Positions 1-64,000 of a stretch of 64,000 bases of DNA are shown here, piece by piece (position 1 is the first letter of the stretch; each line of letters begins with the position of its first letter). Source of the stretch: an uncultured bacterium (GTDB taxonomy: Bacteria; Fermentibacterota; Fermentibacteria; Fermentibacterales; JCC-6); contig CAYREX010000003.1 in NCBI GenBank assembly GCA_964423505.1, forward strand, positions 76,817-140,816. Direction: 5' to 3'. Under the pieces are notes generated by a model, which was not told the DNA's origin, searched no databases, and saw nothing but the letters and a program-made list of their open reading frames with translations. The position numbers and the translations under genes are program-made.

Positions 1-972
1 GGCAGGCTGATGCACCGGCTGGTGGAGGAGCTCTTCCTCTCCGTGTTCGGCGCCCCCCCGCCGGGCGCCCGCGCGGACGCCGCCACCCTGGACCTCCCCG
101 GTCGCCGTCTGGCCATGACCACCGACGCCCACGTTGTGTCGCCGCTCTTCTTCCCCGGCGGCGACATCGGCTCCCTCTCCGTCCACGGGACGGTGAACGA
201 CCTGGCGGTCAGCGGCGCGAGGCCGCTCTGGCTCAGCGCGGGCTTCGTCCTGGAGGAGGGGCTGCCGATGGAGACCCTCTGGCGGGTGGTCCTCTCCATG
301 GGCCGGGCTGCGGAGGAATCCGGGGTGTCGGTGGTCACGGGGGATACAAAGGTCGTGGAGCGGGGAAAGGCCGACGGCCTCTACATCACCACCACCGGCG
401 TGGGCGCTCCCCTCTCCGCCCGTCCGCCCATCCCCGACCGCATCGAGCCGGGAGATGCCATAATCGTCAGCGGAGACCTGGGGAGGCACGGCATAGCGGT
501 GCTCTCCGCCAGGGAGGGGATGGACCTGGCCCCGTCTCTGGCCAGCGACCTGGCCCCTCTGGCAGATGTGGTGGCCGCACTCTACGGGGCCGGTCTGGAG
601 CCGCACTGCATGCGGGACCTGACCCGGGGCGGCCTGGCCTCAGGCCTCCACGAGACCGTTGGTGCGGCCGGTCTCTCGGCACTTGTCCACGAGGAGCTCG
701 TACCGGTGAGGGAGGGCGTAGCCGGAGCCTGCGAGATACTCGGGCTGGACCCGGTCTACCTGCCGAACGAGGGGAGGCTCGTCCTCTTCCTGCCGGAGCG
801 GGACGCCGGGCGGGCCCTGTCGGTGATGTCCGGGTTCCCCGTATGCGAGCGGGCGGCAGTCGTCGGCGACGTCGGGGAGCCGGGCGCTGCCTCGGTGGTT
901 ATGAGGACGGTCATAGGGTCTGACAGGGTGTTGGACATGCTGAGCGGGGAGCAGCTCCCCCGCATATGCTAG
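1..972 (+). CDS. hypE: Hydrogenase maturation protein HypE (AIR-synthase-related), 5'-truncated at window edge
   Basis: Translation aligns to HypE from about residue 14 onward (my recollection of the E. coli sequence): ...TTDAHVVSPLFFPGGDIGSLSVHGTVNDLAVSGARPLWLSAGFVLEEGLPMETL... and the characteristic C-terminal ...PRIC. The open frame runs to position 1, so the N-terminus is outside the window. Confidence 0.8.
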   Translation, partial: GRLMHRLVEELFLSVFGAPPPGARADAATLDLPGRRLAMTTDAHVVSPLFFPGGDIGSLSVHGTVNDLAVSGARPLWLSAGFVLEEGLPMETLWRVVLSMGRAAEESGVSVVTGDTKVVERGKADGLYITTTGVGAPLSARPPIPDRIEPGDAIIVSGDLGRHGIAVLSAREGMDLAPSLASDLAPLADVVAALYGAGLEPHCMRDLTRGGLASGLHETVGAAGLSALVHEELVPVREGVAGACEILGLDPVYLPNEGRLVLFLPERDAGRALSVMSGFPVCERAAVVGDVGEPGAASVVMRTVIGSDRVLDMLSGEQLPRIC

Positions 973-973
973 A

Positions 974-2344
974 CTAGGGTCCGGAAGGCGGCTCCAGCCT
1001 TCGGGCCAGCTTCACCGAGGGCTCCTCGTCCCGGCCGCAGCAGGGCAGCTCGAAGGCGAAGACGCTTCCCTTCTCCGGCTCGCTATGCACGGAGACCCTG
1101 CCGCCGTGCATGTCCACGATCCGCTTCACTATGGAGAGGCCGAGCCCGATCCCGGGGACCTTCTCCCCGGACCACTGCTTCCGCTTTATCCTGGAGAACT
1201 CCCGGAAGAGCAGCTTCTGGTCCTCCTCGGAGACGCCTATGCCGGTGTCCTCGACCTCGACCCTCACCAGTGACTCGCCGGGCAGGACCCGTACGCATAT
1301 CTGGCCGCCGTCCGGGGTGTACTTGATAGCGTTGGATACGAGGTTGGAGACCACCTCCACGAGGAGCCTCTCCACCCCCATGACCACCGGCACCTCCTCC
1401 GGCACTTCGCAGGCGAGCGAGTGGCCCTTTCGACCCGAGAGGTCGCGGTGGGCCTCCACCGCCTTGCGGGCCACGCTGCCCAGATCCACGGGGCCAGCGT
1501 GCTTCCTGACCTGCGATGTGTCCTCCAGGGCGGCGAAGAACTGGAAGTCGCGCAGGAACGATGTGGCCTCGTCCAGCCTGTCGTGCATCCTCTCCACCAG
1601 GTGGGCCTCCCTCTCGTCCAGCTTTTCGCCGGAGAGGGTCTCCAGGCTGTGGAGGAGCATCTTCGTGGCGGATATGGGCGACTTGAGGTCGTGTACGGCT
1701 ATGTGGAGGAAGTCCCGCCGGAGCTTGGAGAGCTCCCGGAGTGAGGCGTTGGTCTTGCGGAGACGCTCCTCCCGGTCCCGGAGGGCCGCCTGGGTCATCA
1801 TCACCTTCCTGCTCAGCTCCCCGACCACGGCGGCCATGACCAGGAAGAAGGCTATCCGCGCCAGGTCCGCCCACAGCGGGCCCTCGTAGGTATGGAAGAG
1901 CCGGAATGCCAGGATCTCGCATCCCAGGACTGCGGCGACCAGGATGGCCCTCCTGCCCCACCATATGCCGCTTATGACTATGGAGATGTAGGCGAAGTGG
2001 GTGTAGGCTATGCTTATGCCGAGTACCAGGTGGAAGTAGGTGCCGAGGGCCATGTAGGCCAGGACCAGAGCGCCGACGATGAACAGCCGGGCGCGCCTGC
2101 TCCTTATCGCCCCGAGCAGCTCCACCCCCTCGCGGCGGCTCTCGCCCGGCTCCTCGGTAAGCTTCAGCTCGGCACCTCCGCTCCTGCGTCCGCATCCGTT
2201 CTTATAAGACTTGAAAATACCCCTCCCGCCCCGGCCTTGTCCAGCACCGGACGCTGCTTCCGGCGGTCGGGGGTAGTCGTCAGGGGTGCCGGTGGTTATC
2301 CTCTCGATGACGGTCGGACGCCGTGGCCATCCCCGGTGCGGCAT
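974..2344 (-). CDS. Membrane-bound sensor histidine kinase (HisKA + HATPase_c); start codon uncertain
   Basis: Hydrophobic N-terminal helices, H-box HIAVHDLKSPISA, and ATPase G-boxes (EDTGIGVSEED...GIGLGLSIVKRIVDMHGGRVSV). The N-terminal 60 aa of the ORF are low-complexity and probably untranslated. Confidence 0.8.
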   Translation of the reverse strand: MPHRGWPRRPTVIERITTGTPDDYPRPPEAASGAGQGRGGRGIFKSYKNGCGRRSGGAELKLTEEPGESRREGVELLGAIRSRRARLFIVGALVLAYMALGTYFHLVLGISIAYTHFAYISIVISGIWWGRRAILVAAVLGCEILAFRLFHTYEGPLWADLARIAFFLVMAAVVGELSRKVMMTQAALRDREERLRKTNASLRELSKLRRDFLHIAVHDLKSPISATKMLLHSLETLSGEKLDEREAHLVERMHDRLDEATSFLRDFQFFAALEDTSQVRKHAGPVDLGSVARKAVEAHRDLSGRKGHSLACEVPEEVPVVMGVERLLVEVVSNLVSNAIKYTPDGGQICVRVLPGESLVRVEVEDTGIGVSEEDQKLLFREFSRIKRKQWSGEKVPGIGLGLSIVKRIVDMHGGRVSVHSEPEKGSVFAFELPCCGRDEEPSVKLARRLEPPSGP

Positions 2345-2384
2345 GGCGCGTCAGCTTCCATGAAGGGGAGAGGACCGGACGCTC

Positions 2385-4067
2385 TTGGGCGTTTACGACG
2401 GGCTCGGAGTATCAGAGCTGGAGGAGCTGCTCCGTTCGAGCGGGCCACAGGAGAGGTACGACATACTCATCGTCCTCTCCAAGCGGATATACAAGAAGGA
2501 TCCCGAGAGGGCGGAAGCCCTCGCCCGAGAGGCCGTTGCAATCGCCGGGGAGGCCGGTCGGGAGGTAGACGAGGCCAAGGCCCGTGACCTGCTCGGTATG
2601 GTCCTGGGTGCCGTGGGCGAGTACAGCGATGCACTCGACGAGATCTCACGGAGCCTCGAGGTGCTGGAGCGGTACGGTCTGGACTTCGATATAGCCCGGT
2701 GCTGCAACAACCTGGCTCTCGTCCACAGGTATCTGGGTGACCACGCGAGATCCATCGAGCTCTTCCACAGGTCTCTGCGCATCAAGGAGAGGATCGGTGA
2801 CCTCACAGGAGAGGCTGCGACCTGGAACAACCTCTTCGGCGTCTACGACTACCTGAAGGACTACGACACCGCCCTGGTCTGCATAGACAGGGCGATCGCC
2901 CTGGCAGAGGAAGCGGATGACGAACGGCTCCTCCCGTCGAAGTACAACAACAAGGGATCGATCCTCGTGAAGAAGGGCGAGTTCCGGGAGGCTGAGCGCT
3001 ACCTTCGGATGGCAATGGAGATGAACCACAGGAGCGGGAACGTCATCCCGCTTATCAAGAACATGCACAACTACAGCGAGTACTACATCGCCTCAGGTGA
3101 TTACGACGAGGCGGAGAAGTGCCTCGGGAGGATGCTGGAGCTCTCGAGGGAGCACGACTTCGAGATGGGGCTGGTGCTAGCCCACGGTACACTGGCGGAG
3201 CTGTACGACCTCACATGCGACGTGAAGCGCCTCAGGGAGCATGCATCAAGCTGCCTCGAGGCAAATGACGGGGTAGACATGGAGGCCTGGCGGCTAAAGG
3301 CGCTCCACCTGATGGGCAAGGGCGACGCGGGGCTCGGCAGGTACCGGGAGGCCTGCGACAGCCTCCTTGGCTACATCGACGGCATCGGTGGGTTGGAGGT
3401 GGAGACGAGGAGTCACGAGGTGGCCAGGATCGAGGCCAGGGCCGACTACGAGCACCGCCTCCGCGACAGGCTGCGCAAGGTCCTGCACGACATCATCCTC
3501 ACGATGACCCGGGTGGTGGAGATGAAGGATCCCTACACCGCCGGACACCAGGAGAACGTGGCAAGGCTGTCGGAGGAGATAGGGCGGAGGATGGGGCTGG
3601 ACCCTGACCGGCTCGAAGGCCTGCGCATAGCCGCGACCCTGCACGACATCGGCAAGGTGTTCATCCCGGCGGAGATACTGGCCAAGCCCGGAAGGCTCAA
3701 CGATATGGAGATGGCCCTGATCAAGATGCATCCGCGCTCCGGGTACGACCTGCTCTCCTCGATAGAGTTTCCCTGGACCGTGGCCGAGTTCGTGCTCCAG
3801 CACCACGAGAAGCTGGACGGCAGCGGCTATCCACAGGGCCTCTCCGGGGACGGGATACTCCTTGAGGCAAGGATAATATCCGTCTCCGATGTTGTAGAAG
3901 CCATGTCCATGCACCGTCCGTACAGGCCTGCGCTAGGTGCCGAGAAAGCACTGGCCACGGTGAGGGAGATGGCGCCCGAGAAGCTCGATATCGCGGTTGT
4001 GGAGGCGTGCGGCGAGGTCTTCGAGGAGGGCTTCAACCTGCGCTGCGGTAGCTCACTCGGGGGATGA
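2385..4067 (+). CDS. TPR-repeat protein fused to an HD-GYP-type phosphohydrolase (c-di-GMP phosphodiesterase family)
   Basis: N-terminal TPR-like repeats and a C-terminal HD-GYP domain (ATLHDIGKVFIP...HHEKLDGSGYPQGL). Divergently transcribed from the histidine kinase. Confidence 0.85.
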   Translation: MGVYDGLGVSELEELLRSSGPQERYDILIVLSKRIYKKDPERAEALAREAVAIAGEAGREVDEAKARDLLGMVLGAVGEYSDALDEISRSLEVLERYGLDFDIARCCNNLALVHRYLGDHARSIELFHRSLRIKERIGDLTGEAATWNNLFGVYDYLKDYDTALVCIDRAIALAEEADDERLLPSKYNNKGSILVKKGEFREAERYLRMAMEMNHRSGNVIPLIKNMHNYSEYYIASGDYDEAEKCLGRMLELSREHDFEMGLVLAHGTLAELYDLTCDVKRLREHASSCLEANDGVDMEAWRLKALHLMGKGDAGLGRYREACDSLLGYIDGIGGLEVETRSHEVARIEARADYEHRLRDRLRKVLHDIILTMTRVVEMKDPYTAGHQENVARLSEEIGRRMGLDPDRLEGLRIAATLHDIGKVFIPAEILAKPGRLNDMEMALIKMHPRSGYDLLSSIEFPWTVAEFVLQHHEKLDGSGYPQGLSGDGILLEARIISVSDVVEAMSMHRPYRPALGAEKALATVREMAPEKLDIAVVEACGEVFEEGFNLRCGSSLGG

Positions 4068-4164
4068 GGAGCGAATCGATGAGGATGATGCCGCAACCTC
4101 GTTGCCTCTGCTCCGGCGAGGGAATCGGTCATCTGGGGTCAGGGCTCGAAGAACGGAGGAGCAC

Positions 4165-4845
4165 ATGAAGTTGAGGATCTACCCGCTGGCCGTCCTGGCG
4201 ATACTGGCGGTATCGGTCGGTCAGAGCAACTACCCGGTGGTGATCAACGAGATAATGTACAATCCTTCACAGGCCCTGGGTCCGGACTACCTCTTCGAAT
4301 GGGTCGAGCTCTACAACGACAGCCATGATGCCGTGGACATGTCCGGTTGGATGCTGACCGATGACGCCTTGACCTCCACGCAGACCTTCGACCCGGGCAC
4401 GGTCATCGAGCCGGCCGGTTACCTCGTGGTCGCAAGGAACGACTCGGCCTATGCCGCCCATTACGGCAGCTCCGTTGAGCTCGTCGGATGGACAGGCAGC
4501 TGGAGTGGTCTGAACAACGGTGGTGACTACGTCTTCCTCTACAATCCCCTGGACGACGTAGTCGACATGGTCCACTACGACGATACGGCCTCCTGGGGCT
4601 CCGACTATGGAGACGAGAACACTACACCGGACCACGACGGGGATGGACCGCCTCTCGCCCGGATCGACCCCGGCGGCGACTCGAACGACCCGGCCAACTG
4701 GGAGTCCAGCATCGACGAAGCCAGCGGAATCCCGGACGACGACTGGGAGGGGCATGACGAGTCCCACGGCACCCCGGGCTGCTGGAACGAGACCGGCATG
4801 GCCCTCGAGACGGGGACCTGGGCGATGATAAAGGCAGCTTTCTGA
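4165..4845 (+). CDS. Secreted lamin-tail-domain (LTD) protein
   Basis: A GGAGGA RBS precedes ATG 4165 and a signal peptide (MKLRIYPLAVLAILAVSVG). The LTD signature VVINEIMYNP...EWVELYN...MSGWMLTDD is present. The upstream 56 codons of the longer ORF are low-complexity. Confidence 0.75.
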   Translation: MKLRIYPLAVLAILAVSVGQSNYPVVINEIMYNPSQALGPDYLFEWVELYNDSHDAVDMSGWMLTDDALTSTQTFDPGTVIEPAGYLVVARNDSAYAAHYGSSVELVGWTGSWSGLNNGGDYVFLYNPLDDVVDMVHYDDTASWGSDYGDENTTPDHDGDGPPLARIDPGGDSNDPANWESSIDEASGIPDDDWEGHDESHGTPGCWNETGMALETGTWAMIKAAF

Positions 4846-5235
4846 GCCTGGACGCTGCCTGCATGCGAGCTGCAGCGATCGAAGACGAACAGGTAGCGGG
4901 AGGACCGGAATGGCAATGACCGGGGTTGCTCTGTGCGTACTCGCCGCGGCATCCGCCGTTTACGGGAAGCTGCCGGTGATGGTTGCGGAGCTGGACGAGG
5001 AGACGACCGAATCGGCTTCGAGATCCGGGAGGTCTATCAGGGAGACAGGTTCGAGGACACGGCGATAGAGGAGCTGATACTCCTCGGCGCTCACTGAGCC
5101 ATCCTTCAACGGTATCGTCCGGGGTTCGACGCGGACTGCCCTTTATCCTCGGCCGGCCTATATTCCGACCGGGCGGCCGTCTCCGGGCCCCGTGGTAGGG
5201 TGCAGCAGGGGAGAGGCCGAAAGAAGCTGGAGGGA

Positions 5236-5742
5236 CCTATGGGAGCCGACGGTCTGGATCACAGCGAGCTGCTCTCCCGTGCCGAGATGGAGGGGCACGT
5301 CTGGTACATGAAGCCGGGCTGGAGGAAATGGCAGGTCTTCGCCGGCGTCCTCTGCTGCCTGCTCATCCTCACCATTCCGCTGGGGATATGGATAATCGTC
5401 AAGGCGAAGAAGGCCCGTGTGGGGCTGACAGAGGAGGGCTTCGCATTCACATACCTGGGGAGCGTCTCCGGCAGGTGGAGCGAGGTGGAGTCGATAACCC
5501 CCGTTGGCATGGGCTCCATGACCTTCGGCGGCGGGCTGGTCGGCCTGGCGGTGGCCTCCACGGTCAAGGCCAGGACCGAGGGCCTGAAGGGACCGCTCCA
5601 CATCAAGATGAAGGGCAGGAGGACTCCGAAGATAATCCCCGCCCATACCATAGACCGCTCCCTGGAGATGGCCCTGGAGATGGAGCGCCTCTCAGGCATC
5701 GAGTTCCTGCCGCGGGAGGGGGAGGGAGGCCGGACCGGCTGA
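5236..5742 (+). CDS. Hypothetical membrane protein (bacterial PH-like)
   Basis: Plus-strand ORF with one clear TM helix (VFAGVLCCLLILTIPLGIWIIV) and non-repetitive composition. Competing antisense ORFs are Arg/Pro-rich. Confidence 0.45.
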   Translation, partial: PMGADGLDHSELLSRAEMEGHVWYMKPGWRKWQVFAGVLCCLLILTIPLGIWIIVKAKKARVGLTEEGFAFTYLGSVSGRWSEVESITPVGMGSMTFGGGLVGLAVASTVKARTEGLKGPLHIKMKGRRTPKIIPAHTIDRSLEMALEMERLSGIEFLPREGEGGRTG

Positions 5743-5758
5743 GGCCCGTGAGCGGCGG

Positions 5759-7141
5759 TCACCTGGTCCGGTAGAGGACCACGCTCCCCTCGCCGCATAT
5801 CACCGGGCTGGGGCTCTCGAACTCCCGGACCGGCAGCAGCGACTTGCCGGCCCTGCCCACCAGCTCGGCGTACTGGCCGGGGAAGACCAGCAGCCAGTCC
5901 GCCCTCTCCGGGACCCAGGCGGCCAGCTCCTCCATGCCCATGCCCATCGTCACGGGGGTGACCAGGCCGTCAACGTCCAGGACGGCCAGGTCGGTGAGCC
6001 AGCCGGCCGCGCCGGCGTCGGCCACCGCCACGGTGTCCCCGGAGGTAGCCTCCCCCGCCAGGTCGAGGGCCGGGGCGACGTCTATCGCCCAGACGTCCTC
6101 GGAGGCCCCCGCGCGCCTTCCCGCGAAGACGACGAGCCCGGGCAGCATGGTGAGGAGCAGCAGCGCCACGTTGCCCCGGCTCTTCCTGATCCGGGGCAGC
6201 CAGACCGATGCGGCCAGCGCCACCGCCACCAGTCCCGGCACGTGATACCTCATCTGGAACCACGCGTTGGGCTGCATGACGACCGAGGAGCCGAGCAGCA
6301 GTAGCGGGATGGCAGCCAGGGCCCTCCCCCGTCTACGGTCGCCCTCCGCGCCCTCCCTGAGTAGCTTCGCCATTCCTGCGCCGCCGGCAACGAAGAGCAG
6401 GGGGGAGGAGAGCAGGAGCCCGACCGCGAGGCCGCGCAGCGCCGAGAACGGCGAGGACCAGGCGCCCGACTGCTTGGCGTAGAAGGAGGCGGGGAGGGGA
6501 CGGCCGATGGCGTAGAGGTCCCACGCCACCCAGAGCAGCCCGGCGGCAAGTGCCGGCAGGAGGAGGAGCAGCCTGCGTCTCCATCCCTCCTCGGCCATGA
6601 GCATCGGTAGGGCCAGCAGGCAGAGCTCCGGCCTGGTCAGCACCGCCGCCGCCAGCAGCCAGGGCCGAGCGCCGGCCCACCGCCCGCTCTCCAGGCTCTT
6701 CCAGACCAGCACCAGAAGCAGGACCGCCAGGCCGGTCTCCATGCCGCTGCCGGAGTGGAAGGCAACCGGCCCCGCGAAGGCGATGACCGCCCCGGCCACC
6801 GGTCCCGCCAGGAGCACCCCTGCCAGGGTGGCCAGAAGGGAGAGGAGCATCAGCACCGGCGCGGCAGACATCCTCCCGGCCAGAGAGGCCAGTGCCGAGG
6901 GAACCAGCCATAGCGGGCTCGTGAAGCCCGCCGAAGGCTCGCCCGGGAGGAGCTGGAGCGGATGTCCTGACAGGATGGACCGGCCGTACCGCAGGTGTAT
7001 GTAGCTGTCGTCCATTGGAGGGACCGAGGGCCTCGCCGAGAGGAGGACCGAGGCGAGGGAGAAGATGAGCAGGGCGGCGGGCCCGATCCACCATGGGACC
7101 CGTGCTACCCGTCTGCCGGCGCCGCCCTTCCTCTTCCCCAT
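5759..7141 (-). CDS. Polytopic membrane protein, probable GT-C (PMT/ArnT-like) glycosyltransferase
   Basis: About 11 predicted TM helices, a DDSYIHLRYG loop motif and a soluble C-terminal domain. Start moved to ATG at 7141 (MGKRKGGAGRRVARVPWWIG...). The upstream 156 codons are low-complexity. Confidence 0.65.
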   Translation of the reverse strand: MGKRKGGAGRRVARVPWWIGPAALLIFSLASVLLSARPSVPPMDDSYIHLRYGRSILSGHPLQLLPGEPSAGFTSPLWLVPSALASLAGRMSAAPVLMLLSLLATLAGVLLAGPVAGAVIAFAGPVAFHSGSGMETGLAVLLLVLVWKSLESGRWAGARPWLLAAAVLTRPELCLLALPMLMAEEGWRRRLLLLLPALAAGLLWVAWDLYAIGRPLPASFYAKQSGAWSSPFSALRGLAVGLLLSSPLLFVAGGAGMAKLLREGAEGDRRRGRALAAIPLLLLGSSVVMQPNAWFQMRYHVPGLVAVALAASVWLPRIRKSRGNVALLLLTMLPGLVVFAGRRAGASEDVWAIDVAPALDLAGEATSGDTVAVADAGAAGWLTDLAVLDVDGLVTPVTMGMGMEELAAWVPERADWLLVFPGQYAELVGRAGKSLLPVREFESPSPVICGEGSVVLYRTR

Positions 7142-7273
7142 CGGGGATTCATTCGGAGGCGGCGCCCTCGCGTCAAGACCGGAGCGTCCTGCCGGCCTTT
7201 CCGTGTGGACGCGCAATGGCGCATATGTTAGGGTAAAGCGGTAACCCGGAAGAGGACCGGACACTGGAAGAGC

Positions 7274-7665
7274 GTGCGATTGAGCGTCGTCGGAGTCGGT
7301 CTGGACATCATCGACATCGACAGGTTCAGGGCCTCTCTGGACGACGCGCTTGCACGGGAGTTGTTCCTCCCCGGGGAGATCGAGTACTGCGAGGGCCGGG
7401 CACGGCCGTGGGAGAGCTACGCCGCGCGCTTCGCCGCCAAGGAGGCGGCGTTCAAGGCCCTGGGGCGCGGCCTCGCCCAGGGGATGACCTGGCACTCCGT
7501 GGAGGTCGTGCGAGAGGAAAGCGGAGCGGTGAGCCTGCTGCTCCGGGGTCCCGCGCTTGCGCGGGCCGGGGAGCTGGGCGTCACACGCATGCACGTAACG
7601 CTGAGCCATGACGCAACGGGAGCCGTCGCGGCGGTGATAATGGAGAGCACGGGAGGGGGACCGAG

Positions 7666-7669
<4 letters not shown>
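7274..7669 (+). CDS. acpS: Holo-[acyl-carrier-protein] synthase (4'-phosphopantetheinyl transferase)
   Basis: GVGLDIIDIDRF...FAAKEAAFKALG motifs of AcpS at about 130 aa. Stop overlaps the start of the downstream ligase gene. Confidence 0.8.
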
Positions 7670-9411
<1,742 letters not shown>

Positions 9412-9429
9412 GCGAAGGAGGATGAACCG

Positions 9430-9678
9430 ATGGACGACATGAAGGACGTGGTGCTCCAGTACGTGGTGGACGAGTACCTGGACGAGGAGGACGAGGAGGA
9501 GATCTCCTACGACTCCCCGCTCATCTCCTCCGGCATAGTCGACAGCTTCTCCATGGTCTCGCTGAAGAAGTTCCTGGAGAAGAGGTACGAGATATCCCTT
9601 CCGGACGACGAGGCCACGCCGGAGGCGTTCGACACCGTGGAGTCGATAGTCACCCTGGTCAAGAAGCACCGGGGTTAG
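9430..9678 (+). CDS. Acyl-carrier-protein-like small acidic protein
   Basis: 82 aa, highly acidic, with a central GIVDSFSMVSL (a Ser phosphopantetheine-site-like DSF motif). Sits between the ligase and the aminotransferase. Confidence 0.65.
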   Translation: MDDMKDVVLQYVVDEYLDEEDEEEISYDSPLISSGIVDSFSMVSLKKFLEKRYEISLPDDEATPEAFDTVESIVTLVKKHRG

Positions 9679-9687
9679 GGGGTACGC

Positions 9688-10935
<1,248 letters not shown>

Positions 10936-11005
10936 GGACCGGCGAAGGGCCGGACCGGAGGACGGTCCGGCCCACTGCCCGGTGGTCCCTGGGAGGGAGG
11001 CCGGG

Positions 11006-12106
11006 ATGAGAGCAGCCCCCGCCTCTTTGCTGCTCGCGGCTGCCGCCGTCTCGGCGGACGCCGGTTTCTTCGGCACCATGGCCCAGCACCCGGTCCCCCA
11101 CGACCCGGATGCGTCTCACCCCCACATCTCCATGGAGAGCGAGCAGGTGGTCGTCATGGTGGGCGACTCGATGGAGGCCCGCATTGTCGCCGACTTCCTC
11201 TTCGAGCACAGCGGCGCGGCGGCCGCGGATACGGTGGTCATGTACTACCCGTGGGCCGTCCGGCTCCCGGTGCACTCGGTCCTGTGGAGCCTGGACCTCG
11301 TGACCGACCCGATGGACGTCAGCGTTAGGGTAGACGGAGAGCCGGTGGAGACATGGCCGATGCTGGCCTGCAGGTGGTCCGCCGACCGCGGCCTGTCATG
11401 GTCCGACGTCCTCGAGGGCGCGGAGCCGCTCCGCCAGGACGAGCCGGCCGACGGCGAGGTCTTCCACGTTCGCCTGGCGCCCGGCGCCTGGGAGCAGATC
11501 GACATGGACGGCACCCCCGACGCGGAGGGGGCGTACCGGACGGCGGAGCAGCTGGCCTACTCGGCGCACGCTTGCCTGTGCTGCTGGGCGGTCCCCTTCG
11601 AGCCGGGGAGCACGAGGCTCGTGGAGGTCTCCATGGACTACGTCCTCACAACCGGCTACGGGGAGAGGGACGCCTACGTGACCTACCCGCTCTACACCGG
11701 CGCCTCCTGGTCGGGAGCCATCGGCAGGGGGAGGCTGATGGTCGTCCCGGGGGAGGGGGTCTCTCCGAAGCAGCTGGAGGAGGCCGCCTCCGTCTCCATG
11801 CCCGAGCCCCGGCGCATGGAGGGGGAGGGGGAGGAGCTCTCCGTGCTGCCGGAGATAGAGGGGCACCCGGCATTCCGCTCCACCGAGCTGTCCGCCCTCC
11901 GCGGGACCGACGTCTCCGGCGGCTGGCTCTGGGAGTTCGAGGGACTGGAGCCGGTCGTTCCGGAGACCTCCTGGCAGTACTTCTACGTCGACCCGATCAC
12001 CGGCCACGACATGAACGGGCTCTACTACCCCGAGGCCCACGGCAGCGAGCGCCCCTGGGCTTCCGCAATAGTGGCCAGGGTGAGGTACGGAGGCGTGAAG
12101 TGGTGA
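11006..12106 (+). CDS. Hypothetical secreted protein
   Basis: Signal peptide (MRAAPASLLLAAAAVSA) and diverse composition. The overlapping frame-1 ORF 11353.. is Arg/Pro/Gly-rich and rejected over this interval. Confidence 0.55.
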   Translation: MRAAPASLLLAAAAVSADAGFFGTMAQHPVPHDPDASHPHISMESEQVVVMVGDSMEARIVADFLFEHSGAAAADTVVMYYPWAVRLPVHSVLWSLDLVTDPMDVSVRVDGEPVETWPMLACRWSADRGLSWSDVLEGAEPLRQDEPADGEVFHVRLAPGAWEQIDMDGTPDAEGAYRTAEQLAYSAHACLCCWAVPFEPGSTRLVEVSMDYVLTTGYGERDAYVTYPLYTGASWSGAIGRGRLMVVPGEGVSPKQLEEAASVSMPEPRRMEGEGEELSVLPEIEGHPAFRSTELSALRGTDVSGGWLWEFEGLEPVVPETSWQYFYVDPITGHDMNGLYYPEAHGSERPWASAIVARVRYGGVKW

Positions 12107-13251
12107 GGCCGGCCGCAGCGGCGCTGGCGCTCGCGACGCTCATCCTCGCCTCCTGCGGAACGGTTGCCGTCTCCCCCTGGACGTGGTCCATGCCCGGGGA
12201 GGAGAACGTGGAGTTCACCTACTTCGACGGTATCTGTCCCATGCCCCGGGGCGGGTGTGCGGCGCTGGGGAGGGTCGGGCTGAAGCGGGAGGCGACGCGC
12301 ATGCTGGTCGTCCGGCTGGACGCCTCGGGCGACGTTCTGCTCCGGAGCCTGCACGGCGACGGCGAGCACGTCTGCGAAGGCTACGACGCGGCGCTTCTCG
12401 GAACCGGAGAGCTGGTCTGCGTCGGCGTCAGGGCCGACGGACCGGAGCTCTCCGCCGACGACACCTGGGCGGTGGCGCTCGACCGGAGTGGCGGTGTCCT
12501 CTGGGAGAGGACCTTCCTCGGGCTCAGGGGCTCCTACGACCTGGCGGACGAGGTGGAACCATACCCCGACGGAGGCTTCGTCATGGCCTGCGAGGTCGAG
12601 ACTCCCAGGGCAAGCAACGACGTGGCCGTGGTGCGTGTGGACGGAGACGGCGAGACGGCCTGGACCGCGACCGTCGGCGGCGACGACTGGGAGGACGCGG
12701 GCGGGATGGTCGTCCTCGCGGACGGCTCGATAATGCTCCTCCTGACCTCCGGCCCGTGGGACGTCCCGGAGCGCGACTGGCGGCTGGTGCGCATCTCACC
12801 GGAGGGGGAGACCCTTGAAGACGAGAGGCTGGACAGCGGCAGGGCGGACGACGCGGTGGCCCTCTGCCCGGACGCCGAGGGCGGTCTCTACCTGGTGGGG
12901 GTCTCCGGCATCATACAGGCGGGAGACAAGGACGTCCGGGTGGTCCGGAGGGACTCCTCCGGAGATGTCCTGTGGGAGTACGTCCTGGACCCTCCCGGCG
13001 ACGACATCGTCGACTGCGCCTGCACCGCCCACGGGGGCGGTCTGCTGCTGGGCGGGAGGATGCGCGGCTCGGTGGGGCTGCTGCTGCTCGACCCCGAGGG
13101 GCGGGTGGCCGGCCGCGTCGACCTGCCCATGGACGCGGTGGAGGGCGTTTGCAGGACGACGGACGGTGGCTACGCTGCCTGCGGCTACGCCGATCGCAGG
13201 GGCGTGGTCGTCAAGCTGGAATCCGACCTGACCCCTCCCGGAACCGTCTAG
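12103..13251 (+). CDS. Lipoprotein with repeated beta-propeller-like segments (GTG start)
   Basis: Lipobox LALATLILASCG just after GTG 12103, which overlaps the upstream stop. Repeated ...DGG...G..W... blocks follow. Confidence 0.55.
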   Translation: MRPAAAALALATLILASCGTVAVSPWTWSMPGEENVEFTYFDGICPMPRGGCAALGRVGLKREATRMLVVRLDASGDVLLRSLHGDGEHVCEGYDAALLGTGELVCVGVRADGPELSADDTWAVALDRSGGVLWERTFLGLRGSYDLADEVEPYPDGGFVMACEVETPRASNDVAVVRVDGDGETAWTATVGGDDWEDAGGMVVLADGSIMLLLTSGPWDVPERDWRLVRISPEGETLEDERLDSGRADDAVALCPDAEGGLYLVGVSGIIQAGDKDVRVVRRDSSGDVLWEYVLDPPGDDIVDCACTAHGGGLLLGGRMRGSVGLLLLDPEGRVAGRVDLPMDAVEGVCRTTDGGYAACGYADRRGVVVKLESDLTPPGTV

Positions 13252-13252
13252 C

Positions 13253-13756
13253 TTGCGCTACCTGAGGGCCATGGGCGGGAAGCTGGTCTTCCAGGGGGGA
13301 GCCGGCGGCGGCCGGAGCATCGTAAGGGCGGCGCTGGTCGGGAGCTCCGCCGTCTTCATGGTGGCGGTGATGGTTGTGCTCTTCGTCCTCAGGGGGGCCG
13401 GGCATCCGGCCACGGCCGTTCTGGTGATGCTCGTATCGGTCCCGGTCTACGCGGTGGCCCTCTGGCTGGCCTGGAGCAGGCTGGTCGGCGCCTCCAGGCT
13501 CACTGTCGACCTGACCGGGGGAACGCTCTCGGCGGGAGGGAGGAAGCTCCGGACGGAGAGGGTCAGGGAGGTCCTCCTGACCGGGCAGGCGGGCGGCTGG
13601 ACGGTCTCGGTGGAGACGGCCGACGGGGTCAGGGTGGGCCTGGCAGCGCTGCGTGAGAGGAAGGATGCGGAGGGGCTGGCAGGGGAGCTGGCCTCGGTGC
13701 TGTCGCTGCCCGGACCTCCCGAAGGAACCGCCAGCGGCTCCCGACCGTTATACTAG
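13253..13756 (+). CDS. Hypothetical membrane protein
   Basis: Two TM helices then a soluble tail. Same strand and tightly spaced. Confidence 0.45.
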   Translation: MRYLRAMGGKLVFQGGAGGGRSIVRAALVGSSAVFMVAVMVVLFVLRGAGHPATAVLVMLVSVPVYAVALWLAWSRLVGASRLTVDLTGGTLSAGGRKLRTERVREVLLTGQAGGWTVSVETADGVRVGLAALRERKDAEGLAGELASVLSLPGPPEGTASGSRPLY

Positions 13757-13817
13757 GGCATAACTGACGCCACGTCCGCATCTGCGGAAGAACCCCTCTC
13801 AGAAGGAGCGAACGGAT

Positions 13818-15374
13818 ATGCCTCGCAGCATCGCAGCAGCCCTCGTCCTGACCATGGCCCTCTCGGCAGGCTCTCTGGTCATGCTGGAGGGAGACCTCTC
13901 CGGCCTCGACCACGGCCGCAGGGAGGGGCTCACCCCCCTCTTCGTCGGCAGGGAGCACTCCATAGCGCTCCTCTCCGGAAGCGCCGAGGACGCCCCCGAG
14001 CACACGGTCCTCGACCCCGTGGCCGCACCGGTCGGCGACTACCGCATCGCCTTCCTCGCGGACCCGCTGGCAGCTGCGATCGTTGCGGACTACGGCGAGG
14101 TTCTCCTCGAAAACGACGAGATGGTCCTCCTCCTGCCCGACCGCCCCCTGCCCGACGCGGCCATACCCGGCGTGCACCTGGTGGTCCCGCTCAGGGAGAC
14201 CGTATGGCCGGCCGGCTCGTCCTTCCTGCTGCGTGACAGGGGCCGCGACGGCTACGTCGAGGACATAGCGGCGGCGGTCGACCAGGACACCATCATGGCC
14301 TACACCCAGCAGTTCCAGAACTACCAGACCAGGCACTCCAGCACCGACAACTACGACACCTGCTGCGACTGGGTGGACACCAAGATGGAGACCTACGGCG
14401 TCGAGGCCGAGCAGCAGACCTTCCACACCCTCGGCTACGAGTGCCAGAACGTCGTCGGCGAGATGGCAGGGGTGGAGGACTCCACCAAGATTTGGATAAT
14501 ATGCGGCCATCTCGACTCGACATCGCCGTCCCCCCAGACCAACGCCCCGGGGGCCGATGACAACGGCAGCGGCTCGGCGGCGGTCCTGGAGGCGGCCAGG
14601 GTCATGTCACAGTACGACTTCCGCTACACCGTCCGGTTCGTCCTCTTCGGCGGAGAGGAGCAGGGCCTGTACGGCAGCGAGTACTACGCCGAGCAGGCCA
14701 GCCTTGCCGGCGACGACATACTGGGCGTGGTCAACCTGGACATGATCTACTACGGGCCTCCGGGAGACGACGTCCTCTGGGTGCCCTACAACACCCAGTC
14801 CACCGGCCTCGCCATGGCGATGGAGGCCATCTGCGACACGCACGTGCCCTCGCTGGAGACCTTCGTCGAGTACAACCCCTCCATAACCTACAGCGACCAC
14901 GCGTCGTTCTGGGCCGAGGGGTATGCGGCGGTCCTGGGCATAGAGCGTGAGGTCTTCAGCAACCCCTACTACCACCAGACCACGGACCTGCTGGAGAACT
15001 ACGTCGAGTACTTCCCCTTCGGTACCGACTGCACCAGGGGCGCGATAGCCACCGTGGCCTACCTGGCGGAGCCGGTCGGGCCGACGGGCGTTGGCGGGAC
15101 GGGCAGCACAGTCCCGTCGCCGCTGGTCCTCTCCGTGGCGCCCAACCCGGCTTACGGCAGCGCCACGCTCAGCCTTGGCGGCGGCCACACCGGTCCGGTG
15201 AGTTACTCCCTCTACGACGTCTCGGGCAGACGCGTGATGGAGGGGACGGCCTCCCTGGACGACGGCTCGGCCACGCTCGAGCTCGGGGCGGCTCCCGCCG
15301 GCGCCTACCTGCTGCGGGTGATATCGCCCGGTGGGTCCGACGCCTCGACCCGCCTCCTCCTGCTCGGACGCTGA
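13818..15374 (+). CDS. M28-family zinc aminopeptidase with C-terminal T9SS-type sorting domain
   Basis: Signal peptide and M28 motifs (WIICGHLDS...GADDNGSGSAAVLEAARV, EEQGLYGS). The C-terminal about 80 aa (VAPNPAYGSATLSL...YSLYDVSGRRV...GAYLLRV) match the Por/T9SS CTD. Confidence 0.85.
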   Translation: MPRSIAAALVLTMALSAGSLVMLEGDLSGLDHGRREGLTPLFVGREHSIALLSGSAEDAPEHTVLDPVAAPVGDYRIAFLADPLAAAIVADYGEVLLENDEMVLLLPDRPLPDAAIPGVHLVVPLRETVWPAGSSFLLRDRGRDGYVEDIAAAVDQDTIMAYTQQFQNYQTRHSSTDNYDTCCDWVDTKMETYGVEAEQQTFHTLGYECQNVVGEMAGVEDSTKIWIICGHLDSTSPSPQTNAPGADDNGSGSAAVLEAARVMSQYDFRYTVRFVLFGGEEQGLYGSEYYAEQASLAGDDILGVVNLDMIYYGPPGDDVLWVPYNTQSTGLAMAMEAICDTHVPSLETFVEYNPSITYSDHASFWAEGYAAVLGIEREVFSNPYYHQTTDLLENYVEYFPFGTDCTRGAIATVAYLAEPVGPTGVGGTGSTVPSPLVLSVAPNPAYGSATLSLGGGHTGPVSYSLYDVSGRRVMEGTASLDDGSATLELGAAPAGAYLLRVISPGGSDASTRLLLLGR

Positions 15375-15424
15375 CCCGCGCCGTGGAGACGGAGGAAGAG
15401 AGCCGGAAGGCCGGAACCGGGAAG

Positions 15425-15862
15425 ATGACGAGCATGGGCAGGAGAGCAGCAGCGACCGCCCTCATGGCCGCCCTGGCGCTGGCGGCCTGCGACAGCGACC
15501 CGACCGGCGGAGGGTCCGTGACCGGGGGCGACTGGAGCGGTACCGCCATGGACAGCGTACCGCTCACGTTCACGGTGAGCGGGGACGAGGTCCGACGGAT
15601 GACCCTGGAGATCACATACGACCTCGGACAGGTGCCGGACACCACGGTCACCTGGGTCTTCGACGCCGACATCGTCAACGACGGCTTCCAGTACCTGGAG
15701 ATGACCGGGGTGACGCCCTACTCCTTCAGCCTGGACGTCAGCGGGACCTTCGACCCGCCGGGCGCGGTCTCGGGGACACTGTCGACCTCGGCGAGCTACG
15801 ACTCGGCGGGTGTCGGCGAGGAGGACTCGCTGGCCGGGAGCTGGAGCGCCACCCCCGACTGA
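15425..15862 (+). CDS. Hypothetical lipoprotein
   Basis: Lipobox ALALAACDSD. Start moved to the internal ATG. Confidence 0.5.
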   Translation: MTSMGRRAAATALMAALALAACDSDPTGGGSVTGGDWSGTAMDSVPLTFTVSGDEVRRMTLEITYDLGQVPDTTVTWVFDADIVNDGFQYLEMTGVTPYSFSLDVSGTFDPPGAVSGTLSTSASYDSAGVGEEDSLAGSWSATPD

Positions 15863-15877
15863 CCGGCCGGGTCCGGC

Positions 15878-16393
15878 TCAGATGGTCCGGTAGAGCTCCA
15901 GCATCCAACCGGCGAGACCCTCCTCGCCCCGCCATTCCGGGTCGGGCGTGAGGTGCTCGGTTACGCCGTCCTCTATCATCCTGTCGTCCAGGTGCAGGAC
16001 CTCGCCCGACTCGTCGTACCAGGTGCGGTACTCCCATACCGGGCCGGTGCCGTTCCTGAAGGCGTAGAGCATGAACGCCGGGTAGGTCTCGTCGCCGGAG
16101 CCCCGGTAGAGAACCTCTACGTATTCCCGGTGTGCGGCGATCTCAGCGGAGAAGATGCCCAGCTCCAGCTCGCTCTCACCGCCCTCCGCGTCCCAGTAGA
16201 GGTCGACCTCGGTCAGGTAGATGCCCACGGCCGGGTACTGGCGGCCGTCGGCGTTCACCACCACGCTGGTCCTGTAGAGGGTGGAGTCGGATGCGGCCTG
16301 CATGGCCTCACCGTACTCCGCGCGGATGTCCTCTACGACCGGCGGGGCATCCGGCAGGGCGATGGCGGAGAGGAGCAGCATCGGGATGAGCAT
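15878..16393 (-). CDS. Hypothetical secreted protein
   Basis: N-terminal signal peptide MLIPMLLLSAIALP, balanced composition. Confidence 0.5.
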   Translation of the reverse strand: MLIPMLLLSAIALPDAPPVVEDIRAEYGEAMQAASDSTLYRTSVVVNADGRQYPAVGIYLTEVDLYWDAEGGESELELGIFSAEIAAHREYVEVLYRGSGDETYPAFMLYAFRNGTGPVWEYRTWYDESGEVLHLDDRMIEDGVTEHLTPDPEWRGEEGLAGWMLELYRTI

Positions 16394-16663
16394 AATGGGC
16401 CTCCAGTGCTGAAGGTGCGGCAGCAGGCCGCCCGGGGTCCGTCCGACCTACGATAAGACGGAGGCGGCGGGCGGGCTACCCGCACATACATGGGTAGCCG
16501 CCCCGACTCCGACTCCAGTCGCTCCCTCACCGACATGAGGCCGGAGGCCTTGCCCCCCACCTCGCCGCCGCCGATGACGGCAGGCACGGCCCGTTCCCGC
16601 ATTGTCAGACTCCCGCTCCAGCTTCCGCAGGCGCCTGCGGACAGTCGTCCACCGGCCGCGTGG

Positions 16664-16825
16664 CTACGCTCCCAGGCCCAGGGCCCGGCCCAGGTACCAG
16701 GGCCATATCAGGAGGGCCAGCACGGCCTGCCAGAAGGTCAGGTGGACGTAGCCGATGGCGAAGAGCCATCCCGCTACCCAGAACGCGCCTCCAGCTCCCT
16801 CGCTGCACTTCACCCTCGCCGCCAT
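16664..16825 (-). CDS. Small two-helix membrane protein (hypothetical)
   Basis: MAARVKCSEGAGGAFWVAGWLFAIGYVHLTFWQAVLALLIWPWYLG is strongly hydrophobic and Trp-rich. Confidence 0.3.
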   Translation of the reverse strand: MAARVKCSEGAGGAFWVAGWLFAIGYVHLTFWQAVLALLIWPWYLGRALGLGA

Positions 16826-16939
16826 CCGATGCTCCTCTCCGGTTGGGTCATCCTGCCCCGGCAGTATAATCCCGGACGGCCTGCATGCAAGCCGCGTAAA
16901 GCTGGACAAGGGCGACCCGCAGAGTTAGTTACTCTTCGT

Positions 16940-19900
16940 ATGGGCAACGGAGATTGCGCTGGAGGGGGCTGGAGGAGCATGGGGCTCGACCCGCTTACCG
17001 GGCTCCACGACAGGAGCCACCTCGATGTCCTGGAACGGGAGTTCAGGGAGCGCATAGAGCCCTGGTCGCTCATCATGCTGGACATCGACCACTTCAAGCT
17101 GGTCAACGATATATACGGTCACCTGATGGGGGACGAGGTCCTCAGGCAGGTGGCGCTGAACCTCCAGGCGAGCCTCAAGCGGACCGACACCGCCCTCCGG
17201 TTCGGCGGCGACGAGCTCATGGCCGTCCTGCCCGCCACGACCGGAGACGGCGCCCTCGACCTGGCCCAGCGACTGGTCTACGACGTCGAGCGCCAGAGCT
17301 TCCCCCGGGGGCTCCGGGTCACCGTCTCCCTCGGCGTAACCACCGACCGGGGGGAGGACTCCTCCCTGCAGGACCTGGTGGACAGGGCGGACAAGGCGCT
17401 CTACAGGGCGAAGGAGTCCGGGCGGGGCAGGTTCTTCTTCTACTCGGAGGATCTGGTGGAGCGGGACTCCACCGAGGTCAGCTTCACCCACATGGTCGGC
17501 AGGCGAGGGGAGCTGCAGAAGCTCAGGCACCTGCTGGAGGAGGCGGTGGGGGAGGGGGCCCGGTTCGCACTCATCTCCGGGGAGATGGGGGTGGGAAAGA
17601 GCCGCCTGGTGGACGAGCTGCTGAACTACTGCGACTTCATGAAGGCCATGGTGGTCCGCAGCACCGCGGCGGAGCACGTGGGGCTCGAGCCCTACGCCCT
17701 GCTGGTCGGGCCCCTGCGCGAGGCGCTGGACAGGCTCTCCACGAGGGAGCTGGACCGGGTCAGGAGGCGCATAGAGCCCGTACACCCGGCTACGCTGGAG
17801 CTCTTCCCGGAGCTCCGGGCCGAGTCGCTGGACGACACCATGTACTTCAGGGAGGAGAGGCTGCGCTTCAGGATATTCCAGGACATCGCGGTCCTGGTCT
17901 CCTCCATATCCGCCTCGAGGCCGCTGGTCATGGTCCTGGACAACCTGCAGTGGGCGGGGGAGCCGGACGTCTCGATACTCTCGTTCGTCGCCAGGAACAC
18001 CGCCGACGCCCACGTGATGTACGTCTGCCTCCTGAGGCCGTCGGAGACGGAGAGGGAGACCATGGGCGTGCTCCGGGCCATACGCTCCTCGGTACCGCTG
18101 CTCCAGGTCGAGCTCGGCAACCTCACCCCTCACGACGCCCGGAACATGATTCTCTTCGCCCTGAAGGACCCGAACGTCCCGAAGGAGCTGCAGGACTTCC
18201 TGATATCCCAGAGCGGATGCAACCCGCTCTTCCTCCGTGAGCTGCTTGAGTCGATGGTCGCGTCCGGACACATCAGCACCGGCAGGTCCGGCGAGAAGAA
18301 CTACGCCCTGCCGGAGGAGCGTGAGCTCCCCGAGACGCTGGCGCAGGTGGTAACCGCCAGGCTCTCCGGGGTGGACGAGCAGACCCGCGACCTCCTGCGC
18401 ATAGCATCCCTCTCTCCCGAGCGGCTCTCCATACCGCTCCTGGAGGCGGTCACCGGGACCGACCAGGTGGAGCTGGCCAGGCGCATCGACAGGTGCATAC
18501 AGGTCGGCCTACTGGAGGAGGTGCGGCAGGGTGGTCTGGAGGTCGGGCTCCGGTTCGCGCACGGGGCGGTGCGCGACTTCCTGGCCTCCGGCCTGCCCGG
18601 GTCGCTCAGGCAGACCTACCACATGCGGATGGCCTCCTACTTCCGTCTGTTCTACGAGGCCGGCTCCGACGAGCTGCTGGCGGCGGTGGCCTACCACTAC
18701 GCTGGGAGCCTGGACGACGAGAACGCCGCCAGGTTCAGCCTGCTCGCCGCCAGACAGGCCTTCTCCAGGGGCGCCAACAGAGACGCCGTCCGCTGGTACC
18801 GGGAGTACCTGCGGAGGGTGGACGAGGAAGCCGTCGGAAGGGTCGAGCTGTTCAGGGCACACGTCAACCTGGGAATGCTCTGCACGATGGGCGGCCGGAC
18901 CGAGGAGGCGCACCGCCTGCTCGAGAGGGCCCTGCAGATGGCCGGCATGCCGGAGGAGGAGGCGGCGGTCCACTACAGGCTCGGCCGGAACTACCACAAC
19001 AGGAGCATGTTCCCCGAGGCGCTCTCCAGCTTCGACAGGGCGGTCAGCCTCTGCAGCGAGAGCGATGGAGAGGGGGACGTGGTCCTGGGGACTATGGTGG
19101 ACGCGCTTCTCTGGGCATCCTTCATAATGCGGATGCAGGGCCGCTACGACGAGGCGATGGCCGCAGTGGACAGGGCGGACGAGCTGCTCGGCGGACTCGA
19201 CTCCGAGCGCGTGGAGTCGCTGGCCGGCCTGAGCTGCGCCAGGAGGGCGGACGTCCTGTCCGACAGGGGCCAGCGCGATGACGCCCTGCTCCTCTACGAG
19301 AAGGCGCTATCCATGAGCCGCGATGCGGCGGACATCCACCTGGAGTCGCTGGTCCTGAACAACATGCACGGCCTCTACGGCAGCAGGGGAGACTACCCGG
19401 CAATGCTGGAGGCCCTGGAGAGGGCCCTGGAGCTGAGCAGGAGGATGGACGAGAGGATCGGCATGGCCATCGCATACTACAACCTGGCCGAGTACCACCA
19501 GACACTGAACATGACCGACCTGGCGGAGGACTACTACCGCCAGTACATGGAGCTGAACGACACCATCGGCAACGAGCTCGGAATAGGCTACGGCCGTTTC
19601 GGTCTCGGCTCGCTCCAGCTGCAGCGGGGCGACCTGGACGCCGCCCGGGGGAGCCTGGAGGGGGCCCTCGAGGTCTTCGGGGAGCTTGGCTGCACCAGGA
19701 TGTGCATACACGGCAGGCTGATGCTGGCCGGGCTGGCGCTGCGCGCCGGCGACTGCGACGAGGCTCTCGCCCTCCTTCCGGAGAGGGATGACGACGGCTG
19801 GGAGCCGGCCTTCGAGGGTGAGAGGGACTTCACCGAGGGGCTCATCCTGCTGGAGTGCGCAGGCTCCGGGGCCGCGGATGACGCGGAGAGGGCCCTGGAG

Positions 19901-20182
19901 CTCCTCCGCCGATCCGTCTCCGGACCGGATGGCCTGGAGGACCTGGATATCCCGGAGCGCTTCGGCACCCTGGCCAGGGCGCTCCTCGAGGCCGGAAGGG
20001 CCGGCGAGGCGGACGACGTCCTCCGGAAGGGCGCCGAGCTCCTCTCCCGGAGGCTGGCCAGGATACCCTCCTACACGGTCAGGCGGAACCTGATGTCAAG
20101 GCCTGAGCTGGGCGGCTTCCAGGCTCTCTGCCGGGAGCGCCGGGTGGCCCCGGGCGGAGAGGACGGCCCGGCCGGCGGCTGA
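16940..20182 (+). CDS. GGDEF diguanylate-cyclase domain fused to a STAND/AAA NTPase and a long TPR array
   Basis: GGDEF region ([10 protein letters not shown]...[17 protein letters not shown]...[12 protein letters not shown]), Walker [15 protein letters not shown], then about 600 aa of TPR-like repeats. Start moved to ATG 16940. Upstream codons are Pro/Arg-rich. Confidence 0.8.
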
Positions 20183-20300
20183 GCCCTCCATCCGGGGCGC
20201 CCGCTTCATGCGGGACTCCCGCTCAACCTGTATATTTCCCGGGTATGACTGCAAAGCGCGCCGACCACGACGCTCCCCCCGGATATCCGAGAGGCGACAC

Positions 20301-21503
20301 ATGCTCACAGACGCGATGAAGCTCAGGCTCCTAGGGGGCCTCGAGAAGACAATGGAGAGAGGTACCTACAAGAGCGAGAGGATAATACGCTCCCGGCAGG
20401 GCACCGAGGTGGACGTGCTCGGCAGGGGGGAGGTCCTGAACTTCTGCGCCAACAACTACCTGGGCCTCTCGGGCGACCAGAGGCTCGTCGACAGGGCCGT
20501 CCGGGTGCTGGAGGAGCGCGGTTTCGGCCTCTCGTCCGTGCGGTTCATCTGCGGCACCCAGGACCTCCACCGGGAGCTGGAGGAGCGCATAGCGTCATTC
20601 CTCGGCATGGAGGACGCCATCCTCTACTCCAGCTGCTTCGACGCCAACGGCGGCCTCTTCGAGCCGCTCCTGGGCGATGCCGACGCGGTCATATCCGACC
20701 AGCTCAACCACGCCTCCATCATAGACGGCATAAGGCTCTGCAAGGCCAAGCGTTACAGGTACGCGCACGCCGACATGGAGGACCTGGAGGCAGCCCTCGT
20801 CCACTCGAGGGAGGCGGCCTGCAGGGCGGTGGTGACCGACGGCGTATTCTCCATGGACGGCGAGACGGCGCCCCTGGGCGAGATATGCGACCTGGCCGAG
20901 CGGTACGACGCCCTGGTCGTAGTGGACGACTCCCACGCCACCGGCTTCGTCGGCGAGCACGGGCGTGGCACACCTGAGCTGTGCGGTGTCGAGGGCAGGG
21001 TCGACGTGGTCACCAGCACGTTCGGGAAGGCGCTGGGCGGGGCGTCCGGCGGCTTCACCGCCGGGCCGGCGGAGGTCGTGGAGACGCTCCGCCAGCGCTC
21101 CCGGCCATACCTGTTCAGCAACACCCTGGCGCCGGTCATCGCCGGGGTCACCCTGGCCGTGCTGGACATCATAGAGGAGTCGGGCGAGGAGCGGAGGAGG
21201 CTGCTGGAGAACCAGCGACGCTTCAGGGCCGGTATGTCGGAGGCCGGCTTCAGGCTTGTACAGGGAGACCACCCGATAGTCCCGGTGATGCTCGGACACC
21301 TGGAGGACGACGCGGTCATGGCCCAGAGGCTCGCCGCCGGGCTCCTGGAGAGGGGCATCTACGTGATAGGCTTCTTCTACCCGGTGGTCCCCCGGGGCCA
21401 GGCCAGGATAAGGGTCCAGCTCTCCGCGGCCCACACTGCGGAGCAGGTGGAGAGGTGCGTGGACGCCTTCACCGGTGCGGCCCGGGAACTCGGCATACTC
21501 TGA
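20301..21503 (+). CDS. kbl: 2-amino-3-ketobutyrate CoA ligase (glycine C-acetyltransferase)
   Basis: Near-colinear match to my recollection of E. coli Kbl ([10 protein letters not shown]..., [68 protein letters not shown]..., [24 protein letters not shown]). Confidence 0.9.
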
Positions 21504-21557
21504 CCCGCCGGCCGGCGGGTATTGCGGCTCCGCCCCGGCAATGAGATAGTACCCTCC

Positions 21558-22202
21558 ATGAGTAAGGAACTGGAGAGGCTCGACGAGGCGCTGTTCGGGA
21601 AGGTACGCAGGGGGCTGCTCAGCCTTCTGATCCTGAACCGGGGCAGGCGCTTCTTCCTGCTGGAGCTCGTGGGGCTGCTCAGGACCGGCAGGGGCTGCGT
21701 CCAGAGGGAGCTCGCCAACCTCGAGGGCGCCGGTATAGCCCGGCGTGAGCGGTCCGGCGTGCGGGTCTACTTCGACCTCTCCCCGGAGTGCCCCCTCTCG
21801 AAGGAGCTGGAAGCGCTCCTCCGGGGTATGGCCGACTTCCGGGAGAGCCTTGCCGCCGAGCTCCCGCCAGCGACCCCGGAGGGCCTGCCGGCACTGGCCG
21901 TGTCGCCGACCCGGCCGGGCCGGAGGCCGTCGCTCACCGTCATCTCCGTCTCACGGGAGCCGGACGGGCATCCGGAGGAGGAGGTCGGCAGGGCCGCGCT
22001 TCTCACCGGGACGGACGTTGACCTTCTGAGGTCGGCTCCCGAGGGCATAGGCCGTCTCATGGACTCCACTCCGGAGCTGGCATGGGCTCGGGACCGGGAG
22101 AATACCCTTATAGGGGATGCCGAGATCTTCGATACCGGCGGGGCTTCGGAGGAGGAGACCGGCACGCCGGACCTCTTCTCGAGCGCCGGCCTGGGATGGT
22201 GA
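21558..22202 (+). CDS. Winged-helix transcriptional regulator with Pro/Arg-rich tail
   Basis: N-terminal wHTH-like region (LLSLLILNRGRRFFLLELVGLL...RELANLEGAGIARRER). Start moved to MSKELERLD. Confidence 0.5.
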   Translation: MSKELERLDEALFGKVRRGLLSLLILNRGRRFFLLELVGLLRTGRGCVQRELANLEGAGIARRERSGVRVYFDLSPECPLSKELEALLRGMADFRESLAAELPPATPEGLPALAVSPTRPGRRPSLTVISVSREPDGHPEEEVGRAALLTGTDVDLLRSAPEGIGRLMDSTPELAWARDRENTLIGDAEIFDTGGASEEETGTPDLFSSAGLGW

Positions 22203-22215
22203 GTCGGCCGGGGGC

Positions 22216-22623
22216 CTAGTCCTTCTCGTCCTTTCGCACGTCGTTCATCAGGAACTCCACGTCCTCGCCGCCGCTGCCCACCTCGCGCTTCAGTATCATG
22301 AGGGAGCTGCCCAGGCAGCTTCCGACGGTGGCCACCATCCAGCCCTCCTTCTGCTTCCTCCCGATTATCTCGGCTATCTTGCCGCGGAGGCTCCAGAATA
22401 CCTGGATGATGTCGTGCTGGTACACCCGACCGTCGTCCACCATGATGAGGACGTTCCCGCCTCCCACCTCTCCCAGCGCGGAGACGCTCCAGCCGTCCCT
22501 CTCCTTCTCCTCGATGAGCTTCTTGAGCGCTCCGGCGCTCTTCCAGGTAGCGGGTACTATCAGGTGCCTCAAGGTCGGACCTCCGGTCGCTTCTCGCCCG
22601 GGGCGAGTCGTGCCAAGGTTCAT
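22216..22623 (-). CDS. Hypothetical protein (DUF4177-like)
   Basis: About 135-aa ORF with a conserved-looking ...EKERDGWSVSALGEV... core. Weak. Confidence 0.4.
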   Translation of the reverse strand: MNLGTTRPGREATGGPTLRHLIVPATWKSAGALKKLIEEKERDGWSVSALGEVGGGNVLIMVDDGRVYQHDIIQVFWSLRGKIAEIIGRKQKEGWMVATVGSCLGSSLMILKREVGSGGEDVEFLMNDVRKDEKD

Positions 22624-22693
22624 CCGGACGCTCTTTCGGGCGCTCTACGCTCACGGGGATGAATAAGCAGAATCCGCCGCCGGGACAACTCCC

Positions 22694-24046
22694 TCAGCGG
22701 ATGTAGCCCAGGTCCCTGAGGGTTCTCTCCATGGCCTCCCGGAAGGGCACCTCCGGAGGGGGGGAGACAGGAGGGGTCGCCCAGTAGTCGAGCAGCAGCT
22801 CCACCGACCCGGAGTCCGGCTCGACCGGAGAGCTCTCGAGCGGGTCGGCCGAGAGGTCGTAGGCCACCATCGAGTCCAGGTGCGGGTTGCCGACCACCTT
22901 GGTGCTGCCCGACAGCACCGCCGCGAGGTCTTCCGGGCTCCAGACGAGGTTGCCGGAGGGGATGCTCCTGCCGGCGGGGGCGGAGCCGACGGTCAGGTCG
23001 GCGCCGGAGGTCCATCCGGGCGCTTCCAGCCCCGCCATGGCGAGCATCGTCGGCAGCACGTCCACGTGCGCGGCGCAGCCGCGTGCCTCCCCCGGGCCCA
23101 GCCCCGGCCCGGCGATGATGAGCGGCACGTGCAGCAGCTCCTGGTACATGGTGTGGCCGTGGCCCATCCTGCCGTGGTCCATCAGCTCCTCGCCGTGGTC
23201 GCCCACCACGACCAGGAAGGCGTCCTCCATGGCGCCCCGGGCCTCCAGCTCCGAGAGCAGGCGGCCGAGCTGCGCGTCGGTGTAGGCCAGCTCGCCGTCG
23301 TACAGAGCGGTAAGGTTGTACAGGCCGGCGCTGTCCAGCGCTGTGACGCCGGTGTTCACCTGCATGACGTCGTCCCGGCCGCCCCACTCCGGACCGAACG
23401 GCCCGCCGTAGTCCGGGTCGGTCCACATGGCGTCGTAGGGCGGGGGAGGGGCGTAGGGCAGGTGCGGGTCGAAGAAGTGGATGGCGGCGAAGAGCGGCCT
23501 GTCCGTGTCACGCGACCGGTCGTACCAGGCCAGGAAGTCGTCCACCGTCCCGGCGGCATCCCTCCGGCTGGCACTCCCTACGAAGCCCTCCCGGTCGAAG
23601 TGGTCGAAGCCCCGGTGGAACCCGAAGTCCTCCCCCATGAAGATGACGTTGAACAGCGCCACCGTCTGGTAGCCGGCGTCGCCCAGCAGCATCTGCAGGG
23701 TGGGCAGCTCCGCGGCGATGCCGTAGAAGCCTCCGTCGGACCAGCCGGCGCCGTGCTCCCTCTGGGAGAGGCCGGTGAGTATCGAGGCCATTGCCGGCAG
23801 GGTCCAGCCGCTCTGGCCCTGCATCCTGTCCCAGGACAGCCCGTCCGCCGCCAGGCTGTCCATGACTGGGGTGGTCTCCCGCCCGTAGCCGGCTGCGGAC
23901 ATGTGGTCCCACCGAATCGTGTCAACCAGGACCAGGTAGAGGTCGGGTCTCCGCTCCCCGGCAGCCTCGCCACCGCCGCCGCAGGCCGCCAGCGCAAGCA
24001 GGCAGCAGGGCAGGAGGGGGGCGAGGGAACGGCGGAGGTCAGCCAT
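22694..24046 (-). CDS. Sulfatase / alkaline-phosphatase-superfamily lipoprotein
   Basis: Lipobox LLALAACGGG and sulfatase N-terminal motif DLYLVLVDTIRWDHMSAAGYG...TPVMDSLAADG. Confidence 0.8.
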   Translation of the reverse strand: MADLRRSLAPLLPCCLLALAACGGGGEAAGERRPDLYLVLVDTIRWDHMSAAGYGRETTPVMDSLAADGLSWDRMQGQSGWTLPAMASILTGLSQREHGAGWSDGGFYGIAAELPTLQMLLGDAGYQTVALFNVIFMGEDFGFHRGFDHFDREGFVGSASRRDAAGTVDDFLAWYDRSRDTDRPLFAAIHFFDPHLPYAPPPPYDAMWTDPDYGGPFGPEWGGRDDVMQVNTGVTALDSAGLYNLTALYDGELAYTDAQLGRLLSELEARGAMEDAFLVVVGDHGEELMDHGRMGHGHTMYQELLHVPLIIAGPGLGPGEARGCAAHVDVLPTMLAMAGLEAPGWTSGADLTVGSAPAGRSIPSGNLVWSPEDLAAVLSGSTKVVGNPHLDSMVAYDLSADPLESSPVEPDSGSVELLLDYWATPPVSPPPEVPFREAMERTLRDLGYIR

Positions 24047-25337
24047 CCCCGCCCCCGCCGAACATCCTGTCGCTGGTCTTCAGGGCGCAGAGGTGGCCGC
24101 ACATGCTGCAGACGTCGCCGTCCCGGGGCAGCGCCTCGTCCCTCTCGCTCCTGGCCAGGGCGGGGTCAACCGCCAGCCGGTACTGCTCCTCCCAGTCGAA
24201 GCTCCTCCTGGCGGCGGCCATGGCGTCGTCCGCGTCCCTGGCCCCCGGGAGACCCCTGGCCACGTCCGCCGCATGGGCGGCTATCCTGGCGGTCATCACC
24301 CCCACCCGGACGTCGTCGGCGTCTGGCAGCCTCAGGTGCTCCGCCGGGGTCACGTAGCAGAGGAAGTCCGCGCCCATCCAGGCGGAGACCGCCCCGCCTA
24401 TGGCCGAGGTCACGTGGTCGTACCCGGGTGCTATGTCGGTGACGACCGGCCCCAGCACGTAGAAGGGCGCCCCGCCGCAGAGGCTCTTCTGCATCCTGAC
24501 GTTCTCGGCTATCCGGTCCAGCGGCACGTGCCCCGGGCCCTCGACCATCACCTGCACCCCCGCCGCGAGGGAGCGGGCCTGCAGCTCGCCCAGCGTGACC
24601 AGCTCCTCTATCTGCGCCCTGTCCGAGGCGTCGGCCAGGCAGCCCGGACGCATCCCGTCTCCCAGCGAGAAGGTGGCGTCGTGCTCGCGAAGTATCTCCA
24701 CCAGCCTGTCGAAGTGCTCGTAGAAGGGATTCTCCCTGCCGTTGCCGTCCATCCACTCCGCAAGGAGCGACCCTCCCCTCGAGACTATGCCCAGGCTCCG
24801 TCCCTGCTCCCGCAGGAGGGCTACGGAGCGCCTGGTGATCCCGCAGTGCAGGGTCAGGTAGTCGACACCGGCGCGGCAGTGCTCCGCCACCGCCTCGAAC
24901 ATCTCCTCCTCGGTGACGTCCGGGAAGTCCCGGCCCCGCCTGGCCGCCTCCCCGAAGACCTGGTAGAGCGGCACCGTGCCGACCGGGACCGGGCTCCGCT
25001 CGAGTATGGCGCCGAGTATCTCCCTCCAGCCGGGTCCGGTGGAGAGGTCCATCACCGTGTCGGCGCCGCTGGCCACGGCCACCCTCAGCTTCTCGAGCTC
25101 GGCGCCGGCCGACTCCAGGTCCTCCGAGCTGCCTATGTTGGCGTTCACCTTCACTCTGGAGGGGGCGCCTATGGCGCACGGGGCCGCCGGGGTGGAGACG
25201 TTGCTGGCCGGCACCACGATGGTCCCGGCGGCCATGCCCCGGACCAGCGTCTCCCGGTCCAGCCCCTCCCTGGCCGCCGCGAGCGCCGCCGTCTCGCCGG
25301 TCTCGCCCCTCCTGGCTCTCTCTATCGCGGTCATCAA
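24039..25337 (-). CDS. thiC: Phosphomethylpyrimidine synthase
   Basis: ThiC hallmarks: TVPLYQ, GVDYLTLHCG, GIVSRGGS, QVMVEGPGHVP, FYVLGPVVTDIAPGYDHVT and the C-terminal CSMCGHLCALK cluster. Confidence 0.9.
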   Translation of the reverse strand: MMTAIERARRGETGETAALAAAREGLDRETLVRGMAAGTIVVPASNVSTPAAPCAIGAPSRVKVNANIGSSEDLESAGAELEKLRVAVASGADTVMDLSTGPGWREILGAILERSPVPVGTVPLYQVFGEAARRGRDFPDVTEEEMFEAVAEHCRAGVDYLTLHCGITRRSVALLREQGRSLGIVSRGGSLLAEWMDGNGRENPFYEHFDRLVEILREHDATFSLGDGMRPGCLADASDRAQIEELVTLGELQARSLAAGVQVMVEGPGHVPLDRIAENVRMQKSLCGGAPFYVLGPVVTDIAPGYDHVTSAIGGAVSAWMGADFLCYVTPAEHLRLPDADDVRVGVMTARIAAHAADVARGLPGARDADDAMAAARRSFDWEEQYRLAVDPALARSERDEALPRDGDVCSMCGHLCALKTSDRMFGGGGDG

Positions 25338-25594
25338 GCACCTCCCTACGCCGGCATTACCCGGATCAGGTACTCAGGGTATGATCTCAGCCCCGTCGGG
25401 CACCCCTCAATCGCACAATATAGCCTCCGAGGCCTCTCCGGGCTACCTGGGCCGCCACGCTGCCGCGGGGTCGTCTTGACGATATAATTCCGGGAGGCAT
25501 ATCTTCCTAAGCTGTTCCGCAGGGCCCCGGCCCGCGGATGCAGGCCCGTCCGTGGACCCGCCGGTGGACCACCCCTCGACCTGGAGATGACCGT

Positions 25595-26794
25595 ATGACG
25601 CTGCTGCTCCTGGCGCTGCTCTCGGTGACCCTCCCCGCGACGGACTCGGCCCTCGACAGGCCGGGCGTGTCGGCCGGCGTCGGTCTGAACGAGGCGCCCC
25701 GGGAGTTCTACGAGCTGGTGGACCGGGATACCTACGAGCTAGGCCCCGGCGACGTGCTCCGGGTTGTGGTGGAGGGCGGCTGCACCCCGGCCATGCTCTC
25801 CGCCGGCCTCTACCCGGTATCGAACGTCACCGTCTCCGGCGACGGGAACCTCGTGGTCTCCGGCATCGGGCAGGTTGCCGTGGGCGGCCTCACCATCCAG
25901 GAGGCCGAGTCGGCCCTGCGGGAGCTGGCCTCCCGCTACTACCCCCGCACGACCTTCTCCCTCTCGCTCACCGCCCCGAGGGTCTTCATCGTCAGGATAA
26001 GCGGCATGGTCAACGAGCCGGGGCACTTCTTCATGCGCTCCATCGATCGGACCTCCGCGCTGGTGGACCAGGCCGGCGGCATCTCCGCCGGCGGCACCCG
26101 CAGGGGGAGGCTGATAACGGCGGACGGGGACACCCTGGCCGTAGACCTGATGCTCGACCCGGAGACCGGCCGGCCCACTGCGGACCCGCTCCTCTCAGAG
26201 CAGGCGGTCCTGGAGTTCGGCCCCAGCGACAGCCCGGTTACCGTCGTCAGGGCCCCGGGCGCCGGCGCACTCCTGCCCGTGGAGACCTTCGACCTGGGAC
26301 CGACGCCGGGCGAGGTGGACATCGAGGGGTTCAGCGCGCTGGTCGGCGGCTTCCAGGGCAACGTCGACATGGCGAAGAGCTTCCTCATACGGGACGGCGA
26401 GTACCTGCCCATATGGGACGGCGTGGACAACGAGTTCCTGGAGCTGACCCTTCAGACGGACGACACGCTCAGGCTCGCCTCCGTCACCGACTCGGTCGTA
26501 GTCAGCGGTGCCGTCTACCTCCCCAGGAGCGTGGCATACGTACCGGGGGCCACCGTCGCCGACTACATAGGCAGGGCCGGCGGCGCCACCAGCGACGCCG
26601 CCACTGGACGGGTGCGCCTCTCCCGGAACGGCCGTCTGGTCGAGCGGGGCGGCGACGCGCTGGAGAGGATTCCCCTCCCGGGCGACGACATAGAGGTCCC
26701 CTACTCCTGGCTCGCCCGGAACTCCGATGCAATCTCCGTCTTCACCAGCCTGGTGAGCGCCTCCGTCCTCCTGTACAATGCCTTCAGCAACTGA
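25595..26794 (+). CDS. Polysaccharide export protein (Wza/SLBB family)
   Basis: Signal peptide, YELGPGDVLRVVV motif and SLBB-like repeats. Confidence 0.7.
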   Translation: MTLLLLALLSVTLPATDSALDRPGVSAGVGLNEAPREFYELVDRDTYELGPGDVLRVVVEGGCTPAMLSAGLYPVSNVTVSGDGNLVVSGIGQVAVGGLTIQEAESALRELASRYYPRTTFSLSLTAPRVFIVRISGMVNEPGHFFMRSIDRTSALVDQAGGISAGGTRRGRLITADGDTLAVDLMLDPETGRPTADPLLSEQAVLEFGPSDSPVTVVRAPGAGALLPVETFDLGPTPGEVDIEGFSALVGGFQGNVDMAKSFLIRDGEYLPIWDGVDNEFLELTLQTDDTLRLASVTDSVVVSGAVYLPRSVAYVPGATVADYIGRAGGATSDAATGRVRLSRNGRLVERGGDALERIPLPGDDIEVPYSWLARNSDAISVFTSLVSASVLLYNAFSN

Positions 26795-27086
26795 GCGGGG
26801 CGGCGAGGAGGGCCGGCGCCTCAGCAGCGAGCGCCTGGTCACCGTCCACGAGGCCGAGTCGGAGATGGAGGCGCTCACACTGAGGGCCTTCCTGGAGGAC
26901 CAGGGCATAGAGGCGGCCGTCAGGAGCAGACAGATACCCATGTACGACGGCATAGCCAAGGTCTGGAACCCGGTCTGGGGTTACGTGATGGTCCTCGAGT
27001 CGGACGGGGAGAGGGCGAGGGAGCTGCTCTCCGGCTACCTGGAGGGCCTGGAGGGGGCGGAGCCGGTTGAGGACGACGCGGACTGA
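26778..27086 (+). CDS. DUF2007-like small protein
   Basis: LVTVHEAESEMEALTLRAFLEDQGIEAAV resembles DUF2007. Confidence 0.45.
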   Translation: MPSATERGGEEGRRLSSERLVTVHEAESEMEALTLRAFLEDQGIEAAVRSRQIPMYDGIAKVWNPVWGYVMVLESDGERARELLSGYLEGLEGAEPVEDDAD

Positions 27087-28737
27087 CCGCCTGGTCACCA
27101 CGCTCCTCCTGGCCGCGCTGGCCGCGCAGGCCGCCGCATCCGTCCCCGGCCTGCCCGACGCCCTCCCGGACGAGCTCCTGGAGGCGGCCAGGAGGGGGTA
27201 TCCCCCCGACTCGCTGAGCATGCCGGCGGACAGCCTCGTGGAGGAGCTGCTGCTTCGGGGCGGCCTGGCCGCCCGTTACGCCGCCTGGTGCTCCCGCCTC
27301 ATGGGCGACCCGCTGCCCGGCGCCCCCACGCCGGCCCTGCTTGAGCACGGCGAGCCGCCGACCCTCCCGGCGCCGCAGACGGCCACGGCCGACCCCTCCC
27401 TCATGAGGGCGGCGCTGCTGGGAGCCATCCACCGCTTCGGCGGGGAGGGGGAGTACCCTCTCGGGGCGGAGCTCGTCGGGCTGGTCACGGCCTCCTGGAA
27501 CGGCCTGCCGCAGGGGGTGCGCACCCTGGCGCTGCAGGCTCTGGGCAGGCTCGGCCTGGACGTCACCGGCGACCTCCCCCCGGAGGAGCTCCGGCGGGCC
27601 GGCACCGGCCCCGCCCTCCGCTACATGGTGGAGATAGGCGCCCTCTGCGACCCGGCGCTCCCGCCGGGAGCCGCGGTCACCGAGCGGGTCTACGCCGCCG
27701 GCTGCGCGCCTCCGGAGAGCCTGGGCCCCTTCCTCTCGGACGCGGCGTGGGCGGTGCGGCACACCGCCGCCGCCAGGGCGCCGCTTGCTCTCCTCGAGCC
27801 GCTCCTCCGGGACTCCGTCCCCTACGTGAGGCTGGCCGCCGCGGGCAGGCTAGCCGACTCCACCGGGGAGACGCAGGCCAGGCTCGCCCTGGCGGAGCTG
27901 GCCCTGGAGCCGGGCCCGGTCGGCCACATGGCCGCCGGCATGCTGGGAGCCGGCGACTCCATGCTCATCGCCCTCCTCCTGGAGGACCCGGCGCCCGCCA
28001 GGAGGGCGGCCGCCCAGTCCGCCTGGCTCTCCTGCTCCCTGGCCGTGGACAGCGCGCTCCGCGCAGACTGGCTCGCGGACCCCTACTGGGTGCTCCCGGT
28101 CGAGGCGGCCTGGCACCAGCTGGATTCCGGCGACTCCACCGGCTGCATCGAGTCCTGCGCCCTGATCCTCGACCTTGCAGCCGCGGGCGCCTACGACCAC
28201 CCCCGGAGGGCCTCGGAGTACGCGGTCATGCTTGAGGCTCGGGCCAGGGGCGACTCCGCCCCGGAGCCGCCGGAGAGCCCGCGGCAGCCGCTCCCCTTCG
28301 AGCCGCAGCCGCAGGCCCCGGACACGGCGGTCATCAGGACAACCGAGGGGGACGTCACCATGCTGCTCCTGGACGACGTGGCCCCCGTCACGTGCGCCGG
28401 CTTCAGGCACCTGGCCGCAGCGGGCTTCTACGACGGCCTCCGGTTCCACCGGGTCATCCCCGGCTTCGTGGCCCAGGCCGGCTGCCCCGAGGGCAACGGC
28501 TACGGCGGGCCCGGCTACGAGCTCCCGAACGAGAGGAGCCTTGTCCCCTACGGGAGGGGGGTGGTGGGCATGGCCGACGCCGGGCTGGATACCGGCGGCA
28601 GCCAGTTCTTCATCATGCTCGACTCCCACAGGCGGCTGGACGGCAGGTACACCGCCTTCGGCAGCGTGACGGCCGGCGAGGATGTCCTGGACCGCATAAC
28701 CGTGGGCACGCTCATAAGGGCCGTCGAGCTGCGCTGA
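27067..28737 (+). CDS. HEAT-repeat protein fused to a cyclophilin-type peptidyl-prolyl isomerase
   Basis: C-terminal cyclophilin domain (FHRVIPGFVAQAGCPEGNGYGGPGYELPNE...GSQFFIMLD) after about 380 aa of HEAT-like repeats. Signal peptide present. Confidence 0.8.
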   Translation: MRTTRTDRLVTTLLLAALAAQAAASVPGLPDALPDELLEAARRGYPPDSLSMPADSLVEELLLRGGLAARYAAWCSRLMGDPLPGAPTPALLEHGEPPTLPAPQTATADPSLMRAALLGAIHRFGGEGEYPLGAELVGLVTASWNGLPQGVRTLALQALGRLGLDVTGDLPPEELRRAGTGPALRYMVEIGALCDPALPPGAAVTERVYAAGCAPPESLGPFLSDAAWAVRHTAAARAPLALLEPLLRDSVPYVRLAAAGRLADSTGETQARLALAELALEPGPVGHMAAGMLGAGDSMLIALLLEDPAPARRAAAQSAWLSCSLAVDSALRADWLADPYWVLPVEAAWHQLDSGDSTGCIESCALILDLAAAGAYDHPRRASEYAVMLEARARGDSAPEPPESPRQPLPFEPQPQAPDTAVIRTTEGDVTMLLLDDVAPVTCAGFRHLAAAGFYDGLRFHRVIPGFVAQAGCPEGNGYGGPGYELPNERSLVPYGRGVVGMADAGLDTGGSQFFIMLDSHRRLDGRYTAFGSVTAGEDVLDRITVGTLIRAVELR

Positions 28738-28844
28738 GACCCTTGCCCGGGCAATCCCGGGCACTTAACGTACCGTCTGACGAATCACCTGCGGGCCCGG
28801 CGGCCCGGACACGAGAACGAGACACGGACATCGGAGGGCTCCAG

Positions 28845-29816
28845 ATGGGTAGCGACACACGGAGGGTACTGGTCACCGGGGCGCTAGGGCAGATAGGCTC
28901 CGAGCTCACGGTGGAGCTGCGCGCTCGGTACGGGGCGGACAACGTGGTCGCCTCCGACTTGAGGGAGGGGGACCCGGACGGCCCGGTGGCCGGCGGCGGC
29001 CCCTGGACGCTCCTGGACGTCACCGACGCCGACAGGGTGGCCGGGGTCTGCAGGCGGCACCGCATCGACACCGTCTTCCACATGGCGGCCATCCTCTCCG
29101 CCACGGGGGAGGGCAACCCCGCCCTCTGCTGGCACGTGAACATGCAGGGCACCATCAACGTCCTCGACGTTGCCCGCGACATGGAGATGAAGCGGGTGAT
29201 AGTCCCGAGCAGCATAGCCGCCTTCGGCCCGGAGACCCCGAGGGAGAGCACCCCCCAGGAGACCGTCCTCAGGCCCAGGACCATGTACGGCATCACGAAG
29301 GTCGCCGGCGAGCTCCTCTGCGACTACTACTTCCGCCGCTACGGCGTGGACGCCCGAGGCCTCCGCTACCCGGGTATCATCTCCTCCGAGACCCCTCCCG
29401 GCGGCGGCACCACCGACTACGCCGTGGACATCTACTACAAGGCGGCTCAGGGCAAGGACTACAGCTGCTTCGTCAGGGAGGACACCATGCTTCCGATGAT
29501 GTACATGCCGGACTGCATCAGGGCCACCATCGACCTGGCCGAGGCCTCCCCGGATGGCCTCGTCCACCACGGCGACTTCAACGTGGGCGCCCTCTCCGTC
29601 ACCGCCGGCGACATCGCCGCCAGCATCCGGGAGCACCTGCCGGGCTTCCGGGTCACCTACGAGCCGGACTACAGGCAGGAGATCGCCGACACCTGGCCCA
29701 CGAGCGTCGACGACTCCGCCGCCCGAGAGGAGTGGGGCTGGAGCCCCGGGTGGGACCTTCCCTCCATGACGGAGGACATGCTCCAGAAGCTCCGTACCAG
29801 GTTCGAGACCGGTTAG
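28845..29816 (+). CDS. tdh: L-threonine 3-dehydrogenase, NAD-dependent epimerase/dehydratase (UDP-glucose-4-epimerase-like) type
   Basis: RVLVTGALGQIGSELTVELRARYGADNVVASDL Rossmann motif of SDR-type TDH. ATG at 28845. The upstream part of the 474-aa ORF is Arg/Pro-rich junk. Confidence 0.8.
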   Translation: MGSDTRRVLVTGALGQIGSELTVELRARYGADNVVASDLREGDPDGPVAGGGPWTLLDVTDADRVAGVCRRHRIDTVFHMAAILSATGEGNPALCWHVNMQGTINVLDVARDMEMKRVIVPSSIAAFGPETPRESTPQETVLRPRTMYGITKVAGELLCDYYFRRYGVDARGLRYPGIISSETPPGGGTTDYAVDIYYKAAQGKDYSCFVREDTMLPMMYMPDCIRATIDLAEASPDGLVHHGDFNVGALSVTAGDIAASIREHLPGFRVTYEPDYRQEIADTWPTSVDDSAAREEWGWSPGWDLPSMTEDMLQKLRTRFETG

Positions 29817-29829
29817 GGGAGCCCCCGCC

Positions 29830-30246
29830 ATGAGGCTCGCCACCCGCCTTGCAGTTCTCATGCTGAGCATATCGGCCTTTGCCCAGAGCACGGCGGAGTT
29901 CACGATTTCCGGTGAGGCCATCGAGAGTCCCGTACCCGCCGGTTACTACTACCTCTCCGTGAGCCCCGAGTACGAGCTCAGGGTCATCCTGTACGAGTAC
30001 TGGGGCCAGTACATTCTCTACATCGACAAGCTCTGGGTGGACGACATCGAGGGGCTGCCCCATGTGAGCTACAGCATCCGGGTGACCGCCGAGGAGCTCG
30101 CCGAACGCATCGGCATGGACTACGTCGCCAGCTTGGAGTTCCTCGAGTGGACCGGTCCGACTTCGTTCAGGATGGGCTTCAACGGCGGCCAGTCCGTGAC
30201 CGTGGAGAGGACCGGCAAGGGCACCTACCTGTTCACCCGGGAGTGA
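29830..30246 (+). CDS. Hypothetical secreted protein
   Basis: Signal peptide MRLATRLAVLMLSISAFAQS. Confidence 0.5.
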   Translation: MRLATRLAVLMLSISAFAQSTAEFTISGEAIESPVPAGYYYLSVSPEYELRVILYEYWGQYILYIDKLWVDDIEGLPHVSYSIRVTAEELAERIGMDYVASLEFLEWTGPTSFRMGFNGGQSVTVERTGKGTYLFTRE

Positions 30247-30297
30247 GCACCCCCGCCCGGCAGACCAGACTCCGCAGGCCTGACGGCATCTCCCGGG

Positions 30298-31497
30298 TCA
30301 CTGCGCCAGCAGGTCCGGCTTTCGTCCATGCCCGTCGTCCAGCCCCTTGACCACATGCAGGTAGACCCTGGTGGTCTCCAGGCTCCTGTGCCCCAGCAGC
30401 TCCTGTATCTCACAGAGGTCGACGCCCTTCATCAGCAGGTGCGTGGCGAACGAATGCCGAAGCGTGTGCACCGTGGCGTGCTTCCGTACCCCGGACTCCC
30501 TGACGGCCCTTCTCATAGCCCTCTGCACAACCGAGTAGTGCATGTGGTGACGCCGCACCGCACCCGACTCCGGGTCGACCGAGGGCCCAGACGCCGGGAA
30601 CAGGTACTGCCACTTCCACTCCAGGCCTGCCCCCGGGTACTTCCTCTCCAGAGCGAAGGGAAGCGATACCGGCACTCTCTCCCCGCTGAAGCCGTCCCTG
30701 ACCCGCTCCAGCTGCTCCTCGAGAGCAGGCACCAGAGACCTGCTGAGCAGGGTCACCCTGTCCTTGTCCCCCTTGCCTCCCCGGACCGTCAGGGAGCACC
30801 CGTCCGGGTCCAGGTCCTGCACGCGAAGCGACAGGGCTTCACCCAGCCTGAGACCGCTCGAGTAGATGATGCGCAGCACCAGCCCGGCCACTCCGTCCAC
30901 AAGCGACAGCACCCTGGACACCTCGGCAGGGGAGAGGACCACAGGCAGCCTCTTCGGCTTCCGAGCCCGAACCGCGTCGATGCCCTCCGGCTCCCTTCCC
31001 CATACGTTCCGGAACAGGAAGAGCACCGCGTTGAAGGCCTGATTCTGCGTTGACGATGCAACCTTCTTCCTCAGCGCCAGGAAGGACATGTAGTCTCGGA
31101 AGGAGGAATCCTCCCTCGGCTCCAGCTCCCGCTCCCGACAGAAGCAGAGGTACTTCCGGGACCAACCAGAGTAGGTCTTCACGGTGCTCCTGGAGTAGTG
31201 CCGGACCCGCAGCGCATCCACCAGCGCGGCTACCGGATCGGATGAAACCGAGACAGCCTCGTTACCCTCCTCGACACCCGCGAACCTGGAGTAGAGCTTC
31301 ACCGCATCCAGAGCCTGCCTGATCTGCCAGTCCTTCCGCCCCTCCTTCTCGAGCGCATCCGCATACTCATGCTCTCCCGGCCGTCCCAGAGCCCGGTAAT
31401 GCCTGACCCACCAGAGCATGAAAGGGACCTGCTTCTCCCGCACCAGCTTCAGCGACTGCAGATACTCCTCGAATCCATCAATAGAAGCCCGAGTCAT
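30298..31497 (-). CDS. intI: Integron integrase (IntI-family tyrosine recombinase) with about 70-aa N-terminal extension
   Basis: Long colinear similarity to IntI1 as I recall it: RLPVVLSPAEV, GLRLGEALSLRVQDLD, GKGDKDR, the IntI-specific insertion LPFALERKYPGAGLEWKWQYLFPAS, ...SGAVRRHHM, HTLRHSFATHLL and LGHRSLETTRVYLHV. Start set at the ATG 31497 preceded by GGTGGGAGGG. The 5' 100 codons of the longer ORF are AT-rich and belong to attI/cassette 1. Confidence 0.9.
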   Translation of the reverse strand: MTRASIDGFEEYLQSLKLVREKQVPFMLWWVRHYRALGRPGEHEYADALEKEGRKDWQIRQALDAVKLYSRFAGVEEGNEAVSVSSDPVAALVDALRVRHYSRSTVKTYSGWSRKYLCFCRERELEPREDSSFRDYMSFLALRKKVASSTQNQAFNAVLFLFRNVWGREPEGIDAVRARKPKRLPVVLSPAEVSRVLSLVDGVAGLVLRIIYSSGLRLGEALSLRVQDLDPDGCSLTVRGGKGDKDRVTLLSRSLVPALEEQLERVRDGFSGERVPVSLPFALERKYPGAGLEWKWQYLFPASGPSVDPESGAVRRHHMHYSVVQRAMRRAVRESGVRKHATVHTLRHSFATHLLMKGVDLCEIQELLGHRSLETTRVYLHVVKGLDDGHGRKPDLLAQ

Positions 31498-31527
31498 ATT
31501 GCCCTCCCACCTATACGGCTGCAGCAT

Positions 31528-31684
31528 AACAACGCCATTCCCAGCGTTAGTGTACGCATGTTCACTACCCCTTGTCAAGATACAAGCATTGACTAGCAGT
31601 AGCCGTGCAGCTATTCTCATGCAGCGTAACCAGGCAGCCGGCATACACAGCAGCCGCAGAATCATTGTTAGAGCTAAGGAAAAA
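31528..31684 (+). promoter_or_regulatory. Putative attI / cassette promoter (Pc) region of the integron
   Basis: Located between the intI start and the first cassette ORF. TTGACT (31589-31594), 17 bp, TATTCT (31612-31617) is oriented toward the cassettes. A GTTAGAG box at 31667-31673 resembles the attI1 GTTRRRY crossover site. A GTAC-N4-GTTC palindrome at 31551-31562 lies upstream of intI. Confidence 0.35.
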
Positions 31685-32638
31685 ATGGGAAACAGAAGTA
31701 GAGCTGAAATCTGGAAACAACAGAAATACAACAACTCCTGTGCTTGGGATTGCTTATCCATGCTTCTCAAAACGCAAGGAGTTGAAACAAGCTCCATCGA
31801 GCTTGTCGGTTCAACTCAGGTTCCCTACCAACTCCGTCTTCATCCAGAAGAGAATCGACTTACTGCAGGTATGCTCGTTCAAGCCGATGAAAATGTTAAT
31901 CTTGCACTCGGGCAATACGGCTTTAAACTTCAGAGCACTAGAGTATCGACAATCGCTGAATACGTTAAGCTCGCAGAGGAAACATTACTTTCTGGGGAAG
32001 CCTTCGTCACAAGTATTAAGAGACCAGATGATTTGCCAGGAAGACATGCCGTGGTTTTCACAGGATTAGAAGATTCAATCTTTAAAGGGCTTGATCCTGA
32101 TTGCCGTCTTGATCGAACTACGGACTATCACTACTCCGATGTTCATGATATCGTAACTCTTGATCTTGAGCAAGAAGAATTCCATCAAAGGGTTACTGGC
32201 GATACAGGGTATGTTCCACTTCTTGGTGTACTAGTTTCCTGCGACCCTTTCAAGATCAATCCTGAAATAATGAAAAATATGTTCAGTAGAAGTAAGGAAG
32301 CTCTTGATTTCTATGAGTCTGCTACAGGTGAACTTGACTTCCAGAGCTCCAAATCGATGCCTGTTATCTACAATGTGCTAAAACCTGTTTTATCTGACTT
32401 ACGAACAGCAATCGAAATCCGAGATGAGTATCAGAATCGAGATTCAGAGATTGCCTTATTCCTGAAAGAATTTGAAACCGGAATCCTGGAGTTTCGGAAA
32501 CTAACAAAGAATAATGAAGCAATACCGGAGAAACTTACCGAGAGATTGAGTGCTTCCCTTGCAAGATCTTACGAACTTCTTGAGAAGCACCTGTCTTTTG
32601 AGATGTACAGAAGAAAAGAGGCTCTAACCACTGAATGA
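31685..32638 (+). CDS. Cassette 1: putative papain-like (C39-like) cysteine peptidase
   Basis: AAGGA RBS then ATG at 31685. N-terminal QQKYNNSCAWDCLSMLLKTQG resembles the catalytic Cys block of C39/papain-fold peptidases. AT-rich codon usage. Stop lies inside attC1. Confidence 0.55.
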   Translation: MGNRSRAEIWKQQKYNNSCAWDCLSMLLKTQGVETSSIELVGSTQVPYQLRLHPEENRLTAGMLVQADENVNLALGQYGFKLQSTRVSTIAEYVKLAEETLLSGEAFVTSIKRPDDLPGRHAVVFTGLEDSIFKGLDPDCRLDRTTDYHYSDVHDIVTLDLEQEEFHQRVTGDTGYVPLLGVLVSCDPFKINPEIMKNMFSRSKEALDFYESATGELDFQSSKSMPVIYNVLKPVLSDLRTAIEIRDEYQNRDSEIALFLKEFETGILEFRKLTKNNEAIPEKLTERLSASLARSYELLEKHLSFEMYRRKEALTTE

Positions 32639-32700
32639 ACCTGTCACAGCCGTCAAGGTACGGGCTACGTAATACCTGTGCAGGTTATTCAGATTGTTCG
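32621..32700 (+). repeat. attC site 1
   Basis: GCTCTAACCACTGAATGAACCTG ... CTGTGCAGGTTATTCAGATTGTTCGGC. R''/L'' almost identical to attC11, 3' box GTTCGGC. Confidence 0.55.
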
Positions 32701-32717
32701 GCATAGGAAAGGGGATA

Positions 32718-33128
32718 GAAGTGCAGAAACTAATCACATGTGCGCTGATCGTTCTGACTTGTTCGATCGTGCTTGCGGGTGAGGTAGCGGACGAGGTGAC
32801 CTTCAGGACAGCGCAACCTGCTCCAACCGATATCATATCCTGGAGTTTCTTCTGGGTGATGCCTGAGATTGCACCGGATGCAACGCTTGAATATGCGGTG
32901 ATCCAGCCTGATGGTGAGGAGTATTTCCGGATGGCTATTCCTGCTGAAACTCCATCAGGAAGTCCAATTCGCTCGGATTTCCGTGAAGGTCTTGCCGGTG
33001 GCAATCCGGAGGTATTCAGCGGTCATAACATCCAGTTCACTTTCACAGTGGACATCGGCACAATCCAGTTCCCGGATGGTGCAACATTCCTCTTCGAGTT
33101 CACAGAAGTCGTCGAGGCAGTTAGATAG
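32718..33128 (+). CDS. Cassette 2: small secreted hypothetical protein
   Basis: GTG start after AAAGGGGA. Signal peptide LITCALIVLTCSIVLAG. Confidence 0.45.
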   Translation, partial: EVQKLITCALIVLTCSIVLAGEVADEVTFRTAQPAPTDIISWSFFWVMPEIAPDATLEYAVIQPDGEEYFRMAIPAETPSGSPIRSDFREGLAGGNPEVFSGHNIQFTFTVDIGTIQFPDGATFLFEFTEVVEAVR

Positions 33129-33134
33129 GGATTG

Positions 33135-33211
33135 CCGAACAACTGCATGAACCATCTACGAGCGGAGCTGTTTGAGCTAGGTGGTCGTAATGGTTATGCA
33201 GAGCGTTCGAA
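33135..33211 (+). repeat. attC site 2
   Basis: GCCGAACAACTGCATGAACCAT ... ATGGTTATGCAGAGCGTTCGAA. Family-1 attC, 3' box GTTCGAA. Confidence 0.6.
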
Positions 33212-33225
33212 GACGAGGAAGAAGC

Positions 33226-34074
33226 GATCGCGCTATGAAAGTCTCGTTCACACTGAAACCCGACCAGAAGTTGATTCTTCGCATTCTTCGCGAGGCGGGC
33301 AAAGTCCATTACCCAGTCCTACGCCGAGTTCTAGAGGCGATTGAGCATTCCGAGTCCGATTTCGACGCCTTCGTGAAGGCGGTCGCTGACAAAAGGGAGT
33401 TCGATTTCCGACCCGACTGGCAGAAACCAAAGCTGACGGAGTTGGAACGTACCCTCGAGGGATTGCTCTTCGTTGGTCTGATCGAACAGTCATTCCACTC
33501 GGATGGACAAATCAGAGTCTTCATGGGGGACACCGGCCTGACCAACAGTGACATTGCTCTCACGACCGAAGGCGAGAGAGTCGCCAAGAGCATCAAGGAG
33601 GAGCGACGCCTAATTCTGAGGCCGGCACCGACACGGCGCACCACAATCTTCGTCGCCTGTGCTTTCGGGCATGATGAGGTCGATTTGCTTTATGAGAAGC
33701 ACTTCCTTCCCGCGTGCCAAAGTGCGAACTACGAGGCAGTCCGAGTGGATATGACCGAACCGAAGCAGAGCATCACAGAAGCGATTCTCGAGGGTATTAC
33801 GGAGTGTGCTTGCGTCATCGCCGATCTGACATACGCTCGACCTTCCGTCTACTTCGAGGTCGGTCTTGCCCACGGCCTCGGAATTCCGCTGCTCTTGACG
33901 TGCAGATCAGATCACCACCGGGGCAAGGCGGACGACAAGAAGGTTCACTTTGACCTCGAACAGTACAAAATCAGTTTCTGGAAGCAAACACCCAAGGGTG
34001 ATTTCAGTTGGCCAAAGAACATGAAGCCAACTGCACGTCTGTCTGCATTGGTGCCAAAGCGGACGGGAGAATGA
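33226..34074 (+). CDS. Cassette 3: wHTH domain fused to a nucleoside-2-deoxyribosyltransferase-like (Ndt/TIR-like Rossmannoid) domain
   Basis: C-terminal TIFVACAFGHDEVDLLY...ECACVIADLTYARPSVYFEVGLAHGLGIPLLL matches the Ndt-fold signature (F-E-x-G-x-A, active-site Glu). The N-terminal about 110 aa are wHTH-like. ATG 33226 is the first start outside attC2. Confidence 0.6.
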   Translation, partial: DRAMKVSFTLKPDQKLILRILREAGKVHYPVLRRVLEAIEHSESDFDAFVKAVADKREFDFRPDWQKPKLTELERTLEGLLFVGLIEQSFHSDGQIRVFMGDTGLTNSDIALTTEGERVAKSIKEERRLILRPAPTRRTTIFVACAFGHDEVDLLYEKHFLPACQSANYEAVRVDMTEPKQSITEAILEGITECACVIADLTYARPSVYFEVGLAHGLGIPLLLTCRSDHHRGKADDKKVHFDLEQYKISFWKQTPKGDFSWPKNMKPTARLSALVPKRTGE

Positions 34075-34085
34075 CAAAGAAGCTT

Positions 34086-34172
34086 CGAACAAGAGCGTGG
34101 AGCTCGACTTCGGGTTAGCCGCGCCGCTTCGCTCTGCGGCACCCCCGAAGCGGCTCACGCTCGACGTTAGCT
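34086..34172 (+). repeat. attC site 3
   Basis: CGAACAAGAGCGTGGAGCTCGAC ... GCTCACGCTCGACGTTAGCT. Third sequence family, 3' box GTTAGCT. Confidence 0.55.
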
Positions 34173-34179
34173 GGAAGGG

Positions 34180-34953
34180 ATGCAAATGCCTATCGGCAGA
34201 AATCGTGTTTTTGAAATCATCGGAACAAAGCCAAGAAATCCACAATGGGCCTGGTGCGCAATTTCTCCGAACTACGAAAGAGTTGTATTTACTCTATGGG
34301 CTGATGAATTACTCGGTGACAGATATCTATTGTTTAGAGATCGACGAACCAATTCGCTAAACCGCAGCGAAAGAGATCTAAAAGAGAAGCTCGATCTTGC
34401 AATGGAGATGAACATTCCAGCTTATGGGTTGGTATGCGAAGCGCGCAATGTAAATGCACCAATAAGAAAAATAGGAAAGGTACATGCAGATTATCTTGTC
34501 AAATTGAGATTGCAGAAGGACGAGGAAGGGATTTATGCAATAGATATTGGCAAGGTTCAACTTGCTGAGATTGTGAGTGAAGAGAAGGCTAAGAGAGAGG
34601 CAACGGAGAATAACGGTCTTAACGATATAAATTCAATCCCACCAGGTTCTGAGTCTCCTGATAGAGCCCATGTTGAGGGCTTAATAGTCAAGAGGGACCC
34701 CAAAGTCAGGCGGTATGTTATTGAACAAGCTGAAGGGAAGTGTGAGTTCTGCGGGAAGCAAGGGTTCCAAATGGACTCAGGTAGGAGGTATCTAGAAGCT
34801 CACCATGTAATCACACTCTCTAATCAGGGAGCTGATACTGTGGAAAATGTTATTGCATTATGTCCGGAACACCATAGAGAAGCACATTATGGGGTGAATG
34901 CAGAGGAGTTGGAAGAACAATTCTTGGAATGTATTAACAACAGAAACGGGTAA
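34180..34953 (+). CDS. Cassette 4: HNH endonuclease with unknown about 150-aa N-terminal domain
   Basis: C-terminal CEFCGKQGF...LEAHHVITLSNQGADTVENVIALCPEHHREAHYG is a canonical HNH finger. The N-terminal domain is uncharacterised. Confidence 0.75.
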   Translation: MQMPIGRNRVFEIIGTKPRNPQWAWCAISPNYERVVFTLWADELLGDRYLLFRDRRTNSLNRSERDLKEKLDLAMEMNIPAYGLVCEARNVNAPIRKIGKVHADYLVKLRLQKDEEGIYAIDIGKVQLAEIVSEEKAKREATENNGLNDINSIPPGSESPDRAHVEGLIVKRDPKVRRYVIEQAEGKCEFCGKQGFQMDSGRRYLEAHHVITLSNQGADTVENVIALCPEHHREAHYGVNAEELEEQFLECINNRNG

Positions 34954-34984
34954 GAGTCGCCTTCTGGAGACACACTATTATCAG

Positions 34985-35032
34985 CTAACAACAAAATGCA
35001 GCAGAACTGCGTGCAGGTGTTCAGAAGTAAGT
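34985..35032 (+). repeat. Possible short attC site 4
   Basis: GCTAACAACAAAATGCAGCAGAACTGCGTGCAGGTGTTCAGA. R''-like GCTAAC, short imperfect stem, 3' GTTCAGA. Confidence 0.35.
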
Positions 35033-35162
35033 GTATCGCAGTCTGCTGATTTTGAGTGTTGTGGGATTCAATGGCCGGCCTGCTGGCTAGCCCGGCGAAG
35101 GATGACAAGAGGACAAAGAGAACATATTTATGGTGTAGGCAATGCGAACAGATAGACACGGG

Positions 35163-35366
35163 ATGAAAATGGAATACGGATCAAAATCAATGCCCGCCCT
35201 AATCGCCAGCCCAGAACTCTATGCATCCCTTGCGAAGAACAAGCAGACCTACTGGACAACAGGAACCGGCCCGGCTCGAAGGCACGGAGCTTGGAGTATA
35301 GAGCTGCTGGAATACTGCCATAGTGGAGTGAATGGTATCAAGAAATATATGAGATCAAAGGCATAA
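35163..35366 (+). CDS. Cassette 5: possible small ORF (67 aa)
   Basis: Only ORF in the about 500-bp cassette between attC4 and attC5. Weak. Confidence 0.2.
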   Translation: MKMEYGSKSMPALIASPELYASLAKNKQTYWTTGTGPARRHGAWSIELLEYCHSGVNGIKKYMRSKA

Positions 35367-35462
35367 CGACATAAAGAAAACAAGGATAAAGCAAAGAGAA
35401 CAAAGGACATAGGACAAAGACAGGAGCTTGGGCGCAGGCAAGCAAGGAGACAATAGCTGCCC

Positions 35463-35543
35463 ACAACAACAGCATGAACCAGGCGCGGGGGGCAGTTGGA
35501 CGTGCGAGGGTAGTTCCCGCGCTGGTTATGCTGGATGTTATGT
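35463..35543 (+). repeat. attC site 5
   Basis: CACAACAACAGCATGAACCAGGCG ... CGCGCTGGTTATGCTGGATGTTATGT. Family 1, 3' box GTTATGT. Confidence 0.6.
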
Positions 35544-35562
35544 GAGATAGGGAGTATACGAA

Positions 35563-36243
35563 ATGGAAACAGTAGACATCATTTTAGAAGTACTGTTGTT
35601 ACTCGGTTTGCTGTATCTTGCTCTCTTCAAATCGTATTTTAAGGAGAAAGGGAAAAACCTAGCAACTCGGGAAGATATCCAGGAGATCACTTCTCTTGTT
35701 GAGACCTTAAGAGCAAAAATAGAATACTCATTGCAGGCGAAATTGGTACTAAGGCGAGAAGAGCATGAATCACTATTACACTACTACTCTTGTCTATCTA
35801 AGTGGATTCACACAATATCGAGCTTCAGTTTTGCAGGAATAACATACGATACATTACACATGATTAATGAAAGAATCAGTAGTGTGAACATATGCTATTC
35901 GGAAACGATATTGGCATTTTCAAAAGTAGAACTACTGGTTAATAATGATAAGTTGAGAGCAGAGGGCCATGGTCTGATTAGAAGAGTACTAAAATATCAA
36001 AATAGAACAATTAAGATGTGTGGTGACTATCATCTCTTATGTCTTGAGATCCATGCGGAAGAGAAAAGATTAAAGGATGGTGAGCGTGTTGAGGAATGGG
36101 CTAAAGTAATTGCAAAGCAACAAATAGCAATAAAGAAATACTATGAAGAGCAAGCTAGCGAATATGGAACTCTGTTAAGGTACATAATACCACATATGGA
36201 GACTATATCAGCACATTTAGAAGAGATCGTTAAGGAGGAGTGA
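35563..36243 (+). CDS. Cassette 6: hypothetical protein with N-terminal TM helix
   Basis: AT-rich ORF with TM helix ILEVLLLLGLLYLALF. Follows attC5 by 20 bp. Confidence 0.5.
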   Translation: METVDIILEVLLLLGLLYLALFKSYFKEKGKNLATREDIQEITSLVETLRAKIEYSLQAKLVLRREEHESLLHYYSCLSKWIHTISSFSFAGITYDTLHMINERISSVNICYSETILAFSKVELLVNNDKLRAEGHGLIRRVLKYQNRTIKMCGDYHLLCLEIHAEEKRLKDGERVEEWAKVIAKQQIAIKKYYEEQASEYGTLLRYIIPHMETISAHLEEIVKEE

Positions 36244-36299
36244 TAACTACTAATCACAAGAATAAATGCAATGAGATGTGGGCAAAACAGAGACCAGCA

Positions 36300-36379
36300 C
36301 ATAACCACAGCATGAACCAGCCGCGGGGCAGTTGAATATGCGAGGTTGATTCCCGCGCTGGTTATGCTGAGTGTTACAG
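36300..36379 (+). repeat. attC site 6
   Basis: ACCACAGCATGAACCAGCCGCGG ... CGCGCTGGTTATGCTGAGTGTTACAG. Family 1. Confidence 0.6.
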
Positions 36380-36523
36380 AAGTAGGACGGCGGCGTCTGA
36401 GAACATAGAGCAAACAGAATCGGGCACATCGGAAATCGGGCCCATAGAACAAGAAAAAGCCGCCGCCGTGAAAAAATAGGAAACCGGAGATCGGACAACC
36501 GGACAGCGACAGAGGAGACAGAG

Positions 36524-36600
36524 CCTGTAACAATGGGCTGTAGCTGAATCGCGCGACTGTACCGTCAACCTGTGCAATCAGCTAAGCCCAAGCGTTGTGG
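36524..36600 (+). repeat. attC site 7
   Basis: GTAACAATGGGCTGTAGCTGAATCGC ... CAATCAGCTAAGCCCAAGCGTTGTGG. Family 2, like attC8. Confidence 0.55.
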
Positions 36601-36626
36601 GTTGAAATGAAAAGAGGCATTCTAAG

Positions 36627-36869
36627 TTGGGAGGACAGCGTATGAAAGCGAAGAAGATATACTGGGCGAACCCCCATTCTGATGGAGGTTGGGCAGTTCA
36701 GAAATCTAGATTTGGAGGAACGATATCCAAGCATTCTACCCAATCCAGTGCATGGAAAACTGCTCGCCGCATGGCTTGCGGTACGGAATCAGATGCAATA
36801 CTGCAGGACCAGCAGAAGAGAATTGTGACAAGACATACATACTCAAATGAGACTTTAGAAGAAGATTAA
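36627..36869 (+). CDS. Cassette 8a: DUF2188-like small protein
   Basis: KKIYWANPHSDGGWAVQKSRFGGTISKHSTQSSAWKTARRMA fits the DUF2188 pattern as I recall it. Confidence 0.5.
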   Translation: MGGQRMKAKKIYWANPHSDGGWAVQKSRFGGTISKHSTQSSAWKTARRMACGTESDAILQDQQKRIVTRHTYSNETLEED

Positions 36870-36870
36870 T

Positions 36871-37731
36871 ATGCGAGCATATATACCTCTTGCGATAGTC
36901 TATGACTTCGATGGAACACTTGCTCCTGGCAACATGCAGGAAAGAGATTTCATTCCAGCAATTGGCATGACACAACAAGCGTTCTGGGATGAAGTCAATA
37001 GTGAAGCAAAACAACATCAGGCAGATAATATCCTCGTATATATGAAATTGATGCTAGATAAAGCTAGACAGGCTCAAGTAACAGTTCAAGAGGATGATTT
37101 CAAAGACTATGGACGTCGCCTGTCATTCTACGAAGGGATCTTGCCTAATGAAGAACAGTCAGATCCAGGTTGGTTCGCGAGAATCAATTATTATGGCAGA
37201 GGTGCTAGCATAGCAGTCAAGCACTATGTTGTCTCTTCAGGTATCCGAGAGATGATAAAGGGTACACGAATCGCAAACCAGTTTGAGGCGATTTTTGCAT
37301 CCTCATTTTGCTATGAACATCATGGTATTGCTGTATGGCCAGCCTTGGCTCTTAATTACACATCCAAGACGCAATATCTATTTAGGATTAATAAGGGCTG
37401 TCTTGATGTTAGCGAACATGTGCAAATTAACAAATACTTACCCGAAAATGATAGACCAGTACCGTTTAGGAACATGATCTATATTGGCGATGGAGCTACT
37501 GACATTCCTTGTATGCGAGTAGTAAAGGACAGGGGAGGTTGTACAATTGCTGTGTATAAGCCCCACACTCCTGGAGCCAGGGCCAATGTTCAACAACTTG
37601 TTAAAGAAGGTAGGGCAAACTGCATTGCATCAGCGAAATACAACGAAGGCAGTACTCTTGATAAGATAGTCAAGACATACATAGATCATCTGCAGTTCTA
37701 CTATGCATATAAGCGCTTGCAAGAAACATAG
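36871..37731 (+). CDS. Cassette 8b: HAD-superfamily hydrolase (phosphatase-like)
   Basis: HAD motif I VYDFDGTL, motif II VVSSG, motif IV IYIGDGATDIPCM. Starts 2 bp after the DUF2188 stop, in the same cassette. Confidence 0.7.
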   Translation: MRAYIPLAIVYDFDGTLAPGNMQERDFIPAIGMTQQAFWDEVNSEAKQHQADNILVYMKLMLDKARQAQVTVQEDDFKDYGRRLSFYEGILPNEEQSDPGWFARINYYGRGASIAVKHYVVSSGIREMIKGTRIANQFEAIFASSFCYEHHGIAVWPALALNYTSKTQYLFRINKGCLDVSEHVQINKYLPENDRPVPFRNMIYIGDGATDIPCMRVVKDRGGCTIAVYKPHTPGARANVQQLVKEGRANCIASAKYNEGSTLDKIVKTYIDHLQFYYAYKRLQET

Positions 37732-37733
37732 AG

Positions 37734-37818
37734 CCCACAACAAGCGGCTGTAGCGGAATTGCTGCCGGCCTGGGGGGGGGCTGAGTCTATCGCAATCCGC
37801 TAAGCCACAGCGTTATGC
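37734..37818 (+). repeat. attC site 8
   Basis: CACAACAAGCGGCTGTAGCGGAATTGC ... GCAATCCGCTAAGCCACAGCGTTATGC. Family 2. Confidence 0.6.
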
Positions 37819-37837
37819 GTAAATACGAACCGGAGAA

Positions 37838-38602
37838 ATGGAGATCATGACAATACCGGATGAAACGAAAATACTGGATGAAGATGAAGTCCAGCGTCTT
37901 CTAGGGTTAATGCTAGGCGCTCTCCCTTATACTGTAAAGGAAATGTTAGTACTGAAAGATATCAATCCGGAGGATTCGATTCGTATTAGATCGCTCTCAA
38001 AATCTTTTCAGAAAGCCCGTGAAACTGCCAAGGAAATGCTTAAGGATACATCCAGCAAAACCAAGATTCCTCAATATCGAATCCGAGCAATCGAAGAAGG
38101 CAAGTTGGCTGAGATCAAACCGGAATTCCTAAAACAGCTAAGCCGATACTTCGGACTAGATGAATGGTGTTCTCGTTGGGCAACCGTGAACACAGAACTA
38201 GCATCTGGACTTGGGATGTTTTCCTGGGTAGAACTCGGGAAACGAAGAAATGGGAAAGGATTGCCCGTATCTGTATTGTCAGATTCAGAGAAACAGCTTA
38301 AGGATTTCGTGGAATCCCGCCGACCTGAAGAGCACATAAGATCGGAATTGGATATTGGTTATCGGATCACAGGTAAAAGTTTCGAGATATTTGAAATCCG
38401 GCCAAGATGGAAGCAACCGGACATTACACAAGAAATCTCAGTTGCCAAGGCAACCTATGTTAAAAGTAGAAAAATATGGAAACTCTATTGGATGCGCGCT
38501 GATTTGAAATGGCACAGGTATGATCCTCTACCTGACACAAAATCGCTCCAGGATGTGCTTAACGAAATTGGCGAGGATCCGTATTGCTGTTTTTGGGGAT
38601 GA
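37838..38602 (+). CDS. Cassette 9: XRE-type HTH fused to a DUF3024-like C-terminal domain
   Basis: Central IRAIEEGKLAEIKPEFLKQLSRYFGLD (Cro/C1-type HTH). The C-terminal W-rich block KIWKLYWMRADLKWHRYDPL...DPYCCFWG resembles DUF3024. Confidence 0.5.
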   Translation: MEIMTIPDETKILDEDEVQRLLGLMLGALPYTVKEMLVLKDINPEDSIRIRSLSKSFQKARETAKEMLKDTSSKTKIPQYRIRAIEEGKLAEIKPEFLKQLSRYFGLDEWCSRWATVNTELASGLGMFSWVELGKRRNGKGLPVSVLSDSEKQLKDFVESRRPEEHIRSELDIGYRITGKSFEIFEIRPRWKQPDITQEISVAKATYVKSRKIWKLYWMRADLKWHRYDPLPDTKSLQDVLNEIGEDPYCCFWG

Positions 38603-38606
38603 AAGA

Positions 38607-38685
38607 GCGCATAACCAACGCATGAACCAGACGCTTGTAAGGGAATAGGTTAGGGTTACAGCGCTGGTTACGCGTATTGTTAAGT
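38607..38685 (+). repeat. attC site 9
   Basis: GCGCATAACCAACGCATGAACCAGACG ... CAGCGCTGGTTACGCGTATTGTTAAGT. Family 1. Confidence 0.6.
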
Positions 38686-38706
38686 AGCGATAGAAGGAAG
38701 AGCATA

Positions 38707-39381
38707 ATGGTACCTATTCTGTATGGGATAGCGAGTGGAATCGCATTACTGTTAATCAAGATGTTATGGGTTAAGGGACATTATAGATTCAAGATGAAGA
38801 TAGTGAATAATTCATTTCCTGTAAGCGGTGCAAATGTAGCAGTTATTCTTGGCAGTAAGTACTTCGAGAGCGAGAGCTCAAGGCAACTGCTATATGTACC
38901 GCTCACGGGTGTATCAGCATATGCAAAGCTATCAACATTGCTCAGTAAGTATGGATCCGATGTTAGTTTCTATGTGGATAAGACCGTACCAAAGGATAAG
39001 CGCATTACCTTTGAGATATGCATAGGTGGAAAGCATAGTAGCGTTCGCACAGAGCACTACTTGAAGAAGCATTGTTCTCGGATGTTTCACCCCAACGGTA
39101 GTACTCTAACTCCCAACGAAGCGCGAATTGTAAAACTAGACAGAACGTTCGAAGATGGCAAGAAGAAGTCAGTCCTCATTATCTATGGGCAGAACCGATT
39201 TGACACCATGTGTGCAATAGCCTACTTCTGCGAGTACTTCGAAGAACTGGTGCGGAAGCAGTTTGCTAGAGATCATGCAGCAATCCGTCTGGAGACAGAT
39301 CCTCAACTTGGGCATTATGATGCGGAGTATAAGGCCGATGACACACACTTGATAGACCTATGTCAAGTAGATGCTACTTAA
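38707..39381 (+). CDS. Cassette 10: hypothetical protein with N-terminal TM anchor
   Basis: ATG 38707 is the first start outside attC9. TM helix ILYGIASGIALLLIKMLWV. Confidence 0.5.
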   Translation: MVPILYGIASGIALLLIKMLWVKGHYRFKMKIVNNSFPVSGANVAVILGSKYFESESSRQLLYVPLTGVSAYAKLSTLLSKYGSDVSFYVDKTVPKDKRITFEICIGGKHSSVRTEHYLKKHCSRMFHPNGSTLTPNEARIVKLDRTFEDGKKKSVLIIYGQNRFDTMCAIAYFCEYFEELVRKQFARDHAAIRLETDPQLGHYDAEYKADDTHLIDLCQVDAT

Positions 39382-39454
39382 CAAGCGGCTGCAGCGGCAT
39401 TGCGGTAGGGTAGCAACCGGTATAGGTGCAATCCGCTGAGCCTTAGTGTTAGCA
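39378..39454 (+). repeat. attC site 10
   Basis: TAACAAGCGGCTGCAGCGGCATTGC ... GCAATCCGCTGAGCCTTAGTGTTAGCA. Family 2, nearly perfect stem. Confidence 0.6.
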
Positions 39455-39469
39455 TGGAAATGAGGAAGA

Positions 39470-40543
39470 ATGGGAAAAGCAGCGATTTTCCTTGGTGCTG
39501 GCGCTTCTAAGGCGGAGGGTGCTCCTCTGCAAGGAGAGTTGTTCACTGAATACTTTGCATCTGATGCATTCAAGAATAGCTATAAAGATATTGACAGAGA
39601 ACTTGCAACGTTTTTCCTCTGTAACTTCAGAATTGACCTAGACCATCAAGACATATCATCGATTAGCTTTCCCACATTCGAGGAAGTTCTTGGTTTGGTT
39701 GATCTTGCCATTCTTAGAAAAGAATCATTCCGAGAGTTTGAGATTGAGAATAGAGCATCCAACAGTGGGCGCTTAAGATTCATAGGCCAGTATCTTGTAT
39801 TTCTGTTGGCAAGGGTTCTAGATGATAAGCTGAAGGGTCACAACGGCATTCATCAGAAATTGGTACGAACACTACATGATACTGGTATTCTAAGAGATGT
39901 GACTTTTATAACTACAAATTATGACATACTTATCGACAATGCATTAGTAAAGCTGGAAAAGCATGATGTTGATGTTGACTACGGAATTGAGTTCCGTAAT
40001 TTCGGAACTCAAAACAATTGGCGACGCCCAAGAATGGATAAGAAGGTATCACTATACAAACCGCATGGATCGTTAAATTGGCTGCTATGCCCAACTTGCA
40101 GTGAACTCGATATTACACCGAAAGAGAAGGGAGTTGTCAGACTTATCTCTGATTTTGCAAATGCAACATGTCCAGAGTGCGAAAGTGTTTATGTGCCTCT
40201 CATTGTACCTCCGATATATTACAAAGATATGAGCAATGTATTCCTGAGTTCAATATGGAATCGAACTGATGCTTCTTTACGGAAAGTGGACCATGTAATC
40301 TTCTGCGGATATTCCTTTCCTGATGCTGATATGCATATTAAGTATTTAATGAAAAGAGCTCAGACTAATCGTAAAAACCCTCTTAGAATTACGGTTATGA
40401 ACTATCACCCAGGAAAAACAGAGTCAGAATCCAGAAGTGAAGAGAATAGGTACAAGCGGTTCTTAGGAAAACAAGTGAAGTATACAGATAAATCATTTGA
40501 ATGGTTTGCAGATAATCCTATGGATGTTTTGGGAAATTCTTGA
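39470..40543 (+). CDS. Cassette 11: standalone SIR2-like protein (SIR2_2 / DUF4020-type, predicted NAD+-consuming effector)
   Basis: N-terminal MGKAAIFLGAGASKAEGAPL (GAGxS motif of the SIR2_2 clade) and ...KPHGSLNW downstream. 357 aa, single gene between attC10 and attC11. Confidence 0.7.
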   Translation: MGKAAIFLGAGASKAEGAPLQGELFTEYFASDAFKNSYKDIDRELATFFLCNFRIDLDHQDISSISFPTFEEVLGLVDLAILRKESFREFEIENRASNSGRLRFIGQYLVFLLARVLDDKLKGHNGIHQKLVRTLHDTGILRDVTFITTNYDILIDNALVKLEKHDVDVDYGIEFRNFGTQNNWRRPRMDKKVSLYKPHGSLNWLLCPTCSELDITPKEKGVVRLISDFANATCPECESVYVPLIVPPIYYKDMSNVFLSSIWNRTDASLRKVDHVIFCGYSFPDADMHIKYLMKRAQTNRKNPLRITVMNYHPGKTESESRSEENRYKRFLGKQVKYTDKSFEWFADNPMDVLGNS

Positions 40544-40544
40544 T

Positions 40545-40622
40545 GCTAACCACTGCATGAACCAGCTACGAACAGATCTGATTGACCCGGGGTAGTCGTG
40601 CTGGTTATACAGAATGTTAGGC
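40545..40622 (+). repeat. attC site 11
   Basis: GCTAACCACTGCATGAACCAGC ... GTGCTGGTTATACAGAATGTTAGGC. 3' box GTTAGGC fits the GTTRRRY consensus and the 5' box is close to its reverse complement. Confidence 0.65.
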
Positions 40623-40641
40623 AGGAAAGGAGATACATGCC

Positions 40642-41070
40642 ATGTCGCTACACGCATCCGAGATTCTGGCATGTCCCAAGTGCGGACATAAACAGGCAAC
40701 TCTCATCTGGCAGTCGCTGAATGTTACCCTTGACCCCGGCCAGAAGCAGAACCTCTTTGATGGAAAGATAAATGTACTTGAATGCACGCAGTGCGGGAAC
40801 AAGGCATTCGTCGATGCACCTTTTCACTATCACGACATGAATCTCGAGTTTTACGTGCGGTATGTTCCCTTGGCATCTCTAGAGCATCCAGAGACATTTG
40901 ACGACTTTCTTGCGAATGGATTTCCATCCATGGAAGAGAACGAAGATATGGGAATACCGGCGGATTCATACTTGCGCACTATCCATATTGTTTTTGATAT
41001 GGGTGAATTGGTGCGCTATGTGATGTTCCGCGAATGTCTGGCCAACATCAAGCAAGGTAAGAAGGCCTAA
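40642..41070 (+). CDS. Cassette 12: CpXC-domain zinc-ribbon protein
   Basis: CPKCGHKQ ... CTQCGNKAF pairs characteristic of CpXC proteins. Confidence 0.6.
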   Translation: MSLHASEILACPKCGHKQATLIWQSLNVTLDPGQKQNLFDGKINVLECTQCGNKAFVDAPFHYHDMNLEFYVRYVPLASLEHPETFDDFLANGFPSMEENEDMGIPADSYLRTIHIVFDMGELVRYVMFRECLANIKQGKKA

Positions 41071-41126
41071 CCATCGAATAGAGGGTATCGGCGCATACGC
41101 GCCGAACCGTCATTGACACGTTCGGC
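41065..41126 (+). repeat. attC site 12 (short)
   Basis: GCCTAAC (41065-41071) ... perfect hairpin GCCGAACCGTCATTGACACGTTCGGC ... 3' box GTTCGGC. Confidence 0.45.
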
Positions 41127-41192
41127 TACCAGAACCGGACTTGCATCTCAGAGAGAGTATATGTATCTACATAGTAGAGACGGGAGGATACT

Positions 41193-41435
41193 ATGCTTGC
41201 ACGAATCCAGAAATGGGGCAACAGCCTAGCGGTTCGAATCCCCAAAGCCTTCGCGAAGGAAATGAACGTGTCTGATGGTGGAGCTGTCAACATGACAATC
41301 GATGACGGAAAGATCGTCATCAGTCCTGAGATAGAGCAGGTCTACCGACTGGATGACCTTCTGGAGGAGATAACCTCGGAGAATCTTCATGCTGAGGTCG
41401 AGTCCGGAGAGGTAGTTGGGCAGGAGATTTGGTGA
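41193..41435 (+). CDS. mazE: Cassette 13a: MazE/AbrB-type antitoxin
   Basis: IQKWGNSLAVRIPKAF (SpoVT/AbrB swapped-hairpin motif). Overlaps mazF by 7 bp. Confidence 0.75.
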   Translation: MLARIQKWGNSLAVRIPKAFAKEMNVSDGGAVNMTIDDGKIVISPEIEQVYRLDDLLEEITSENLHAEVESGEVVGQEIW

Positions 41436-41776
41436 AGACAGATGAGTGCTGCCCTGGGAGGGGGGATATCGTCTGGCTCTCCTTCACACCCCAGGCAGGC
41501 CATGAACAGGCAGGCATACGTCCTGCACTAGTCCTGTCTCCCAAATCGTACAACCGGAAAACAGGTCTTGCATTGTACTGTCCGGTTACGACAGTAGTGA
41601 AAGGCTATCCGTTCGAGGTTGCCATTCCACCTGACCTTGAGGTTTCCGGAGTTATTCTATCGGACCAAGTGAAGAGCCTGGACTGGAGAGCACGAAAGGC
41701 AGAGTTAATCTGCAGACTCCCAGATGCCGTGACCAGAGAAGTACTCGGCAAGGTGGGCACTCTTGTTCGGGACTAG
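41429..41776 (+). CDS. mazF: Cassette 13b: MazF/PemK-family endoribonuclease toxin
   Basis: GDIVWLSFTPQAGHEQAGIRPALVLSPKSYNRKTGLALYCPVTT matches PemK/MazF. Confidence 0.8.
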   Translation: MVKTDECCPGRGDIVWLSFTPQAGHEQAGIRPALVLSPKSYNRKTGLALYCPVTTVVKGYPFEVAIPPDLEVSGVILSDQVKSLDWRARKAELICRLPDAVTREVLGKVGTLVRD

Positions 41777-41779
41777 AGA

Positions 41780-41859
41780 GCCGAACAGCAGCATGAACCA
41801 GCCAACAGGGCAGAGCTGATCGAACGGGTGTTCCGTGCTGGTTATGCTGAGTGTTCGAG
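41780..41859 (+). repeat. attC site 13
   Basis: GCCGAACAGCAGCATGAACCAGCC ... CGTGCTGGTTATGCTGAGTGTTCGAG. Family 1. Confidence 0.6.
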
Positions 41860-41908
41860 TTCCGGCATGACTTGACAACCACCACCATAGAGGTATAGAT
41901 ATTATACC

Positions 41909-42169
41909 ATGGTGTTCGAATACGATGCTCGTAAGAGCAAGAGAAACTTGGAGAAGCACGGGATCGACTTCGAGGAGTCGCAGCTTCTCTGGGATGATCC
42001 GGACCTGCTGGAGATTCCGGCAAGGACCGAAGATGAAACGCGATTCATGGTGATCGGTCGGATAGACAGCTCCCATTGGTCTGGGATCATCACCTATCGC
42101 GGAGAGGCGGTTCGAATCATCTCCGTCCGCAGATCCCGTAACGAGGAGGTGGTGCTGTATGAAGGCTAA
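41909..42169 (+). CDS. brnT: Cassette 14a: BrnT (DUF497) ribonuclease toxin
   Basis: MVFEYDARKSKRNLEKHGIDFEESQLLWDDP matches the BrnT N-terminus. Confidence 0.75.
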   Translation: MVFEYDARKSKRNLEKHGIDFEESQLLWDDPDLLEIPARTEDETRFMVIGRIDSSHWSGIITYRGEAVRIISVRRSRNEEVVLYEG

Positions 42170-42386
42170 GGACCTGGACAAGAAGTTCGATGACGGTGAG
42201 GATGTCCTCAGATACCTCGAACTCAGCAAGGCCCGTCGTGTTGAGCAGGAGCAGAAGCGAGTCAATGTGGACTTCCCCATTTGGATGATTCACTCGCTGG
42301 ACAAGGAAGCAAAGCGACTGGGTATTCCCAGGCAGTCCCTGATCAAGATGTTGATCGCCAGGCATATCGAGGAAGCCAGAGCATAG
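42159..42386 (+). CDS. brnA: Cassette 14b: BrnA (CopG/RHH-like) antitoxin
   Basis: Overlaps brnT by 11 bp. C-terminal ribbon-helix-helix-like IPRQSLIKMLIARHIEEA. Confidence 0.7.
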   Translation: MKAKDLDKKFDDGEDVLRYLELSKARRVEQEQKRVNVDFPIWMIHSLDKEAKRLGIPRQSLIKMLIARHIEEARA

Positions 42387-42391
42387 AGACT

Positions 42392-42462
42392 CGAACAAGC
42401 GGCTGCATTGGTCTTGCAGCATTGCGACACCTGACAGAGGACAACGCATAGTGCTTCTTAGT
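42392..42462 (+). repeat. attC site 14 (diverged)
   Basis: CGAACAAGCGGCTGCATTGGTCTTGCAGCATTGCGAC... has a family-2-like 5' half and a degenerate 3' half. Confidence 0.4.
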
Positions 42463-43116
42463 GGACACCCAGATCCGCGCACTTCTGAGAGGAGCCCGAG
42501 CACCAGATATTCCTGAGGTTGAGTACCCACTCTATCTCATGCGGTCTTCCGTGCCCAGGCTCCGGTGGAAGGATGTTATGGCGGCAAGCATAATGCAAGA
42601 GCACGGGCGGAGCGTCCGTAGCCTTGCGCGGGATCTGGGTGTCCATTGACAGGAGTATCTGGTATTCGAGTCTATCACGGTCCTGGATACCGGGTCTGCT
42701 TCAAGAATCGGGGGAAGAGCCTGGTGATCATATTGGCCGGTGGTGACAAGCGGACACGAAAGAAGATCGAGAAGGCGTTGCGCCTGGCACGAGATCTATC
42801 GGAGAGAGAGAAGAGAATTAGCAGGACCAAGACTACTCGATTCGAAACCGCTGAGCATCGTCGAGCTCCAGAGAAAATGGCCGCACATCTTGAAGCATGC
42901 CTTGAGGAGTCCAACGGAGATGCGGCGTTTGTAGCGAAGGCACTCGGAGATATCGCGAAAGCAAAGGGAATGACGCAGGTTGCACGCGATGCTGGTCAGT
43001 CTCGAGAGCCTGTACAAGGCTCTGTCGGGCAAACGTACACCCCGGTTCGACACCCTTCTGAGAGTAGCACATGCCCTCGGGATGGAGCTTCACGCGGCAC
43101 CACTGAATCGCTGAAA
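42461..43116 (+). pseudogene. Cassette 15a: decayed higB-like (addiction-module killer, COG3657) / higA-like (antidote) toxin-antitoxin pair
   Basis: IRVYHGPGYRVCFKNRGKSLVIILAGGDKRTRKKIEKALRLARDL matches the killer C-terminus. It runs without a stop into the antidote sequence KTTRFETAEH...MAAHLEACLEESNGDAAFVAKALGDIAKAKGMTQVARDAG. The antidote C-terminus (SLYKALSGKRTPRFDTLLRVAHALGMELHAAPLNR, ending 43116) is in a different frame after a 2-nt loss in a GAGAG run near 43003. The killer N-terminus is also out of frame. Confidence 0.5.
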
Positions 43117-43193
43117 TCGACTGGCCAACAACAGCATGCAGCTGGAAAGCTGCTGATGTTGAGCGTTCGGCCTTATGAAATGAGAGGTGCAGC

Positions 43194-43610
43194 ATGGGAG
43201 CTATAGCAGACTCGATCATCGCGTACGCGAAACCGCTGCTCGACGAAGCTGATGGTTCACTCGAGGACATGAACAATGCCTTGTCACTTGCTCAGCTATG
43301 TTGGAATCTCGCACTGTTACCGGAAAAGGAACGTGACGCAAGACTCGCAAAGATGCAGTCGGCCCTCGCGATGGATGACACGGAATTCGAGGATTTCCGG
43401 CAATCGATCGTCCTGCCGATGATCCAGAGGCACCATGACATGTTTCCTAACATGCCCAGGCACGGGTCTGCGAAGGCGTCGAGAGCAAGGGTGCAACCGC
43501 AGCGACGGGCGGCGGCAACGCCGCAGGCAAAGAGATATCCTGGAACTGCACGCAACGCGCCGTGCCCGTGCAATAGCGGAAAGAAGTACAAACGTTGTTG
43601 CGGACGGTAG
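43194..43610 (+). CDS. Cassette 15b: UPF0149/YecA-like protein with C-terminal SEC-C zinc motif
   Basis: C-terminal APCPCNSGKKYKRCCGR is the SEC-C metal-binding motif. Confidence 0.6.
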   Translation: MGAIADSIIAYAKPLLDEADGSLEDMNNALSLAQLCWNLALLPEKERDARLAKMQSALAMDDTEFEDFRQSIVLPMIQRHHDMFPNMPRHGSAKASRARVQPQRRAAATPQAKRYPGTARNAPCPCNSGKKYKRCCGR

Positions 43611-43651
43611 GCTGGCATCGTTGTCCACGGAACGCGTGCGAAGAGCTGGCC

Positions 43652-43733
43652 AAACAAGCGCCTGCAGTTGAACGGGCACGTCCGGCCGCTTCGCGGGGTC
43701 GCGCACCCGTCTACTGAGGCGCACCGTTATGCC
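43652..43733 (+). repeat. attC site 15 (GC-rich variant)
   Basis: CAAACAAGCGCCTGCAGTTGAACGGGCACG ... CGCACCCGTCTACTGAGGCGCACCGTTATGC. Family-2-like ends, 3' box GTTATGC. Confidence 0.45.
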
Positions 43734-43774
43734 GCTTCTGGAGAGGCAACGCTAACTCGGAGGAAGCTGTTCGC

Positions 43775-44578
43775 ATGAAGCTCGCAGACGTTAGCCCCGA
43801 GACAGAGGTCACGTTTCTGCACTGCCTGCATGATGAGAGGCGGGACGACCCCCGAGTGATGGAGATGCGGCGCCGGTGGTTTCACGCTCAGCGGGATCAC
43901 GGGCTCCGCGGAAAGGTCCTCGTGCTGGACACGGGGGAAGTTGCCGGGCTCTGCCAGTACATGCCTATCGAGAGAACCTTCATGGTGGGCAGCGCTCTTC
44001 TCGCGATTCTGTGTATCTGGGTTCATGGGTACGAGCATCTCGTCGGGAACGTCCAGGGCAATGGGTACGGCAGGTATATGCTGGAGTCGATCGAGCGTGA
44101 CGCCCGAGAGAGCGGGAAGCTGGGTGTATCTGCCTGGGGAATGGACTTCCCCCACTGGAATCCTGTGTCCTTCTACGAGCATATGGGCTACACCAGGGCC
44201 GACAAGTCGGGCATGGCGGTCCTCGTGTGGAAGCCCTTCTCAGAGAGCGCCGTAGCGCCCCGTTTCCTTCGCCCCGTGCGCCGCCCGGTGGGCCGCCCGG
44301 ACAAGGTGTCGCTGGCAGTCTTTGTCAACGGGTGGTGCATGGGTTCCTGCGAGCAGTCCGTACTGGCACGCGAGGCGGTGGACGGGCTCGAGTGCTTCGT
44401 AGACTACATGGAGCTCGACGGCTCGGACCCGGACGTTCAGCGTTCGTGGGGTATCTCCGACGGTGTCTATCTCCAGGGTGAGCCATACCGTCCGCATGAG
44501 CCGCCATGGACGAGCGAAGTCCTCAGGCGCGATCTGCTCGATCGCATCGAGATTGAGGGCGGGGGAGGCAGGGGATAG
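43775..44578 (+). CDS. Cassette 16: GNAT-family acetyltransferase with C-terminal Cys-containing extension
   Basis: N-terminal acetyltransferase fold (...VLVLDTGEVAGLCQYMP...GNGYGRYMLESIERDARESGKLGV...). C-terminal about 100 aa with a VNGWCMGSCEQ motif. Confidence 0.55.
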   Translation: MKLADVSPETEVTFLHCLHDERRDDPRVMEMRRRWFHAQRDHGLRGKVLVLDTGEVAGLCQYMPIERTFMVGSALLAILCIWVHGYEHLVGNVQGNGYGRYMLESIERDARESGKLGVSAWGMDFPHWNPVSFYEHMGYTRADKSGMAVLVWKPFSESAVAPRFLRPVRRPVGRPDKVSLAVFVNGWCMGSCEQSVLAREAVDGLECFVDYMELDGSDPDVQRSWGISDGVYLQGEPYRPHEPPWTSEVLRRDLLDRIEIEGGGGRG

Positions 44579-44699
44579 AACGAAGCGGAGTAACCAGCGT
44601 GTGCAGCCGACGCGTCTGTCACGGCGGCTGCAGGCGAAGCTTCGCCGCAGGCATCCGCCGAGCCAGCCCCCGGGCTGATCATGTTCCTTCGGGGCACCA
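44578..44699 (+). repeat. Possible attC site 16 (long, GC-rich)
   Basis: AACGAAGCGGAGTAACCAGCG ... internal palindrome TGCAGCCGACGCGTCTGTCACGGCGGCTGCA ... GCATCCGCCGAGCC ... GTTCCTT. The ends resemble the family-2 attCs. Confidence 0.35.
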
Positions 44700-44800
44700 C
44701 GTTGGAGCCCTGGGTCTGCGGATACCTCGGGTACGGGACGGGGCATCCTTCTATCCTGGATGTCTCGAGAGGAGGATGCCGAGCGATCGGGCTCTGGACG

Positions 44801-45463
44801 ATGAGCGATGAGATCCGCGTTCAGCGGGGCTTTCCGGACGAGTACCGTCCGAAGGCGGCGGAGCTGTACGATGCCGCCTTCGGAGCCAAGCTCTCGGCGG
44901 CCATGCCCGACCCCGTCTCGCGCAAGGCCGTTCTGGAGGAGGGATTGAACCCCCGGTTCTCCCTGGCCGCGCTGAGCGGTGGTGAGATGGTCGGCATCGC
45001 CGGCTTCAGGACTGAGTCGGGATCTCTGACGGGCGGGATATCGTACGGACTGCTCAGGGCGCGACTCGGGTTCCTCGGGGCGATTCGAGCTGTCCCCCTC
45101 CTTGTGCTGCTCGAGCGGAAGCAGACACCGGGAGAGCTGCTGATGGACGGGATAGGCGTCTCGCCCCGGATGCGCGGCAGGGGCATCGGGACCAGGCTCC
45201 TCCGCGGTCTACTGGAGTATGCGGCAGAGGAGGGGTACCTGTCGGTCCGCCTCGATGTCATCGACACGAACCGTGGGGCAAGGCGCCTGTACGAGCGCGT
45301 CGGGTTCGTGCCCGTGAGAGTCCAGAGGTTCGGATACCTGAAACGGCTGCTCGGCTTCGGGGCGGCTACGCGGATGGAGTACCGCCTCGGCTCCCGGGCC
45401 CGACCGGGCGCGGCACCAGCACCTGGCGGCCCCGTGCCGGCAGTGGAAGGATCGAAGGAATGA
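44801..45463 (+). CDS. GNAT-family N-acetyltransferase
   Basis: Acetyl-CoA-binding motif IGVSPRMRGRGIGTRLLRGLLEYAAEEG...RLYERVGF. Start moved to MSDEIRV. Confidence 0.7.
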   Translation: MSDEIRVQRGFPDEYRPKAAELYDAAFGAKLSAAMPDPVSRKAVLEEGLNPRFSLAALSGGEMVGIAGFRTESGSLTGGISYGLLRARLGFLGAIRAVPLLVLLERKQTPGELLMDGIGVSPRMRGRGIGTRLLRGLLEYAAEEGYLSVRLDVIDTNRGARRLYERVGFVPVRVQRFGYLKRLLGFGAATRMEYRLGSRARPGAAPAPGGPVPAVEGSKE

Positions 45464-46332
45464 GCGACGCGCTTCACATCACAAGCGGCGACTGCGCGGG
45501 GGATAGTCTCAGGGAGGCCGGGCTGGCCGGCGAGGTCCTGGTCTGGCGGGACATCCTCTACGACGGTCCCCGGTCCCCCGGCTGGCCGGACTGGAAGACC
45601 CTGGAGGCTCGTGCGGCCTTCCTGGCGGAGGAAACCGGGGGCGGACTCGACGGGAAGACCGTCCGGGAGACGCTTCTCCGCCAGTACCGCGCTCTCGAAG
45701 CGGCAGCGCCGGGAAGGCACGTCGTGCTCTGGTTCGATGCGTGCCTCTTCGACCAGGCCATGCTTGCGCACATACTCGCCTGCCTGCACCATCTCGATGC
45801 CGGCGGGGCGGAGCTGCTCTGCGTCGACTCGTTCCCGGGGATAGAGCCCTTCCACGGGCTGGGGCAGCTGCGGCCGGGGCAGCTGGCCTCGCTGTACGGA
45901 GACCGGCGGCCGGTCACCGACGAGCAGTACGCCTTCGCGGGTCGGGTGGACGAGGCGTTCGCCACGCGGGATCTCCTCTTGCTGACCGGGTTGTCCCGCA
46001 TGGAAGAAGCTCCGCTGCCGTGGGTCCCGGCCGCCGCCGCCCGGTGGCTGCAGGAGCGGCCCGACCCGGTAACCGGGCTGGGGAGGCTCGAGACCCTGGC
46101 CCTGGAGGCCATCCGCGGCGGGGTCCGGACGCCAGGGGAGGTCTTCGAGGCCGTTGCCGCGGCGGACACCCCTCCGCAGTACTGGGGAGACACGACGCTC
46201 TGGGCGAAGGTCAACGCCCTGGCGGAGCGTGAGCCGCCACTGGTTGAGATAGAGGGGCCAGGGGAGAGGCTGCCCCAGTGGGAGAGCGATGTGCCGCTGG
46301 AGGAGTTCTCGATAAGGGCGCTGACCGACTAG
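45460..46332 (+). CDS. DUF1835-domain protein
   Basis: N-terminal LHITSGDCAGDSLREAG...VLVWRDILYDGP resembles DUF1835. Start overlaps the GNAT stop (ATGA). Confidence 0.65.
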   Translation: MSDALHITSGDCAGDSLREAGLAGEVLVWRDILYDGPRSPGWPDWKTLEARAAFLAEETGGGLDGKTVRETLLRQYRALEAAAPGRHVVLWFDACLFDQAMLAHILACLHHLDAGGAELLCVDSFPGIEPFHGLGQLRPGQLASLYGDRRPVTDEQYAFAGRVDEAFATRDLLLLTGLSRMEEAPLPWVPAAAARWLQERPDPVTGLGRLETLALEAIRGGVRTPGEVFEAVAAADTPPQYWGDTTLWAKVNALAEREPPLVEIEGPGERLPQWESDVPLEEFSIRALTD

Positions 46333-46378
46333 AAGCAGCCTTCTCCGCGTGTCGGCTTCGTGCTTTCCGCCGAGAGGG

Positions 46379-49300
46379 CTAGAGCCTTCCCGCCAGGACG
46401 ACCACCAGGCAGTCCTCCCGGACCTCCCCCGAATCCGAGGGGCGGGCGCTGGCGTAGACGATGTAGCGGCCGATGTGTAGCCTCCGTCCGTCGTCGTCGG
46501 TGCCGTCCCAGGAGACGGTGGTGACGCTCCCGACCGTCTCGCCTGCAAGAAGCTCGCGGACCGGCCGCCCCTGCACGTTGTAGACGGTGAGGGTGACGGT
46601 GGCGGTCCCTCCGGGCCTGACGGTGATGGAGAGCACGTCTTCCCTGCCGTCGCCGTCGGGGGAGAAGGGGTCAGGATGCAGCTCCAGGAAGGCGCCCTCC
46701 GGGGAGGCCGCGCCGGAGACGCTGTTCCGCTGGCCGGGCGTGCCGCCGCAGGTGCAGGATGCCCAGTTGTCGCCTCTCCAGCTTGCGGTTTCGGCGCATA
46801 CCCTCTCCAGGCTGGTCCCGCTGCCGCCGCCCCACGAGTCGTCGTAGGGGACGTGGTCGGATGCCTCTCCTCCCGGGCTGGTCAGGGTGACCAGGTCGGC
46901 GTAGCCGGCGCCGGGCTGGGTGGTGTTGTTAAGGGCGGGCCAGTCGTCGAGCTGGATGACCGGGCAGCCGACGTCTCCCCACCTGGCAGCGAACCCGGCG
47001 CTGTCCGGGACCAGCAGGGCGTAGCCGCCCGCCGGGACCGGCTGCGGAGCCTCGGGGAGTGTGACGGTCTCCCTGGAGTCCGACAGCTCCCAGAGGGCCG
47101 GTGCCACCGCCTCCTGGGAGGTGTTCCGCAGCTCTATCCACTCCGGCTCTCCCTGGGCGGGTGAGTACATGAGCTCGTTCAGGACGAGGGGTCCCGGGTC
47201 GTTCCACGAGCAGCTCGCGGTGTCTCCCTGAGGGAAGGTGTCCGCCTGGCAGTCCACCAGTGCTATCAGGGGCATGGGGCCTTCGCTGCCGGTCCAGTAG
47301 AGATGGGCCTCCAGCGTGTCGCCCGGAGCCATGGCTCCCGCGGACCAGGAGTCGACGGCCTCGTCCGGGTCAGGCAGGCCGTCGCCGCCGGAGTCGGCGT
47401 GGAGGATCACCCGGAGGGAGCCTGTCCGGATGCTGTCCGTGCCGGTGGAGACCACCATCGCCGTGACGGTCACCTGAGTGCCTGCCTCGCCCACGGGCGG
47501 CATGGCGCAGGTCCAGCCCAGCGTGGCGTCCGGCCCCTCGGGCGTGTAGGGGGGATCGGCTCCGGGAGTGGGGCCATCCGGGCTCACCAGCCAGGAGTCC
47601 TCCTCGTCCGGGAGGTCCGTCGAGCGGCGCTGCAGGCTCTGGCCCTCGCCCGGGTCCCGCGGGATGTCGTCCAGGCCGTCGTCGTCCCTCTGGCTCCAGT
47701 CGTCCGAGGGCACCGGCGTGCCGTAGGTGGAGTGGACGTCCTCGGTGCCGGTGCCGCCGCGGCCGTAGAGGGTGAGCGGGTCGGTGGAGGTCAGGCCGTC
47801 TCCGATGGTGGTGTTGCCGGTGGTGAGCACCACAGTCCCGGGAGCAAGGTCCCAGGGCTCGCCACCCTGGGCGTACTCCCTGTCCAGCACAACGGCGTAG
47901 CATCCGGCCTGCAGGTAGGGGGAGACGACGGCGTCCGGGTCCGATGGTGGCTCCACCGCCGTGGGCCACGCGACCAGCACGTCCAGGGCGTCTCCGTCGG
48001 TTAGCCGCATGCCGTCCAGGGTGGCGATGCCCGGGCCGGGGAAGCAGAGCTCCACCATCTCGTCCGTGTCCTCGTTCTCCGGGTTGCAGACCACCTCGGT
48101 GATGACCAGCGGGACGCCGCCTCCGGAGCCGAACGGGCAGAGGGCCGCGTCGTCCGACCGGTCTCCGTCTCCAGGGCAGCTTACCCTGGCCGCAGCGAGG
48201 TACTCGCCAGCCTCGGGGGCCGTGGTCTCGGCCTCGAGGGTGTCGGAGGAGCCGGGGTAGAGGGTGTCCGGCGGGGAGTGGGTCGAGATCAGCTCGGCCG
48301 GGCCGGCGAGGGAGTCTCCGTCGGCGTCGAGGAAGAAGTCCACCGACATGCCTGTGACCGGGGTGGTGCCGGCGTTTCGGAGGACTGCGGTCAGTGAGAG
48401 CGGCTCGCCGGGATCGGGCCCGCCGGGAGAGACAATGACGGTATCGATGGCCGCGTTGGTTGTGTCGCTGGAGAAGGCGGGGAGCCCCGGTGTGCCGCCC
48501 GGGGGGGAGGCGGCCCAGCACCACTCCTCGTCCGGCATGTCGTGGGACCTGCGCTCGACGGAGAAGCCGTCGCCCGGGTCGAAGGGGATGTCGTTCAGGC
48601 CGTCGTCGTCGCAGAGCAGCGGGTCGTCGGAGAGGACGGGTGTGCCGTAGGTGGAGACCATGTCGGAGATGGTGGTGCCGCCCGGGCGGTAGAGGACGAC
48701 AGGGTCGGTGGTGGTGAGGCCGTTGCCGATGGTGGTGTTGCCGACGGTGCAGAGGAGGGTGGAGTCCGGCGGGGAGTAGGGGGTGGGACTCTGCGGGTGC
48801 TCGGGGTCCAGCACCAGGGCGTAGTTGCCCGCCCGGAGCCAGTGGCCGGTCCGGCAGGGGAAGGGAGCTTCGCCCTCCCAGCGCACTATTCCGTCCAGGG
48901 CGTCGCCGTCGGTGAGGGAGCTGCCCGCCATCGGGTAGGTGCCGGGGCCGGGGTAGTAGACCTCGACCATCTCGTCGGTGTCTTCGAAGGTGGGATTGGC
49001 GAAGACCTCGGTGATGACGGGGCAGACGCCTCCGCCGGCTGCTGCTGCGACCGCTCGGCAGTCGTCGGTCGGGTCGATGTCGCCCCCGGCGTCCGCCCGG
49101 CCTGCCGCGGCGTACCAGCCGGCCGCAAGGGTGGGCCATGCGGTCAGGGTGACGGACCCTCCAGGGGGGAGCCCGGCGGCGCTCTGCGAGGCGAGCACCT
49201 CCTCCTGGGAGGCGACGGAGTCTGCGTTCAGGTCCAGGAAGAGGGTCAGCTCGCCATCCTCCGGGGGGACGTTGCCGGCGTTGGTGAAGGTCGCGCAGAG

Positions 49301-49993
49301 GAGGAAGGGCTCGCCTGCGGGGGGCTCCTCCGGCTCGGTCCAGACCGAGTCGCAGGAGACGTTAACGGTATCGGGAGGCGCCTCGGGCGGAAGGCCGGGG
49401 GTGCCTCCCCGGACGGAGGCGCGCCAGCTCCCCTCGGCGTCGGGGGCGGAAAGGGGGTACCGCTCCACGGAGAAGCCGTCGCCCGGGTCGAAGGGAATGC
49501 CGTCCAAGCCGTCGTCGTCCCGCCGGCTCCAGTCGTCCGATGGAACCGGGGTGCCGTATGTGCTCACGGCGTTGCTGTCTGCCGTGCCGCCAGCGTCGAA
49601 CAGCGTGAGAGGGTCCGATGAGGCGGCCAGGCCGTTGCAGATGGAGTGGTCGCCAGTTGTGAGTATGAGCGTGCCCTCCGGGAGGTTGTACGCCGGCTCG
49701 CCCGCGTAGTCCAGCTCGAAGACAAGGGCGACTGCCCCGGGCGGGAGGGTGTCTGTGCCGAGGAGCATGCCCTGGTGGGGGAAGGGGCCGTGGGCGAGAG
49801 TGTCCCATGGGAGGAGGACGTCGAGGGCGTCGCCGTCGGTCAGGGACCAGCCCCCGAGGCACTGCGTCTGCGCGCCGGTGTTGATGAGCTCGACGAACTC
49901 GCAGGCCGTCTCGTTCAGGGGGTTGGCACCCACCTCCGAGAGGACGACCGTGCGGAGGACCGCAAGAAGCTGCAGGACGGCTTGCATGCTCAT
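46379..49993 (-). CDS. Giant secreted protein with four to five lamin-tail-domain (LTD) repeats and a C-terminal T9SS-type sorting domain
   Basis: Repeated VITEV[FV]ANP...DEMVE...LTDGDALD blocks. The C-terminal about 90 aa (LHPDPFSPDGDGREDVLSITV...VYNVQGRPVRELL...WDGTDDDGRRLHIGRYIVY) match the Por/T9SS CTD. Confidence 0.8.
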   Translation of the reverse strand: MSMQAVLQLLAVLRTVVLSEVGANPLNETACEFVELINTGAQTQCLGGWSLTDGDALDVLLPWDTLAHGPFPHQGMLLGTDTLPPGAVALVFELDYAGEPAYNLPEGTLILTTGDHSICNGLAASSDPLTLFDAGGTADSNAVSTYGTPVPSDDWSRRDDDGLDGIPFDPGDGFSVERYPLSAPDAEGSWRASVRGGTPGLPPEAPPDTVNVSCDSVWTEPEEPPAGEPFLLCATFTNAGNVPPEDGELTLFLDLNADSVASQEEVLASQSAAGLPPGGSVTLTAWPTLAAGWYAAAGRADAGGDIDPTDDCRAVAAAAGGGVCPVITEVFANPTFEDTDEMVEVYYPGPGTYPMAGSSLTDGDALDGIVRWEGEAPFPCRTGHWLRAGNYALVLDPEHPQSPTPYSPPDSTLLCTVGNTTIGNGLTTTDPVVLYRPGGTTISDMVSTYGTPVLSDDPLLCDDDGLNDIPFDPGDGFSVERRSHDMPDEEWCWAASPPGGTPGLPAFSSDTTNAAIDTVIVSPGGPDPGEPLSLTAVLRNAGTTPVTGMSVDFFLDADGDSLAGPAELISTHSPPDTLYPGSSDTLEAETTAPEAGEYLAAARVSCPGDGDRSDDAALCPFGSGGGVPLVITEVVCNPENEDTDEMVELCFPGPGIATLDGMRLTDGDALDVLVAWPTAVEPPSDPDAVVSPYLQAGCYAVVLDREYAQGGEPWDLAPGTVVLTTGNTTIGDGLTSTDPLTLYGRGGTGTEDVHSTYGTPVPSDDWSQRDDDGLDDIPRDPGEGQSLQRRSTDLPDEEDSWLVSPDGPTPGADPPYTPEGPDATLGWTCAMPPVGEAGTQVTVTAMVVSTGTDSIRTGSLRVILHADSGGDGLPDPDEAVDSWSAGAMAPGDTLEAHLYWTGSEGPMPLIALVDCQADTFPQGDTASCSWNDPGPLVLNELMYSPAQGEPEWIELRNTSQEAVAPALWELSDSRETVTLPEAPQPVPAGGYALLVPDSAGFAARWGDVGCPVIQLDDWPALNNTTQPGAGYADLVTLTSPGGEASDHVPYDDSWGGGSGTSLERVCAETASWRGDNWASCTCGGTPGQRNSVSGAASPEGAFLELHPDPFSPDGDGREDVLSITVRPGGTATVTLTVYNVQGRPVRELLAGETVGSVTTVSWDGTDDDGRRLHIGRYIVYASARPSDSGEVREDCLVVVLAGRL

Positions 49994-50046
49994 CTCACGG
50001 TCAGCTTACCCGGGATTCGGGGGAGCTGTCAAGCGAACCGGACGGC

Positions 50047-50565
50047 TCAGGGGGCGACGAAGCCCAGGCCCTCGTTCAGGACGGAGTCGATGGTGCAGGC
50101 GCGCCAGCCACTGGGGGTCTCCACCATGCGGACGTGGAGGTCCAGGTCCCACCACGGCTCCTCCGGCCTGACGCTTATGTGGACGGTTGCCTCCCCGCCC
50201 TCTCCGGTGACGCTGTCGAAGCGGACCACCGAGCTCTCCATGTAGTCCTGGACCGTGGGCATCGAGAGGAACATCTCGAGGACCGATATCTCGTCCCAGT
50301 ACTGCACCTCGTTGGCGGCGCAGTCCAGGCCGGCGGCGGCGAAGACCAGGGAGAGCTCGACGGTGGACATGTCCTTCATGCGTTCGAGCAGGACTCTGAA
50401 GATCGCCTCCATGCCCTGCCTGGTCTCCGGCTCCAGCCTGCGGAGGAGCTCGACGGCGTTTCCGGCCCTGGCCAGACCCCAGGCTTCCCGCGCGGCCTGC
50501 TCGGCGGGGTGCATGCCCCGGACGACCGCCGCGGAGAGCAGCAGGAGGGCGGCCGTCCGGAGCAT
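50047..50565 (-). CDS. Hypothetical secreted protein
   Basis: Start moved to ATG 50565 (MLRTAALLLLSAAVV signal peptide). The upstream part of the ORF is Arg-rich low complexity. Confidence 0.5.
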   Translation of the reverse strand: MLRTAALLLLSAAVVRGMHPAEQAAREAWGLARAGNAVELLRRLEPETRQGMEAIFRVLLERMKDMSTVELSLVFAAAGLDCAANEVQYWDEISVLEMFLSMPTVQDYMESSVVRFDSVTGEGGEATVHISVRPEEPWWDLDLHVRMVETPSGWRACTIDSVLNEGLGFVAP

Positions 50566-50576
50566 GCGTCCCAGGG

Positions 50577-51299
50577 CTACTGCTCCAGCTCGTAGGTGAC
50601 CGAGACCTCTATGCCCACCCGGAAGGCTCCGGGAGTGACCGGAGGCACCTCTCCGCCGTATCCGGCGCCGGCGCCGTAGTTGGCGTAGGAGTAGCCGTAG
50701 TCCTGGTAGTAGTAGTCGTTGGTCCACTCGCTTATGCCGGTGACCCTGCCCAGCTCCAGGCCGAAGCCGTCGGCGAGCTGCTCGGCCTTGGCTGCGGCGT
50801 TGGCGGCGGCCGTCTGCCGGGCCTCGGCGTAGAGGTCGGAGGTGTCCTCCACTCCGAAGGTGACGCTGCTGATGGTGTTGGCGCCGCCCTCCACCAGGGC
50901 GGAGAGCACGTCCCCGACCGAGTCGAGGTCGCGGACCACGGCGGTGGCGTAATGTGTGACGTGGTACTCCATCTCGCCGGTGTACTCGTAGGTGTAGTCG
51001 TCCCAGATCTGCTCCACCCAGAGGTTGTAGCTGGTGGTGCTGAGGTCCTCTCCGGCGACCCCCTCGGCCCTGGCCGCGGCCATGGCCTCCTCCATCAGAA
51101 TCGCGGCCTCGTCCACCGCCTCCCCCGGCTCGCGCCGCTTCAGGTCGACGCCGAAGACTATGGTGGCCATGTCCGGCTCGGCGCTGGCAATCCCGTGACC
51201 GGTGGAGCTGATGGTGGCCGGGTACTCGTACATCTCCTGCGCGGCCGCCGGCACGGCCAGGAGCAGGAGGGCGGCCCCGGCTGTCAGTGTCCTGAGCAT
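50577..51299 (-). CDS. SIMPL-domain (DUF541) periplasmic protein
   Basis: Signal peptide, then the SIMPL-like ATISSTGHGIASAEPDMATIVFGV... core and a Tyr/Gly-rich tail. Confidence 0.7.
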   Translation of the reverse strand: MLRTLTAGAALLLLAVPAAAQEMYEYPATISSTGHGIASAEPDMATIVFGVDLKRREPGEAVDEAAILMEEAMAAARAEGVAGEDLSTTSYNLWVEQIWDDYTYEYTGEMEYHVTHYATAVVRDLDSVGDVLSALVEGGANTISSVTFGVEDTSDLYAEARQTAAANAAAKAEQLADGFGLELGRVTGISEWTNDYYYQDYGYSYANYGAGAGYGGEVPPVTPGAFRVGIEVSVTYELEQ

Positions 51300-51369
51300 C
51301 TTCGTGACCCCTTTCAGATGGGTGTTCGGCACCGGATGGCCCCCGACCGCACGCTGCGGCGGGCGGGCC

Positions 51370-51789
51370 CTACTCTCCTATTACCTTCACCAGCACGCGT
51401 TTCTTCCTCCTGCCGTCGAACTCGCCGTAGAAGACCTGCTCCCAGGGGCCGAGGTCGAGCTTCCCGCCGGTGATGGCCAGGACCACCTCGCGGCCCATTA
51501 CCTGGCGCTTCAGGTGGGCGTCGCCGTTGTCCTCGCCGGTGTTGTTGTGCAGGTAGGCGGATGTCGGCTCGTGAGGCGCCAGCTCCTCCAGCCAGCGCTC
51601 GTAGTCCCGGTGCAGGCCCGGCTCGTCGTCGTTCACGAAGACGCTGGCGGTTATGTGCATGGCGTTGACGAGGCAGAGCCCCTCCTGCACTCCGCTGGCA
51701 CGGACCACCTCCCCGACGTTGCCCGTGATGTTTATGAAAGCCCGCCTCGTCGGCGTCTCGAACCAGAGGTACTCCGTGCTGCTCCTCAA
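51370..51789 (-). CDS. yjbQ: YjbQ/UPF0047-family protein
   Basis: [23 protein letters not shown]...[12 protein letters not shown]...[17 protein letters not shown] is UPF0047. TTG start with AAGGAGAG RBS. The N-terminal 100 codons of the longer ORF are Arg/Pro-rich. Confidence 0.7.
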
Positions 51790-51791
51790 GG

Positions 51792-52079
51792 TCACTCTCC
51801 TTCTTCTTCCGGGTCGACGGGGGCGATATCCCGCCAGCCCCCTGCAGGTTCCCTGGCGGGGGAGGGGATGATTCGGTCGAAGGCGTCCAGCATCTCGCCA
51901 GCCATCTTGCGTGAGCTCGCGATGCAGGAGACGGCTATGGTGGCGCTGCGGGGCTCGCCCGGCGGCTCCATCCGCGCGAGGGAGAGGCCCATGCGCCTGG
52001 CCCTCTCCTGCAGGGAGCGGAGCTCGGCCCGGCGGTCCTTGAGGCTCCGGGCCCCGGGGATGACCAGCTCCCTGACCAT
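51792..52079 (-). CDS. DUF503 (YlxP-like) protein
   Basis: [23 protein letters not shown] matches the DUF503 N-terminus. Confidence 0.6.
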
Positions 52080-52196
52080 CACCCCGCACCAGAAGAGACC
52101 ACTGCCACTACCCATGTCGCACCTCCCGGGTTAAATATACAAGCGGGAGCCCGCCCGTTTACCCTGGGCGGCGCCGACGGGAAGGAGGATACCGCC

Positions 52197-52613
52197 GTGA
52201 GGTCCGTCCTGCTCTGGCTGATAGTCGGCCTTCCCTCCGCGGGGCTCGTCATGGCCGTGATGTTCGGCCTGGAGATGAAGCGCTTCGCGGAGGAGACTCC
52301 CCGCATCTCCACAAGGCGAGACCTGGACGCCTTCGGCCGCATGGCGAAGAGGCAGATGTACGCGGCCCTTGCCCAGATAGTGATACTCGGCCTGCCGGTC
52401 GTGCTCTACGTTGTGGGTCTGCTGAACGGAACCCTCCGGAACGACGACTTCCTCTACGTGGTCGTGCCCGGCAGCATCGTCTTCGTGGCCGCCAGGCTGC
52501 TGAAGGGCTGGGAGAGGCGCGTCCAGAGCCTGCCGGTGGACGACGGGGGACTGGAGCGGGAGCGGGACGCCATGGTCAGGGTCTGGATGCACAGGCCCTT
52601 CCCGGACTGGTAG
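52197..52613 (+). CDS. Hypothetical membrane protein
   Basis: Three hydrophobic helices. Sits between minus-strand genes. Confidence 0.4.
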   Translation: MRSVLLWLIVGLPSAGLVMAVMFGLEMKRFAEETPRISTRRDLDAFGRMAKRQMYAALAQIVILGLPVVLYVVGLLNGTLRNDDFLYVVVPGSIVFVAARLLKGWERRVQSLPVDDGGLERERDAMVRVWMHRPFPDW

Positions 52614-52615
52614 TC

Positions 52616-54814
52616 TCAGCCGCCTTCCCGTCCCAGAACCAGGGCGGCCATCGGCGGCAGGGTAAGCTCCGCGGAGAAGGGGAGGGAGTGGAAGGGGACC
52701 GCCTCCGCCTCCGCTCCGCCCATGTTCCCCCAACCGGAGCCGCCGTAGTGCTCCGAGTCCGAGTTGAGAAGCTCGACCCAGCGCCCCCCGCGGGGCAGGC
52801 CGACCCTGTAGCCCTGCCTGGGCGTCGGGGTGAGGTTCAGTATGCAGACCAGCTCCTCGCCGGCCGGTGACCTCCTGATGTAGGAGACCACCGTGGCCTG
52901 CTCGTCCCTGAAGTCGACCCACCGGAAGCCGGCCGGGTCCGAGTCGAGCTCGTAGAGGGCCGGGTGTGCCTCCGCGAGGGCGTTCAGGTCGGTGACCAGC
53001 CTGAGGACGCCCCCGTGGGTCGTGTGGGCCAGCAGCTCCCAGTCGAGCTCGCCGTCGTGGTCCCACTCCCTCCACTGCGCCAGCTCGCCGCCCATGAAGA
53101 GCAGCTGCTTGCCCGGATGCGTCCACTGGTAGGCCAGGAGGGTCCTCAGGTTGGCCAGCTTCCGCCACTGGTCTCCCGCGCCCTTGCCGGTCAGTGAGGA
53201 CTTGCCGTGGACGACCTCGTCGTGGGAGAGGGGGAGGATGTAGCGCTCGGAGAAGGCGTAGACCAGGGAGAAGGTCAGGTCCCGCATGTGGTGCTTCCTG
53301 TGGACCGGGTCCCTGGCGAAGAAGCGGAGCGAGTCGTTCATCCAGCCCATGTTCCACTTGAAGGTGAAGCCGAGGCCGCCCTCCGACGTGGGGGCTGTGA
53401 CGCCGGGCCAGGCGGTGCTCTCCTCGGCGGCGGTGATGAAGCCCGGGTGCTCGTCCCGCAGGACGTCGTTCACCGTTCTCAGCAGCTCCACCGCATCCAG
53501 GTCCTCCCGGCCGCCGTAGCGGTTGGGCACCCACTCGCCCGGCGGGCGCGAGTAGTCCAGGTAGAGCATCGAGGCGACGGCGTCCACCCGCAGGCCGTCC
53601 ACGTGGTACCTGTGGGCCCAGAAGAGGGCGCTGGCCAGCAGGAAGTTCCGGACCTCGTTCCTGCCGTAGTTGAAGACCAGGGTCCCCCAGTCGGGGTGCC
53701 TGCCCCTCCGTGGGTCCTCGTGCTCGTAGAGGGCGGTGCCGTCCAGCCGGGCCAGGCCGTGCGGGTCGTCGGGGAAGTGGGCCGGTGCCCAGTCGAGAAT
53801 CACGCCGATGCCGGCGCGGTGGCAGGCGTCCACGAATCGCTGGAATCCCTCGGGTGGGCCCAGGCGGACCGTTGGGGCGTAGTAGCCCAGGGTCTGGTAG
53901 CCCCAGGATCCGTCGAATGGGTGCTCCATTACCGGCAGGAGCTCCACGTGTGTGAAGCCGGCATCCCCGACGTAGGGGACGAGCCGGTCGATGAGCAGGT
54001 CCCACGTCGGGAAGCCGCCCTCCGGCCTGCGCCAGGACTGCGGGTGCACCTCGTAGATGCTGATGCGCTCCCTCGAGTGGTCCAGCCCGGCCCTCCGCTC
54101 CATCCAGTCCCCGTCGGTCCAACGGTGGAGGCAGACGTCCTCCACGACGGAGGCGGTCATGGGGCGGAGCTCCGACCGGAGGGCGAGCGGGTCGGCCTTC
54201 TCCAGCGTTCCGCCGTCCCCGGTCATGACGCTGTACTTGTAGAGGTCACCCCTGCCCAGCCCGGGGACGAACAGCTCCCATACGCCGGACTCGCCCCGGG
54301 ATCTCATGGGGTGCCTGCGCCTGTCCCAGCCGTTCCAGCTTCCGATGACGCTCACGCCGGAGGCGTTGGGGGCCCAGAGGGAGAAGAGAACCCCCTCGCA
54401 GTCGCCGGCCCTCCATAGCCTGCCGCCGAACCTGTCGTAGAGCCGCAGGTGCCTGCCCTCGCCCAGGAGGTAGAGGTCGGTGTCACCCAGCTGGGGCAAA
54501 AACACGTAGGGGTCCCTGGTCTCCCACGAGTCCCCCTCCTCCGTCTCCAGGACCAGGGTATACCCGAAGCGCGGCTCGCCCGGTGGGGAGGACCATGCGA
54601 AGACGCCCTCCGGGTGGACCCTCGTCATCGGGAGCGGCTCTCCGCCCTCGGGCCTGACCATGGCCCGGGTGGCGACGGGACAGAAGGTGCGCACCTCGAG
54701 GGAGCCGCCCTCCGTCCGGTGCATGCCGAGGAGGGTGAAGGGGTCCGGCAGCTCGGCCGCCGCTATCCGGTCGAGCTGGGAGGGGGAGAGGACGGTGCCG
54801 GGCCGGGAGGTCAG
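52616..54814 (-). CDS. glgB: 1,4-alpha-glucan branching enzyme; start codon unresolved
   Basis: GH13 branching-enzyme motifs (LYDRFGGRLW..., ...VDGLRVDAVASMLYLDYSR..., HDEVVHGKSSL). Similarity starts at SPSQLDRIAAAELPDPFTLLGMH, immediately after the mgtE stop. No ATG/GTG/TTG is available in frame there. The ORF's annotated ATG at 55105 would overlap mgtE by 295 bp and add a Gly/Arg-rich leader. Confidence 0.8.
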   Translation of the reverse strand: MTSRPGTVLSPSQLDRIAAAELPDPFTLLGMHRTEGGSLEVRTFCPVATRAMVRPEGGEPLPMTRVHPEGVFAWSSPPGEPRFGYTLVLETEEGDSWETRDPYVFLPQLGDTDLYLLGEGRHLRLYDRFGGRLWRAGDCEGVLFSLWAPNASGVSVIGSWNGWDRRRHPMRSRGESGVWELFVPGLGRGDLYKYSVMTGDGGTLEKADPLALRSELRPMTASVVEDVCLHRWTDGDWMERRAGLDHSRERISIYEVHPQSWRRPEGGFPTWDLLIDRLVPYVGDAGFTHVELLPVMEHPFDGSWGYQTLGYYAPTVRLGPPEGFQRFVDACHRAGIGVILDWAPAHFPDDPHGLARLDGTALYEHEDPRRGRHPDWGTLVFNYGRNEVRNFLLASALFWAHRYHVDGLRVDAVASMLYLDYSRPPGEWVPNRYGGREDLDAVELLRTVNDVLRDEHPGFITAAEESTAWPGVTAPTSEGGLGFTFKWNMGWMNDSLRFFARDPVHRKHHMRDLTFSLVYAFSERYILPLSHDEVVHGKSSLTGKGAGDQWRKLANLRTLLAYQWTHPGKQLLFMGGELAQWREWDHDGELDWELLAHTTHGGVLRLVTDLNALAEAHPALYELDSDPAGFRWVDFRDEQATVVSYIRRSPAGEELVCILNLTPTPRQGYRVGLPRGGRWVELLNSDSEHYGGSGWGNMGGAEAEAVPFHSLPFSAELTLPPMAALVLGREGG

Positions 54815-56166
54815 GTTATCACCAGCATCCCGAGGCCCAGGAGCAGGAGGTAGCCGAGCGAGTCGGTGAAGGCGGTGAGGAGTATGTTGCTGCCCAGGGC
54901 CGGGTCGCGGCCCATGGAGCGGAGGAGCAGAGGTATCGCGGCGCCCAGCATCCCCGCCAGGCACATGTTCCCCACCATCGCCATGAGTATGACCAGCCCG
55001 AAGAGGAGCGGGCTCGCCGCGCCGCCCGGGAACAGGACCGCCACCAGCGCCGCGACCGTCCCTGCCACGAGGCCCATCATGAGGCCGACCCGGGCCTCCT
55101 TCCACATGGCCCGGAGGCTGGAGGAGAACTCCATCTCGCCCAGCGCGATGCCCCTGGTGATTACGACCAGCGACTGGTTGCCGGTGTTGCCGCCCATGCC
55201 GGCGACTATCGGCATGAAGGCCACGAGGGTGGCAACCTGCTCGATGGCGCCCTGGAAGAGCCTGACCACCATGGATGCGGCGAAGGCCGTCAGGAGGTTT
55301 ACCCAGACCCAGGGGAAGCGCCTGCGGAACGCCATGGACACCGGGGTGAATATCCTGTCCTCCTCCGAGAGGCCGGCCATCCGGTACATGTCCTCGGTGG
55401 CCTCCTCCTCCATGACGTCGAAGAGGCTGTCGCCCGGGATTACGCCCACCAGGCGGTGGTTGTCGTCCACCACCGGGATGGCCATCAGGTCGTACTTCCG
55501 GGCGAGCTGGGCGGCCTCCTCACGGTCCGAGTGGACGTTCACGGTGAACGGGTCGGACATCATGATCTTCCGCACCGGAGTGTCCTGCGGACACGTCACC
55601 AGGCGCCGGAGGGGTATCACCCCGGCGAGGCGGCGGTGGTCGTCGATCACGTAGACGTAGAAGGGGACGTCCACGTCGCCGCTCTGCTCCCTGATGCTCT
55701 GGACCGCCTCCGCCGCGGCTATCTCGTCGGGTATGGACATGTAGCCGGCGCTCATGCAGTAGCCGGCGGAGTCCTCCGGGTAGATCAGGAGCCGCTCTAT
55801 CCGGCTGCGCTCCCTGGGCTCCATCTGCTCGAGGAGGCTGTCCCGCCGCTCCTCCGGGACCGCCTCCAGCAGGAGCACGGCGTCGTTCGGGTCCAGCCTT
55901 CCCAGCAGCTCGACGGTCTTGGTGTCCTCGAGGCGCTCGAGTATGGGAGTCAGGATGCCCTCGGGGAGCTCGGCCAGCACCGCTCCCGCCAGCTTCTGGG
56001 TGAAGAGCAGCTCCACCAGCACGGTGGCCTCCGAGGGGGTCATCGTGCCGAAGAGGTCGGCGATGTCGGCCGGGTGCATCTTCCGGACGGCGATGACCGC
56101 GCGGCTGGTGGCGCCGCTGGATATCAGCTTCCGAATGTACTCGCCGTGCTTCTGGGTGAGCGGCAT
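54811..56166 (-). CDS. mgtE: Magnesium transporter MgtE
   Basis: MgtE N-domain, tandem CBS domains and the C-terminal TM domain (...GNTGNQSLVVITRGIALGE...). Confidence 0.85.
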   Translation of the reverse strand: MPLTQKHGEYIRKLISSGATSRAVIAVRKMHPADIADLFGTMTPSEATVLVELLFTQKLAGAVLAELPEGILTPILERLEDTKTVELLGRLDPNDAVLLLEAVPEERRDSLLEQMEPRERSRIERLLIYPEDSAGYCMSAGYMSIPDEIAAAEAVQSIREQSGDVDVPFYVYVIDDHRRLAGVIPLRRLVTCPQDTPVRKIMMSDPFTVNVHSDREEAAQLARKYDLMAIPVVDDNHRLVGVIPGDSLFDVMEEEATEDMYRMAGLSEEDRIFTPVSMAFRRRFPWVWVNLLTAFAASMVVRLFQGAIEQVATLVAFMPIVAGMGGNTGNQSLVVITRGIALGEMEFSSSLRAMWKEARVGLMMGLVAGTVAALVAVLFPGGAASPLLFGLVILMAMVGNMCLAGMLGAAIPLLLRSMGRDPALGSNILLTAFTDSLGYLLLLGLGMLVIT

Positions 56167-56246
56167 AGCCCTGACCTCCCTCCGGGGCCCCTAAGCTGCG
56201 CGCCCGGCCGCTGGGGCCGGGCGCGGCTCGGGACCTACGGGGTCCT

Positions 56247-56837
56247 CTAGCGGAATCCCCTCGGGATGCCGGGCATGACGATGTTCGCCAGGACCGACGT
56301 CAGGGCGCCGGCGACTATCATGCCGACCAGGAGGACCACGAAGTAGCCCACCTGCTTCTCCTTGGGGATGTCCAGCAGCTTGTCGGTGGCCATGTAGAGC
56401 AGGTAGAGGCCGTAGAGGCCGCCGAGGAATGCGAGGGGTGCCAGCGGCAGGAAGATGAAGAAGACGCCGGCCACCCAGCCGGGCGTGTAGGAGTAGATGA
56501 CCGCCTTGCCCGCCTGGTCCACCGAGACGGAGCCGCCGAAGCTGTCGGCCAGCTTGGAGGCGATGAAGGAGACGCCCACCAGGAGGGCGATGCTGGCCAC
56601 GAACCATACGATGGCGTAGGGGATGGCGTACTGCATCGGGTACCGCACGGTGTACCCCATGAAGCTCCTGCCGATGAGCCCGTAGCCGATGAAGTTGGCT
56701 ATGGCCGGGATGGCGGCGAGGAAGACGGCGTAGTTGAGAATCATTTCCTTCAGGGTGGTGGGCTCCTCACGCACCTCGGCGAAGAAGTCGCCAGGGTTGG
56801 TGATGAGCCTGATCACCTTCTGGATGATCTGGTCCAT
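56247..56837 (-). CDS. Yip1-family membrane protein
   Basis: Five TM helices and the N-terminal ITNPGDFF motif typical of Yip1/DUF1282. Confidence 0.65.
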   Translation of the reverse strand: MDQIIQKVIRLITNPGDFFAEVREEPTTLKEMILNYAVFLAAIPAIANFIGYGLIGRSFMGYTVRYPMQYAIPYAIVWFVASIALLVGVSFIASKLADSFGGSVSVDQAGKAVIYSYTPGWVAGVFFIFLPLAPLAFLGGLYGLYLLYMATDKLLDIPKEKQVGYFVVLLVGMIVAGALTSVLANIVMPGIPRGFR

Positions 56838-57049
56838 TGCTCCTCCTGTTCAGCGGGCCTGCGGCCCTTCCCGTATCGAGATGATAGACCCCTCCTGCGT
56901 CGTTCCTATTATTCTATACGGCGTGTGGGTCGGGTAGTGCGCAGCCGGCCCGTTTTCGTATTGACACCCCGGAACCCCGGGGGTAGCATTGGCATTGTCC
57001 ATCCGAAGGCCCATTCCAGACCCACGCACTGACCACTGGAGGGAGAGGC

Positions 57050-57385
57050 ATGCAGGACCGGATGAGCGACCGCAGGTCCCACCGCAGGACCGTACTCGAC
57101 TGCGACCTGACGCTCAGTCCCGAGAACATGCCGGTCCTCCCGGTGGTAACCATGAACCTGAGCGCCTCCGGGATATACTGCGTCAGCTCGAGGAGCCTCG
57201 GTGAGCTCGCGAGGGTGGAGCTGGTCCTGCGGATGGAGGGCATGGAGGAGATATCCGCCAGGGCCGTAGTCATACGCGAGGAGCAGCTCTGCGACGGCAC
57301 CTACGGCATCGGGCTCTTCTTCACGAGGATATCGGAGGAGCACCGTGACGCCATCATCGAGCGCACCGGGGAGAAGGTGAGGTAA
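57050..57385 (+). CDS. PilZ-domain protein (c-di-GMP receptor)
   Basis: RRSHRR...DLTLS...LSASGIYCVS (RxxxR and D/NxSxxG PilZ motifs). Confidence 0.65.
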   Translation: MQDRMSDRRSHRRTVLDCDLTLSPENMPVLPVVTMNLSASGIYCVSSRSLGELARVELVLRMEGMEEISARAVVIREEQLCDGTYGIGLFFTRISEEHRDAIIERTGEKVR

Positions 57386-58491
57386 TGCGTCACCCCAGGC
57401 CGGCTCTCACGTCCGCGGCGGTCGCCCTTCTGGTCATTGCCGCGCTCCCGTCGGTCGCCGGAGGAGCAAAGTACGCAGGCGAGTTCCTCTCCATAGGCGC
57501 GGGGGCCAGGGGCCTCGCCATGGGCAGCGCCTTCTGCGCCGTGGCGGACGACGCCACCGCCGGCTACTGGAACCCTGCCGGGCTCCACCTGCTCCAGGGG
57601 CAGGAGGCCCAGCTTATGCACTCCGAGCGCTTCGGCGGCCTGGTCACCTACGACTACCTGGGGTACGGGCGCTCGAACGGCAGCACCGGCCTGGGCGCCA
57701 GCCTGTTCAGGACCGATGCGGGCGACATAGCAGACACACGCGACCTGGAGTGGTACGACACCGGGTCCGACGGCGTCTTCGGGGAGGACGGCACCGGCGA
57801 GCCGGGCGACTCGGGCAACGACGACTACGACCCGGAGAGCAACCCCTACGGCACCGAGGGCAACGGCCAGTGGGACCCGGGCGAGGAGATAATCTACGAC
57901 GAGAGCCGGATATCATGGGGCAGCGGCGTCGACTACGCCCTCTACCTCAGCTGGTCCCGCAGCTTCACCTCGACCCTCTCCCTGGGGGCCAGCGCCAAGC
58001 TGGTCCACCGGAGCCTCGTCGGGTACAGGGCCTTCGGGATGGGACTGGACGTCGGCGTCAGGTGGCAGCCCTCCGAGGCCTTCTCGGCGGGGCTGAACCT
58101 CCAGGACGTCACCGGCACGCACATGTTCTGGGACACCGGCAGCAACGAGTCGGTCCTCCCGACGGCCAAGCTCGGCTTCGCCTTCAGATGGCCCCTCAGG
58201 AAGTTCGCCACCGTTGCCACCTTCGCCGCGGACGGAGACTTCCGGTTCGAGGGCAGGGAGTACGCCGCCCAGTACCACTTCGGCGGTGTCAGCCTCGACA
58301 CCCATTTGGGCGCCGAGTTCACGGTGAAGGAGCTTGTCTCGCTGCGAATCGGCGCCGCCGAGGGCGACATGACAGCCGGCCTCGGCCTGAGCCTCGACCT
58401 CTTCCGCCGCCCGGTCTCGCTGGACTACGCCTACCTGGCCCACCAGGACCTGGACAGCACCCACAGGATATCCCTGGGGGTGGGGTTCTGA
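57385..58491 (+). CDS. Outer-membrane beta-barrel protein, PorV/LptO-like
   Basis: Signal peptide, then GAGARGLAMGSAFCAVADDATAGYWNPAGL as found in the PorV/UPF0164 family. Alternating beta-strand pattern and a C-terminal aromatic residue. Confidence 0.6.
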   Translation: MRHPRPALTSAAVALLVIAALPSVAGGAKYAGEFLSIGAGARGLAMGSAFCAVADDATAGYWNPAGLHLLQGQEAQLMHSERFGGLVTYDYLGYGRSNGSTGLGASLFRTDAGDIADTRDLEWYDTGSDGVFGEDGTGEPGDSGNDDYDPESNPYGTEGNGQWDPGEEIIYDESRISWGSGVDYALYLSWSRSFTSTLSLGASAKLVHRSLVGYRAFGMGLDVGVRWQPSEAFSAGLNLQDVTGTHMFWDTGSNESVLPTAKLGFAFRWPLRKFATVATFAADGDFRFEGREYAAQYHFGGVSLDTHLGAEFTVKELVSLRIGAAEGDMTAGLGLSLDLFRRPVSLDYAYLAHQDLDSTHRISLGVGF

Positions 58492-58507
58492 GGCTCCCTC
58501 CCGGGGG

Positions 58508-59137
58508 ATGACCGCTCCCCATTCCGAAGAGGGCGTCAGGAAGGCGATACACCTCTGCTCCATTGCCTTCCCGGTCGCCACCGTCCTGGCTAACAGGCTC
58601 TATCCGGAGTACGGCAGCGTCTACCTGGCAGCAGTGCTGGCGGCGGTTGCCGTCCTTCTCATGCTCTTCGATCTCATGAAGGCCAGGGTCAGGCCCTTCA
58701 GGTCCTTCGTCCGGCACTTCTTCGGCAGGGTCCTGAGGGAGAGGGAGCTGGAGGGGGGCATGACCGGCTCCACCATCGTCGTCGCCAGCGCGGCGTTCAC
58801 GATACTGGTCTTCAGGGAGCCGGTGGCCGTGGCCGCCCTGGTCTTCCTCAGCCTGGGGGACAGCTCGGCCGCCCTCGTGGGCAAGCACTTCGGAAGGATA
58901 AGGCTCGTCTCGGGAAGGACCCTGGAGGGGAGCCTCGCCGCCCTGAACGTATGCCTGGCCTCCGGCATGGTCATGCTCTGGCTCGCTCCCGACATGGGAT
59001 GGCGCCTGACTCCCGCGACCATCCTGGTCGGCTCCCTGGTCGCCACGGTTTCCGAGCTGGTGGACATGCCGCTTGACGACAACTTCCGCATACCTGTCTT
59101 CGCGGGGATAGCCATGGAGCTGATGCTCCCCGGCTGA
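58508..59137 (+). CDS. CTP-dependent polyprenol/diacylglycerol kinase-family membrane protein (DUF92/SEC59-like)
   Basis: Polytopic, with GDSSAALVGKHFGRIRL...GRTLEGSLAA motif of the CdsA/phytol-kinase superfamily. Confidence 0.55.
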   Translation: MTAPHSEEGVRKAIHLCSIAFPVATVLANRLYPEYGSVYLAAVLAAVAVLLMLFDLMKARVRPFRSFVRHFFGRVLRERELEGGMTGSTIVVASAAFTILVFREPVAVAALVFLSLGDSSAALVGKHFGRIRLVSGRTLEGSLAALNVCLASGMVMLWLAPDMGWRLTPATILVGSLVATVSELVDMPLDDNFRIPVFAGIAMELMLPG

Positions 59138-59156
59138 TGACCAGGGACGGACTGCC

Positions 59157-60476
59157 GTGAGACCCTCCTGCTACGTGGGCGTCTACGGATGCCAGATGAA
59201 CGTGCGCGACTCCGAGACCATCCGGGGGCTCATGGAGTCGGCAGGCTACCGGCTGGTCGAGGAGCCGGCCGGGGCGGAGGTTGTCATCCTGGTCTCCTGC
59301 GCGGTCAGGGAGCATGCCGAGACCCGGGTGCTGGGCCGGCTGTCGCAGCTGGCCGGCGGACGCGGGGGCGGTGGCCCCCTGACCGTGCTCTGCGGCTGCG
59401 TGGCCGAGGAGCACGGCGAGGAGCTCCTGGAGAGGTATCCGGCGCTGGACCTGGTGGTGGGCCCGGACAGGTACCTGGACCTCCCGGCCCTGCTGGCGGC
59501 GGGGGAGAGGGGGGCATCGGTGGGCTTCCTGCCCGGCGCCGACCATTACGACCGCGTATCCCCGGGCAGGACCTGCTTCCCCCGGTCCTTCGTCACCGTG
59601 ATGCGCGGCTGCGACAACTACTGCACCTACTGCATCGTCCCGTACGTCAGGGGCGGTGAGAGGAGCAGGGCCCCCCGGGAGGTCCTGGGGGAGGTCGACC
59701 GCCTGGTGGCCGGCGGCTACACCGAGGTGACCCTGCTCGGCCAGAACGTCACGTCCTACTCCGGTGGCGGCCGCGACTTCGCATGGCTCCTCTCGGAGGT
59801 GGCCCGGAGGGCTCGTCAGGCGTGGGTGAGGTTCGTCACGGGTCATCCCAGGGACCTGACGCGGGACGTCCTCTCCGTGATGGCGTCGGAGCCCAACGTC
59901 TGCCCCCAGCTGCACCTGCCGCTGCAGGCGGGCAGCGCGCGGGTCCTCGCGCTCATGAACCGGGGCTACACGCCGGATGTCTACATCGATAAGGTGGCCC
60001 TCGCTCGGGAGCTCGTGCCGGGCGTGGTCCTCTCCACGGACGTGATAGCAGGCTTCCCCGGGGAGACCCGGGAGGACTTCGAGGAGACGATGGCGCTCAT
60101 GCGCGAGGTGCGGTTCGACCACGCCTTCATGTTCCGCTACAGCGAGAGGGAGGGGACCGCCGCCTGCGGTCTCCCCGGCAGCGTTCCGGTCCCGGAGAGG
60201 CTGGGCAGGCTTCGGGAGCTGCAGGAGCTGCAGAGGTCAGTGACCGTGGAGAGATCGCGGGCCCTCATCGGGGAGGTGAGGGAGGTCATGGTGACCGGCC
60301 CCGCCGCCAGGGAGGGGCAGCAGGCCGGCCGGACTCCCGGGGGCAGGCTCGTGGTGATGGAGGGGACCGGCTTCCAGCCGGGGGAGGTGGTCGACGTTCG
60401 CATCGAGCGGGCTGACGGTTGGACCCACCACGGGATCCCGCTCCGCCGGGGAGACGGTCGGGGAGAAGGCGTCTAG
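59157..60476 (+). CDS. Radical-SAM methylthiotransferase (MiaB/RimO family) with TRAM domain
   Basis: MTTase N-domain (VGVYGCQMNVRDSE), radical-SAM CxxxCxxC (GCDNYCTYC) and a C-terminal TRAM-like region. Confidence 0.8.
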   Translation: MRPSCYVGVYGCQMNVRDSETIRGLMESAGYRLVEEPAGAEVVILVSCAVREHAETRVLGRLSQLAGGRGGGGPLTVLCGCVAEEHGEELLERYPALDLVVGPDRYLDLPALLAAGERGASVGFLPGADHYDRVSPGRTCFPRSFVTVMRGCDNYCTYCIVPYVRGGERSRAPREVLGEVDRLVAGGYTEVTLLGQNVTSYSGGGRDFAWLLSEVARRARQAWVRFVTGHPRDLTRDVLSVMASEPNVCPQLHLPLQAGSARVLALMNRGYTPDVYIDKVALARELVPGVVLSTDVIAGFPGETREDFEETMALMREVRFDHAFMFRYSEREGTAACGLPGSVPVPERLGRLRELQELQRSVTVERSRALIGEVREVMVTGPAAREGQQAGRTPGGRLVVMEGTGFQPGEVVDVRIERADGWTHHGIPLRRGDGRGEGV

Positions 60477-60724
60477 CCCTCGCCGCCGCCGCTCTCCAGG
60501 TCCGCCAGCACGTCCCGGACCGTGGCCTCCGTGGCGTCCAGCCTGGCCCTCAGCGACCGGATGAGCGTCGCCGCCCTCCTCACCCTGGTCTCGAGCAGGT
60601 CGACCGGCGTATCCTCCCGGCCTATCTCGTCGACTATCCTGGTCAGCTCCTCCAGGTCCTCCTCGTAGGAGCCGCCCTTCCCGGCGAGCTCCTCGGGGGC
60701 GTCGGCGCCTATCTCATCGGTCAT
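60473..60724 (-). CDS. xseB: Exodeoxyribonuclease VII small subunit
   Basis: SYEEDLEELTRIVDEIGREDTPVDLLETRVRRAATLIRSLRARLDATEATV fits XseB. Start moved to the internal ATG. Confidence 0.65.
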   Translation of the reverse strand: MTDEIGADAPEELAGKGGSYEEDLEELTRIVDEIGREDTPVDLLETRVRRAATLIRSLRARLDATEATVRDVLADLESGGGEG

Positions 60725-62138
60725 CGGCATCATCCTCCGTATCAAGGATCGAATCTTCCCCGCCGGAGCGGGGACGGACCTCAAGGACCTCCGTCTCGGC
60801 CTCTCCGTCGCTCAGCTCAGCCACCAGGCGGTCTCCTGGCGAGACCTCCCGGCAGCTCCCGACGAGGCCGCCGTCCTGCTTCCTCAGCGTCGCCCAGCCC
60901 CTGGCCCTGAGCCTTGCCGGGTCTCCGGCCGCCAGGACGGCACCGGCGCTGTCCAGCCTCCTGCGCGCGGAGCCTATCCTGTCGGTGCAGCATCGGACAA
61001 GCCTCTCTGTCAGCTCGTCGAGCCTCGCCCGTCCTCCCGACGCCCTCACGCCGGTCTCCAGTGCTCTCAGCAGACCCGCTTCAGCGGTCTGCAGCCGCCC
61101 GTCGGCAGCCCTCAGGCGACTGCCGGCGGAGGCGCTGATCCACCTGGCGAGGGTGTCCAGGTGCCCGGCGCTCCCCCGGCATCGCATTGACGCGGATCTC
61201 TGGAGGTCCGCCGCCATGGAGGAGAGGAGGGAGGAGGCCTCCGCGACCCTCCTGCCCACGATCACCTGCAGAGCCGAGGAGAGGGAGCGAAGGTCCTCCT
61301 CCGCGGAGGCTGCACGGTCCACCAGTATGTCCGCTGCATGGGTGGGGGTCTTCGCCCTGGTGTGGGCCGCGAAGTCCGGCAGGGTGGTGTCGGTCTCGTG
61401 GCCAATACCGGATATCACCGGCCAGGGAAGCTGGGCTATGGTCCTCGCTATGTGCTCGTCGTCGAACCACCCGAGGTCGGTTGCGGAGCCGCCGCCCCTC
61501 GTGAGCACTGCCACGTCGAGGTCGGGCACGGAGAGGAGACCGTTCAGGGCGCTTATCACGCTGGCCCTGGTGCCGCTGCCCTGCATCAGCGCCCAGGCGG
61601 TCCATACCTGGAAAGGGTACCCGCTCTCTCTCAGGCCGTGCAGGAAGTCGCTGCAGGCCGCCGAGTCCCTCGCGGTCACCAGGCCGACCCTGAGCGGCAG
61701 CCGCGGCATCGGCAGCTCTCCGTTCGCGTCCAGCACGCCCTCCGGCCGAAGGCGGTCCACTAGCTCCCGCAGCCTGACCCTGCCCTCTCCGTCCGAGAAG
61801 GTCGGGTCGATATCGACGACCTTGAGCTGGAACCTGCCGGTCCTGTCCCAGAGGGAGACCCTGGCGAGAACGCGAAGCGACATGCCCTGGCGCAGCTCGA
61901 AGAGACGGCCGTGCCTGGCGAAGCTCCTGACAACCGCGTTCCTGGAGCCCGCGAAGAGGGCGCAGTCGACCGAGGCCGACGGCTGGCCGCCGCTCCCGCC
62001 ATCCGGCGGCTGCACGAGCTGGAAGTATGTATGGCCCCTGGGGTTGGTTCTCGGCGTCCTGCTCAGCTCTCCCCTGACCCATACCGGGTAGGGGAACGAG
62101 AGCTCCAGGAGCTCCGCTACCCGCCTGTTCAGCTCCAG
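60714..62138 (-). CDS. xseA: Exodeoxyribonuclease VII large subunit; start codon unresolved
   Basis: XseA catalytic core plus N-terminal OB-fold, whose conserved start (LGVLELNRRVAELLE...) lies upstream of the annotated GTG 62015 in the same open frame. There is no canonical start between 62015 and the in-frame stop at 62229. Confidence 0.75.
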   Translation of the reverse strand: MELNRRVAELLELSFPYPVWVRGELSRTPRTNPRGHTYFQLVQPPDGGSGGQPSASVDCALFAGSRNAVVRSFARHGRLFELRQGMSLRVLARVSLWDRTGRFQLKVVDIDPTFSDGEGRVRLRELVDRLRPEGVLDANGELPMPRLPLRVGLVTARDSAACSDFLHGLRESGYPFQVWTAWALMQGSGTRASVISALNGLLSVPDLDVAVLTRGGGSATDLGWFDDEHIARTIAQLPWPVISGIGHETDTTLPDFAAHTRAKTPTHAADILVDRAASAEEDLRSLSSALQVIVGRRVAEASSLLSSMAADLQRSASMRCRGSAGHLDTLARWISASAGSRLRAADGRLQTAEAGLLRALETGVRASGGRARLDELTERLVRCCTDRIGSARRRLDSAGAVLAAGDPARLRARGWATLRKQDGGLVGSCREVSPGDRLVAELSDGEAETEVLEVRPRSGGEDSILDTEDDADDR

Positions 62139-62175
62139 GACGCCGAGGTCGCCGTCGCCGTGCGGCCCGGTCCGG

Positions 62176-62565
62176 TCAGAAGACCCTGAGATCGTACTCC
62201 CCGCCGGTCTCTCCCATGTCGTGGACCACTATGTACGCCGTCCCGGAGTATGGCGCGGTGAGGACCAGGTCCTCCGCACCCTCCGTGGCTCCCTCCGCGA
62301 GGGCGAACTCCCTGGCATAAACGTAGTCCTCGTAGTACGGCGTCATTATGAACTCGTCGTAGTCCATCTCCGAGGACGCCACCAGCAGGTCGAGGTCACG
62401 CCCCCCGGTCTCGTCGAAGCTCAGCAGTATCCAGTACTGCGTCCCCTCCTCCATCGATATGGTGTACATCGAGGTCGCGCCGCGCTCCAGCACGTCCGAC
62501 GCCTCGAGCAGGGGGGGCGCCGTGGTCGCGTGGAGGGCTGTCAGTATCAGGGCTGCCGTCATCAT
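62176..62565 (-). CDS. Hypothetical secreted acidic protein
   Basis: Start moved to MMTAALILTALHATTA (signal peptide). Upstream codons are Pro/Gly/Arg-rich. Confidence 0.5.
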   Translation of the reverse strand: MMTAALILTALHATTAPPLLEASDVLERGATSMYTISMEEGTQYWILLSFDETGGRDLDLLVASSEMDYDEFIMTPYYEDYVYAREFALAEGATEGAEDLVLTAPYSGTAYIVVHDMGETGGEYDLRVF

Positions 62566-63258
62566 GTTCCGTCTCCTTCGTTTCTCCGGCAACCGGAAGA
62601 TTCCGCCGGCCGGCCCTCCGGTCAAGCTCTCTCTACCTCGCTTCGGGCTCTCCGTTCCCTCCAACTCACTCCCCGGGCTTCTCCCGCCGGGGCCTTCTCC
62701 GCGGCAGGGGGGAGGGGGCCTTGCTACAGGGATGCGACTCAACCGGCCGTACAGGGGCAGGCACGATGCTGGCCCCGGATACCCCGGAGTGGCATGGGCT
62801 ATAACTCACCATAAGATGATGTGATGAAGGTTTGTCAGGCCCGCCGGTGGGGCGGAGGGGGCGGTAGGGAGGGGGTACCACCCCACCCCATGCCAATGCT
62901 GTTTACTATTACAATAAACAAGAATTATAGATATGGGAGCGTTCCTCGGTCTGGCGCAGTGCCCCCGCATCCGGGAGAAAACGCCCCGGGTGTACAGATC
63001 AGCGGATAAACAGGCATATTGCCTGCGCGCCCGGTACCTTCACTGCGTGCGGCGGGCCTCGGTGGGTCGGCAGTGCAGATACTGTATACCTTCATGGTAT
63101 GGAGGGTTATCCTCCTGTCCCCGGCGCTCGTCAGCCGGTCGTCTCGCCTTCTGGAAGGGAGTCCCCAGGGGGCGGATTTGAGCGACAGGTCCGCCGCCTT
63201 ATCTTACTCCCTGCGATTCGTCCGTCCCGAACCCCGAGAGGAGATCAGTATTGAAGCC

Positions 63259-64000
63259 GGAGGATCTGGAAGGCCGTGAGGTAATTGCCGCGGTGCTGCC
63301 CGGAGGGGAGATAGTCTCTCTCAGGGCGCTCGACGGGGAGAGCATCGGCGAGGCCTCCGCGGTGCCGGCCGGTACAGGAGAGGGCAGGGAGGTATACAGG
63401 AGGGGCCTGGTGCTCGCCCTGGACCTCGCGGTTCGCCGGGTCTACCCGGAGTCGAGGCTCTGGGTGGAGCACTCCATATCCCTCGGCTACAGGTGCAGGC
63501 TGGAGAACCCTCCTGCCGACCCGCCGGACGTGGTGGTGGAGCGCCTGGACAGGGAGCTCGCCAGGATATCATCGGAAGCGCTCCCCGTGGAGCCGGTCAG
63601 CTGGCCCAGGGACAGGGAGGCGGTGGAGTCGGAGTCCTTCTCCAGGCTGGCCCAGTGGGCCGGACCGGACGACGAGGTCATGGGCAACATGCTGTCCGGC
63701 GGCTGCGCCTATGCCCTGGGTCCGGCCTTCCCGGATACATCGTGGCTGGACAGGTGGGAGCTGAGGCCCCAGGGGAGGGACTTCGTCCTCAGGTTCCCCG
63801 GGTCCGCCTGCTGGCCGAGGATAAGCGACTGGAGACCCAGGCCCAAGCTGGCCAGGGAGTTCGACCTCGAGGAGCAGCACTGCGCCAGGATAGGCGTGCG
63901 CGACCTCGACCAGCTGAACTCCAGCATAGAGCGGGACGGCGGCTGGCAGGTGGTGCTGATGAGCCACTTCTACCAGACCTACCGTATGGTGGAGATAGTG
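63259..64000 (+). CDS. Hypothetical protein, 3'-truncated at window edge (TTG start)
   Basis: Frame 1 is open from 63259 to the window end with balanced composition. All overlapping minus-strand ORFs are Arg/Pro-rich. Confidence 0.4.

Follow-up and report, generated by a model that had tools for sequence, protein, structure and literature searches.

A promoterless integron cassette from an uncultured Fermentibacterota bacterium carries a sensor-less SIR2_2 gene, a candidate for a compact NAD-consuming defense system

Results

The SIR2 gene and its cassette

The 64-kb window (the whole stretch of DNA analyzed here) contains a standalone SIR2_2-family open reading frame (ORF) on the plus strand at positions 39470..40543, stop codon included, which starts with ATG and encodes a protein of 357 aa; coordinates and length are as given in an earlier, sequence-only reading of this DNA. 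The translation begins with MGKAAIFLGAGASKAEG and contains YKPHGSLNW further in. Its motifs lie at F7-L8-G9-A10-G11-A12-S13 (GAGAS codons, 39494-39508) and H199-G200-S201 (H199 codon, 40064-40066), with the N150 codon at 39917-39919 and a Cys4 ribbon (C207, C210, C234, and C237) at 40088-40180, all on the plus strand.

The gene is the sole ORF between two attC sites supported by covariation, which bears out the earlier statement that it sits alone between two such sites. The attC of the preceding cassette (39377..39454, plus strand; sequence family B) forms a hairpin of 79 nt (39376-39454), scores 50.5 bits (E 1e-11) against the covariance model, and ends in the R' box GTTAGCA (39448-39454, plus strand); the attC of the SIR2 cassette itself (40545..40622, plus strand; sequence family A) likewise forms a 79-nt hairpin (40544-40622), scores 68.1 bits (E 1e-16), and has the R' box GTTAGGC (40616-40622, plus strand), so that the cassette ends at G 40616. 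With crossover at G|TT, the mobile unit extends over 39449..40616 on the plus strand (1,168 bp) and consists of a leader, the ORF, and the attC. The leader is 20 nt long and contains a Shine-Dalgarno-like GAGGA; from the upstream attC to the ATG there are only 15 nt, this ribosome-binding site included. Promoter-like matches across the array were at chance level (18 found versus 14.7 expected), so an internal promoter cannot be located by such a scan; taken together with the 15-nt gap, this result indicates that the cassette has no promoter of its own.

The integron integrase gene intI (30298..31497, minus strand; 399 aa from the chosen start codon) is located at the left edge of a low-GC island and is transcribed away from the plus-strand cassettes. 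Its product scores 328.6 bits against TIGR02249 ("integron integrase"; cutoff, 265), has the Pfam domains Phage_int_SAM_4 and Phage_integrase, is a tyrosine recombinase, and has an exact 399-aa match on record. The named relatives of this integrase all come from Fermentibacterota (Ca. Fermentibacteria, Aegiribacteria, and Sabulitectum; 55-68% identity), and the GC content of intI is host-like at 64%, which together suggest that a member of this phylum carries the integron in its chromosome as a sedentary element. GC content is ~68% for the window, 47% for the island (~31.8-43.7 kb), and 39% for the SIR2 gene.

To the right of intI, all ORFs of the array are on the plus strand and are separated by 75- to 130-nt spacers that fall into two sequence families. 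An alignment of 11 spacers gives a common hairpin that has AAC...GTT at its ends, R''/L''-L'/R' pairing, and an extrahelical base; compensatory changes were seen at 11 of its 14 stem pairs. A covariance model built from these 11 window sites recovered 14 attC sites in the 64 kb, three of them outside the training set, all on the plus strand and all within the array at 32623..43732; no site was found in the 64 kb beyond these limits. The SIR2 cassette is approximately the 11th unit of the array, counted from attI. The SIR2 gene is thus a promoterless single-ORF cassette in a sedentary chromosomal integron. The exact 357-aa protein also occurs on two short contigs of other assemblies, in the same array order.

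Several other cassettes of the array encode proteins with matches in defense libraries: a DUF2188 and HAD cassette (PDC-S34, 2e-115), an HTH and DUF3024 cassette (PDC-S43, 2.5e-46), a cassette for an HNH protein (mREase_IV, 3e-24), and one for a nucleoside-deoxyribosyltransferase/TIR-like protein that matched a TIR-like effector. Toxin-antitoxin cassettes (MazEF, BrnTA, and HigBA-like) are present as well. Eight cassette proteins scanned against Pfam gave no match to ATPase or helicase families. The immediate neighbors, an upstream cassette ORF of 234 aa (38677-39381) and a downstream CpXC gene (40642-41070), had no defense-library match and are not neighbors of the homologs elsewhere, and none of the known partners is encoded in the 64-kb window. 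The earlier suggestion that a trigger is encoded in the adjacent cassettes therefore found no support, and we rejected these two genes as candidate trigger or partner. This copy of the SIR2 gene is without a linked or fused sensor.

Family assignment of the 357-aa protein

SIR2_2 (PF13289) is the sole Pfam domain detected in the protein, with no second domain; it matches residues 145-324 at 46.6 bits (gathering threshold, 24.5; E=5e-12), as expected from the SIR2_2-like identity proposed for it. The classical SIR2 family (PF02146) gave no match at E<=1, and the NCBIfam deacylase model NF001753 reached 12.7 bits versus a cutoff of 243, so profile comparison places the protein with SIR2_2 and not with CobB or housekeeping sirtuins. 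The best PADLOC matches are models named "SIR2" (9e-15); matches to the ThsA models are weak (E ~5e-5 over ~50 residues), as is that to Aga_SIR2, and the NCBIfam SIR2_antiphage model (NF042942) scored 25.1 bits versus a cutoff of 500.

The sequence-only reading had taken FLGAGAS as diagnostic of the SIR2_2 clade and had noted a downstream HGS. Both motifs are present, FLGAGAS at residues 7 to 13. All sirtuins share GAGxS, however, and residues 145-324, to which the Pfam match is limited, do not include it; the motif is therefore not diagnostic, and the assignment to SIR2_2 rests on the profile score. The nearest characterized relative is the Sir2 of Sir2-HerA and not ThsA or DSR, which had been proposed. 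The absence of SLOG, HerA, DSR-type, or other fused modules was confirmed by Pfam, by the AlphaFold model, and by the lengths of the family members.

Predicted structure, NAD site, and zinc ribbon

The AlphaFold model (pLDDT 82.7, pTM 0.86) predicts a single bilobed sirtuin-like fold in which the large domain is of the Rossmann type, approximately residues 20-135 form a helical small domain, and residues 207-237 form a Cys4 zinc ribbon. Among known structures, it is matched best by the NADase Sir2s of Sir2-HerA, at 17-19% identity. A sequence search of the PDB detected a single relative, PsSIR2 (PDB 8W9L; E 1.3e-6), and the TNYD and HGS motifs align with PsSIR2 N163/D165/H212, which have been named as the catalytic residues of that protein (PMC11472057). 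This sequence match and the alignment of the N/D/H residues identify a defense-type SIR2 with the Sir2 of Sir2-HerA as its nearest characterized relative. The predicted NAD site is intact at G9/G11, N150, D152, and H199.

Directly after the catalytic His, the protein has a CxxC-(23)-CxxC arrangement, whose four cysteines (C207, C210, C234, and C237) are invariant in 33 close members of the family. They match H116 and both CxxC pairs of Thermotoga maritima Sir2 (Sir2Tm; reference sequence verified as PDB 1yc5) in register and probably form a zinc site; the spacing from the His to the first Cys is 8 residues in both proteins, and a P-x-I-V motif follows the second CxxC pair in both. The profile alignment with Sir2Tm is a weak, local one (E 0.005, probability 7%), and when the sequence was read for the sirtuin FGE loop, this was not recognizable, IVPPIYYKD standing after the zinc ribbon. 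Bacterial defense SIR2s are reported to have neither the zinc finger nor the FGE loop found in sirtuins of archaea and eukaryotes, two elements associated with deacetylase activity (PMC11472057). Retention of a Cys4 ribbon makes a pure NADase role less certain in the light of that report, and the family appears to join a defense-type fold to what may be an ancestral sirtuin module.

A large family of self-contained SIR2_2 proteins

At E<=1e-3, a search of 5.8 billion proteins returned at least 1,384 homologs, of which the best 120 are 60-71% identical to the 357-aa protein and have PF13289 as their sole domain. Almost all of these 120 are 354-386 aa long; among the few that are shorter is a version of the same gene called at 334 aa from a later start, for which an exact look-up gave no match. 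When 1.84 billion cluster representatives were searched exhaustively with a profile, 325 clusters (50% identity) matched at E<=1e-30, nearly all of them 340-410 aa long and matched end to end, which identifies the standalone architecture as a conserved trait; fusions to sensor domains are essentially absent across these 325 clusters. Homologs are annotated in some source databases as "NAD-dependent SIR2 family protein deacetylase."

Conservation within the family is strong. Mean column identity is 75% in the alignment of the 33 close members, and in 30 members that are 31-52% identical, G9, G11, N150, Y151, D152, H199, G200, and C207 are invariant, with C210, C234, and C237 conserved in at least 90%; G9, G11, N150, D152, and H199 are thus invariant in all 33 close and 30 distant members. 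The family is large, widespread, and strongly conserved, and its members are self-contained SIR2_2 proteins of ~357 aa. No homologs were found in viral contigs or GenBank phages, and a phage-borne or antidefense origin was dropped on this ground; for a role in defense itself, their absence counts neither way.

Genomic neighborhoods of the homologs

We gathered 84 homolog loci, including those from a metagenome scan with alignment, and clustered the ORFs within 5 kb. Among the 60 loci with at least 800 nt of upstream sequence, 18 have a 160-aa gene that ends 10-20 nt before the SIR2 start. Its product matches the PADLOC model mREase_II PDLC03212 ("Type II methyl-directed restriction enzyme") over its full length at 2e-60 and DUF6998 weakly, and it is nuclease-like, resembling PD-(D/E)xK proteins. 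Some 70% of the homolog loci are without this partner, no single partner is universal, and homologs of the partners seen beside relatives, including the 160-aa gene, are absent from the 64-kb window. The earlier description of a standalone one-gene unit thus holds for the cassette, which is solo here, but not always for the family, given the 160-aa gene in 18/60 loci. Other tight neighbors are a 312-aa gene upstream of homologs (gap of 0-16 nt; four loci), a 252-aa gene 21 nt downstream (four loci), and, in a few loci each, Cap15 of a CBASS operon, a bSEFIR protein, and PDC-M14A.

A scan of 107 flanking genes from 27 loci was dominated by mREase_II (7 genes), MADS mad2 (4), type I/II methyltransferases (N6_Mtase, 4), Eco57I-type enzymes (3), integrases (3), and conjugation genes. 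In one individual locus DndB, helicase, and HATPase genes adjoin the homolog, and in another a CD-NTase, Cap15, and a PNP-domain giant protein do so. Such neighborhoods bear the signature of defense islands and mobile elements, an association that is descriptive; the placement of homologs beside restriction-modification, MADS, CBASS, SEFIR, and integrase genes agrees with the link to defense that had been proposed from the sequence. No HerA-like conserved neighbor was seen in 60 homolog loci, and HerA is not among the 25 commonest neighbor families in the 107 flanking genes of the 27 loci. HerA, SLOG, STAND, pAgo, and TIR partners were each considered and are absent from the domains of the protein, from the cassette proteins, and from the homolog neighborhoods.

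Cassette capture in other genomes

With default filters, the attC covariance model found no site in the 84 homolog loci (802 kb), and many homologs have operon-like neighbors that leave no space for an attC; life as a cassette therefore appears exceptional for the family. At six candidate loci searched with the filters off, the model gave nonsignificant matches only. A model-free hairpin scan, which recovered the window attC as a positive control and flagged none of 70 in-gene control windows, detected attC-like hairpins directly after the stop codon at three homolog loci (L027, L065, and L073). At L027, whose homolog is 65% identical, a second attC-like hairpin is found just before the start codon. 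Because the covariance model does not confirm them, these hairpins are only suggestive of attC sites. Vibrio sp. HDW18 (NZ_CP049914) has a SIR2-family gene (WP_166015500) as a one-gene cassette between VCR repeats, adjoining catB9, VOC, RelE/ParE, and GNAT cassettes, which indicates that SIR2 cassettes in chromosomal integrons are not unique to the window.

Discussion

A stored, autoinhibited effector as the most likely function

Our analysis of an integron cassette array, supported by profile searches, a structural model, and the neighborhoods of homologs, identifies a good candidate for a compact NAD-consuming defense gene. The function that we consider most likely, with a chance of being correct that we judge to be about even, is that of an autoinhibited NAD+-consuming abortive-infection effector that is stored as a promoterless gene. 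On its own, PsSIR2 is kept in an autoinhibited state by the small domain, and the NADase becomes active once this domain is deleted (PMC11472057). By analogy with this Sir2 subunit of Sir2-HerA, and with ThsA, which is likewise autoinhibited, the small domain of the 357-aa protein would hold the enzyme inactive until a phage cue relieves the inhibition, whether by binding the small domain or the ribbon directly, by oligomerization, or by both. The activated enzyme would consume NAD+, and the loss of NAD+ would stop growth of the infected cell and abort phage replication. At its distal position in the array, the gene may be poorly expressed or silent, a stored defense gene that would become active when the integrase moves the cassette next to the attI-proximal promoter. 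Against this explanation, the closest characterized relative needs HerA for activity, and HerA is absent here. The linked nuclease-like partner that ~30% of the members possess is absent as well, so this copy might be incomplete. A zinc ribbon like the one conserved here is, furthermore, characteristic of sirtuins that deacylate proteins, and the substrate may not be free NAD+ alone.

A more ambitious version of the effector reading, which we put forward tentatively and regard as rather less probable, is that these proteins form a self-sufficient single-polypeptide SIR2 immune family in which the conserved small domain and zinc ribbon would sense a phage component directly, independent of any partner, signal molecule, or fused sensor, and which integrons would shuttle between distant phyla. 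To our knowledge, SIR2 defense effectors are switched on from outside, by a fused sensor (DSR2 and Avs5), a signal-binding domain (ThsA), or a partner (HerA, pAgo, and KomA/B). If the family protects alone, it would show that a bare sirtuin fold is able both to sense and to kill; it would then be the smallest complete SIR2 defense system and an intermediate between protein-modifying sirtuins and defense NADases, with the zinc ribbon as the link from the latter to classical protein-modifying sirtuins. It would also add a SIR2 entry to the integron-borne defense cassettes, in a phylum far from Vibrio and clinical integrons.

Alternative explanations

The alternative that survives best, although we consider it improbable, is that the protein is a sirtuin that modifies proteins or nucleic acids, carrying out NAD+-dependent ADP-ribosylation or deacylation of a specific phage or host target. 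It would recognize this target through the zinc ribbon and the small-domain cleft, as classical sirtuins or SirTM do, and a role in defense would still be possible. This explanation draws its strength from the ribbon: the four cysteines do not vary among close members and keep a conservation of at least 90% at 31-52% identity, they are in register with the zinc site of Sir2Tm, with the 8-residue His-to-Cys spacing and the P-x-I-V motif in common, there is a weak match to the NCBIfam deacylase model at residues 196-280, and PMC11472057 ties the zinc finger to deacetylase activity while reporting defense SIR2s to be without it. The rest of the protein points away from it, however, since PF02146 is unmatched, the profile alignment with Sir2Tm is weak and only local (E 0.005, probability 7%), IVPPIYYKD stands where an FGE loop would be looked for, and the structures that match best belong to the NADase Sir2s of Sir2-HerA.

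We think it less probable still that the gene is an orphaned or incomplete module that works only with a partner, either the 160-aa mREase_II protein or another sensor, which would be missing here or supplied from another part of the genome; by itself, the cassette would then be inert. The recurrence of tightly linked genes argues for such dependence (the 160-aa gene 10-20 nt upstream in 18/60 loci, and the 312-aa and 252-aa genes in four loci each), as do the reliance of the closest characterized relative on HerA and the fusion of a SIR2 to a restriction nuclease that has been noted as a new defense candidate (10.1101/2025.01.08.631966). Nevertheless, ~70% of the loci are without the 160-aa partner and none is universal; the partners vary by locus, as expected for neighbors in defense islands; and their homologs are absent from the 64-kb window, where the genes on either side of the SIR2 gene (38677-39381 and CpXC, 40642-41070) are not conserved neighbors elsewhere. 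The window copy, moreover, has kept the strongly conserved solo ~357-aa architecture together with every catalytic residue. A housekeeping sirtuin or CobB-type protein deacetylase that is in the array by chance, as the zinc ribbon and the deacetylase labels on some homologs might suggest, is very improbable given the lack of a PF02146 match, the score of 12.7 bits versus 243 for the deacylase model, the attC-bounded cassette at 39% GC in a 68% GC genome, the occurrence of the family in variable defense and mobile-element regions, and the defense Sir2s that are its nearest structures.

Comparison with known systems

SIR2 defense effectors and compact defense genes in integron cassettes are both already known; what is new is a large uncharacterized family of sensor-less SIR2_2 proteins with a zinc ribbon, found as a cassette in an uncultured phylum. 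In line with the earlier view that a solo SIR2 of this kind was uncharacterized, we found no paper on a solo SIR2 defense gene of ~350 aa; the literature search returned only work on Sir2-HerA, an absence that is not proof.

Among characterized systems, the 357-aa protein most closely resembles the Sir2 of Sir2-HerA (Nezha/Gao_Her/GAO_19; for example, PsSIR2, 8W9L, and Escherichia coli Sir2, 8UAE and 8J4U), which is similar in size (~360-400 aa), has the same bilobed fold, and aligns at the catalytic N/D/H residues; the best PADLOC matches are models named "SIR2." It differs in that no HerA gene is present in the cassette, the array, or the homolog neighborhoods, identity is only 17-19%, and the 357-aa family has a Cys4 zinc ribbon that Sir2-HerA Sir2s are reported to lack. 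With classical sirtuins (Sir2Tm 1YC5/2H4F, Sir2-Af1 1ICI, and SIRT2) and SirTM, the protein has in common the GAGxS, (T/Q)N(Y/I)D, and HG motifs and a zinc ribbon directly after the catalytic His at equal His-to-Cys spacing, whereas it is without PF02146 and a recognizable FGE loop, has a larger helical small domain and extra C-terminal helices, and belongs to a family that occurs in an accessory, mobile genomic context. In ThsA (Thoeris), DSR1/DSR2, Avs5 SIR2-STAND, SIR2-APAZ/pAgo (SPARSA), and KomC (Kongming), a sensor or signal module is fused to the SIR2 or encoded in the same operon, namely, SLOG, a large C-terminal domain, STAND, pAgo, and KomA/B. The 357-aa protein is without any such module: unlike Thoeris ThsA, it has no SLOG and its cassette no TIR partner, and in contrast to DSR1/DSR2, with ~1,000 aa and a large C-terminal sensor, it has 357 aa in a family of 340-410 aa.

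The mode of storage has closer parallels. The integron defense cassettes described as BRiCs and by others (Kieffer 2025; Darracq 2025) are likewise one-gene, promoterless, and bounded by attC sites, with toxin-antitoxin and defense-candidate cassettes nearby. Their hosts are Vibrio or a clinical plasmid, whereas the host here is an uncultured member of the Fermentibacterota, and the 357-aa protein has not been shortened for life in a cassette, as ~357 aa is also the normal length outside integrons. The Kieffer preprint contains neither "SIR2" nor "sirtuin" in its text, and the text of the Darracq preprint is likewise without "SIR2," "Dsr," and "NAD." In the Vibrio sp. HDW18 cassette, too, one SIR2-family gene of comparable size stands between attC (VCR) repeats; its product is only 27% identical to the window protein and is uncharacterized, and the attC type is different. 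Chromosomal integrons have been described as stores of small, mostly silent defense genes (Darracq et al.; Kieffer et al.), and the array in the window fits this published model of a "biobank of small defence systems."

Results and Discussion

The 14 attC sites of the array (window 32623-43732, plus strand) fall into two distinct sequence families, with the patterns AACnnnGCATGAACCAG...CTGGTTATGC...GTT (family A) and AACAAGCGGCTGCAGCGG...CCGCTGAGCC...GTT (family B), which are interleaved within this single array; the interleaving may reflect two source pools for the cassettes. The cassette encoding the 357-aa SIR2 protein has a family A attC of its own and is preceded by a family B site.

Several cassettes in the array resemble defense genes. 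The two-gene cassette at 36627-37731 encodes a DUF2188 protein and a HAD-like hydrolase, the latter matching the PADLOC candidate system PDC-S34 (E value, 2e-115), and for the HTH and DUF3024 protein encoded by the cassette at 37838-38602, the match is to another PADLOC candidate, PDC-S43 (2.5e-46). Two more defense-like cassettes are located at 33238-34074 and 34180-34953. One of them encodes a nucleoside 2-deoxyribosyltransferase/TIR-like protein, which matched the PADLOC TIR effector (2.7e-6), and the other encodes an HNH protein, which matched a type IV methyl-directed restriction model (3e-24).

Runs of toxin-antitoxin cassettes are typical of sedentary chromosomal integrons, and one such run, comprising MazE/MazF, BrnT/BrnA, and a HigB/HigA-like pair, was found at 41193-43206; its last listed ORF is probably overcalled, since an attC match (43124-43171) falls within it. 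Two units between consecutive attC sites, at 34984-35543 (enclosing a 74-aa ORF) and at 36300-36600 (enclosing approximately 146 nt), hold scant or no coding sequence and look like ORF-less or degenerate cassettes.

A 1,204-aa protein is encoded on the minus strand at 46379-49993 and contains approximately three long internal repeats. Its C-terminal region, judged by eye, resembles FlgD-Ig/T9SS sorting domains, which are common in candidate phyla of the FCB group, and this likeness is consistent with the integrase-based assignment to Fermentibacterota.

SIR2 cassettes are not confined to this window. In Vibrio sp. HDW18 (NZ_CP049914), a SIR2-family gene (27% identical) forms a single-gene cassette at 763-2165 of the fetched locus, flanked by VCR-type attC repeats and adjoining a catB9 resistance cassette. 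More divergent homologs carry attC-like AAC...GTT hairpins directly at the stop codon (loci L027, 1301-2540; L065, 1770-1897; and L073, 4482-4594), and in L027 a further such hairpin lies directly at the start codon. These hairpins hint at independent cassette captures; they were not confirmed by the covariance model built from 11 aligned attC sites of the window.

Other homologs have defense-related neighbors. In two loci (L004 and L071), a Cap15-like gene lies 50 to 63 nt upstream from the SIR2 homolog (8397-11068 in L004), and in L004 a CD-NTase is encoded upstream from Cap15, with a tyrosine recombinase close by. The SIR2 homolog may be an extra effector here or a mere neighbor. A conserved PD-(D/E)xK-like gene encoding a 160-aa protein is operonic with the SIR2 gene, 10 to 20 nt upstream from it, in 18 of the 60 loci with at least 800 nt of upstream sequence (L005, L011, L014, L017, L020, and L023 among them). 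The protein matches the PADLOC model mREase_II (PDLC03212; 2e-60) and, weakly, DUF6998. The gene and the SIR2 homolog look like an uncharacterized two-gene system; a fusion of SIR2 with a restriction nuclease is an undescribed defense combination according to a preprint (10.1101/2025.01.08.631966).
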